64,000 nucleotides of DNA, taken from contig NC_092679.1 of NCBI RefSeq assembly GCF_964355755.1, positions 2,944,201-3,008,200 on the forward strand, written 5' to 3'. The stretch is from Antedon mediterranea (lineage: Eukaryota > Animalia > Echinodermata). Positions 1 to 64,000 of this stretch are shown one piece after another. The position numbers and the translations under genes were made by a program. Under the pieces are notes generated by a model. The model ran no database searches, was not told the origin of the DNA, and was given only the letters and a program-made list of their open reading frames with translations. Positions within the stretch are counted from its first letter, which is position 1, and each line of letters begins with the position of its first letter.

Positions 1-1661
1 TGGGGACACTTTGTATACGGGTCCCTTACTAAATAATAGCAGTACATACTTTCTATAATGAACTTTAAGTATAGAAACCAGATCGTCTATCAGTAAAACG
101 TTCAATAAAAAGTGAATAATAGGTAGCATAGTACCTAAAGAATATAATCATTAGCAATCCACTGTACATTACAAATTGAGGTTCTCTACTGTAAATTATT
201 AGAAAACTTACTAATTTGAGTGAACAACAAATACCTAGGTATAATATATGAATATATTTTAACGACGTCATCTTCTATTAAAATGAGTCAGCAGCCTCTG
301 TAAGTCATTTTAAATTAGTATTTAATCAATGTATTTTGAAATTCTACTTAAATATATTATAGAAAACATTTAGTTTTAATGATTTGTGTTGACTAGTAAA
401 AAAATGTAATGACCCTTTGTTTGAAAATAATTGGCAGATTATTTTAGCATTTAGTTTGGACAACAGTTCAAGGAGATTTTGTAGGATTTGATATTCTGTG
501 TCATCAGTATGGGTCAATTCAAATTGTCTATGAAAGAAAATTTTTAAACATATTACTGTATTAAAAATATCATTCAACCTGAAATTATACCACAACATTT
601 CCATCGCTAAATTATGAATGAAAAAATTATCGATAATTGAGAAATTATGTTAAAAACTTTCAATATATTACTGCTTTTGTTTTTTTATAGTTATAAAATG
701 TATTGTATTTTGTGTTCTAAATACTTTGTTGAGGTTTCCACTAGTTGCAGTCAAAGTTCTTGTAAAGTTAAGGTATACTGTTATGAAGCCTTAAAATACT
801 TTGTTATCCAAAGGCTTTTGAGCCTTTCCATTTTCTCATCAAAATGGTTTCACTTGAATTCCTCATAAATAGTTGGCATTTTATTAGGAGACCACTACAC
901 CAATAAGAACAGTGTAATTCTTAGAATAAAGTCAATCATTATTGAGTAACTTATCCATTGTGCGTTTGGTTCCATGTAATGAACACATCGCACACCTATG
1001 TTTTAAGGGCATTTCTCAACACTGACCGCATAATTATTCCAAAACTATCACTTATTTATTTAGATGGAATACAGTAGATACAACAAAACAAATTTCAAAG
1101 ACGTGTGTTTGAGGAGTTGGCTATGTTCTTTTTCAAACAGTAATTGATTTTAATTAGTTGCGACAGATTCTATAATTTTAGGCAAGTAACCAATTTTAGG
1201 CAGGCAGTGAATTTTAATAGGTGTCAAGTAGTTCAGATTGTTGGTGGCGAATATTAGGAATTTACTTGAGCTGCATATATAAAGTTATCCAGTAAAAATG
1301 GTAATAAATTGCATATCATACATATCTATACTTGTTAACAATAAACATATTTAATTGAACTGACTAAATTATGTCAAACTATCCGGGTCAAAATATGGAG
1401 AGAAAAATGTACAATAAAGTGTACTAAAAAGACCAACCTAAATCATTGAGAAAAGGTTGATTACAGCATGAAAGTACCATAAAAAATGATTGAAAAGAAC
1501 AAAGGATATCTACAATATTTATTTATTTACTTGTGAAAAATTAAAATTAATTTGTTGCGTCAATTTATTGTAATTCTGTATGAGGGGTCAAGTGTACCTT
1601 GTTCTGTTTTCATACAAATATCATGTTCCTATAATTACCCTGAACAAGGTGTTTATTTACC

Positions 1662-1983
1662 TTCAAAAGTTCACAAATATGATATCCTCCAAGCCAGACA
1701 TCATAGTCTCTCACCTGTCACATTTATCAATTAAAGAATTTCTGGTAATTGAGTCTAGCTTATACATGCATATTAATGAGGTCAGAGGTTGAAAGAAAAG
1801 TAAAGTTCTTGAAGATGATTCAAAGTTGATAAATATGATATCCTCCAAGCTAGACATCATAGTCTCTCACCTGTCACATTTATCAATTAAAGAATGTCTG
1901 GTAATTGAGTCTAGCTTGACATGCATATTAATGAGGTCAGAGGTTGAAAGAAAAGTAAAAATTCTTGAAGATGATTCAAAGTT
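1662..1983 (+). repeat. ~156-bp tandem duplication immediately upstream of gene 1 ATG
   Basis: aaatatgatatcctccaagc...gaagatgattcaaagtt occurs at about 1675-1827 and 1831-1983 with few differences. Confidence 0.9.
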
Positions 1984-1995
1984 AAGAAGCATTCC

Positions 1996-4900
1996 ATGTC
2001 TAACGTGGCCTTCAAATCTTGGGGATTTATTTTGGGGAGCGTTTCAATATTTTTTGGTACGATATTTTATCGCGGGATGTCAATGGAGAATCAAGTGCAG
2101 GACTCGATAAACGCTATTTGGGCGGCCATTGCGGCATTAAACCGGAGGTTGTCTTCTCTCGAGGACCTAAATACTAAATTGTTAGAAGAAGCAACTGTAA
2201 GTTTTATTTACTATTTGTTATTAATGCACAAAACAACATTTGATTTCTCTTTTGTTTTATATCTTTAAAATTATAATTTTAACCTATTTAATTTTTTGCT
2301 AGAAATGTAAATTTTACATAATTATACACTTTTTAGATAATATATTGTGCAGTTGATGAAAAACATTGATTATTTAAAATACAGATAGTACCGGTACTGT
2401 AGTAATAATGACATCTGATTATATTTTTTACCAAAAAATAGAGCATTAAATTTGAAATTGCTGTAAAGTTTAAATTAAAACATGACCTTCCTCTAGCAAT
2501 ACTGTGATTATTTCTACTGAAACAACCCAAATTCATTTTGAAACATTTAAATTTTACCCTTATAATTTATATAGAAATATATTTTTAATCTTAATTTAAA
2601 ATTTTGTTTGATGAAGCATTAAAAATTGAAAGGGAATTAATAGAAGAATAATACAGTGTGCATTGCTTATTAGAACAAAGCACCAATTAATTAATTTAAT
2701 TAATTGCATCATAATATTTTCTTATTAACAATTCAGTTTAACCTTTATAATTATCTAATTACCATGATATAAATTTTTAATTTAAATTGCGTAATATTTT
2801 ATAAACGTCAAAGGAATAGTTATGTGTGTGTATGTATAGTAGCATACCAGAGATTCCATTTGATGAAAAGAGTTGACTTATCGAGTGTCTTCACGCATTA
2901 CTAAAAGATGAGTCAGTCATGTGACACACAAGACCAGAATGCATCAGCATGCGTGTCATATATCTTGTTACATTTTATCATAGCAGTATCTCATTGCCTA
3001 TTTATTTCATTACGTTGAAGGCTTCGTAAAGGTTAATCTATTAATATTATATTATTGCATATATTGTGTGTATTTTGAGCTTTAAATACTGAAGATGATA
3101 AACAAGTAGAGATTATATCTTTCTAAATACATTTTTACATTTGTTCGTTTATCTACTTATTGTAATACTAGATTAATCATGTATTTTTTTTTATATATAA
3201 TTGAATTCTTTTGAAGATTTTTAACAATTACAAAAGGCTAAAAACAAACAAACACCACAATAATCATGATAATGTGTCCTTTTCCCTAGAAAATGATTAT
3301 GATATTGATATCATCAGTAAATACAGTACAGTAGGCCATATGAAATAAAGGATTGAAATTAGTTAAAGTTAAAAAAGGTTTTCAAGAATAGGGATACCAT
3401 GAAGGTACCAACAGCAGATGATGAGATTAAGTGGCAATTGAGAGGGTTTAAAAATACAGTAACTGCTTACTCTATCATTGATCAACAATTTTCAAAAGAG
3501 ATAGTAAATTAATGTGATGGGGTAGGGATTGTAAAGATAAATAATAAAAAAGAAATATGGATATTAAATCCTTGTCCATCTTTAACATGTCACTGTGTAT
3601 ATAGCACTATGCACCCACTCTCCACCCGCCACACCCCAATTTCTCTTTTGAAATCTTGCAACCAAGTCTACAAGATTTCAATTCACCCATGTACAGTACA
3701 GTAGCTTGGAAGGGATGACAGTTGACCTTCATCTAGGCTAGTTTGCACAACACATTGGGTTAAACATCCTATTTTGCCAACTTCTTCCATTCTCAGTCAA
3801 GAAAACATGGATTACTAAACATACTTTCCCAATTAATGTAAAGATTGTGGCCTTAAAATGAATCAACATAGCAGTCTATTAACAACGCTCGTTGTTCAGA
3901 GGGTTTAATTAAATTCAGTACAATATCATGCATGTTAAGTTTAAAATATGAAATTTGTATTTAACAGGATTTAATTTGTGTTGAATTACACGCTAGACTG
4001 GGTACATAGCACGAGGGAATTCCGTAACATCTGTCTCTAATTTTACTGTATTCCTAATATTCATTTAAAAAAACTATCATCCGAAACCAAAATATTTTAT
4101 TTGAAAGTGCAGTATTGTCAGCAAACATTTTTAGGCTTTTTGGTATGAAGTAGTGGGAGGTGCTTTCCTTCTTTCTGTTTTTCATACAGTATGCATCTAA
4201 CAGCGAGTAACTTGCCAATTACACAATGGATAACCTATGTAATAATTTATCGTGCTTATAACCTAAGTCTCATCTGAGGCTTAGGAAGTGGAGTTGAAAG
4301 AGTTGCGAGTCACAACCCTGACACTACAGTAGGTCAGGATTGAAGCTTTGGATTGGAAGGCAAGCATGTAAACCACAAAGCTACAGTTCCACTACAAACA
4401 GTTTAATTAGGAAAAAACTTTTTGTAGTAGATATCAAATTTACCAATAATTTGCCATGTATTGTTAATATCTTTATGAATATTACTAATTCACAATGATA
4501 TTAATTATTCAAAGTGCAGTTAATACACTAAAAAAGCTGGTTGATATGATATAGTACACGTCTATTAAAACGCTAGTCTTTCATTTATTCTTGATACACA
4601 CAGATGGCCAGCATACCTAATGGTTATAGCCTAATGAATGTTTGGTGAATTATGTATTAAAAAATTCTCAACAGCAATGCTAAATAAAAACTGGGTGTTA
4701 CAGTATCATTTTATGAATTGGAAATGTAATAATAATGTAATAATCAGGAAGTATGTTTTGTTATAAAAATGTTTATTAAAATTGCAATCAATCATGTTGG
4801 ATCATAAGTAACATATAAATTAACAAAAATAATGATTTTAAAACATTTTTTATAGAAATTATATTATTTTCAGTAATATTCTATTATGACTGATAGTATA

Positions 4901-7900
4901 TTTTTTCTTGTTATTTAGGAAAATTGTAATTTATGTTTAATAGCTAATACTTGGACAAATTTCAAATTATCAATTTTTGCACATGTACTGTTTTTAAAAT
5001 TTCATACAACAATATTTTACGAGGGTGGTCCATCCAGTCGAAGCTGATCATTAGGGACCCTCATAAAAATACAATGTGACGAGACATAAACATGAAACAA
5101 TAAATATTGAATTGAAATAAATAGAATTTATAAAAATAAACAAAATAAAATAATGCACAACAAAATTTAGAATGAAAAATTATATAAATTAAATTTTAAA
5201 TTCCTTAATTTGTTTTGCAGAAATCCAAGGAAGAAGCAAAGGTTGCCGGAGGAGAAAATGGAATCCAAGAGAATGCAGTAGGAGAGGTTGCAACAAAGGT
5301 GGAGAATGACCCAGCAGCAGCAGCAGGTGGAGAGGCTGCATCACAGGTAAACAGTCTATGCTCATGCCTGCCAAGAATATTTAGAATTGCTACCTAAAGC
5401 TCAGTCTACACTATCAAAATAGTTTGACAAAAAAAGTGTGATGTGCCTAAATATGGTAGTGATGAGCCCACGATTGTGATGATCATCACTTTTTTTTGTC
5501 ACAAAGTTTGATAGTGTAGACAGAGCTTTAACTTGTATAAAGAGTCTTTTATATCTGTTCCGGCGCTCGAAAATCAACTTGAACGTCAATGTTTTGTTTC
5601 CACAACACTCCTTGCAGTTATGAGGCAATTAAAATATGCATAGCCGAGTGAAAATGAAGCATTGATGTCCAATTTGATTTGACGCATGCCAAAATAGGTG
5701 TGAAAGACCATTTAGCCAAGTAGAAGTCGTCTTAGGTTCTTCTTGCGAACAGCTACAGATATTAAAGAGATGTAATGAAAGTTTTTTAAGGGGTTTCATG
5801 CAAACATGATCCATAATTGTAGTTTTTTGAATTTTTTTTTTCAGTATTTAGAATTGACAAAATGCAAAACATATTTTCCAAACCTCCAAAAACTGATAAA
5901 CATTTGCATCCAATTCAGTTGGTATTAGGGACGTAGTTTGGTTGTTGATCATTAAAAATTGAATGCTGCCTATTAATGTCTTATTCAGCATAGAATCACT
6001 CACATTTTCTAATTGTACTTTTTGAAATTTTCCAAATAATTGGCCTCATTAACTGCACATTGTGCATAATTGAATAGCCTGTGTTTCTACTTTGCTGTTT
6101 GACATTAATTTGTAGTGAAGGTAATTTAAATTAATCAACCTTCCATCAGGGTCATTTTTCTTGTTATTTGTGGGTATTGCACTTAGTTGCCATAGAGAAG
6201 ATGCAATAGAAATGAATGTAAACAAAATTATATTTTGAGGATAAACTATAAACTGCCTAATAAACGCTACAAATGTCCTTTTTTATCTACTAGTAAAATT
6301 AGCAATACATTTAGCAACTGGAAATATGTGTGAAACATCTATTAGAATAAAATCTATCTATGAAAATTCTTTGTTTCCAGCAAAATGCAACAGAACCAGT
6401 GGCTGCAGATGTAAAGCCAGTGGAGGAGAAGAAAGAAGAATCAACTGAAGCTAAACCAGAAGCAGATGATTCACCAACAAAGACAGAGGAATCACCAGTA
6501 AAGGAAGAGGAATCACCAGCAAAGGCAGAGGAATCACCAGCAAAGGAAGAGGAACCACCAGCAAAGGAGGAGGAATCGCCAGCAAAGGAAGAGGAACCAC
6601 CAGCAAAGGAGGAGGATTCCCCGTCGGCAAAAGAAGAGGAGTCACCAGCAGAAGTAACAAAAGAGGAACCAACGGAACAAGCTAAAACAGATGATGTAAT
6701 AATAATTCATTATTTATTTATCTTTTTATGTATGGCATCAGCATTGTTTTTGTTGTTTAATAACACTTGAATGAACAATTAATTAATATTAATACTTAAT
6801 TTTTTGTATTTTTAGGAAAAGGTAGTGGAAATTCAAGAACCACAAACAATTGAGGAACCTGCTCCAGTCACTACAAAAATAGTTACTACACCAGCTGTAA
6901 CATCTGTATCATTGGAACAAAGACCAGAATCAATAGAGGCTGTAACAAAGGAGGAAACACACACATATGTTCCTCCAATCTTGGGCTCTGCATCAGTGGA
7001 ACAAAGGCCAATGTCAGTAGAGAATGTAACAGTAGTTGAAACTGTAGAAGAAGTTGCACCAGCTGAACCCACCCCAGTAGAAGAACCTACACCAGTAGTA
7101 GAACCTACACCAGTAGAAGAACCTACACCAGCAGAAGAACCTACACCAGCAGAAGAACCTACACCAGCAGAGGAACCTACACCAGCAGAAGAACCTACAC
7201 CAGTAGAGGAACCTACACCAGTAGAGGAACCTACACCAGTAGAGGAACCTACACCAGTAGAGGAACCTACACCAGTAGAAGAACCTACACCAACTGAAGA
7301 GCCTATACTGGCAGAACAAACACCAGTAGAAGAAGTTCTACCTGCCGAAGAACCGGCACAAGTAGAAGTACAGACACCGACTGAAGAGCCAGCTTTACCA
7401 GAACCTACAATGATCCCTGCTCTTGAACAGGTGACTGCTAATGAACCAACACAGATGGAAGAACCTAAATTAGTAGAACCTACTCCAGAACCAACAGAGG
7501 AACCAGAAAAAACTGCATCAGTAGAAGAAACAATACCAACAATAGAAATAGATGAATCTGGACCTTTAGACAATACTTCAGAAGACTCCATAGAAACACC
7601 TGCCACAGAGGAACCGTCCCAAACTGAACCAATTCCAGCTGAAGAATCAGCAACAGTAGAAGAACCAACGGAAATAGAAGAATCAGCACCAGTGGAAGAA
7701 TCAGCACCAGTGGAAGAACCAGCACCAGTGGAAGAACCTACACCAGTGGACGAACCTACACCAGTAGATGACCCTACACCGGTTTCAGAACCTGAACCAA
7801 CACCAGAGTTAATTGCTGTAGAAAATACAAATGGAGAAATTGACAAAAAACCAAATGACAAAGTTTCTGTGAACTTTATGTGGAATGAATCTGCAGATGT

Positions 7901-10900
7901 TGTAACTGTGTCTGGAAGTTGGGACAACTGGAGTGCCAAGACTCCCCTTGTTCATGAGTGAGTATCTCTATATTTAATTTGTGAATTTAAAGATTGAAAT
8001 ATTATCCAAATTTAAAAATTTAGAATTATGTTTTTGAAAGTACCTTGTCTCTGCTGTCATTTATGGTGAAGCATACGTTCAAACAAATCGTTCAATTAAT
8101 TCAGACTTTTTTGACTAAAAATGATTGATAATTCAAAAACTATGTTTTGTTGCTCATTTGTTGTTTTGCACTTATTTTTATATATTGTTTGTGTTTGCCT
8201 AATTTTATATTTAGTTGTAATCATTTGTTTGCATGTTCAATATTTTCTTCAGTGTTTTTTTTTTTAAAGCTGCAAATAAATCGTGTTTAATGCATTAATT
8301 ACAAGTGTACAAGAGTAAACAATTTGGCTTGTCTCTGCTCTTGGTTAAAAGAATACGCTGATAATGCTGTACTGTTACTCTGATTGCAGTAGACAATGTT
8401 CAACTGGTTAAGGGTTGTACAAAACCTAAACCAGGCCTTCCAAACTAAAACAAATAATCTGCAATGTTTTGATATACAAAAATATCCAAATAGTGCATAA
8501 CACTTCTATTTAGTCTTTACTACTAGGCCCATTTTGTTTATCAGAAATTTGGATAATCTGTTTACAAACAATGTTCAGCATATGGCACATGTTGAATGTG
8601 CCTCTCATAACAAGGCAATCTAACAACAGCATGCTGAGCTCCAGAGATCAAAGGATTTATCTGTGGCTGCAACATAATCAGTTCCACACCGCTTAACAGA
8701 TACCCTGTGCCACATAGAATATGTACAAAGTACAGTCCTGTTGGTATTTGTTGCAGCCAGACATAAGATCAAAGGACTGTTGCGAGTAGAGTTCCTATTT
8801 GGCAAGGCAAGCTCAGTGTCCTGTTGTTAGATTGCCTTGGTCATACCAATTGTTTACTGTAGATGCTGATGAATTTTATGTTTGAATGTATTTTTTAAAC
8901 AATGCTTTAATAAAGTATTTCCGAAAGTTCAATTTTCAAAGTTGGCAATGTGAAATATTCCATTGAATGTTCTATTCAAAAAAATTAAAAGCTAATAAAT
9001 TAATGCATTAAACAAAGTTATAGATATTGACTGACTTCAGCTTTTAGTAATAAGTTCTGCACTTCTCATTTTTGTTCAAGTTTTTATTTGTTATTTATAT
9101 TTAAAACTAAAATTTTAATCTAAAAACAACATTAACTGTTCAACTTTACATACAACAAATTAAACATTTCATATAACTTTTTACTAGAATCAATTCAACT
9201 CTCTCATAACTAATTATCTAATGAAAATTGCTGTTCTTAACATTTTTTTTTTTCATTTCGCCCAGAGTTTTGCTTTAAATCACAAATCAAAAACATTTTA
9301 ATAACACTGTGCTGTAATTTCACTAACTGTTCATTTGTTACGTAGTGGCATGCACCATCTGTCCACCATGATAGCTCTATCGCAAGGTGAATACGAGTAT
9401 AAATATATAGTAGATGGTCAGTGGAGATGCGATAACTCCAAGGTAATTAGCATACGCAAGACAGGATGTATGAGGGATTCAATGCCAAACAAAACTGAAC
9501 CTGTTATTGCGAAAAAAGAATTTAAATCTATGATGTTGTTTTACGATTAAACAAAAATGTTGTCATTAGTTTTCACATTAGGTTTCATGTTACAGTGGTT
9601 TTATGGAAAACGAAAATTTGGCAAAAGTCCAGTTTCAGTTTTGTTGGCATTGTTTCCTTTTAAAGCATGAGGCATGAAATGTGCATCCTCTCCTTACGAA
9701 TGGGCATTTTTTTTTTTTTTTTTTTTTTTGTGTATATAATAATGAATAATAACCAATTGGGTTCATGGACCCCATTTTTTCCACAGTGAGGGTAAATTTA
9801 TTTTGAGTATTGATTTAGCGGAGGGTGAATACAACTACAATTTCACTGTTGATGGCGAAACAAAGGTAGACACTGATCAGGTGAGGGAATTGTCCAATGA
9901 CGATTCAGTATTTCATCGTTTTCCATAGCATGCATGTTTGAAACTTCCTTATGGCATTTTGTTTAGTCTTGTTCTGATGTAGCATGTTTTGTTCATTTCT
10001 TTTGTAGTGCAGTAGAACTCCTCTAAAGAGAACTCCTTCAGAACAATTCTTATTTAGGAGACTTCTTCAAAAGACAATAAAAGTGTCCCCTTAATATGGG
10101 CTGGCGAAGTGTAAAAATAAAACATATATCGAAATGATATTATATATCATTTCACAGAAAAGTATCCCCTTAATGGGAGTGTCCCCTTAATGGGAGTGTC
10201 CCCTTAATGGGAGTGTCCCCTTAATGGGAGTTTCCCCTGAAATATGTACTGACAGAAATGTTAAAATGTTTTGTATTCATTTTTTATAAAAGTTTCCCAA
10301 AAGAGTTCTACTGTAGATTTTTAATTTAATATTAACTTTACATTATTGACTTTGCATTCTTTATCTCATTCGAATTTAATACAAATTGTTTATTATTATA
10401 AAATCAATTTTATCATGATCAAAAATACATTTTAACAATGCTTTTGATTACATTTACTTTATAAAGCTCTATAACTATCAAACTTTATGTGACAAACAAA
10501 ATGTTATGTGCCCAAATATGGAAATGATGATGTCTCATATCACTACCATATTTGGACATATCACTACCATTTTTGGGCACAAATTTTGTTGATAGTGTAG
10601 ACATACCTTAACTTCTATTTAGAATCAGTTTTAATGTTCCTTTTAGATTTAGCAAATCTTTTCATTTCTTTTGTTGCTTTTCTAACTACATGCATCATAC
10701 TCCTTACATCGCTGTTGTGATAGTTCCAAGGACTACACCAATCAAAGTTTTGTGCATTTTGTAAAAGCCAAATACAACACAATTTTCGTTCAGATTTTTG
10801 TACAAAATATCCTCCACTCTGTCTTTTTGAAATATGATATTTGAAACAGAAAGAATTGAAATTTTTTTTTTTTATTCTGTAAAAGTTTTGGCAACAGAAA

Positions 10901-11698
10901 TATGGTGTTTGTCCAAATTTTAAATTAACATAATTATTTCAACAATTTGTGGTTTAGCTTGACGGCAGAATTTTGGCTCTTTGCATGATGTGTGCATTTT
11001 AATTTTTTTAGTAATATTGATAACAATTGCGTTAACTAAATTCAGTAGATGTAGTGCGTTTTTTAGTATTGTACTTAATTGAAGGTAGGAATCATTCTAA
11101 AAGTTATTTAGTATTAGACAATTTTATCATGACCATTTGCACTACAATTTGTTTTTTGGTTTTTTTTAACCTGCTGTCGCAGTTGTGTTTCACAGGACAT
11201 CTCCATCTTCCATTCTGTTTTTGGAACAAGTTTGTATCTTTAATATGGTACCCCAAACTTGCTTTTGTGAGAGTTTTAAAAATTGCATTAAAATTACAAC
11301 AAAGGGTAAATAATTGAAATGGAGAAAACAATGCAGTGTAAATCTATGTTTCCTTAATCTCGGTTTACACTATCAAACTAGTTTGCAAAAAAAGTGTGAT
11401 GCGCCGAAATATGGTAGTGATATTCCCAAATGGTAGTAATATGACATCATATCCATATATGGGCACATCACAATTTTTTGTCACATAAAGTTTGATGGTG
11501 TAGACAGAGCTTAATCCTAATTCGGCTTGATCAGCAGTTATGGCCTTGAATCAAAAGTTATTAATGAAAATTGTCCATAAATATAAAAGCACATGTTATG
11601 TACAGTATGTTAATGCATTTTATTTATCTTTTTTTCAGCCAACAGTAGAAGCAGAATTTGGATTGAACAACGTAATCCAGGTGTCACAGTCCTCCTAA
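1996..11698 (+). CDS. Uncharacterised Glu/Pro-rich protein with C-terminal AMPK-beta-like carbohydrate-binding module (CBM48/AMPK1_CBM), 645-646 aa, with alternative exons 5A/5B
   Basis: Exons 1996-2196, 5221-5346, 6381-6695, 6816-7957, then 9346-9442 (5A) or 9787-9880 (5B), then 11639-11698 (TAA). All junctions are GT-AG with consistent phases (0,0,0,2,0). C-terminus VNFMWNESADVVTVSGSWDNWSAKTPL...GEYEYKYIVDGQW...PTVEAEFGLNNVIQV aligns with the AMPK-beta CBM. The link of exon 1 to exon 2 is less certain than the rest. Confidence 0.8.
4200..4396 (-). mobile_element. tRNA(Gly-like)-derived SINE, family 1
   Basis: Reverse complement matches the copy at 25709 in both head (gtagtggaactgtagctttgtggtttacatgcttgccttccaatcc) and tail (tataagcacgataaat). 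Confidence 0.7.
5398..5527. mobile_element. PIF/Harbinger-like MITE family A (TIR AGCTCTGTCTACACTATCAAACT)
   Basis: Terminal inverted repeats flanked by TAA/TTA. About 13 copies or fragments in the window: about 5398, 10465, 11357, 21211, 21733, 23178-23554, 25330, 27697, 28232, 31738, 32422, 42273, 43951. Confidence 0.8.
6480..6660 (+). repeat. Coding 21-bp tandem repeat (KEEESPA/KEEEPPA)
   Basis: About 8 copies of a 7-aa unit in exon 3 of gene 1. Confidence 0.9.
7060..7305 (+). repeat. Coding 18-bp tandem repeat (PTP[V/A]EE)
   Basis: About 13 copies of gaacctacaccagtagaa-like units; a degenerate second block lies at about 7675-7790. Confidence 0.9.
8611..8839. mobile_element. MITE with ~30-bp imperfect TIR (CAAGGCAATCTAACAACAG...)
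   Basis: caaggcaatctaacaacag at 8611 and ctgttgttagattgccttg ending at 8839. TCATA lies one base outside each end, a possible 5-bp TSD. Confidence 0.65.
9346..9442 (+). CDS. Alternative CBM exon 5A (retains YKY..DGQW glycogen-binding residues)
   Basis: 97 nt, phase 2 to 0. Branch point CACTAAC at 9321-9327, acceptor gtag, donor AAG|gtaatt. Encodes (D)GMHHLSTMIALSQGEYEYKYIVDGQWRCDNSK. Confidence 0.85.
9787..9880 (+). CDS. Alternative CBM exon 5B (Lys to Asn, Trp to Thr variant)
   Basis: 94 nt (same length as PRKAB exon 25597-25690), phase 2 to 0. Acceptor ttttttccacag, donor CAG|gtgagg. Encodes (D)EGKFILSIDLAEGEYNYNFTVDGETKVDTDQ. Not present in the ORF track. Confidence 0.8.
10010..10313. 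mobile_element. Tc1/mariner (pogo/Tigger-like) MITE with internal 17-bp minisatellite
   Basis: TIR CAGTAGAACTC...GAGTTCTACTG followed by TA; gtgtccccttaatggga x4 at about 10163-10230. Related fragments at about 15533-15655 and 28505-28562. Confidence 0.65.
11357..11511. mobile_element. Harbinger-like MITE family A copy
   Basis: tttacactatcaaact...agtttgatggtgtagacagagct. Confidence 0.75.
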
Positions 11699-12819
11699 GG
11701 AGGAACCACTAAGGGGCATTAAACACAAAAACATGTGCAACATCTCACCGTGTGATTCCTTAAGATTCCAGAATATTCTAAGCTAAAACGGCTTAGAATT
11801 CTAGTTTTATGCCTAGGTTGTTACAAAGACAGAAAATCTTATGGGATGAAATAAAGACTAATGACCTGGATTTAGTCTTTGCTTCAACCTAGGTTCCAGA
11901 AAATGCGGCCTAGAATTCGGCAGTCTTTTAATATTTCTACGTTATTGGTTTTTGGTACACATCATCTCTTTAGAATCTATTGTACAAACAATTATATTTA
12001 AAAAAAGACAACTTGTAGTTAGTATAGACAATAGACATAATAAATAAATTCCACCTATTTATGTACTTGGATGATAAGAAAGGTCTTTTGCCAGGGTCTG
12101 GTATAACAATAGGCTTAATAATAATGGTCATCCAGGGACGTTTAGAGAGCGTTTTAGGGAGGTTAATGCTTTCCTTAGAATATAAAAGGGGAAACTAAAA
12201 TTGCCTATAGTTAGGTTTTCTTTATGTGTGCTTTTTAGAATATTATGGTGGTCGTCCATCTAAAGATCTTTCTGGATAAACCATGACTTCTGACCTCCTA
12301 TCCCTAGGTTGTAACCCTGTTCCCATTCCCAGAAATGACCCCCCTTCCTATTTATTTTACAGATAATTTTGAGAGGGTGTTACATATATAACAACAAAAA
12401 AACATTTTGCTTATATAAAGTTTTCTGTACCCACCTAAAAAATTCCAACTCTATTTTGTATTTTAATGCCATTCTTTTACTTTAACATTTTATTTTTTGT
12501 ATTATGTTTATATCAAATTGGCAAATTATATTTACTTGTTTTATAGAAGAAATATTTGGATTGAGGTTTCTAAAAAATATACAACATTTATTTATACATT
12601 ACAACAATATAATTATGTGTATACGTTAATAGGAGTATTGTAAAAATTATCTAAAATTTCCATCCATATCCTATGTATAATTTGCAGTGGTTACATAAAA
12701 AAAACAGCGCCCTCACAATGTATGAAATCAGTGATGTGTTATCAACGTGGCTCTCTGACTGTATTATGTTTTACATGTACTGATATATGCTTTCTTAATT
12801 CAGTTTATTTACCAATATC

Positions 12820-13062
12820 AATCAATTGATATCTTTCAATTGATATATATTGATTGATATCTATCGATTGATATCTATTGATTGATATCTATCAATATCT
12901 ATTATTGATATCTATCGATTGATATCTATTGATTGATATCTATCGATTGATATCTATTGATTGATATCCATCGATTGATATCTGTTGATTGATATCTGTT
13001 GATTGATATCTACCGATTGTTATCTACTGATTGATATCTATTGATTGATATCTATCGATCGA
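12820..13062. repeat. 14-bp minisatellite (GATTGATATCTAT[C/T]), probably in or just after the gene 1 3' UTR
   Basis: About 16 copies, rich in GATATC/ATCGAT palindromes. Confidence 0.9.
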
Positions 13063-16000
13063 TTCAAAGTATTCACAGTGGTATTGGGTTTTGTCCAAAG
13101 CCGTGTTAGATATTTGATTCAAATTTTGTGAATGTTTTGCTTGCTTGTTACTTATGCAATGTTGTTAAATGTAGATCCACTATGCAAATACTCCCTCCAA
13201 TTAGAGACCACTATTTTACATGATAAATAGAACATAGCTAGTGATCCTAATGATAGACCAAAACTTATAGGGTTGTCTGTAGTTGATTTTTATTAACATC
13301 ATATTCAGTACAGTGATAGAACAACAGGGTAACAAATTGCGGTCCCTTTTTGGAAAACGTTATTTGTGGTTCCTAAATAGAGTTTCAGCGGGATTTATTT
13401 CATAATAATGGCTTGTTGATAATATTATTGGTAATATTCCTGTTTATGTAAAACATAGTATATAATATTACAAGAAGAATATAACACATTTTTTTTTTGG
13501 CAAATAAATTGTGCACTTTGTGTTTAAAGCGCTCTAATACAATAGAAGGTCGAGTGAGGTTGATTTCTTAAGGTGAGCTGAGCTCGTATTTAAACACAGT
13601 TTATTTACGTTTAGGTGCGTAGTTTACTTTCGTTGCCATAAGGCTTTAAAGGTATTTGCTTCATGATTACATAAAAACAACAATGATGACTTTTACTCAA
13701 CTCAATGTACCCTACACTGTACATATAAACCCAAAGTATAATATAGTTGAGTAAAGGCTTTAATGTTCCTTCTACCTAATTGGCTGCAGCCGTTCATACT
13801 ATCCTTCGTTGTTCAACCTATTTGGTACGCTGATCATAAGCAATTCACCTGCACTAAAATACTCTATTATGTAAATAGCAATTGTCCAATTTACATAGTG
13901 TACAAGTGTTTTACAGTCCGACAATCTTCTTGTTAGTTGTTCCATTAGTTTTGCACATCTGTGGTTGCGTACATTTAAACATACGAGGGCATTGCCTTGT
14001 GGGTAATAATATGCAATATTGAGGATTTCTTGCGCAATTTTCAAATAGTGAAATTAAATACATACTTTCACATTTGTAAATATCATTTTTTTTTTAAGGC
14101 TGTTCTATGAGTTTGCCCCGCCGCATGCCTATTAACAATTCAACCTGAATATGCAAATTTTGTGACGAACAATGTTTATTCAAATGCATGTAGAATTTCA
14201 TGTTAACTGTGTATTTAGCTTAGCTATAATAAAGCAATATGAAGTATCTGCTGTTTGTGTTTGTTTAAATTGATCTAGTTTTTTAAAAACATTGCAAAAA
14301 CAAACTTAACAAATCCTGAATGATATATGTTGCCCTGACCGTCTTCCGACAAAACACAAGTTTATTTTCTCCGGTTTTTTTTCACAGTTTAATAATGCAA
14401 TATAGTAAAAATTTCAAACAAAAATTATTTGTATATAATTATTTGGACATCATGAAATATAAACAGCATTTTTTTATACTTAAAACGTACTTTATTAATG
14501 TTGATTTTAATTAATAATGTTGGTGAAGAAAATAACTGTTTACTTAAAATGTTGGTGAATTCATTTTAAAAAGGAAAAGAAATTGACTAAAGTTTTGAAA
14601 TTAAGTAATGCACAGTTTATGAATGTATTTAATACCCTCCTTGATGATTAATTTGTACTAAAAAATAATAATTACACAGTGTACGTAGTACAGAGAAATA
14701 TATAATTAAAAATGAATGAAAAGGTTTTGAATTTAAAAGTAATAATATACAAGGTAATTTGTTATTAATTCATGAAAGACAAATTTAATGTTTTTATTTT
14801 AGACTTGGTTCTCCTTGTAGCGTTGGAAGAAGTATTTATACGTTAAATTTTCCCTTTTTACTATAAGCAATTTGCTACCCTGATATTAATCTTGGTCATG
14901 TTCTCAATCTTGCCTAATAAATTGGAGATTTATTACTACTACGATGAAATTGATTTCATAAATTTTCAATGTGGATTGTAATTAAAAAGTAGTTTAAGCA
15001 GTAGGTAATTAGTATATTAATGTTAAGAGTTCCATAATTACTATTTTCACAACAAAAAAATGTGTTTGTTACCAGACATCATGATTACAGTGTTCATTAT
15101 GCTTGCTGATTGACTCCAGTTTTCTCGTAATTCAAAATGTTTAAAATGATTTTATTAAAACATACTAAACATTAATGCCTTTTACTTTAAAATTTTGATC
15201 TAACAATATTTAGAACGTTTAACATTTACACAGAAGAGTCTATGATCAAGTTAGAATGCTATTTTGTTGATAACATCTTAAGTAAATATGGAACACCATA
15301 TATGGAAAACGATCCCATTCTGTTGTTATCAGTTTACCACACTGACGCAGGTGCAACTTTACCCCCAGGTTTTAGTCATGGGTAATAAGCATCCCAAAAT
15401 AAAGGTTTGGGGAGTCGTGTGCGACTGTAAAAGTGTACTATAGGTATATAGACAACCTTTTTGTAAAATGGAATATATAATTCACAATGTTATTTTGTTT
15501 GGATTTCACCGTTGCTTGCCTGGTTAACAAAACAGTAGTAGAACCCATCCTTCGGGACAGGACAGCCCTATTCACAAGACATTTTCCCATGAAACGGATA
15601 AGGGGAAATATACTTTTAACTATTCAGAGGTTGTGTCCTGAAAGTAGATACTGTATGTAGTAACATATCCATGGCAAGTCTTTGTACAGAATAAACCTGT
15701 TTGTATTGTGGAAGTTGATCAATTCAGCAGAATGGGGCTGGTAGTAGATGTCAAGCTGTTTGAATTATATTTAGTGTTAAATATTACTTTTTGAGTTCTG
15801 GTGCTTTGTGTGCTTATCCTGTTATAACTGAAGATTAAGTCTACTGCGACTATACCGCACTTCAGAAAATGCAATTAAAAGTATATACTAATCTAAAATT
15901 GACTATTGAGTTTTCTTTGACTTTTTTTGTGAGCGGTGTTTGGAGATTTCCTCAATGAGGAAGCCAAAAGTTCCTGTGAAGGACAGTGTTTCAATTTGTT

Positions 16001-16839
16001 AAATACAGTATGGAGTTTAGATCCAGTATGTTGTGAAAGTTGTTTTGAAACACATTTCCTTTCCAATTTCCTAAAAATGCCCTTTAAAAAAAAAGAGGGT
16101 GGGGTGGAGGTGATTGACTAATAATTGTAGTTCAATAACAAATATTCTCTTCCCCCTCCCCTATCATTTATATCAACATTATTCGATAGCTTCCATTCCT
16201 ATTTTGAAGTGCATGCAGAACTAATAAATGCATGCACCAGCAACAGCCTATCTATAGTATACATTAGAGAAATATAATAAATGTTGAAATAATTTTTATC
16301 CGTCACTCTGCAAGTTTTTGATGGGGATTTTTGAAAAAAAAGAAAAGACAGGAAAAAAGGGGCAAGATGCATTGTAATAAGCCACCTTTTCCTTTTATCA
16401 TAATTATCACGTTCATACTAGAATAATCTGGCTAAATACAAAAATTCATGACGTTTTGCACGTAGTCCATGGCCCAGCAGACGACGTATCCTGTATTTAA
16501 TATCTTGTCTGCACTCTAGTAGTGAGCCACCAATGCAGAAATTCATCGAACCATGTGCTTTTATTGACCTGGAACATTCACAGGCCACTGACCTAGTTAT
16601 TTGTACCCAAGATTCTCAGGAAGTAGACGATAGTATTTACAAAACGGGGGTGTTTATTTAGAGCTATAGTCAATCTAACTCAACAATTGCATTTACATAT
16701 TATTTATATTTATAAAACGTAGTAAATATGTTATTAATGTATTTTAAATATGTTTGCAAATTTGTTTTAACGTTAATGTAAATTGAAATTCGGGATTTAA
16801 ACTCGTTTTTCTTTTGTTTACATAAATCAACTAGTCCTG

Positions 16840-16910
16840 ACCCAGGTAATTTTATCGACGCCATATTTGTTTTCATCAGTATGCTCGGAAAGAAGCCACG
16901 AGGGTAGGTA
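16840..16910 (+). promoter_or_regulatory. Probable PRKAB promoter / non-coding first exon
   Basis: Local CpG enrichment, YY1-like CGCCATATT at about 16859 and donor-like AGG|gtaggt at about 16904. Acceptors at 19998/20008/20018 precede the PRKAB ATG exon. Confidence 0.4.
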
Positions 16911-19237
16911 AATGTAAACAAACTTTTTTATTCGAGATTGTTCACTTGTCTCTACAAATTGGGAGAAATATTTGAAAAGGGATCGAAAGGTAAATTACTG
17001 ATGTATTTTTTATATGGGAATATGCTCAAATCGGTTATAAAATTTCGGATAAACATTACATTCTTTTTTGGTTATCATTTTGCGATCTGGATAAATTGAG
17101 GCTGGGTTTGGCGGCCACCAACGGCTGGTCATCGCCATCTGCTGTTGCTCTGCATACTGCATCATGAATTCGGTATTTGTTGTAAACACTTGGTTATATT
17201 ATTGAACAGAACTATCTTTAGAACATGTACCATATCATTTATTTATCCAAAATGTATGTTTAATTATGCTTTGATGTTTAGTGCATTGTTAATGTTAGCT
17301 GTCAGAAAGGAAATCAAATTTAATTTAATTAAGAAGGACGAAAGGCCAGTTTGTATTTTGAATGTTATTTTATGGTGTAAAAACGTAGCCCTCCACTCCA
17401 CTGACACTCCAGCCTTCAGCCTATTTATATTATGACTGAGCAAAAAGAACATTCTCTATGGCCATTGTACTGTAGATTAAGGTAAGGGTCATGGCAACAC
17501 TACTATGACCGAAATGGAGGCATATCTGTAAGTTGATTAATATAGGCATAATAATATTTTAGTGACATTAGGTCAAGATTTGTTTGTGTGAATAGGCTAG
17601 ATCCTTATTTTAATTTCATTAAATTTTAAAGTATGTTAATAATATTAATAATAATACATTTTTCATTGGAATGATTATTTCTATTTATTTTAATATTATA
17701 CTATTGATGCACTCTCACTTGTATTTTTGCTAATGAAAATTTTTGAATATTTAAAGTTCTTATTTTTGCATAAAAAATTAAAATGCAATTTTGGTTGCAA
17801 TTGTAGTATGCCCTTTTTTTTCAAATTATGTGATAGCAATTTGTTATTGAAAACAAACAAGGGTATTTATTCTTTAGACCCTCAATTTAGGGTTACTTAG
17901 AATTTACTTAAATTATCATTGAATGTATTCAGTTTATTTTCTTTCTCTCCATTGTTAGAGGGTTTTTAAAATAAACTATTTGGAATTTAAAAAAAACTAT
18001 TTAATAAAAAAAATGACATTCAATAAATTCTGTAATTGGCGAGTTACTTGCTTTATATTCGATGCATATGAAAAAAACATATTAATCTTACTTTATCTAA
18101 AATAAAGATACTGAATAAGAAATTGAGTTTAATTACTTACAGTAGTAATTATAATCATTTAACATTCACTTCTAGATGTACTTACAGTATGCATCTTTTT
18201 TTTTTTCGTAAGAGAACTTAAAAATCATGTAATCTACCAAACAACATTGCATTTGCATTTATGAGATTGCAAACATGTTTTGTAATTAATTGCCTTTCCC
18301 CTTCAATGTCATTGTCATCATAAGTAAAACAGTACTTTATACTGTACATTCAAAATTGTTTAAATTCTCAAAATTGTGATTTTATTCTAGTTTTCCTTGA
18401 AAATATTTAATTTTTATAACATTATAATGCATTGACACTGCCATGATAAGTGTACCGTGAGAGTGGATAGCTAAATTCTTCCAATTTCATAATCCATACA
18501 TCTTTGTGTGGAAGATGGCAAACGTGAATACACATGTGATTACGCATAAGGTGACATATTTGTATTCATGTAAAACACAATCGCCTAGTGTAAAACAGGC
18601 TTAATGTTCATAGTTTATGGCCACTTACATTTTTATATACTTGAGAGGTAGGGTTTATTTATAGTTACCATGGAAACTCTGGTACCATCAAAATATATCA
18701 AAACTGAAAGGGATCAATTTGGCATTATGCAAAGCATAGAACATCTTGTATAACACAGTAGTAAAATCATTTAACAGAAGGCTAAACAGAAAAGATTGTC
18801 TACTCAGAGAGTTTATTGAACTGTGATTGGGAAACTGACATGAATACCCAGTCAGCAACAGATGTACAGTAGATTGCACATTAATTCATCTATAGCACAT
18901 GGAAACAACAACAACATCGTAAAGGCATTGCATGGGTTGTATGTTTTTAGGTCAGCAGTATTGGTATCTGCAGCGATGCATGCACAAATTAAGAACATTG
19001 CAAAAATGCTTGCAAATCAATATCTCTTAATATTATCATCGACAATTATCACCTGTGTCTTTTGATTGCGTAGAGGTGGTCAAAGACCTGGCGTCAATAA
19101 CGCAAGAATGCACAAACTGTTTTTTTTTTTTAAATGTCTTTATTGTTTCCGCATCTGACTGTTTTATACAGTATATTATTATTCTACAGCAGTATCTACA
19201 TTTTCTAACTGCAGTACACATTTTCACTGTATGTGTT

Positions 19238-19413
19238 TAATAAGCGACGTTGATAACTCCAGAGGGCGCCATGTTTACAAGGTCAATTGGGACAAAAAGT
19301 TCCATCTAGGCGGTACAAATTTACATAACCGCAGTAGGGCCTAGATGGAAATTTTTTTGCCTGATTGACCTTGTGAATATGGCGCCCTCTGGAGTTACCG
19401 AAACCGCTTATTA
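19238..19413. repeat. ~175-bp fold-back (long imperfect inverted repeat), probably a palindromic MITE
   Basis: taataagcg...taactccagagggcgccat...ttccatctaggc pairs with gcctagatggaa...atggcgccctctggagtta...cgcttatta. Confidence 0.85.
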
Positions 19414-19505
19414 GGTTTTTTAAGGTTTATTGCAATGACTGACTGATAAACTTCATCATTGAAACAAATTACAGTAAAACCATACGTATTATTGCAGTTA
19501 GCAAA

Positions 19506-19795
19506 ATATAATAATAATAGTTCATTCTTATAACGCGCATAAGCAAGCTCTCAATGTGCTGCACATTATTGGATCAAACATATAAGGAAACATACTCCCG
19601 TGATAATGCAGCTAGTAATCAGTGCAGTTGTGTCTTGATCTAACCAGTACCCATTTATACACCTGGGTTGGGGCGACGAGAGGCAAATGTAAGTAAAGTA
19701 TCTTGCCTAACGATACAAGCAATGCAGCGAGAGTTGGAATCGAACCATGATCTCATGATCAGTAATCCATTGTCCAACACACTGCACACACCTCA
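19506..19795 (-). mobile_element. tRNA-derived SINE, family 2, with (ATT)n tail
   Basis: Minus strand shows B-box ggttcgattcc, a central taggcaagatactt...cccaggtgtataaatgggtac motif and an attattatt tail. Confidence 0.65.
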
Positions 19796-20147
19796 ATATA
19801 GAAACTATATAAACTGTACTGCAGTAAAATAATTGTGCATGATCATTTAAAACAGAGCAATAGAACAATTGCTGCTCATTTTTATACTGAGTGGATATAA
19901 ACTGATCCATACAGTACTGTACATAATAATATAAAACTAATACTAGTTCAATACTTGAGTCAGTTTTATATTTTAACAAATGTTGTCTTTTTATTCAGTG
20001 TTTTCTAGATCCCTGCAGTTCCTATTGCCTCAGTTCGTGACTCAGTTTTCAAAACAGATGCTTCGTCGTATTCACTCTCAATCTTTAAAGCGACTCGGTA
20101 CATTCAAAAGTATTCGAAAGAAGTGCGGTCTTGTATGAAAACACACT

Positions 20148-23100
20148 ATGGGCAACACCAGTGGTAAAGAGAAGGGTAAAGATGGTTTGCCTATGTCGCC
20201 GAGCAAGGAGACACCGTCATTTGATTTTAATCCGCGCAATCATCAGCATCGTAAACTTTTCCAGCAGTTGTCGTTAGATGATAATGACTTATCGCAAGCA
20301 AGTTTTAAGGTAACAATTGTTTTTAGGGTGAATAAAATGAAATTTCTATTCTCATTGTCATCAGCATAATAGCATAATACACTGTGGTGTTAGTTTGGTA
20401 CGGTATCTTTCTAAATGAATATAAAGTTAAACACACAATAATAGCTTTCATTTACACTAGATAGCAGATTTGAATTGGGAAAAAAAAGCATCCTTATGCT
20501 TCGGAAAAAATGTTAATTACTTTGCTTCTGCTTTCTAATAATGACCAGTTAAGTAATTAAATGCACTATTAGAATAGCCTAGGGTGTTCTAAACAATTTA
20601 ACCTTCTCCCTACGCACATTTTAATAGACCCCCTATGTCGGCCTATATTTTTCCTAGTACATTGTTGTGACCTTGGCAGATGACCAGAAGGTGAACACCA
20701 ATTATCAGGGATGCGCTTAGAAATTCAGTTTATAAAAATATCAGATACTGTTTTCTTCTTTTCTTTCTACTGTTAAGAAAAGGAGATAAATTTAATATGA
20801 TTTGTTCTTCTGTAGCTTGACAGCATATCTGCCAGCGCTTTGTTTACGGATTCTCGTTTTAGTAGATCATATTTTATAGTTTAGTTGCGCAGAGTATTTT
20901 TAGAGTCAGTCTACCACTCAGCTATTCCAAGGGAAGTGGGTGAGGATCTTCAACACTGATTCTATTGTTGTGTTCTTGGCACGAATCCAACATTATTGTC
21001 CAGATCCCTTCGGGATGTGATTCAATAATAATAGGCAACATTATGTTTTACTTAAAAACAATATTCAAGGACTTCAATTGAGTTATTTATAATCAATCAT
21101 AACCAATGGAGTATAAAATTAGGGTGTATTTTTAGCTTGAATATTTCATCATTATACTGTGTAAGGATCTATCTTATATTATACAATGAAATGGATAACA
21201 AACATTTTAAAGCCCTGTCTACACTATCAAACTTTATGTGACAAAAAAATATGGACATGATGATGTCATATCACTACCATAATAATAATAATAGTACGAA
21301 TTTGTAACTCGCCAATTCCAGCAGTAAGTGATCAAAGAGAGTACCATATTTGGGCACATCACACTTTTTTTGTCAAACTAGTTCGATAGTGTAGACAGAG
21401 TTTTTAAACAGTTAAAATAATGCCAAACAAACTTGTGGATGGATAACCAACTAAACCCACACAAATACATATTTAAAACGGAAAAAAATAATTACCCAAT
21501 TCTGTACTTTATCTGGTTTATCAATATTTGTAATACATACAGTGTCACATGAATACTGTATTACAGAATTTGCCTATGATGATACAGTATCTAGAATCCG
21601 CTAAAAATATATGTTGTGTTTTATTCCATGTTAATTGCTTTTAATTGAACTATTTATTTCATCATTATTTTAAGAGGGTGACCCAGCCAGCGTGAGCTGA
21701 TTTTACTCAGCCCTCAAACCAACATTGGTTTAAGCTCTGTCTATACTAACAAACTAGTTTGATGTGCCCAAATATGGTAGTGATATGAAATCATCGTGTT
21801 TATATAGGCTACTCGGTGTAGTTTGATAGTGTGGACAGAGCTTTATAACTTATAGTACAGTAGGCCATCTTCATTCCGTTGTATATTTCACATCTTATAT
21901 TTTCACATACATGTCTGTTTGTTTTAAAGGATATTCATAGGTCAGAGTTCACAAGACCCAGAGCTAGTACTATTGTTGAACAACCTGTTCTCAACCTAAA
22001 AGCCTTACCCACTGTGTTCCATTGGAATGGAGGAGGCAAAAATGTGTTCCTATCAGGGAGCTTTAACCAGTGGAAGACCAAGATTCCAATGTCTAAAAGG
22101 TATTTGAAAGATTTTATTTATCCTAGAAGGCCTAGTTATGATCAGTTGCTGTGATGTACCAGTACACCGGGGTAACCCCCTACTCGTCTCGAAAGATGTA
22201 CTAGGTTCTTTAAAGTGCACATGAGCTAGATGTGTGCACTGGACCTACGGTTTATAGTCCTTATCCGAGAAAACTCGTTCTACCACCAGAACCATGGAGC
22301 GAGTGAGCCTCGAACCTTTGCCAATGTTATAGCTATGTAATTACGGTTCCACTGTCTTAACCGCTTGGCCACTAGAAGGAATATAATTTCACACTGTCCC
22401 TATGAATACCGTATCATATCTGGCTGCTGAGGTCAGTATTGAGAAGGTGATAATATAGATTTACTGTAGCTACTCAAGAGTGCTCAAGAGCCTCCTCTCC
22501 TCAAAAGCTAAGAAAAACATCTTTCTAGGCAATGGTGATGACAGTAAAGATGAGGATGAATTAAAGAAAAGAGAAATAGACATTTTAAAATGGACCGGCC
22601 GTTGGAACATAAATTTCTCCATCTGATTTGTGTGCTGTATGTACAGTATGTGTACCCTAATATTTTGCATTATAATCTATTATACACTTACTAAAATAGC
22701 AAATTTAATAATAAAACACAGTTAGCGCTGAATTCCCAATATTATTGATTAAATCCAAGGTGATTTTTATACTTGGTTTACATTTTATTTTATATAAACA
22801 ATTTTTTTTCAAGTTACAATTGTGTTTTATGAATAATAAATGAAAATCAAACATAGCATCTTCGCCGTATTGCCTGAAGATATTCTTCGAAATGAATAGG
22901 TTACAATACAAGATACATTATTCCCATTGTAGATATTGGTTGACTTATTCACCATTGATTCAATTATGAAGTTGGTTTTAGACTGTTTGTTGGTAATAAT
23001 ACTACTATATAATCAATATTGTATCTTGGCAGTCACAACATTATATATTTCTGTTTTAATTATCAATTCAAAGCCATTAGATTCTAATTAAATGTTTTTT

Positions 23101-26100
23101 TGTAAATATTTTGTAATAATTTTTCTTATGGAAGATATTGGGAATAAGCTGTTCCATCAATACTCTGAATTTCTTAAAGTTCTGTCTACACTATAAAAAC
23201 AAGCACGAATGTGCGATAGTCGGGGTACAGCAAAGAAGCTATGATGACGTCATAAGACGCGATGTGACGTCACATACACATCAATAACCTCGCTACCAAA
23301 TATTTTATACGGCTATACGGTACCATCTTCGAGACGTCATATGGCTGCATCCGGTTTGAAATTTAAAAATCCGGCTCTATAGCTTTGAGGACATCACTTT
23401 TTTTGTCAAACTAGTTTGATAGTGTAGGCTGAAAGCTGTACTATCAAACTTATGTGATAAAAAGAGTGATATGGACAGGATGACATCACATCACTACCAT
23501 ATTTGGGCACATCACACTTTTTTGTCAAACTAGTTTGATAGTGTAGACAGAGCTTTTGGCTAATTTGATGTTGTTTGTGTACAGTGTGTTTGCCTGTTTA
23601 AGAATTATTGATCAACAATTAATCATAGCTAATGAAGTTCGTTAAAGCGTATTATATAACACCTAAATAAATTCCTGTCATTTGATTGGACGATTGTGGG
23701 TCACATGGCGTGCAATAGTACGCACTATTAAACGATCGTTTAATAGTACTTTTTGAAACATTTTTGTGTACGAAAAAAAAAAACGTCTCGCGGATGAAAA
23801 AAAATCTAGTACACAAATTATCCTATGATATGGCTCTGTACTGTGAAATACAACAGCGCCACCTGTCGTCTGGCCTCAGTTTCGTTTTCTTTTAAACATT
23901 TGTGTACGAAAAAAAACATTCATTATTTGTATACCATGGCGAGATCACTAACCTACCCATACTGTAGTTTATCAACACAACCTTGTGTAAAAAAAATGTA
24001 TATCTCTCTACTGATAAAGTGGATTTCACAGCCTTTATACCGTTTTTAAGAACTACATACAATGTTGGAGGTTGTGTTAATAATGCAGGCCTTTTCTTTT
24101 GATGTGAGCAAGTGCGATCACTCATCTAACACACTCCTAAACTGCACTTTAGGAGTGTGATTTACAACACACTTAAATTTGGTAAACTGCTACTCACCAA
24201 AATACAAACAGCACACCTACAGCACCCTTGAATGTATTGACGAGTGCAATTTGTAGCACACCTACAATTTTAAGGCTCGATAACGATAAATTAATGCAGC
24301 TAATACCCACCCACGACAACAACAAGTGCATGTGTGTTTTAATTACATTTGACGGAATTTGATTCCTAGTTCACATGTTTACTGACGTGGACATGATCAC
24401 ATTTCACAAATCTATATTTCAATAATGCTTCTGTAGAAAAATAAACTTGCCGTATAGATTTTCTCGATGTATTGTTATTATGAGATAGATTAATATGCTC
24501 TAGAAATCTGCACAAGGTCTTGTGTTTGATATTAACACTTAATGCTGATCCTAAAAGGCTGCCTTTGGCGCTAATATCGAGCTGTTGCACTTACAGTACC
24601 AAGGTTTTTATAAAATATTAGTATAACAATAGCTAGGTTCATGTTTGCTAGACATCTCCTGTTGTTTTAAATTTTTGATAATGATATGATGATATTTCAT
24701 AATTAATTATGTTTCTTAATGGTTATTCATTGTTATTGTTATGCTCTAAGAAAACAACCAAAGATCATCTTCACATATTTAATCCTGCATCTCTTTTTTA
24801 AATTTTTTAGATTGAAATTGTATATATTTTTTATATCTTGTATCATAAATTGTGTTACTTACTGTTGGATGCGTATGAAATAAAATGTTTAAAAAAATTG
24901 GTTAAAGTTAATGATTTTTACCAGATTAAACCCTTCATGATTTATACTATAGTTATTCCAATTTGCAATACTTTGCAAAATTTTAAATGAAAGTTGCCAG
25001 GTCAGCATTTAGCAAAATAATGATGATTACAGTATCATATTGATTGCCTTTAAAGGAAGCATATAGAACATTGTTATCTAATCTAGAGACAAGCCTCAGC
25101 CACAAACAAGCATTGCTTTCAGTTTCATTTTTCCTGAGGAAACCCTGTTTTGTGGTCATGTAGTGAAGGTTACATCCAGGGGCCTACTCCAGTGGATAGC
25201 TTTATCAAAGCATTCATTATTGACCAATCATTGAACTTGACCTTGTTGTTGAAATAGCAGGTCAATGACCAGGTGTGAGGTACATAGCAGCGATTACTCA
25301 CATGGATCTGTTTTGAATAATTTGATTTTTATGTCCACACTATCAAAGTAGTTTGACAAAAAAAAGTGTGATGTGACCAAATATCATGGTAGTGATATGC
25401 TCACATATGGAAGTGATATGGTATCATCATGTCTATATATGGGCACATCACATTTTTTTGTCACATAAAGTTTGATAGTGTAGACAGAGCTTTTAATGAC
25501 TTGAAATTCTGCAGAATACATTTGATATTTTTGAAATATAATGCATTGCAACTAAAATAAAATTGGTGACTGCATTAATATTTTTGTTTTTTATAGCACT
25601 GGTGAGTTTGTGACCATAGTGGAGCTTCCAGAAGGCAAGCATGAGTACAAGTTCAACGTGGACGGTCAATGGACTCACGATCCTAAGCAGGTAATACACA
25701 ACATAAACGTAGTGGAGCTGTAGCTTAGTGGTTAACGTGCTTGCCTTCCAATCCCAACGTCTGGGGTTCAATCCTGACAAAGTGCCAGAGTTGTCACTCA
25801 CAACTTTTTCAACTCCACACTTATACTGGGTTTATAAGCACGATAAATGATAAATAGTTTATCCATCCTGTAACTGGCGAGTTTTTGCTCGCGTATGAAA
25901 TATTTAAAAAAATTAATACAAAATAATGAATGGTCATATGTGACACTGTATTACGGAATTTGTGGTGATACAGTCCAGTGAATCTGATGCAATTTCAGTT
26001 TCTTTTTTTAAATATAAATGATAAAATTTGAAAGTGAATAACATTTCAAATCATAAAATTGGTTGATTAAAACTATATTGTAATTTAAATAACTTCTAGA

Positions 26101-28938
26101 TGCATTAGTGTTCAACTTCATCCAATTATTACTGATAATAGTTAGTGGCACCATTCATTAAAGAGTGACCCTACAGATATCATTCATCTCCTATTACATT
26201 TACCATTTTCAAAAGCTATCAATATTTCCTATATTGTGTAATTAGAATCCAAAGTTATTTAAACTCGTTCTTTCTAAATTGAAGGGGAGCTTCGGGGAGG
26301 CATGTTTAAAACGAGAAGTTTGCGTTATTAGAGCCGTTTAATTATAGTGTCTGAGCAGGCTTGTATACTTTACAGACTAAATTAACCTTTTGATTTGGCC
26401 TCGGACTACAGCGATTTCTGAATTAGAAGTAGTTGAGTGATATTATGCAACTGTGATTTAGTCAGTATATGATTTGTATGAACACTGAAATGAAAGGATT
26501 TTAGCTAACCCAAAATATAAAATAAAGGAATATCAAATTGCCAAAAATATTGTGTAACAGATATAATGTTTTCTGATTTGTATTGCTTTTAAGATGGTAT
26601 TTCTATCATCAGATAGTCTGGTAGACAGCTTAGTATTTAAACTAGAATAGGTATGTGATATGTTAGCAGGCGGCCCCTATAGGGCAGTTTATATGCTTAA
26701 TAGTATCATGTTGTGGGCTAAGTGCCAATTGAAAATAGGATTCAAATGTGCTTGCTGCCTAGCTAAGCTTGAAATGTAACCCATGATCATACTAATGTAC
26801 TGTATCCCTACCACCTAGGGTTCTGCAACAGCAAAATTTCAGTATTTTGGCTCTGTACCAACATTTAGAAGTTTAATTTAGACTGTCTGGTTTTTGATGA
26901 TTTTTTTTTATTGGCTTGATACCAGCACATTTGTTCCTATCTGAAATGTGACAAGAACTAACAGTATACCATTGACCAATTAGATCACTTACCGCCAGTT
27001 GGTATGCTAACAGATTTGAACCAATGATTTGATGACAAGATGGCTGGCACCAAACTACAGTACCTTTCTCAGTTTGCCATTGCAATATAATGTTTATAGA
27101 TATGAAATATATTAGTTTTCACTTTGTTTTTGTACCTACCAGCAATAGTGATAATTTTACTGTATATCAATTATATCAATATTCATATACGTGTTGGTAT
27201 GTTCATTGTGTCATGATAACTAGCGTGTACGTCTCAGACACGGTGTTCTTTTACTGTTGTAGCTGCAAGTTTGGTAATGTCAATAGCATTTTCTAATTCA
27301 TTGTTTAATTGTATGACCATTCTATAGTACTAGTGACTGGTTGCCTAGGTTCTAGGCCCTTCTGTAGTGTTACTTTATTTTTACAGTATTATATCAAATA
27401 TCCCTTCTAAAATCATTTTTTAGACCACGCCCGAATAAATAACTGACGAAAGATGTACTGTAATAACCGGAAGTTCTGTTGTGTTTTTTTCTCTTTTAGC
27501 CGACTGTGGATAATAACGTAGGTAGTGTAAACAACACAATTAATGTGATGAAGTCTGACTTTGAAGTTTTAGAGGCGTTAGCCATTGATTCTATTAACAG
27601 TAGCAGTACTGCCCATCAGAATGTAACAAAAGGTATGCTCTTTAGATTTCAACATAAATTGATATGGTAAATTACATCTAACAACAGGACACATTTTCTA
27701 TCAAAGTTTGATAATGTAGACAGAGCTTTTTGACTGTTTTAAAGACAATAGAATGAGTAACCATAACAAGCACAAACATTTATTCCCAAGTAAGCCAGCC
27801 AGCCAACTGCAAAATTAACTGATTTTAAATTTCAATTTGTTTGTAGGAGAGAGTAGTTCACCACCAGGTGACTATAGTCAAGAAATACCTAAAAGGATTT
27901 CACCCGAGAAGTCTGGAGGTCCTCCAATTCTTCCACCACATCTCCTGCAGGTGATGTTGAATAAAGACACAGGTCTACAGGTTAGTGAAACAGTTCAAAT
28001 ACAGATTTGATAATTAATTGTTAAGATGATTCGATGGCAACACCTTGGCAACCATGGTTTCTCACCATCATGCCAGGAGTGCCAGTCAGCAACCACGCCC
28101 TGGGTGGGGAGGGAGGTTGCATCGCCAACCAGCGTGATAAGAACCGTAGATAAGGAATCATTGGTTGTAAAATGGAATGTTCTCTTGTCTGTGTTCTCAT
28201 GTGAAATTGTGAAAAACTCTCATTCTCTCTTTCCTACACTATCACACTAGTTTGACAAAAAAGTGTGATGTGCCCAAATATAGTAGTGATATGACATCAT
28301 CATGTCTATATATGGGCACACCACATTTTGATAGAACTTTAGCTTCCTATAAAACACTACATTGAGTCTGTATGCTATTTTATTTTTATAGTACGATCCT
28401 TCGTTGCTTCCTGAACCAAATCATGTGATGTTAAACCATTTATATGCTCTGTCTATTAAGGTTAGTATCACCTCAGTATGACCTCAAATGACCTTTTGGA
28501 GGGTACAGTAGAACTCCTCCCATTAAAGAGACATTTTGTTGGCTCCTGAAGAGTTGTACTGCAATCTTAATTGCCAATTTACACAGACAAGCGGTAACGG
28601 TAAGCAGAAAACCGTGTAGCTTGTCCCACGTAGAATCTGTATATATCCCAAGCGGAAGCCGCCTGTCTGCTCCACCTTATTCATAAGGAATAACATAGAT
28701 TCTATGTTACCGCTCGTCTTTGTAAATTGTCCTTAAGAGTACAGTATAAATAAATCGGACCATAATAATGTTTTCCATGGGGGATCTCATTTATATTGTA
28801 GGTTTTTTTAACATTTTTAATAGAATTTGTCTTACTTTGTTTTAATTCTTTGCCATGTAGGATGGTGTGATGGTTTTAAGTGCAACACATCGGTACCGCA
28901 AGAAATATGTTACAACAGTAATGTACAAACCCATATAA
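20148..28938 (+). CDS. PRKAB1: 5'-AMP-activated protein kinase beta subunit (279 aa)
   Basis: Exons 20148-20309, 21930-22099, 25597-25690, 27500-27632, 27847-27980, 28392-28460, 28861-28938. MGNTSG myristoylation start; CBM PTVFHWNGGGKNVFLSGSFNQW...YKFNVDGQW; C-terminal PPILPPHLLQVMLN, LPEPNHVMLNHLYALSIKDGVMVLSATHRYRKKYVTTVMYKPI. Co-orthologous to PRKAB1/PRKAB2. Confidence 0.97.
21733..21842. mobile_element. Harbinger-like MITE family A copy with TTA TSD
   Basis: tta|agctctgtctatact...gtgtggacagagct|tta. Confidence 0.8.
22158..22374 (-). mobile_element. tRNA-derived SINE with Nin/Deu-like central domain
   Basis: Minus strand: A-box tggccaagcgg, B-box ggttcgagg, then ggataaggactataaaccgtaggtcc...gcactttaaagaacc...gagtagggggttaccccggtg. 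Second copy at about 43325-43465 (+). Confidence 0.65.
23178..23554. mobile_element. Composite/nested Harbinger-like MITE family A
   Basis: Left TIR agttctgtctacactat, two right-end copies (agtttgatagtgtag) at about 23413 and 23532. Confidence 0.65.
25709..25892 (+). mobile_element. tRNA(Gly-like)-derived SINE, family 1
   Basis: A-box tagcttagtggt, gccTTCCAatc anticodon-like arm, B-box ggttcaatcc. Homologous copies at 4200-4396 and 41635-41797 (-). Confidence 0.75.
28571..28712. mobile_element. Harbinger-like MITE family B (TIR GGCCAATTTACACAGACGAGCGG)
   Basis: gccaatttacacagacaagcggtaac...gttaccgctcgtctttgtaaattgtcc. Related copy at about 41148-41272. Confidence 0.7.
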
Positions 28939-29011
28939 AAACCACAGAATGGGGTGTTCTGTTATATATTTGCTCTAGTCTGGACTGATAAAGATGTTTT
29001 ATGTTTGTAGA

Positions 29012-29360
29012 TACCCATATATGGTCATGATGTGTCCATATATAGTCATGAAGTACTCAAGTTTACGACATGTCCATATATAGACATGGTGTACCCATAT
29101 ATGGTCATGATGTGTCCATATATAGTCATGAAGTACTCAAGTTTACGACATGTCCATATATAGACATGGTGTACCCATATATGGTCATGATGTGTCCATA
29201 TATAGTCATGAAGTACTCAAGTTTACGACATGTCCATATATAGACATGGTGTACCCATAATGGTCATGATGTGTCCATATATACTCATGAAGTACTCAAG
29301 TTTACAACATGTCCATATATAGACATGAGGTACCCATATATGGTCATGATGTTTCCATAT
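29012..29360. repeat. 80-bp minisatellite (~4.3 copies) in PRKAB 3' UTR
   Basis: tacccatat recurs at 29012, 29092, 29172, 29252, 29331. Confidence 0.92.
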
Positions 29361-32097
29361 TATCTTATGCCTATATAAGGTAATGATGTATCATATATAG
29401 TATAATATAATGCTGATATATGGTAATGATGTACGAATATTAATATCATAATGTGTTGTCATGCCCATATTTAGCTGTTGGGTAAGATGTCACCATTGCC
29501 TTATATAGGCATTTGTCCGTTAAAAGGTTGACTTTAAAGTGTGATTTACTTTCTATAGGTTATTGTGTACTGTAGGTGTGCCAAATTTATCAGTAGTATA
29601 TTAGTCAACAAGGTTTGTGAATAATTGAAATATGATTGGCTTATAAATGTTTTAAAGGAGAGGGACTATTTTGGTGTAAATGTTTCGGTTTATAATTGAT
29701 AAAATTGAGCGATGTGGTACGGTGTTAACGTGCATGGTCATTTTAGTGCAACATGATTTAAAACCAAAGAGTTCATAATACTATCGTATTTAGCGCTGAG
29801 GTTATTATAACTATTTTTTAAACCCACTTTCAGCTTACTAGCCCTGTTATTTACTTTGCTGAAATTGGTTTATTGCTGAAAATTTGAGGGAGGGTTAAGA
29901 AAGATAATGATTGTAAAGTAAGGGTTAGGAAAATTGTAAAATTACTGCATAAGCGTTACTGCAGTTTAGGCAGTAGAATTACTGCAGCAATTGTAGTAGG
30001 ACTGCCACTGCATTAGTGCTAAGAGTTGCTTGTCTATGTTATTCGAGAATGATATGAAAATTATTTTAGTAAGAGAGAAAAATGAGATTTAAATTTGCAA
30101 GGATAAAAGATACTTAAAATCTGAAATTTACTACTGTACAAAAAATGACATTCCTTGTATTTGGAGGTTAACAATTTTAATTTTTTTTCGGCATACAAGC
30201 ATGACAATGTCAGAAGACACTAGATATAAACATTCTGTATAACATTTTTTAAAGAAAAAAGCTCTGTATAGAACAGGAATGATAATTGGGTCTTTTTTTA
30301 TAATTTAAAACAAATATGACAGCAAAAAATGGTTTATTTTGTGTTATATAATATAGCGTACCAATATAATTAAATTTCAATTCTATAAAATTTATCTTGA
30401 ACTATTATTTAAATTTAAAAAATTATAAAAAGATTAGGTAAGTTGTTTTTTTAAATAAGTTTATTGTTAATATGCGAAAATCAAAATCAAGGAAAATATG
30501 ATTATATAAGTTCTTTAAAATAATTATGTGCATTTAACACATTGGAGTAGGCAAAGAATATAATAATAATAGATTATATTCTTGAAAGAATGTATTGATC
30601 TGTTGATTAAGTGTGATTGGTATAAATTACCACTCACAGTATAACTTTTATTAAGATGAAATTAAAATGTAAAATAATCCCAGTGTTGCCAGGTTATATC
30701 TATATTTGACTGCCCAATTTCCAGTTGTAAATTCTTAAGTGTGTGCACTAAGTTTTGAGTTATGAAGAGTAGGGTAATAAAGTAAGAATTTTGTAAAGTG
30801 TTAAGAAGGAAAAACGATCGTACAGTATAAAGTTATTACAAAATAATTGTTTATATCCAGTTGTTAAGGTCTAAGGCTATGTTCAGACTGACTGACTAAG
30901 AAGTAGATTAGGATAAGCCAACTGTATTTTGATAAGCACACTAAATTGATTTCTGTCCACATATTGACCAATAGAGGTTCACCTTGCAAAACATGTAATA
31001 TATCCCCATATATATAGCAACAAATATAATAACTTCTTATATGTACACTATCATATCGCGGTCAGTCTGTATGTTAGTCCTAACACCACGTTTAAAACAG
31101 TTAATCAGATTGTCTTTTGTACTGTTGTACATTTTGTGCCAAATAATATATCAAACAATATCAGTACATTGGTACTAATATAACAGTTTTTCTGGAAACA
31201 GCAAAAGTGTACGAAGCAATTTGAGGCTGGGCCTTGTAAATAATGTACAAAGAATATAGGGAGATTAAGTCAAATGGTTGGTTTGTAGAGCGACGGGAAA
31301 ATAAAAATTATTGATGTTGTAAATGTGTAATATATTAATAATGTAATTCATTGCTGTATAATCTATCAAATTGGCAGGTGAATTATTCAATAACACTGTT
31401 CATGGTACATCAATGTCTGTTTTTAATTTCTTTTTTCAAACATAGAGATAATTAAGAGTAGTATAATAGTATACCACATATATATGGCGCTCTTTTCATG
31501 AATAAACATTGGTCCCCTGAATTTATACAAAAAAAAAATTTAATGTATAACATTCTACTCCAATGCATAAATAATAATAATCACAAAAAAATCATTTAGG
31601 TATTATTGGAGAAATTTATTTTCATATTTCATTGGTTTTTATTTCAGGATTTACATACCCAACTATAAAAAGCACCACTGTATTAAATAGATTGTGCGTG
31701 TCATCTATAACTTTTATATTTAAAAACTTCTGTGCAACGCTCTGTCTACACTATCAAACTTTGTGACAAAAAAAATATGATATTTGGGCACATCACACTT
31801 GTTTTGTCAACCTAGATTGATTGTGTAGACATAGCTTTAGGCTCTTATTTGTCAATGGAAGAACAACAATTAAAAGTCCTTATTTATTTTTTGGTTTAGA
31901 GGTCCTTGGGGGTTAGACAAGATTAGTTTCAACAACTCATTATTAATACTTAGTATTTTTACTAATAATACCAAAAATGTTTTTTAATACCGATTATCTT
32001 TATATTATCTACGATTGTCTTTCTTTCCTTTTAAATATCTTAACAATAATCTTATTAATCACACTATTTTACACATTAAAACTTGTTGGTTTTCTTT

Positions 32098-34191
32098 CTA
32101 AATTTGATCGACGATGTTAGCAGCTAGCGTGCATGTCAGTCCTGTACCGTCGGGTTCTACATTAATCTTCTTTACCACGCCATCTTCAATAACCATTGCA
32201 TATCTGAAACATGTCAAATTATACTCTTTTAGTATTTAACTTTAGTATAACCTCATTAAAACTCTAGTATTTTCAACTCTTAAGCTCCTTTCCCACAACA
32301 AGAGTGCTTGTATAGATGCCTGCATTGGCTCAGGGGAGGAGAGGTTAATTGTTCAAATGTTTATTGTAAATAATGGATTTCAATTCAATGTAAAAACTCC
32401 AGATTGTTGGACCTCCACTTAAGTTCTGTCTACACTATCAAACTTTGTGTGAAAAAAAAATGTGATGTGCATATATATTGACTTGATGATGTCATATCAC
32501 TACCATATTTGGGCACATCAAACTAGTTTGATAGTGTAGACAGAGCTTTAAACCTAAGTTGGGATATGCATCACAGTTAAAGTGACTAGTAAAATGTGCA
32601 ACCCCCTTAATTTTATCATGTGATCTCCCCTTATATTATTTACATATCTGGTATCTCTAGGTATAGTTACAGTACCACCATTCACAAACAACATTACTAT
32701 ATTACAACAATAACATGAATTTGCATAAAACATAAATTATGTGATCTTTAATCATAAATAGTAAGGTTTATTAGTATAAATATTGGTATTGTTCGTACCT
32801 CTTTGATCGCAGGTTTCCTAAAATGGCAGTAGCGTCCAGTCCCAAGTCAACGGCCTGTAATAAAATAATAACATCGTATATTTTTAGTTTATTTCTCCTG
32901 TATTGATACTCTTTATTTACACATTGAAAAAAAAAAGAATTTTGACAAACCTTAGTAAATTCTGCACATGTATCTGCTAGCATACGAATCTGAAAAAGAC
33001 AAGAAAATTAACATAATTATACAGGTGTAAATATACACCATTGATCGTGGCTTTAAACCTGATATACAGATAGACATATAGATATCACATGTTGAATAGC
33101 AACTCTTCTCCAACATGGCGGCTCTCAATCATATAGGATAGGGAATGTTTTTAGTGTTCTTTTAAAACGTGTAATAAGCGTACCTCTCCAGCTTTGTGGG
33201 CATCTCCCCACGCTGACATCACAAAGGCATCGTTGACAGAGATACAAGCAACAATGTCAATGTTCTTGCTTTTGATCTTGGCAAAGTCCTGCACATACCC
33301 TGGTAGATGAGTCTAAAAAAGAAACGTTTTATTCAATTCAATATTTTATTTCGGAATCCCTAGTCTAGAATCAAATATCATAATTAAATGAAAGGCTTGT
33401 TCTAACCAAAAAATGAATACGATTGTACAGCATTTGTAGAGTTACCTCTCTAGATAGCTTACCTTTGAACAGCCAGGGGTGAAAGCCCCAGGCACGGCAA
33501 ACAGCACTCCCTTCTTGCCTTTAAAAAGGTCCGCCATATTGACCTTTTGACCTGGATTGCCTTCATGAACTTCCACACTGGGAATTTTGTCACCAACCTA
33601 TAAAAAGGGATTTACATTTATTTAATAAGATATTAACTATATTGCCATGTGTGCACAAAACACGATTCAAAATAAATATAATATGTGTGTGTACCTTTCT
33701 TTCCTTTCTTTTTGTTTAGAAAGTCAAAGAATTAAAAATTAAAAAAAAAAGAATAGGCTAGGCCCTAGGGCCTATAGTATTACTATTAGTAGGCCCTCAA
33801 TTCAACAGTGCCACACATGCACAGTAACCAGCGCGCCTAGCCTAATAAGTGGCCTACTGATGATAGAGCTAGGGCCTAGGCTTAGGCTAGCCTAGTCTCT
33901 AATAAATAGATACCGTTGGTTAGGCTAGCGTATGCCCTACTACTCTAGATAGACTAGAGGCTAGCCTAGGCTAGGGCCGCTAGTTAGGCCACTAGGCTAG
34001 CCTAACTAGCCGCCTGCCTTGAGACTAGCCTACTAGAGAGAGGTCCATTTTAAAAATGAAATGCAATAATTTACCTGTATCGGCATGTTATTTGCGGTAG
34101 ATAGAGTAAATGCACGTAAAGAAAGACGACTAATATATACTTTTGAAATGTTTTTCAGTAAGTTTGAACCGAGGCTATTTATACATGCCAT
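32098..34191 (-). CDS. PRDX5: Peroxiredoxin-5, mitochondrial precursor (193 aa; short form from second ATG at 34086)
   Basis: Exons 34191-34075, 33597-33463, 33312-33184, 32989-32951, 32854-32799, 32203-32098. Active site VPGAFTPGCSKTHLPGY, CISVNDAFVMSAW, RSKRYAMVIEDGVV, resolving Cys in GTGLTCTLA. Confidence 0.97.
32422..32547. mobile_element. Harbinger-like MITE family A copy with TTA TSD
   Basis: tta|agttctgtctacactatcaaact...agtttgatagtgtagacagagct|tta. Confidence 0.8.
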
Positions 34192-34199
34192 CAAACACG

Positions 34200-34830
34200 G
34201 ATGATTTCGCACCTTTTTTTAATCGGCGGCTCGCTCTCAGATCTTTTTTACAATTTCTCGTTACAGCGCATGCGTAATCCTAAAAACTTTTTAATATACT
34301 GTTGTTAAGCTTTCAGCCATGCTTCAATATTATAAGTACGTACCTGCATATTGGACACACGTGCCGTAAAACTGCAAATCATTCAACCGCATTATATAAT
34401 TCCCGGAAAAAAATTGTGGATAGTCGAAACAAAAGCCGCATAATTGCTTGACCGTGTAATTTTATTACAATTATTTCTTAAGTGCAAATGACCTGTCTAA
34501 TAATCCTGATGATGAATACTTAAAATGTATTTATAACTATGACGTATTCTACTTGGTTCATTCCCGATGCTGTTTCGCTTTTTGTAATTACTTGTTGTAT
34601 ATTGAATGTATATGTATAGTTTTATGTGTATATTGAATAAATCAATTAAAAAAATAAATTTGTTTTTTTTTATTCATTTACTCTCTTGCTTCGTGCGTGC
34701 ACCATAGTCACGTTGCGCGCGCAAAAAACGCGAGAAAGATAAAAATTGGAATAGCGCCACCAATTTGTTTAACTCTCGATCTCCAATTTCGCAATCACGA
34801 ATTGTTTGCCAGAAATAATTTAGGTTTGTA
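34200..34830. promoter_or_regulatory. Divergent (head-to-head) PRDX5/EIF5 promoter region
   Basis: CpG-enriched patches; NRF1-like GCGCATGCGT at 34266-34275; CG-rich motif at 34695-34736; donor-like sites at about 34824 and 35077 upstream of the eIF5 UTR exons. Confidence 0.55.
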
Positions 34831-35369
34831 TTAAATAAATATTGGACTATTATGATATAATATAAGAGTATTACTTTATTTCGGTATTTTATCTTTGCAG
34901 ATAAATATTTGAATTGTATAATTTATTACAAATTTATATTTAATTATTTGAATACTTTCAACGTTATCTTAATTAAGTCTGGCAACCATCTGACAAATCC
35001 ATATGGATTTCCAGAATTTCGACTAAGATTATTCTTGCAATTCGTGAGCGTGACTGTTGTGCGACATTTTGTTGAGGTAAGTTGATTGAAATTACGTGGC
35101 AATTTCGGTATAAAATTGCTACTTAAATATGATCTCAGTTATGTAAATATAACAATTAACTAGTATAGCATTACTCAATTGATTTACTTAATTATATCGT
35201 TTTGTATTTTGATTTTTACAGGACATTTATCTACGAAACCGTTTTTGTAGCTTCTACAGTGTTCGTGTGCCACTGTAACGGCGCCACACCACACAAATTG
35301 ACTTCCGTTCCTCTTTTGCATAGGAACGACCATTATTCTCGTTCGAGACAACTTGAATTGAATTTTTTT

Positions 35370-36034
35370 ATGTCTTTGTTGGGATATCACGGTAAGATTA
35401 ACTAGGCCTAATACTCATTTTGTATTTTTAGACCCTTTCCTAATTTGTAGGCTTATTATTTATTAAAATATAAATAAGACATTTATTTTTAAAATATTTA
35501 TTTTGTTTAAATAATATTATATTATATAATAATATTAATAATAATATTATTTCTATCTCGTGCACTGCATGATGCAGACCGCCGTGAAAACCTCCTCTTG
35601 TAAATAAGTAAAAGATGTATTAATACCATCCATATGGTGACAAAAAATACTTGTGTAAAAATCTTACGTAGATGTTTGTTTAAATACGAAGACGTATAGT
35701 AGTATTAGGAGATCCCAGTATGAAACCTGTAATAAGTATAGCAACTATAATAGACGTTGTTTTTATGAGCCATGATTTTATTTCTACAGAGCCATTGGTT
35801 ATACGAGCCAAGACAAGACCGCCTGCAAATTCTATAAAGCAGACGACGCCACTAGAAACTTGTATGTCCAGCTCAAAGTGTGCCAATCTACATCATCAAC
35901 TGCATTTACATCAACAAACAAGACATAATATATTTAAAAATAAACACGTCGGTGATTCGTCGAGAAGATGTCTCTCAACGTCAATCGTAACATCACCGAT
36001 CAATTCTACCGTTACAAAATGCCCCCCATCATAG
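35370..36034 (+). promoter_or_regulatory. eIF5 inhibitory uORF (spliced, two poor-context AUGs, overlaps main CDS)
   Basis: tttATGt at 35370 in UTR exon 35222-35391, spliced to 35790; in-frame tgtATGt at 35864; TAG ends at 36034, 67 nt into the CDS. Confidence 0.75.
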
Positions 36035-39000
36035 CCAAGGTAAGGTTTTGGTCCGAATCTCTAATTGATCACCAAGAAAATAATATTATTAATTAATAAT
36101 GGGATAAACAAATAGAATACTGAATAAAAACATTGAAACTTCTAATAATAATTGTATTATTCTACTTACTAATGATGATAATTTATCGTCCAATTCTAAA
36201 ACTTGCCTTTTTTTTGTTTAATTGAGAAATTAAAGATGATTAAAAATTGTAATTTTTTCTTGCGTTACTTCAATAACTGAATCGTCATTCATTCGCTCAT
36301 GACAAATTCATGATGAAATATGCGTTAAATAATTGATTGAATGCTAATTCAGTAGCTATGATATTTTCAAATGCCACTATAGCTGCGACTTTTACAGAAA
36401 TAAATAATTTAGTTTTCCATATGATTTTTTCAGCTGGTCCCCAACCATTAAAAGGATAGAGATAATACATTATGATATATTTTGTACTATAATTATTATA
36501 TAATACTTTTTCAATTGAAATAACCCTTACATTAAATATATAACAGTTTTTAACTCTATTAATATATTGATTATTTTTAATATTATGGTACAATACTAAA
36601 AAATGATGTACTTAATTATTCTATTTATTTTTTTAAATAATTATAAATTTGGTTTCTTTTCCCTTCTAGGTTGAAGGCAAAGGCAATGGAATCAAAACAG
36701 TAATCGTGAATATGGCGGATGTAGCCAAAGCCCTTAATCGACCTCCGACATGTAAGTTAGCGAGAAAGTTGATGGTCCTATTTTAGGGTCTTTTAATTGT
36801 TTATTGGTTATCCGCACTTGGCGGATAACCCCTTGTTATTGTCAGGATCTTTTTTTTTTTTTTTTTATTTTTTTTCTTTTTTTTCTTTTTTCTTCTTTCT
36901 TTCCCAGAATTTTGTTGCGCGTGTATCTCTAAATCTTCTTAACATAACATTGTATAACTTTATCAGAAGATTGACCTCTTACTGAAGATGTCGTAATAAG
37001 GTTTTCGGTCCCGTCCGAGTTGCGCAGCGTAAGTTACGCGTGATTTTATGAATTTCAATTATTGATCATAGATTAAAAACCAAAAGTCATTTTGTATTGA
37101 AACTTGATGAAAATTTAAGTCATATTAAGCGCAAACTTTCTATGAATTAAAAATGGCAGGTTGTGCAGTAAGTTACGCGCGCACGCGCGTTTAAAATTTC
37201 AAAATGTGAAAAATCAACTTCTAATCAACTTTCTACGCGTTTCATGTCATTTTGAGCATTTCAAAAATTCCTACACGTGCGCAATTTTTTTACGCGCGCG
37301 TGCGCACGTAACGCAAAAACATCATTTTTTGGCTTGAATTTTGTTTTTCCTGTCTTTTTTTAGTAGATTTACCAACTTTCAAACAATTTTGACTAAAAAT
37401 CACGTCATACGAGCACGTAGAATTGAAAAATTTGCGCGCGTTTTTGATGAAAAAGTTAAAAAATTCGTGAAAATTATGCCTTTTTAAAAAAAGTCATAGA
37501 TTGTAAACTACGTGGTGAACTTTTTTAAAATTACATATTCTGGAAGTTGATTAGTTGTAGATTTCGAATCATGCATCGATATGGCGAAGCGGACATTGTG
37601 ACGTCATCGTTTGGCCACTCAAATATGAAATATAGGATTTTTGTCTCTTTCGTCATAGCTCGTCACATTTAATAGAGCGCATCTCCCCTTATCCGTATTC
37701 CATTGCCCTCTATTTTTTATATTGTCTAGGTCAATCAATTATCTTTCGCATGATTCACCATTTTTAACATTTTTATGACGTCATCTTGTTCAAAAGCGTC
37801 AATAACTTTGGTCCCTTATTTTCACCTATTCTGAACTGTACGTAGTACATATACAGTATATAGTACATACTGTATATACTCAAACGTGACACAAAATAGA
37901 GAGCGCACTAACATTTTTTCAATGTCATTAATCGTTTTTTTTTTGCGCGCAATATTCTAACGTATGAAGTGCACGTGCCTTTTGCGCTGCGGATAACCTA
38001 ACTCGTCCGTAGTGACGAGTTCAAATCTAGTCTTTTTTTTCTATTTTCTTCTTTCTTTCCACGAATTTTGTTGCTAGTGTATCTCTAAATCTTCTTAACA
38101 TAACATTGTATAACTTTATCAGAAGATTGATCTCTATCTGAAGATGTCGTAATAAGGTTTTCGGTCACGTCCGAGTTGCGCAGCGTACGTTACGCACGAT
38201 TTTATGAATTTCAATTATTGATCATAGAATAAAAACTAAAAGTCGTTTTGTATTGAAACTTGGTGAACATTTAAGTCATATAATGCGCAAACTTTCTATG
38301 GATTAAAAATGGCAAGTTTCACAAAAACTTACGCGCGCACGCGCGTTTAAAATTTCAAAATGCGAAAAATCAATATCTAATCAACTTTCTACGCGTTTCA
38401 TGTCATTTTGAGCATTTCAAAAATTCCCACGCGTGCGCAATTTTTTTACGCGCACGTGCGCACGTAGCGCAAAAACATCATTTTTTTGCTTGATTTTTGT
38501 TTTTCCTGTCTTTTTTAGAAAATTTACCAACTTTCAAACAATTTTGACTTAAAATCACGTCATACGAGCACGTAGAATTAAACAATTTACGCGCATTTTT
38601 GATGAAAAAGTTCAAAAATTTGTCAAAATTATGCCTTTTTTTAAACAGTCATAGATTCTAAACTACGTGGTGAACTTTTTTATAATTACATATTCTGGTA
38701 ATAGATGAGTTGCAGATATTAAATCATGCATCAATATGGCTAACCGGACATTGTGACGTCATCGTATGGCCACTCGAATATAAAATATAGGATTTTTGTC
38801 TCTTTCCTTGTAGCTTGTCACATTTAATATAGCGCATCTCCACTTATTTGTATTCCATTTCCCCCCATTTTTTTATGTTGTCTAGGTCTATCAATTATCT
38901 TTCGCACGATTCACCATTTCAAAATTGTGATGACGTCATCATGTTCAAAAGCGTCAATAACTTTGGTCACTTATTTTCACCTATTCTGCACTGTATGTAG

Positions 39001-42000
39001 TACGTATACAGTATATAGTGTATACCGTATATACTCAGACGTGACGAAAAATAGAGAGCACACTGAAATTGTTTTCAATGACTTAATCGTTTTTCTGCGC
39101 GCAATATGTATGACGTGCACGTGGCCTTTGCGCTGCGGATAACCTAACTCGTCCGTAGTGACGAGTTCAAATCTAGTTTTTTTTTTGGTTATCCGCACTT
39201 GGCGGATAACCCCTTGTTATTGTCAGGATCTTTTTTTTTTCTATGTTCTTCTTTCTTTCCCAGAATTTTGTTGCTAGTGTATCTCTAAATCTTCTCAACA
39301 TAACATTGTATAACTTTAGCAGAAGATTGACCTCTATCTGAAGATGTCGTAATAAGGTTTTCGGTCACGTCCGAGTTGCGCAGCGTAAGTTACGCGCGAT
39401 TTTATGAATTTCAATGATTGATTATATATTGAAAACTAAAAGTCATTTTTTATTGAAACTTGGTGAAAATTTAAGTCATATCAAGCGCAAACTTTCTATG
39501 GATTAAAAATGGCATGTTTCACAAAAAGTTACGCGCGCACGCGCGTTTAAAATTTCAAAATGCGAAAAATCAATTTCTAATCAACTTTCTACGCGTTTCA
39601 TGTCATTTTGAGCATTTGAAAAATTCCCACGCTTGCGCAATTTTTTTACGCGCGCGTGCGCACGAAGGGCAAAAACATCTTTTTTTTGCTTGATTTTTGT
39701 TTTTTCAGCCTTTTCTAGTACATTTATAAATCTTCAATCAATTTCGACTTAAAATCACGTCATACGAGCACGTAGAATTAAACAATTTGAGCGCATTTTT
39801 TATGAAAAAGTTCAAAAATTTTTAAAAATTAAGCCTTTTTTTAAACAGTCATAAATTCTAAAATCCGTGGTGAACTTTTTTTAAATTACATATTCTGGAA
39901 GTAGATGAGTTGTCTTTCTCGAATCATGCATTGATATGGCTAAATGGACATTGTGACGTCATCGTATGGCCACCCGAATATAAAATATAGGATTTTTTTC
40001 TCTTCCGTCATAGCTCGTCACATTTAATAGAGCGCATATCTACTTATCCGTGTTCCATTTCACTCAATTTTTTTATTTTATCTAGGTCAATCAATTATCT
40101 TTCGCATGGTTAACAATTTTTAAGATTGTTATGACGTCATCATTTGCAAAAGCGTCAATAACTTTGGTCACTTATTTTCACCTATTCTGCACTGTATGTA
40201 GTACGTATACAGTATATAGTGTATACCGTATATACTTAGACGTGACACAAAATAGAGGGCACACTAACATTTTTTCAATGGCATAATCGTTTTTCTGCAC
40301 GCAATATTCTAACTTATGTGTCATGCGCGTGGCTTTTGCGCTGCGGATAACCTAACTCGTCCGTAGTGACGAGTTCAAATCTAGTTAAGGTTAGGCTGGT
40401 TACAAAATGCAGGTTGAATGGTGCTGTACAGTATGCTATATCTAGTAGCTTGCATGCTAGGCTGCCTATAATATGTAATTGTCCTTGTGGTAACCCTGGT
40501 TAGTAACCGTAATTGTGACGGAGATCAAAGGAAAAAGACCTAGAGATAGACCAACCAAGAAATGAAGGAATAGCATACGAAATGACATTATCAAGCTAGA
40601 AGTACTGTTACTAGCAGAAGCAGGAAGGATGGCTAGAATGACCTTGTCGGAGGTCATGAAACAGATGGCCAGCCACAGTGAAATTTCCACTCATGCTGAT
40701 TAGAGCTAAAGTTAAATTATTGAATTTAAAGAAAATTTTAATTAAATGGTAACTTTTATTTTCCCAGACACTACCAAATTCTTTGGTTGCGAGTTGGGAG
40801 CTCAGACCCAGGTAGATTCAAAACATGACCGTTACATTGTGAACGGATCGCATGCAGCTGCTAAACTGCAGCTAATGCTGGATTCATTCATCAAGAAATT
40901 TGTGCTTTGTACAGAATGCGACAATCCTGAAACAAACCTGGTAAAAACATTTCTTTTTTCTCTTGTGGCCTTGTAAAAACTTGTTTCTCTTGTGGCCTGA
41001 TAGAAATTGTATATTCTTAAAAAAATTATAAATTTTTTCATATTGCCAAGGAGAATAAGTGAGTTTATTCACTGTTCTTCCTCAGTCGCAATCCTGTTTC
41101 CTAAGACAACACCTGCACTCCAGATGTTCTACAAAAAAGGCGTATAAAGACCAATTTACGAGCAGAAAGCAGCATAGCTTGTTCCGCATATAATCTGTGT
41201 TTATGGTAAATGGTCATAAGCAATAGCATAGATGCTATATTACTGTTGCCGCTCGTCTGTGTAAATTGGCCTTTAAAAGAAGAAAAACACTGTCCTTGCT
41301 TTGTAAAGTTGATATTTATAAACAATCATTTCTTTATCCTTTTGTTTTTCTTGTGGTATTATAGATCATTAAAAAAGAGCGTATTGGTAAGGTCTGTAAG
41401 GCTTGTGGTCATCGAGCTCCAGTGGACATGAGACACAAAGTGACCACCTACATGACTAAACATCCCCCTGAGGAGTCGAACACGCCAAAGAAGGATAAAG
41501 AGAAAGCTAATAAGGGCAAGAAACAATCAAATGGTGTCGCTGAGCAAGATTCTGAGATTGTAGCTCCTGAACGAGTATGTAGTTCTTTCATTTTGTAAAA
41601 ATAAAATAAAAAAATTGTAAATATACGCATCCAAGAGCGAGTAATTTTGGCAATTACAGGTTAGATAAACTATTTAATATTTTATCATGCTCATTTGAAG
41701 CTTAGGGAGTTGCAACCCTGGCTCTAGGTCAGGGTTAAACCCTGGATCTTAGGATAGGAAGGCAAGCAAATTAACCACCAAGCTACAGCTCCACTATTTA
41801 TATTGTTTTATAAGGGTTTTTAGTGATAAACATAAGCCAGAAATGGCCACATTTTCACCCTTGTTAATAAGGTATAGTGCACATTTCTTTTCATTCAATA
41901 GAACTAATATTGAACGGCACCTAATGCATTATTAACTAATCAAATTGCAATGGTACAATCGGGTGCATTATAAATTGCAATAATGAATACTTTTGTGTTT

Positions 42001-44234
42001 TAGGATGACTATAGTGATGATGATAAAGATTGGTCTGTGGATACCAGCCAAGCAGCTGTAGCTGAGAGAATGAAGGACTTGACGGACGGTGCCAAGGGGC
42101 TAACCCTCAATGATGACTTGGAGAAAACACAGGCTGAACGAATTGATATCTTCTACAAGTATGTGCAGGTATGTTATGAATTTATTATGATTTTAATACG
42201 ACTAGGGCGAGATTCTTAAAAAGTGGTTTTCACAGATAAGAAACTGTTTAAATTTGAATACTATTTTTCTAAAGCTCTGTCTACATTATCAAACTTTATT
42301 TGAAAAAAAAAATGTGATGTTCCCAAATACGGTAGTGATATGCACAAATATTGTAGTGATGATAGTGTAGACAGAGCTTTAGCCTAGGTGTGAATGGTGA
42401 AGACGGCCACATAGGTTCCTTTATCCAAAGCTCAAATTGTTAATATTGAAATTATATTTTACTACAGTACTAATAACAATTGAAATGTGAGACAAATAAT
42501 TGAGGGCGCTATTAATGGCGACAAAGGCGAATCAAGTTTAAATGATGATGACTAATAATTATGTTTTTAATTTCAGAAAATGAAAAGCGACAAAACCATT
42601 TCAGAGACTGATTCTGACAAGAAGTTGCTAGCTGAGGCTGAACGTCTTGAAGTGAAAGATAAAGCGCCGTTGGTTCTCGGAGAACTGCTTCTAGACACGG
42701 GCATTATCGAACAGTTGAAGCGATACAGGATTCACTTCCTCAGAGTACGTTATACAAAAAGAGCATTTTTTTATCCTACCATAAGTCAACAATATACATA
42801 TATTGTCGCAAATTTGATTTTAATATTGTAAATTTATTATTAATATTTCTATTTTTGTAATTCTTTATTTTATTTTGCTTGTATTGTTTGTCTAGGGTTG
42901 GAGAGACTCGCCCATTTGCGATAGTTGTCTCCTCAGTGCTCCCTTTTAATGTTTCACTGAAAGCAATAAATAATTTTTAAAAAGACCATTAGAAAATGTT
43001 TATAAATTGACCTTTTTCAGTTCACTCACGACAACCCGAAGGCTCAGAAGTATCTTCTTGGTGCGATTGAACAGTTGTGCGGTAAGGTTTACACCGCTCA
43101 GCTTATCGCTAAGGTCCCCCTGATTCTTCAAAAGCTCTATGAGCTGGATATTGTGGACGAAGAGGTGTTTGTTGCTTGGGGTAGTAAGGTAAGTTTTGTA
43201 GATTTAGAATTAATTTTTGCTATTTGTTGGTTCAGGTTGGTTGGGCTTCTACAGTGAAACTAATGTCACATTTGATATACTCTACAATAAGCAACAGAAT
43301 GTGCTGAGCTATACAATTGGTACAGATTCAAGGCACTCTTCAACCATTGTTCTGGTGGTAGAACAAGTCGTCTCAGATGAGAACTCAAAACTGGAGGTCC
43401 AGTGTACACATCAGGCTAATGTGCACTTTAAAGAACCCAGTACATCTTTTGGAAGAGTACTGGTCCATTTGATAGCAGCACTTGACACAAAGGGACCCTT
43501 AGGGGAGTAGAAAGTTGTGGTATGGTTCCTCCACACCTGTGCGCAATTCAGCCCTGTAGGCTGCAAGTCGCTGGTTTTTCCCACGTTTACATTTAAAATG
43601 TCAATACATATATATACATATGTTTTAATTACAAACACTTATTTGCAGCCAAGCAAAAAGTATGTGTCGAAGGAGGTGAGCCAGGATTTGATCAGAAGAG
43701 CTGCTCCATTCTTAAAATGGTTGGCAGAGGCTGAAGAGGAAGCAAGTGAAGGAGAGGAGGAAGAAGTCCAGGTAAGTAATTAAAATATCAGCAACTAAAC
43801 AACGCAATATATAATTATCTAAACTGTGCTTCTATCAATGGCACTTGTTAACCCTTTTATTACCGATTTTCTGAAAATAATAACGAACCCCTATTCAGAG
43901 GACGCCACTGTTAAGAGAACACTGTTGGATCCTGAAGGTGACCACCCTAAAGCTCTGCCTACACAACTTTATATGACAAAAAAAAATAATGTACCTATAT
44001 ATGTACACGATGATGTCATATCACTACTATATTTGAGCATATCACTACCATATTTGGACACATCACACTTTTTTGTCAAAGTAGTTTTACTTTGTTTGAT
44101 TTTCAATTTCTTTTCATTTGTAGGTGTCTTTCTCATCGATGAGTACTGGTTTGGAAGTCAAGACCGTCAAAGATGAATCAAAGCCTCCTTCTGCTTTTGC
44201 CGAATCTGATGAAATAAATATTGATGATATCTAA
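35968..44234 (+). CDS. EIF5: Eukaryotic translation initiation factor 5 (423 aa)
   Basis: Exons 35968-36039, 36670-36751, 40768-40940, 41365-41574, 42004-42168, 42577-42744, 43021-43188, 43649-43771, 44124-44234. [29 protein letters not shown], zinc finger CTECDNPET...CKACG, W2 domain [13 protein letters not shown]-terminal INIDDI. Confidence 0.97.
36801..40386 (+). mobile_element. Three tandem copies of a ~1.2-kb Helentron-associated (HINE/DINE-1-like) element in eIF5 intron 2
   Basis: Copies 36801-38031, 38032-39177 (5' head missing), 39181-40386. 5' palindrome ggttatccgcacttggcggataacc, T/TTC microsatellite, 3' subTIR gcggataacc, stem-loop aactcgtc-cgtagt-gacgagtt, end ctagt. Confidence 0.8.
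41635..41797 (-). mobile_element. tRNA(Gly-like)-derived SINE, family 1
   Basis: ggaaggcaagcaaattaaccaccaagctacagctccact is the reverse complement of the head of the 25709 copy. Confidence 0.7.
43325..43465 (+). mobile_element. Nin/Deu-like SINE fragment
   Basis: gttctggtggtagaac...ggtccagtgtacacatc...gtgcactttaaagaacccagtacatc matches the element at 22158-22374. Confidence 0.65.
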
Positions 44235-45591
44235 ACTAATGCTGAATATGGAAACATCACCTGAAAAAAAAGTTTCACAAGAATCTGTATTCATATATAT
44301 ATGTACAATTATTTTACTGTATTGAGGTTAATCTACTATTGTTGTAGCTTAGCCTACCACTATGGCCTACTGCAATTTCATAATGCTATCTACATTATAA
44401 CAATAACAGTAGGTGTTCCACTATGGAGCACCCTTTACTTCAGCAGCTGCAGTAGAAGCTTTTTAACACTTTTCAAACCAATTTTTAAAAATCTTAACAA
44501 TAATATAAAGAGTAAAATACTACGTTGCTGTCTGTCACAATGCATCAATCACATCTGACATATTTGATTGTGGAGTTGGTATTTATAACAATGCTAAGTT
44601 AGCACTTGACAAAAAAGTCAAGTCGTTTAACATTCAAATATACTGTATTTAAAATGCGCAAACATTTCCTAATCAACGTCAGTTGCGTAATTTCTGTTAA
44701 TAGACAAGAGTTTTATTCAATTTATTTTTTATTTAGTAGTTAAGTAGATAGTGATAATTAGGGTTAATTAGTGTCACTTTTGGTATAAAATACTATATAT
44801 ATAGACAGTTGAATAGAAATTAATGTACTGTATCTGATTAAAAGGTGAATTTCATTATGACCTTTGACCTTAAATGCGCTATACATGTTTTGTTTATATT
44901 TCCAAAAGTTACACAAAAAAAACTATTAATTAATTTGTTTAAAATGCATGTTAAATTTTATGCAAAGACAAGTTTGGTTTAAAATTGAACAATGACAATT
45001 GTTTTAAAAATACTAAATTGTTCTACAAATTCAGTTTTTCTCTAGATATAATAAATAGTGTCTGGACTATACATTGCAAACAATTTGAGCAAAAAGTTGT
45101 TATATATATATATGGTGAACCAGCCACAACCTGTTGTTTTTCTCAGTATTTCAGTATCATAGAATGGTATTGTATGTTATTAAAGTTAATGTCTGCTTTT
45201 ATTGAGTGACACTGCTTAATAAATGTTGCATAATAATTATATTGATGACTTTTTATTGTTTTTAAACTTTTTATTTTAAACAAATGAGTTACAAAAGTTT
45301 GATTTAGAACTGTAGTTGGCCAATGCTTGCAAACACGTGGCATTACACTACCGGTTGGTGATATAAATAATATTAAATACATAAACAATTTTTTAACCAA
45401 ACTTGCAACCAACCGGCAACTAGTTGACATAGCGCCCTCAAAAAAATCTATTTGAAGAGGGCGTACTTGCAGATCAGCTGGGATGACAACACTGACCTAT
45501 TAATAGAATAAAAACATAAAATACGAAGAAAGAAGAATATAATATTTCATATTAGAATTCTTTGTTAAAGTTAGCCAAGATAGGTTCTGAT

Positions 45592-48320
45592 ATGTCGGTA
45601 AGACGTGCCACGCATGCAGGGAGTTGGTATAAAAGTTCAGGTAGGCTGCAATTTTCAATTCTGTTCAATCTAGTAAGTAGGCTAGAGAAAGAAAGGCCTT
45701 CACATCTGAAAATATCGAGGGCGAATCTTTCCGAACGAAGTGTCGAGAGTGATGAAAACAAAAGAATCAAAGAAAGGAACTTAGGAGGGTTGGAACAAAT
45801 AGTAGTGGGCCTAGTATATTCATTTGCTTATTATAATATTAAATGACCTTTGTCATAAAGTGTCTTATTTACACAATGATTTACAATATTTTTTTTATTT
45901 TTTTTTTATTGTACTGTACAAAGCAGAAAGGGTATAGAAACTCTCTAGTCTAGTGTTACTGTTGGTTTTTATTGTTTATAATTTATATGTTTTGCAGGTC
46001 GTGTTTTATCAAGTGAATTGGAGGAATGGTTGAATAATGCGGATAGCAACCACTCGCCAGCAAGGGCGATTATTGCTCCGTAAGTTGGTAGTTATTTACA
46101 AGAATATCGGTCATGGTTTATTTAGACAAAATATACCCTTTGCTAACTTATAAACATTTAACTAGTTTTATTATTATTGAATTTTATATATTATTTATCA
46201 TTATCTTGTGATTTTTTTCAGCCATGCTGGCTTTACCTACTGCGGAGCATGCGGTGCGCACGCCTACAAACAAGTTGATCCTACTCATATGTAAGTTGAA
46301 TCAATGTGGTGAACTGCAACATTTTTCTACAAGATCACAGAATGTTCACATTCCAACACCTATTGAAATATCTTAATTCTCTCCTCAGAAAACGTGTTTT
46401 TATACTCGGGCCTTCGCATCGGTTTGCTTTACGCGGATGCGCGTTGACCCAAACTACTTACTATCAAACACCTCTTTACAATCTACGAGTAGACAAGGAA
46501 AGTAAGTAGTTTATTGCATCAAGCCTCGTAAAAATAGAACGTTTCATCATGAAATTATCTGTACCATTGCACTTATGAACATTTGTTATTTGTATAATAA
46601 TCCCCAGCTTTGGAGCACAACAGGGCTATTATAATTTCTTATAGATATATTAAGTCAAGCTATACACAAAATTTAATAGTCTTCATGTTAATTAATTTGT
46701 TTTAAACTTTTGGTCAATTATCCTTATATGGTTATTTTTCCAGTGAATGAAACGCTTTATGCAACGGGTGGATTTGATTGGATGAACATACAAACCGATG
46801 AAGCGGAACATAGCATTGAGATGCATTTACCTTACATTGCTAAAGTGATGGAAAGGTAACATTTTTTTATATACATATTTTCTTGAGATGTTATATCATA
46901 AATTTTTAAAATTTTACAATACTTTACCTCATTTACCATTTATGTTTTTCTTATGGTCTAAAGTGCAATATGTTTAGCGATTTAAATAAAGTCCCTACCC
47001 TGTAATATACAGTACTATAGTTCATGGTTTATGATTATATTTTTTCATTCTGTACAGTAGGCCAGACTATATTTACAAAATGTTTAATTCTGATTGTTAA
47101 ACAAAAATAATTGAGTGTGAATCATTTTTTTCTAAAAAAAGAACAATAAATAAAACTGTTAGGTCGAATTTTTTGCAAGAAATATTTCTTTTTTTACAGT
47201 AAACGCGATATGTTCACCATTGTACCTGTATTAGTTGGTTCATTGGACTGGAAGAATGAACAACGATATGGTCGACTTTTTAGCCAATATCTCGAAGACC
47301 CACAAAATTTATTTATTGTTTCCTCAGATTTTTGCCACTGGGGTAAGTAAATGTTTTAAAAATATAGATCAGAAAACTATTAAAAAAAGTCTGTATTATT
47401 TCTAAAAGTTTGATCAACCTATATAGTTCTCCTCAATTTTCGGTATTTAAAAAGTGTTTTTGTTTTGTTTTTTTAGGACATCGATTTGACTATGAGTTTT
47501 ATGATGCATCATATAAATCAATTCACAAATCTATAGAAGCCTTAGATAGAATGGTGAGTTTTTATTTTTGGTTGCCAAAACCATTTTCTTGGTTGGCCAA
47601 ACCTTTTTCTTGGTTGCCCAAACCATTTTCTTGGTTGTGCAAACTATTTTCTTGGTTGCCCAAACCTTTCAGAATTTTTAGTTGGCTACAAGCAAGAATT
47701 TCTGCAAATCCGTATACTGTATGTGTTCAGTGTGTGTTTATTACACAAACGTAATATTGTTTCCAAGATAAGATGATATTTTATTTATTTGGTAGGGTAT
47801 GGATTTAATATCATCTCTTGATGCTCATGGTTTCCATGACTACCTAAAGAAATATTCGAATACAATATGTGGTCGCCATCCAATTGCTGTGCTTCTAAAT
47901 GTAAGTAACTGATTTTTTTTATTTTCTTTGATTAAAAAAAAATACTACTTCATATGAAGAATGAAGAGGTAATACAGACTTAAATAAATAAAATGACCAC
48001 AAGGTAAAGAGAAACATGGGTCTGTGTAGCATGCCATACATATTTTATCAGTAGCGTGCCATACATAGAAAATGTACTATAATATTTTAATGGAGATTAA
48101 AACATTGATTGTAAAGTTTTCTACACAGCAACTGCAACAAACTAAATAGGCAAAAGAATTTTTTATTTTTTTATTTTAGGCTGTAGAAGATATAAAATTG
48201 AGACGAGGAGGCGAAAACGGAATGTCTTTTAAGTTCTTAAGCTATGCACAATCCAATCAATGCAAGAGTAAAGGTGATAGTTCCGTTAGCTATGCTGCTG
48301 GTGCTTTAGTCTTCAGTTGA
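45592..48320 (+). CDS. MEMO1: Protein MEMO1 (296 aa)
   Basis: Exons 45592-45640, 45998-46079, 46222-46290, 46389-46501, 46744-46855, 47200-47342, 47477-47553, 47796-47900, 48180-48320. Motifs [55 protein letters not shown]. Confidence 0.97.
47563..47670. repeat. 21-bp minisatellite in MEMO1 intron 7
   Basis: ttttcttggttgcccaaacca x about 5. Confidence 0.9.
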
Positions 48321-48842
48321 GGGCGCTCCAATATTGCAATATTAGCAGTAGGTAGATTTTACAGAAGACAGTGCTTGTTAGCATTTGGACTTCCAAAGCA
48401 AATCATGTAGGTAGATAGCTAGACACATGATTTGTTATTTGTAATTATTTAGATTGTTTTATTTGTTGTTGATAATACAAACCAACTTTGAAGTCACTGT
48501 AGCAAAAAAGAACAATAAAACAGTTTGCAGTTTAACATTAGCATTGAAGATAATAACAAAGAATTTTAATGATAAACACACCAATTATTTACCCGATTCT
48601 CAGTGCTGTATATCCACATCCAACAATATTTGCCCTGTATCATAGAAAATTTCCATAATACAGCATCACATCTATCACATGTGGTGCCTGTATCATGTAA
48701 GTTTAAAGGATAAGTTAGGGTCTATGATACTATATGAAAAGTGATCCTTTATTACACCTATGACACTGGGGAAATCAGAGATCAGGGTGATTTATGAACG
48801 AATCTAGTAGCTATAGCAAGCCAGCAATATGCATGCATGGGT

Positions 48843-49020
48843 TACTGTCTTCATCAGTAACCAAGGATGCTGTCTTAATCAGTAACCTAGGGTGCTGTCT
48901 TAATCAGTAACCTAGGATGCTGTCTTAATCAGTAACCTAGGGTGCTGTCTTAATCAGTAACCTAGGGTGCTGTCTTAATCAGTAACCTAGGGTGCTATCT
49001 TAATCAGTCACCTAGGGTGT
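48843..49020. repeat. 25-bp minisatellite downstream of MEMO1 stop
   Basis: tgctgtcttaatcagtaacctaggg x about 7. Confidence 0.92.
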
Positions 49021-49729
49021 CAGTAGTATGTACAGTGTATCCTTTGTGTAAAAAACAGTAATAGTAATTTCATTGCAATTGCTTTATTCAAGGTAAGGTA
49101 AGAGATATAATTGTTCTAATACCTTATCACATATTTGCCAAACGTAACAAGTTCTGATAGTATGAAAGCAATTTTATTTTAAACAAATCGCGAGAGAACA
49201 ACACTAGCAAGAGGTCTGTTTTTCTCTGAATTTTATGCCCAATTGAATGTGTGTAATAAATAGGGAGATCAAAATATGTTTTAGCTTTTTGGAAGAACAA
49301 TTGATGTATATGTTAGTATTAGAGGGTATTAGATTTACTTAATCTACAGATACTTTGCCTCTAAGTTAAGCTCAAAATATTAAAAGGCCTACATAGATTG
49401 TAGATGCTATAAAACTGTATAGAAATAAGAATATTTTCCAATTTCCTTGCAACCATAATCTTTGGTACTACTGTATATGTAAACCTATATTATGTGAAAG
49501 CTATATTAAACATTTTTATTATCACTCTCTTTTTAAAACGAGAAAGAAGTCGATTTGAGAATTTATAGTGTGCACTTCCACCTTTACAACATTGATTTCG
49601 AAAAATTGCCATAATATCGGTTTTTTAAATTTCAATTATTATGCACACGCACACTTTAATATACACATGCACACTTTAATATACACATATTACCATATGC
49701 CCATATTGTCTTATCATCATCTTATAGGG

Positions 49730-50940
49730 CCATAGTAACTACTTATGAAAATAATCGAATAATGCGTTCTGCGCATGTGAATTGTGCAATAGTAACCACT
49801 TTTGACATAAATGGTTACTATAGCATAATAAACATGCGCAGAGTCGAATAATGCGTTCTGCGCATGCCAATTGTGCTATAGTCACCAGTTTTATAGAAAA
49901 ATAAAAAGGTCGAAAATTGGTCCTTTTTTAAAAAATCCCTGTACTATAGTACTGGGAAATTTTCGAAAAATCGGCAATTTTTGACCTTTTTATTTGTTGA
50001 CATAAATGGTTACTATAGCATAATAAACATGCGCAGAGTCGAATAATGCGTTCTGCGCATGTCAATTGTGCTATAATAACCACTTTTGACATAAATGGTT
50101 ACTATAGCATAATAAACATGCGCAGAAGCGAATAATGGGTTCTGCACATGTCAATTGTGCTATAGTAACGAGTTTTATCGAAAAATAAAAAGGTCGAAAA
50201 TTGGTCCTTTTTGAAAAAATCCCTGTACTATAGTACAGGAAAATTTTCGAAAAATCGCCAATTTTCGACCTTTAAATTTGTTGACATAAATGGTTACTAT
50301 AGCATAATAATCATGCGCAGAGTCAAATAATGCGTTCTGCGCATGTCAATTGTGCTATAATAACCACTTTTGCCATAAATGGTTACTATAGCATAATAAA
50401 CATGAGCAGAGGCGAATAATGGGTTCTGCGCATGCCAATTGTGCTATAGTAACCAGTTTTATCGAAAAATAAAAAGGTCGAAAATTGGTCCTTTTTGAAA
50501 AAATCCCTGTACTATAGTACAGGGAAATTTTCGAAAATTCGCCAATTTTCGACTTTTTTATTTGTTGACTTAAATGGTTACTATATAGCATAATAAACAT
50601 GCGCAGAGTGGAATAATGGGTTCTGCGCATGCCAATTGTGCTATAGTAATCAATTTTATCGAAAAATAAAAAGGTCGAAAATTGGTCCTTTTTGAAAAAA
50701 TCCCTGTACTATAGTACAGGAAAATTTTCGAAAAATCGCCAATTTTCGACCTTTTTATTTGTTGACATAAATGGTTACTATAGCATAATAAACATGCGCA
50801 GAGTCGAATAATGCGTTCTGCGCATGCCAATTGTGCTATAGTAACCACTTTTGACATAAATGGTTACTATAGCATAATAAACATGCGCAGAGACGAATAA
50901 TGGGTTCTGCGCATGCCAATTGTGCTATAGTAATCAGTTA
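49730..50940. repeat. Satellite A: alternating palindromic modules (~89 bp and ~110 bp)
   Basis: Module 1 ggttactatagc..catgcgcaga..tctgcgcatg..gctatagtaacc; module 2 centred on the palindrome ccctgtactatagtacaggg. It resumes at 58971-59047, with diverged relatives at 61215-62100. Confidence 0.9.
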
Positions 50941-53900
50941 TAATAATGATATAAGCAGTGAGTTAGGCAGATCATAAGTCAGCTCTCCTTAATTGCCTAA
51001 GTCACACAGCTGACTTAGGCAGAAACACAAAAAATATAGTATATTGATATAAGCAGTGAGTTAGGCAGAAAAACAAAAAAAAATTATGAGTAAGACACTT
51101 TTGTTATGAGGCTGTCGATATCATCTATATACAAAAAAATGCTACCTTTAAGTAACAACATTTAATAGCATAGCTCTTCAGATTAAAATTAACACTGATG
51201 ATTTTAGAAAAGGTAAGTAGCAATAAAAGAGAAAGAATTTGTAACAAATGGGTTAAAAAATATACTATAAAAATGTATTTCTTATTTTATTAAAAAAATC
51301 ATGAGTCTCCTCTCCTTAATTGCCTAAGTCACACAGCTGACTTAGGCAGAAACACAAAAAACGATCTGAACATGTGCAAATGCATATAAAAGCACTCAGA
51401 TAATGTACAGAGGGCAGTATAATGATATAAGCAGTGAGTTAGGCAGATCATAAGTCCGCTCTCCTTAATTGCCTAAGTCACACAGCTGACTTAGGCAGAA
51501 ACACAAAAAATATAGTATAATTTTGATATAAGCAGTGAGTTAGGCAGAAAAACAAAACAAAAATTATGACTTAGACACTTTTGTTATGAGGCTGTCGATA
51601 TCATCTATATACAAAAAATGCTACCTTTAAATAACAACATTTAGTAGCATAGCTCTTCAGATTGAAATTAACACTGATGATTTTAGAAAAGGTAAGTAGC
51701 AATAAAAGAGAAATAATTTGTAACAAATGGGTTAAAAAATATACTATAAAAATGTATTTCTTATTTCATTAAAAAAATCATGAGTCTCCTCTCCTTAATT
51801 GCCTAAGTCACACAGCTGACTTAGGCAGAAACACAAAAAACGATCTGAACATGTGCAAATGCATATAAAAGCACTCAGATAATGTACAGAGGGCAGTATA
51901 ATGATATAAGCAGTGAGTTAGGCAGAAACAAAATCATGACTTAGACACTTTTGTTATGAGGCTGTCGATATCATCTATATACAAAAAATGCTACCTTTAA
52001 GTAACAACATTTAGTAGCATAGCTCTTCGGATTAAAATTAAAACTGATGATTTTAGAAAAGGAAAGTAGCAATAAAAGAGAAAGAATTTGTTACAAATGG
52101 GTTAAAAAATATACTATAAAAATGTATTTCTTATTTTATTTAAAAAATCATGAGTCTCCTCTCCTTAATTGCCTAAGTCACACAACTGACTTAGGCAGAA
52201 ACACAAAAAACGATCTGAACATGTGCAAATGTATATAAAAGCACTAAGATAATGTACAGAGGGCAGTATAATGATATAAGCAGTGAGTTAGGCAGATCAT
52301 AAGTCAGCTCTCCTTAATTGCCGAAGTCACACAGCTGACTTAGGCAGAAACACAAAAAATATAGTATATTGATATAAGCAGTGAGTTAGGCAGAAAAAAA
52401 AATTATGACTTAGACACTTTTGTTATGAGGCTGTCGATATCATCTATATACAAAAAATGCTACCTTTAAGTAACACAATTTAATAGCATCAGCTCTTCAG
52501 ATTAAAATTAACACTGATGATTTTAGAAAAGGAAAGTAACAATAAAAGAGAAATAATTTGTAACAAATGGGTTAAAAAATATACTATAAAAATGTATTTC
52601 TTATTTTATTTAAAAAATCATGAGTCTCCACTCCTTAATTGCCTAAGTCACACAGCTGACTTAGGCAGAAAGACAAAAAAACGATCTGAGCATGTGCAAA
52701 TGTATATAAAAGCACTCAGATAATGTACAGAGGGCAGTATAAAGATATAAGCAGTGAGTTAGGCAGATCATAAGTCAGCTCTCCTTAATTGCCTAAGTCA
52801 CACAGCTGACTTACGCAGAAACACAAAAAATTTGGTATATTGATATAAGCAGTGAGTTAGGCAGAAAAACAAAAACAAAATTATGACTTAGACACTTTTG
52901 TTATGAGGCTGTCGATATCATCTATATACAAAAAATGCTACCTTTAAGTTACAACATTTAATAGCATAGCTCTTCAGATTAAAATTAACACTGATGATTT
53001 TAGAAAAGGAAAGTAGCAATAAAAGAGAAAGAATTTGTTACAAATGGGTTAAAAAATATACTATAAAAATGTATTTCTTATTTTATTTAAAAAATCATGA
53101 GTCTCCTCTCCTTAATTGCCTAAGTCACACAGCTGACTTAGGCAGAAACACAAAAAACGATCTGAACATGTGCAAATGCATATAAAAGCACTCAGATAAT
53201 GTACAGAGGGCAGTATAATGATATAAGCAGTGAGTTAGGCAGAAACAAAATCATGACTTAGACACTTTTGTTATGAGGCTGTCGATATCATCTATATACA
53301 AAAAATGCTACCTTTAAGTAACAACATTTAGTAGCATAGCTCTTCGGATTAAAATTAAAACTGATGATTTTAGAAAAGGAAAGTAGCAATAAAAGAGAAA
53401 GAATTTGTTACAAATGGGTTAAAAAATATACTATAAAAATGTATTTCTTATTTTATTTAAAAAATCATGAGTCTCCTCTCCTTAATTGCCTAAGTCACAC
53501 AACTGACTTAGGCAGAAACACAAAAAACGATCTGAACATGTGCAAATGTATATAAAAGCACTAAGATAATGTACAGAGGGCAGTATAATGATATAAGCAG
53601 TGAGTTAGGCAGATCATAAGTCAGCTCTCCTTAATTGCCGAAGTCACACAGCTGACTTAGGCAGAAACACAAAAAATATAGTATATTGATATAAGCAGTG
53701 AGTTAGGCAGAAAAAAAAATTATGACTTAGACACTTTTGTTATGAGGCTGTCGATATCATCTATATACAAAAAATGCTACCTTTAAGTAACACAATTTAA
53801 TAGCATCAGCTCTTCAGATTAAAATTAACACTGATGATTTTAGAAAAGGAAAGTAACAATAAAAGAGAAATAATTTGTAACAAATGGGTTAAAAAATATA

Positions 53901-56900
53901 CTATAAAAATGTATTTCTTATTTTATTTAAAAAATCATGAGTCTCCACTCCTTAATTGCCTAAGTCACACAGCTGACTTAGGCAGAAAGACAAAAAAACG
54001 ATCTGAGCATGTGCAAATGTATATAAAAGCACTCAGATAATGTACAGAGGGCAGTATAAAGATATAAGCAGTGAGTTAGGCAGATCATAAGTCAGCTCTC
54101 CTTAATTGCCTAAGTCACACAGCTGACTTACGCAGAAACACAAAAAATTTGGTATATTGATATAAGCAGTGAGTTAGGCAGAAAAACAAAAACAAAATTA
54201 TGACTTAGACACTTTTGTTATGAGGCTGTCGATATCATCTATATACAAAAAATGCTACCTTTAAGTTACAACATTTAATAGCATAGCTCTTCAGATTAAA
54301 ATTAACACTGATGATTTTAGAAAAGGAAAGTAGCAATAAAAGAGAAAGAATTTGTTACAAATGGGTTAAAAAATATACTATAAAAATGTATTTCTTATTT
54401 TATTTAAAAAATCATGAGTCTCCTCTCCTTAATTGCCTAAGTCACACAGCTGACTTAGGCAGAAACACAAAAAACGATCTGAACATGTGCAAATGCATAT
54501 AAAAGCACTCAGATAATGTACAGAGGGCAGTATAATAATATAAGCAGTGAGTTAGGCAGATCATAAGTCAGCTCTCCTTAATTGCCTAAGTCACACAGCT
54601 GACTTAGGCAGAAACACAAAAAATATAGTATATTGATATAAGCAGTGAGTTAGGCAGAAAAACACAAAAAAATTATGACTTAGACACTTTGTTATGAGGC
54701 TGTCGATATCATCTATATACAAAAAATGCTACATTTAAGTAACAAAATTTAATAGCATCAGCTCTTCAGATTAAAATTAACACTGATGATTTTAGAAAAG
54801 GAAAGTAGCAATAAAAGAGAAAGAATTTGTTACAAATGGGTTAAAAAATATACTATAAAAATGTATTTCTTATTTTATTTAAAAAATCATGAGTCTCCAC
54901 TCCTTAATTGCCTAAGTCACACAGCTGACTTAGGCAGAAACACAACAAATATAGTATATTGATATAAGCAGTGAGTTAGGCAGAAAAAAAATCATGACTT
55001 AGACACTTTTGTTATGAGGCTGTCGATATCATCTATATACAAAAAATGCTACCTTTAAGTAACAACATTTAGTAGCATAGCTCTTCGGATTAAAATTAAA
55101 ACTGATGATTTTAGAAAAGGAAAGTAGCAATAAAAGAGAAAGAATTTGTTACAAATGGGTTAAAAAATATACCATAAAAATGTATTTCTTATTTTATTTA
55201 AAAAATCATGAGTCTCCTCTCCTTAATTGCCTAAGTCAGACAGCTGACTTAGGCAGAAACACAAAAAAACGATCTGAACATGTGCAAATGTATATAAAAA
55301 GCACTCAGATAATGTACAGAGGCCAGTATAATGATATAAGCAGTGAGTTAGGCAGATCATAAGTCCGCTCTCCTTAATTGCCTAAGTCACACAGCTGACT
55401 TAGGCAGAAACACAAAAAATATAGTATAATTTTGATATAAGCAGTGAGTTAGGCAGAAAAACAAAACAAAAATTATGACTTAGACACTTTTGTTATGAGG
55501 CTGTCGATATCATCTATATACAAAAAATGCTACCTTTAAATAACAACATTTAGTAGCATAGCTCTTCAGATTGAAATTAACACTGATGATTTTAGAAAAG
55601 GTAAGTAGCAATAAAAGAGAAATAATTTGTAACAAATGGGTTAAAAAATATACTATAAAAATGTATTTCTTATTTTATTTAAAAAATCATGAGTCTCCAC
55701 TCCTTAATTGCCTAAGTCACACAGCTGACTTAGGCAGAAACACAAAAAACGATCTGAACATGTGCAAATGTATATAAAAGCACTCAGATAATGTACAGAG
55801 GGCAGTATAAAGATATAAGCAGTGAGTTAGGCAGATCATAAGTCAGCTCTCCTTAATTGCCTAAGTCACACAGCTGACTTAGGCAGAAACACAACAAATA
55901 TAGTATATTGATATAAGCAGTGAGTTAGGCAGATCATAAGTCAGCTCTCCTTAATTGACTAAGTCACACAGCTGACTTGGGCAGAAACACAACAAATATA
56001 GTATATTGATATAAGCAGTGAGTTAGGCAGAAAAAAAATTATGACTTAGACACTTTTGTTATGAGGCTGTCGATATCATCTATATACAAAAAATGCTACC
56101 TTTAAGTAACAAAATGAAATAGCATTAATAGCTCTTCAGATTAAAATTAACACTGATGATTTTAGAAAAGGTAAGTAGCAATAAAAGAGAAAGAATTACA
56201 AATGGGTTAAAAAATATACTATAAAAATGTATTTCTTATTTTATTTAAAAAATCATGAGTCTCCTCTCCTTAATTGCCTAAGTCACACAACTGACTTAGG
56301 CAGAAACACAAAAAACGATCTGAACATGTGCAAATGTATATAAAAGCACTAAGATAATGTACAGAGGGCAGTATAAAGATATAAGCAGTGAGTTAGGCAG
56401 ATCATAAGTCAGCTCTCCTTAATTGCCTAAGTCACACAGCTGACTTAGGCAGAAACACAACAAATATAGTATATTGATATAAGCAGTGAGTTAGGCAGAT
56501 CATAAGTCAGCTCTCCTTAATTGACTAAGTCACACAACTGACTTGGGCAGAAACACAACAAATATAGTATATTGATATAAGCAGTGAGTTAGGCAGAAAA
56601 AAAATTATGACTTAGACACTTTTGTTATGAGGCTGTCGATATCATCTATATACAAAAAATGCTACCTTTAAGTAACAAAATGAAATAGCATTAATAGCTC
56701 TTCAGATTAAAATTAACACTGATGATTTTAGAAAAGGTAAGTAGCAATAAAAGAGAAAGAATTACAAATGGGTTAAAAAATATACTATAAAAATGTATTT
56801 CTTATTTTATTTAAAAAATCATGAGCCTCCACTCCTTAATTGCCTAAGTCACACAGCTGACTTAGGCAGAAACACAAAAAAAACGATCTGAGCATGTGCA

Positions 56901-58262
56901 AATGTATATAAAAGCACTCAGATAATGTACAGAGGGCAGTATAAAGATATAAGCAGTGAGTTAGGCAGATCATAAGTCAGCTCTCCTTAATTGCCTAAGT
57001 CACACAGCTGACTTAGGCAGAAACACAAAAAATATAGTATATTGATATAAGCAGTGAGTTAGGCAGATCATAAGTCAGCTCTCCTTAATTGACTAAGTCA
57101 CACAGCTGACTTGCGCAGAAACACAACAAATATAGTATATTGATATAAGCAGTGAGTTAGGCAGAAAAAAAAATTATGACTTAGACACTTTTGTTATGAG
57201 GCTGTCGATACCATCTATATACTAAAAATGCTACCTTTAAGTAACAACATTTATTAGCATAAGCTCTTCAGATTAAAATTAACACTGATGATTTTAGAAA
57301 AGGAAAGTAGCAATAAAAGAGAAAGAATTTGTTACAAATGGGTTAAAAAATATACTATAAAAATGTATTTCTTATTTTATTAAAAAAAATCATGAGTCTC
57401 CTCTCCTTAATTGCCTAAGTCACACAGCTGACTTAGGCAGAAACACAAAAAAACGATCTGAACATGTGCAAATGTATTTAAAAAGCACTCAGATAATGTA
57501 CAGAGGCCAGTATAATGATATAAGCAGTGAGTTAGGCAGATCATAAGTCAGCTCTCCTTAATTGCCTAAGTCACACAGCTGACTTAGGCAGAAACACAAA
57601 AAATATAGTATATTGATATAAGCAGTGAGTTAGGCAGAAAAACAAAAAAATATTATGACTTAGACACTTTTGTTATGAGGCTGTCGATATCATCTATATA
57701 CAAAAATGCTACCTTTAAGTAACAAAATTTAATAGCATTAGCTCTTCAGATTAAAATTAACACTGATGATTTTAGAAAAGGAAAGTAGCAATAAAAGAGA
57801 AAGAATTTGTAACAAATGGGTTAAAAAATATACTATAAAAATGTATTTCTTATTTTATTTAAAAAATCAGTCTCCTCTCCTTATTGCCTAGGTCACACAG
57901 CTGACTTAGGCAGAAACACAAAAAAACCATCTGAGCATGTGCAAATGTATATGAAAGCACTCAGATAATGTACAGAGGGCAGTATAATGATATAAGCAGT
58001 GAGTTAGGCAGATCATAAGTCAGCTCTCCTTAATTGCCTAAGTCACACAGCTGACTTAGGCAGAAACAGAAAAAATATAGTATATTGATATAAGGAGTGA
58101 GTTAGGCAGATCATATGTCAGCTCTCCTTAATTGCCTAAGTCACACAGCTGACTTGGGCAACACAACAAATATAGTATATTGATATAAGCAGTGAGTTAG
58201 GTAGAAAAAAAAATTATGTCTTAGACACTTTTGTTATGAGGCTGTCGATATCATCTATATAC
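50941..58262. repeat. Satellite B: ~370-570-bp modular monomers (~15-16 copies) with a 1317-bp higher-order repeat
   Basis: Recurring ctgatgattttagaaaagg and hairpin TGCCTAAGTCA-cacagc-TGACTTAGGCA. ORF-track echoes at 52047/53364, 52517/53834 and 52994/54311 are all 1317 bp apart. Confidence 0.95.
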
Positions 58263-58970
58263 AAACAAGGCCATATAGATGGCTGCAGTAGCGTGCTCAT
58301 TAGTGTTTACCGTCCGACCGACCAACCTACCAACTGATCAAAATTACTGAACATGTTTAAAAATGTTGAAATGTTTAAAAACATTTATATTTTTTTAATT
58401 TACACGTGCGTAGCCTGTCACTTTTAACGTGTTCGTATAACGTAATTTCGAGTTGAAAAGTAAGTCAAGAAAACAGAAATCGGGCAAAAAGAGTGCGCAG
58501 TGCGCGCGCAAAAATCTGCGCACTCATGGCAATTTTGTAAACGCTTAAAATTGCCTGAAACGTACTCTTATTTCATCGAAAATAAATTTTGAAAATTTTT
58601 AGCACGCGTACGCATGCGTTACATGCGCTACGCACGTAATTGTATTGCCATATGATGATTTATGCCCTGAAATTTATGAGTACCAAATTTTATTTAATTG
58701 TGATTCATGGTTGGTTTGATTACAAACGTGATTTCGTTAAATCGTGCGTAGACCACGTAATTTTTTATTGCGCACCCTGAAAACATAACCACATCGATTC
58801 CTGGCCATAAGGAATATACTGTGAAAAATTGACTTAGCTAGATTAAACTGATATCGAGATAAGGTCAGAAAGCGATAAAACGCATAGTGATACCGGACCG
58901 ACAGACAAACCAACAGACAGACCGACCGACCGACATAGTCAACTATAAAGTCGCGACCACGCGACTAAAA
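58263..58970 (-). mobile_element. Helentron-associated (DINE-1/HINE-like) non-autonomous element
   Basis: Minus strand: ttttagtcgcgtggtcgcgact 5' palindrome, (GTCG/GTCT)n microsatellite, 3' stem-loop gccat-ctat-atggc followed by cttgttt. Confidence 0.75.
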
Positions 58971-59089
58971 ATCCCTGTACTATAGTACAGGGAAATTTTC
59001 GAAAAATCGCCAATTTTCGACCTTTTTATTTGTTGATATAAATGGTTGGCCCATACAGGAAAGAGTTTCCTGTATACAAGTACAAAGGA

Positions 59090-60290
59090 TTCTAAAATAA
59101 CCCATGTGGATTTGCCCGAATGAACCCTCTAAGGACCCTTTTGGGATCTATATGTGGTGTGCTACATAAGGCCCTGTATTAGAAATTAGTATGGGGTAAA
59201 TAGTTCATAGATGAACTATGGAATAAAACTAAATGTGCACCCTCAATCTTTAAATAACATTTATGGATTTGCCCAAATGAACCCAAGGGCCGATCCTTCA
59301 TGGACCTTTCGGGGTTCTCTATGTGGGGCTACAAGAGACCCTATATTGGAAATAATGTATGTGGGGTGAAAATGTGGGTTCATAGAGATATAATAAATAT
59401 CCCTGTGCACCCTCGATCATCCATAAGGAATATTTTATGGATTTGCCCAAATTAACCCAAGGGCCGGTCGTTCTCCATGGATGGACATTAAGCCCCATAA
59501 TGGAAATATAAGGGGTGACACTTTCATATAGACAGGCGTGGCCTATGAATTAAGCTGCCTGTGCACTCTCGATCCTTAAGAAAAATTTATGGATTTGCCC
59601 AAATTAACCAAAGGGCCGGTCCTCCGTGGACATTAAGCCCCATAATGGAAATATAATGGATGACACTGTGGGTTTATATAGACAGGCACAACCATGGAAT
59701 AAAGCTGCCTGTGCACTCTCGATCCTTAAGGAACACTTATGGATTTTCCCAAATTAACCCAAGGGCCGGTCCTCCATGGATGGACATTAAGCCCCATAAT
59801 GGACATATAAGGGGTGAAACTGTGGGTTCATAATAGACAGGCGGGGCCCATGGAATAAAGCTGCCTTGCACTCTCGATCCTTAAGGAACACTTATGGATT
59901 TGCCCAAATTAACCCAAGGGCCGGTCATCCATGGACATTAAGCCTCATAATGGAAATATAAGGGGTGACAATGTGGGTTTATATAGACAGGCACATGGAA
60001 TAAAGCTGCATGTGCACTCTCGATCCTTAAGGAACCGATTTGGATTTTGCCTAAAATGAAACAACAGCAGGTCATCTATTTAAACCCTTCTGTGGTTCTC
60101 TAACTGTATGTTCAGTTCTACATTTGGCTCCTGTATCGGATCAATGCATTTGGCTACATAAGTTACCGTGTTAGAAATATATCGGGTAACTAAAACTGTA
60201 GGTTCCAATATTAAGCCATGGGAAAAGCCTGTCTGTGCACTCTCAATCCTTTTAAAAGGAACCCATATGGATTTGCCAAAATGAACCAAG
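59090..60290. repeat. Satellite C: diverged ~150-175-bp tandem units
   Basis: atggatttgcccaaattaacccaagggccggtc recurs about 8 times (about 59108, 59265, 59440, 59591, 59741, 59896, 60041, 60269). Confidence 0.85.
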
Positions 60291-60449
60291 TGTAACTTCT
60301 GAATTCTCTATGAGCCGTACATTCCGTTTATTGGAGATTCGTGGATACCTGATTGAAATTGCTCAAATATTTCTGAAAGACATTGTACTGTATAGTAATA
60401 GTATTATTCCCCTTCCACACCTCTTTGAATTAAATCCGCCCTGATAGGC

Positions 60450-61210
60450 TCTTAGGTACAGGATTTAAAGGCAATAATCACACTTGCATTTTTCAAACAG
60501 TATAATCTATTAGATTGAATAAAAATATCTATTATAAACAATTTGCCGTTAGAAATCTCTGTGCCATGTCGTTATTTAGATGAGAAAAACAGGTCAAAGG
60601 TTAACATTACAGACAAATAGGTGTTTCAGTCACTTTTGAAAAAAAGTTGCATTATGGCAAGTATAAACATATATATTGTGAACAATTTGACACCACAATT
60701 GGCTCCTTACGACAAATATTTATTAATTTATGTTTTTATAACCTTATTCAATTATGTCAAAGGTTAATAACCACACTTCCGGTCATTTTCAAGCAATATC
60801 ATCTGTTATACTGAATATAAATGTATATCTTGGGAACAATTTGCTCCTATTTTTAATTCTGTCCGACCTGCCGTTACATAGATATAGCAAAAAGAGGTCA
60901 AAGGTCAAAATTGCTAACAATGGGGTTTCCGGTCAATTTTTCAAAGAAATTTCTGTTAGAGCTAATATAAACATATACATTGTGAACAATTTGACACCAA
61001 CACTCACTACGCCCAGAATTTCCAGAGATATAGCATGTTTTTATATTGGTCAATTTTGAACTTTGACCCCTTATATCTCGAAAACGCTTCCTATCCTGAT
61101 CGATTACCTTCCATATTCGTAATCTACGGAAAATTCTGGTCTAGAAAAGTTGGATGGCAATTTGTCCCCTTTCGGGTGGTGATATCCCCCCTCCTGCCAC
61201 CGGACTAATA
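60450..61210 (-). mobile_element. Probable non-autonomous DNA element (HINE-like head on minus strand)
   Basis: Minus strand starts tattagtccggtggcagg; internal duplicated motifs attgtgaacaatttgacacca and aggtcaaagg. Boundaries are approximate. Confidence 0.35.
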
Positions 61211-61583
61211 CGTGTATAAGATAATTCAATAATATCACCATATATTGTTATCATCTTATAGGGCCATAGTAACTAGTTTTGTTAAAAAATAAAAGGGTCA
61301 AAATTTGGCCATTTTTCTAAAAAAAAAGTCCCTGTACTATAGTACAGGGACTTTTTTTCGAAAAATGGCCAAAATATAAACTTTTTAAAATTCAATAATT
61401 ATGCGATAACATTGCCATATATGCCCATATATTGTCTTATCATCTTATAGGGCCATAGTAACTAGTTTTGTCAAAAAAACAAAAGGGTCGAAATTTGACC
61501 AAAATATCAACTTTTTAAAATTCAATAATGAAGCGATAATATTGCCATATATTGTCTTATCATCATCTTATAGGGCCATAGAG

Positions 61584-61864
61584 CCCGTTCGGACGGAACA
61601 AATTTACACGTGTAATGGTCGCATGTGGTGTAAACTTTTAGATAAACTTGCTGTTTCAAAAAATCTACCTCATGAGGTGGATTTTTCAATTACACCTTAA
61701 ACCGCAAGCTGAATAACCGCAAGATAAGGAGCAATCTGACCCTAATAGTGTAAAGAGATGCACGAAATATGACCTTTACACGTGTAAATTGTTCATCATC
61801 CAAACGATCACTGATTACACATGTAAAGTTACACATGTAACTGATTTTACGTCCGAACACAGCC
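61584..61864. mobile_element. Harbinger-like MITE (TIR ~GC..GTTCGGACG)
   Basis: gcccgttcggacggaa...ttacgtccgaacacagc, with internal ttacacgtgtaa palindromes; interrupts satellite-A-like sequence. Confidence 0.55.
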
Positions 61865-62303
61865 AGTCGAAATCTGGCCTATTTTCGAAAATTTCCCTGT
61901 ACTATTTTTTACGAAAAATGGCCAAAATATAAATTTTTTAAATTCAATAATTATGCAATAATATTGACATATATATTGCGTTACATCACCTTATAGGGTC
62001 ATAGTAACCAGTTATATCAAAAAATAAAAGGGTCGAAATATGGTGCATTTTTCTAAAATGTCCCTGTACATTTATAGTAGTTTTTATAAAATGGTTGGCA
62101 ATATATATGTGTACTTTTAAGAAATAATAATAATCATATTTAATAAATAATTTCTGAAAGTAAACCCAAAATGTAAACTAGAATTCAAATTATCATTTAC
62201 TAGTTTTTATTATCAATTATAAATTTGTTCGATAAAACCACATTTTATCTATTCCATGATTTAAATTACTCTACCTAGCCTTCATATAATATTCTATTAT
62301 AAC

Positions 62304-63414
62304 CAGTGGCGTATCCAGTAGGGGGGGCCGGGGCCCTGATTTTGTTTCTGTCGGCACATCATCGCGGCCGTCGGCAAACAAAGGTGCCGGGGAAAAAAAT
62401 AAACTATTTATTCTGACAATAATTGAACTGTAAACATAATTCTTTTGAGTGTTTGTTTATTTACATATTATATCATCATTGATCCCTTCAGATCAACTAT
62501 TTTTTATTTTCATTACATCTAACGAAACACGTAAAGAATGTGTAGCACGTACGTACGTACGCGGTAGATTTTTTACTCAAAAGTCTTTGACCTTACCCTA
62601 AAACCTTGTTTTTGCATGCAGTTGAGCCTCTCATGACCTGGGATTTGTATGTCTTCCTACGCTAAGAGATTATATAGTTCCACATGCCATGCTTTTTTGT
62701 CTAAGATATATTTATTATAAGTGCCAAAACCGGGTTTTTTTTTCTCGATATGAGGCCTTTATTATTCAACATTTTTAAAGAAATCGCGATTGGCATTGCT
62801 CACGGTTGAATGATTTAGGATTCTAGCTGATTTGATTGGTGGATGCGAATCACCCGCAGCGGAATGTTTTCTCTCGCGCGTGTACCATGAATCTCTCTGA
62901 TCGTTACTACACAAAGTTAGAGCAATGAATTTGTCCGAATTCCGTTAAGTAAACAACTTTATAAATTTTATAAGCATTTAATAACATGTTTTATTGATAT
63001 TTCCAATGGTGATATATAAAATAAATTACTAAAAAACGTAATTATATGTAATTATTTTAACCAAAAATGGCGTAGTTAATAGAATTATCGACTACTGAGG
63101 CCGCAAATTGTTTTACTTCTTTCGTGGCTAAAAACGATCATTTTTGGCGATGTTTTAGACCCTATATTTCGAAAACTACAAATCAGATTTTCCCAATTCT
63201 TTCTTTATTGTAATATGAATACAACATACTAACAGATAATGTTGGTTTGGTTTTAATTTTTATCGTTATCCCATATAAGACAATGACTATGTAATCCTAG
63301 AACATATATTGATCAGAGACGTCGTATGTACAAACTACAGATAATGACTCCAATTTTGTCGGCAAATTGGCAATTCCCGGCCCCCCCAACTTCAAAATCC
63401 TGGATACGCCACTG
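62304..63414. mobile_element. Non-autonomous hAT transposon, 1111 bp
   Basis: Perfect 15-bp TIR CAGTGGCGTATCCAG/CTGGATACGCCACTG and perfect 8-bp TSD ATTATAAC (62296-62303, 63415-63422). Confidence 0.92.
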
Positions 63415-63696
63415 ATTATAACACACCTGATTGTATTCTTGCAATTGGTTAATTACGCATGTCGTGTCATTTAGAATTAAGCCCTACATAGCTGATACCT
63501 TATTGGTGATAATTTAGAGTGCTTTAAACATTTTAAAATGTTTTTCCACGTGACGTTACTTCGCATTAAAAATTCGGGTCTGGCTCCATAACAATAGAGC
63601 AGTCAATTTTTCGACTCATGAAATATTCTCACCATCCAACTCATAATAAACATTAATCAATTGTGGAATATTCGTAGCTGATAAATATATAACATA

Positions 63697-63785
63697 CAGT
63701 GGCGTAACGCAGAGGCTTATTTTTGACAAATCTGCTCATGGCCCCTGGGTTTAGCGAGTAAGCACTCATAGCCATTATGCCACTG
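63697..63785. mobile_element. hAT MITE, 89 bp
   Basis: TIR CAGTGGCGTAA/TTATGCCACTG with perfect 8-bp TSD ATAACATA. Confidence 0.88.
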
Positions 63786-64000
63786 ATAACATATTATTGA
63801 ATCTATACCTGAATTATACAGAGTTTGTTTTAGAAAGCATGGGTGCATTCCCCATCCTTTAATTAGCGACTCCTGTGCTTGTTTTTAAAATACAGCTGAT
63901 AAATATTGTGTCATACGTCTTGTTCTTTCCTTTTATTAATTAATGTTAATACGTTTTGCAATTCCTGTTCTAGTTGTAACTGTAGACCTGCCATCTTAGT

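Follow-up and report, generated by a model that had tools for sequence, protein, structure and literature searches.

The window analysed here, 64,000 nucleotides of the Antedon mediterranea genome, carries on its forward strand a gene for a protein that ends in an AMPK-type CBM48 domain (the CBM48 gene) and, ~8.5 kb downstream on the same strand and with its own start, an AMPK-beta gene. Five runs from one organism match the locus, none of which is recorded as RNA; one of them, X1, we took for RNA by guess, and it indeed behaves as such, with exon contigs at a depth of 179-217 versus ~4-9 for intron contigs. All features of the CBM48 gene lie on the + strand, and its exons 1-3 were joined by splice signals and frame. 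Putative coding exon 1 (2083..2196) was placed by an ATG, a canonical donor and frame continuity, with a second in-frame ATG at 2077, and encodes an amphipathic, coiled-coil-like peptide that matches the TRPM_tetra profile weakly (E 0.078). Exon 2 (5221..5346, Ala/Glu-rich, open frame) and exon 3 (6381..6695, Glu/Pro/Lys repeats) are both AG/GT-bounded and phase 0-0; RNA cover of the former is masked by an adjacent repeat, and the bin of the latter has an X1 depth of 176. Exon 4 (6816..7957) encodes a long Glu/Pro/Thr repeat linker and the first part of the CBM48 domain (PF16561 positions 1-30, 27.4 bits) and is covered over 7263-7957 by an X1 contig at depth 217. The X1 individual lacks 18 bases of the linker, in frame, at 7702 and carries Pro in place of Ser at 7683; these differences, within 7683-7720, are a repeat-number polymorphism. 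Two homologous exons, 5A and 5B, follow, and then the coding part of exon 6 (11639..11698), which was aligned to the corresponding AMPK-beta exon, supplies the last CBM strands and the stop codon, and alone gives 0 matches in the PDB. A probable long 3' UTR (11699..14500, its end lying beyond the mapped stretch) is seen in X1 contigs at 11635-12704, 12915-13597 and 13669-14500, with depths of 179, 313 and 480, which we infer to belong to one transcript.

The six exon positions yield a protein of 617 amino acids (form A, with 5A) or 616 amino acids (form B, with 5B) with a pI of ~4.05. A brief amphipathic peptide forms its N-terminus and the CBM its C-terminus; the ~490 residues in between comprise 26% Glu, 18% Pro and 11% Thr. 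The C-terminal alpha/gamma-binding domain of AMPK-beta is absent, the stop codon at 11696-11698 following directly after the CBM, and the gene encodes a stand-alone CBM protein rather than a kinase subunit. At its 5' end, the link from exon 1 to exon 2 appears plausible from the joined frame. X1 depth in the exon 1 bin is only 13, and a zone of intron 1 (2368-3235) has a depth of 10-20, above most other introns and matching the exon 1 bin; given this depth and the one near 200 of exon 3, a different or extra first exon is possible. A perfect 10-base motif at position 2916, which we take to be M-box/CLEAR-like, lies inside this zone and is the sole copy in the window. Just upstream of putative exon 1, at ~1675-1985, two ~155-base copies are arranged head-to-tail, as judged by eye. 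A membrane anchor starting from an in-frame ATG at 1996 was rejected, its hydropathy of 1.39 being equalled by 10.9% of 458 background peptides. A very high-copy, MITE-like short inverted-repeat element is found at 5400-5530, 10470-10610 and 11350-11515 and in many introns, and its summed depth in DNA runs exceeds that of single-copy sequence by a factor of thousands.

The neighbouring AMPK-beta gene (20148..28938, +) is complete, with seven coding exons of 162, 170, 94, 133, 134, 69 and 78 nt in an open spliced frame to the stop. Its 94-nt CBM middle exon (25597-25690, +; PF16561 42.3 bits) is the single-copy equivalent of 5A/5B, and the introns around this exon have the same positions and phases (2, 0) in both genes. 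Over the whole CBM, form A and form B alike are identical to the AMPK-beta domain at 30 of 81 positions, and 5A and 5B are each as distant from the AMPK-beta exon. It is likely that this AMPK-beta gene is the parent of the CBM48 gene. In the simplest history, which is unrooted, a partial tandem duplication of AMPK-beta would have given rise to the CBM48 gene, and the middle CBM exon would have doubled afterwards. Translated pieces further along the window presumably belong to peroxiredoxin-5 (~32100-34200, -), eIF5 (35950-43800, +) and MEMO1 (from ~45600, +). As a whole, the genes look AT-rich, rich in introns and of animal type.

An earlier note on this DNA had described 5A and 5B as homologous exons that are entered in phase 2 and left in phase 0, and we could confirm their coordinates, ends and phases. 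Exon 5A (9346..9442, 97 nt, AG/GT) encodes the middle three CBM strands and scores 36.0 bits against PF16561 (model 35-62); its paralogue 5B (9787..9880, 94 nt, AG/GT) scores 25.9 bits (model 34-63), which for this exon alone is slightly below the whole-protein cut-off of 26.8. The two peptides share 13 identities, a score reached by 0 of 2000 shuffles, and the form A and form B domains differ by only ~31 residues. The proposal that only the inclusion of one of the two exons completes the CBM48 domain holds at the level of reading frames: 5A or 5B singly reads through to the stop at 11696-11698, both together run into the stop codon that opens 5B (its first 3 nt), 91 nt ahead of the last junction, and skipping both shifts the frame and leads to a stop three codons further. 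5A and 5B are tandem duplicates, that is, adjacent homologous exons with the same phases and one-of-two coding. DNA contigs over 8817-9697, which include 5A, show 0, 0 and 1 differing letters in 3 of 3 DNA-like runs, all of them from one sample that is perhaps the source of the assembly. As these contigs reproduce 5A together with its flanks, the exon is no assembly slip. Folds predicted for the exon fragments singly, a weak approach with 31-32 residues and no alignment, suggest three strands each for 5A and 5B, and a fold search with the predicted 5B fragment alone returned no significant match. A third exon copy was considered and dismissed, since tblastn returns only 5A, 5B and the AMPK-beta exon. 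At 9990-10009, 20 bases match the 5A acceptor at 85%; an early stop and an inserted repeat come after them, a coding remnant was not found there, and this look-alike acceptor near 10007 was rejected as that of an extra exon because of the early stop.

The RNA-like run informs on the use of the pair. A 771-nt X1 contig at depth 217 contains the joint 7957>9787 over a GT..AG intron together with all 94 bases of 5B. Exon 5B, put forward from its sequence, is therefore real and in use, and the main transcript of that sample leaves out 5A. The exon 6 contig in X1 begins with 26 unplaced letters and four shared bases, consistent with its overlapping the 5B end by 30 bases, and this overhang points to a joint between 5B and exon 6 (9880>11639). 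Among the variant sites listed, two fall in 5B, and both are synonymous. No cover of 5A was seen in X1, where 8856-9765 is empty, in a single run whose simplified contigs show presence, not absence. One-of-two splicing as claimed in the earlier note thus stands as far as the frames and the contig with 5B in and 5A out are concerned, and inclusion of 5A was not seen in this one run. Bulge removal can collapse bubbles of 97 versus 94 nt. As X1 contigs drop minor variants, we do not count the empty 5A interval as silence. Logan contigs are the product of a SPAdes-like graph simplification (10.1101/2024.07.30.605881), and the word 'bulge' has 0 occurrences in the accessible part of that text. According to the accessible part of a survey of human tandem duplicated exons, three quarters of their isoforms are tissue-specific (PMC9741552), and it is thus expected that a single run should miss one of two exons.

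We assessed the age of the pair and the state of 5A from the divergence of the two exons. Synonymous sites are saturated (pS 0.94) at a pN of 0.32 over 24 codons, there are 16 and 18 identities at the first two codon positions versus 9/31 at the third, and similarity of the flanks is confined to a T-rich patch. With saturated pS, low pN and dissimilar flanks, the pair is therefore old and has been held at the protein level. 5A fits the family better than the expressed 5B (36.0 versus 25.9 bits); its donor is still canonical, and it has a branch-point-like motif at -23. In a neutral simulation of an unselected 5A (5000 runs of our own rough mutation model, with indels at 1/10 of the substitution rate), the frame, the splice ends and seven core residues were retained in 53%, 21%, 4.8% and 0.5% of runs at 0.02, 0.05, 0.1 and 0.2 substitutions/site, respectively. 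Because of the saturated pS and low pN, the better fit to PF16561 and the fall of neutral survival with divergence, 5A appears to have been under coding constraint for nearly its whole history, and only a recent death (<~0.05 substitutions/site) would be possible. This long-term constraint suggests that 5A and 5B alternate.

We next turn to the residues that bind sugar. Mapped on full-length AMPK-beta1 (4zhx_B), K126 and W133 are kept as Lys and Trp in 5A (codons 9401-9403 and 9422-9424, +), and their places are taken by Asn and Thr in 5B (9839-9841 and 9860-9862, +), just as the earlier note had read them. Its assignment of the two other binding residues to shared exons is likewise borne out: the W100 equivalent is a Trp codon at 7929-7931 in exon 4 (6b2e_B; W99 of beta2), and the N150 equivalent is the codon 11666-11668 in exon 6. 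The set of W100, K126, W133 and N150, which the accessible text of one study names as critical for binding (PMC4032982), is consequently complete in form A and incomplete in form B. Compared with the AMPK-beta exon, exon 6 lacks one residue, and the gap falls at T148 under 4 of 4 gap penalties tried. The L146-G147-T148 hairpin is altered in both forms, with Phe at position 146, the Gly kept and 148 deleted. Judged by sequence, form B would lack three known glycogen contacts (126, 133 and 148), and form A one (T148). Replacing W100, K126, W133, L146 or T148 of rat beta1 by Gly/Ala markedly reduced glycogen binding in each case (PMC2642990), and of two other changes, K126Q abolished such binding and W133L disrupted it in part (PMC6274970), as stated in the accessible parts of these two papers. 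By analogy with the published K126 and W133 mutants, glycogen binding is likely lost in form B. Binding by form A seems less safe than the earlier note assumed, because T148 is deleted in the shared exon and its mutation weakens rat beta1; as both forms lack T148, form A may bind poorly too. Arabidopsis AKINbeta2 binds starch despite missing K126 and N150, according to the text accessible for it (PMC4032982), and missing residues are therefore no proof of an 'off' state.

How could the two exons be kept apart? The intron between them, at 344 nt, exceeds the limit of ~50 nt for steric exclusion, which is therefore an unfit explanation. Competing intronic RNA pairing was searched for in 8 region pairs, none of which stood clearly above its 20 shuffles (best 1/20 and 2/20), and an inverted-repeat scan was unconvincing. 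The acceptor of 5B has 12/14 pyrimidines and that of 5A 10/14, which places 5A among the less pyrimidine-rich of 12 acceptors compared. Nonsense-mediated decay follows the rule that a stop lies >50-55 nt before the last junction, and the double-inclusion stop, 91 nt ahead of it, fits decay. The most economical model would be one of acceptor competition, in which 5B would be the default through its more pyrimidine-rich acceptor, 5A would be used in place of 5B under regulation, in another tissue or state, and transcripts with both 5A and 5B would be cleared by nonsense-mediated decay. A 23-base T run is found at 9707-9729, 57 nt upstream of the 5B acceptor, as one of two runs of at least 15 T in the window; it may serve a splicing factor or have arisen by chance.

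Together, the locus holds a real and old duplicated-exon pair in a stand-alone, AMPK-derived CBM48, with the residue-poor 5B as the spliced form observed. We favour, at a probability of roughly 0.55, the reading that 5A and 5B alternate and that splicing would thereby select either form B, which would bind glycogen weakly or not at all, or form A, which would bind it better. The CBM48 protein may then act as a non-catalytic tether that places a partner on or off glycogen, by analogy with the plant protein PTST1 and starch.

It is possible, though rather unlikely, that both exons are used and the choice is not one of glycogen on or off, either because both forms bind weakly or not at all, or because form B shifts the sugar preference or the protein-contact surface. 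The deletion of T148, a residue that matters in rat beta1 (PMC2642990, accessible part), affects both forms, either form retains only 30/81 identity to the neighbouring AMPK-beta CBM, and starch binding by AKINbeta2 without K126 and N150 (PMC4032982, accessible part) would fit as well. Form B is moreover expressed and under coding constraint, which suggests a positive role for it. However, K126 and W133 have been kept in 5A over a time that saturated synonymous sites, and the shared exons still encode W100, G147 and N150, as one would expect from continued selection for sugar binding in form A. We consider it improbable that 5A is a recently silenced relic and that the gene makes form B only, as a CBM-fold protein likely devoid of most glycogen binding. 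The sole joint seen does skip 5A, in a contig unbroken through 7957, the 5A acceptor is the less pyrimidine-rich one (10/14 versus 12/14), and a 5A-like exon survives 0.02 neutral substitutions/site in 53% of runs; yet synonymous sites have had time to saturate, so that the death of 5A would have to be confined to a short final portion of that history, and the exon keeps its canonical donor, its branch-point-like motif and the better family score. Finally, it is most improbable that the upstream exons serve AMPK-beta as alternative 5' parts, with 5A/5B spliced to the exon at 27500 to give long kinase beta subunits, since, although the phases fit (phase 0 both at the exit of 5A/5B and at the entry of the exon at 27500) and both genes lie on the same strand, X1 contigs run from exon 6 through the long downstream UTR at depths of 179-480, the overhang of the first exon 6 contig fits the end of 5B, and AMPK-beta has its own start and full exon set.

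Returning to a splice choice between form B and a better-binding form A, one may extend it to the tentative and so far doubtful proposal that animals possess an undescribed family of stand-alone, AMPK-beta-derived CBM48 tethers, in which ancient, conserved and exclusive exons toggle glycogen binding according to the tissue or the nutritional state, 'off' being the common setting. If true, this family would represent a splice-controlled glycogen-targeting adaptor. Loss of the lysine and of the second stacking tryptophan would amount to a natural loss-of-binding version of a much-studied AMPK-type module, and also to a new control of protein location on glycogen.

We searched for relatives of the CBM48 gene product in several collections. 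A protein search with whole exon 4 gave 82 matches, which are apparently low-complexity by coverage and Pfam label. One exon 4 match (P0006) is a fungal protein of the same plan, in which a PF16561 domain comes after acidic Glu/Pro repeats, and this likeness is probably convergent. The CBM half of exon 4 gave no candidate in a protein search, an alignment search with A and B gave 85 candidates, none of them at E <=10, a representative protein library returned five weak matches and no orthologue, and 0 of 599 pattern matches among metagenome contigs were confirmed. In the Atlas, the end of exon 4 falls into generic CBM48 clusters, and for exon 1 no family was found, with matches at <=0.89. The orthologue blanks in protein libraries and metagenome contigs are no sign of lineage restriction. 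Alternative exons inside an AMPK-type CBM were not found in literature titles and the starts of abstracts, a collection that leaves subscription journals mostly uncovered; duplicated alternative exons as a class of mechanism are already known.

We compared the locus to three known systems. To the CBM48 domain of AMPK beta (PF16561; PDB 1z0m/1z0n, 4yef, 4zhx) it is related by domain family and residue register. Unlike AMPK beta, the CBM48 gene model lacks the C-terminal alpha/gamma-binding region, the N-terminal Gly2 and T148, has two copies of the middle exon, and places the CBM at the end of a protein of ~617 amino acids. The second system is Arabidopsis PTST1, which combines a coiled coil with a CBM48 at the C-terminus and depends on the equivalents of W100 and W133 both to bind glucan and to deliver a partner (PMC4339375, accessible part). 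Both proteins are non-catalytic with a C-terminal CBM48, and the likeness is an analogy of working, not of membership: PTST1 is a plant plastid protein, homology to it is evident only within the CBM, and in the CBM48 gene product a ~490-residue acidic repeat linker intervenes and the coil is only putative.

The third comparison is with tandem duplicated exons in human genes, as described in the accessible text of a survey (PMC9741552). There, 80.6% of ligand residues are retained, and loss of ligand residues is called rare, being found in three genes among 26 human events overlapping predicted ligand sites. Neither 'PRKAB' nor 'carbohydrate' occurs in the main text that was accessible (0 occurrences each). 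In the EF-hand exons of ACTN1 and ACTN4 and in ACAN, one copy drops calcium residues. The exon pair described here shares with these genes a homologous pair used singly, with ligand residues kept in one copy and lost in the other. In ACTN1, ACTN4 and ACAN, the ligand is calcium, and both isoforms and a difference in binding have been shown; here the ligand would be a glucan, and one joint is shown. By that survey, duplicated alternative exons nearly always retain their ligand residues, and the exceptions in three genes all concern calcium, next to which 5A and 5B would stand as a putative case with a glucan as the ligand.
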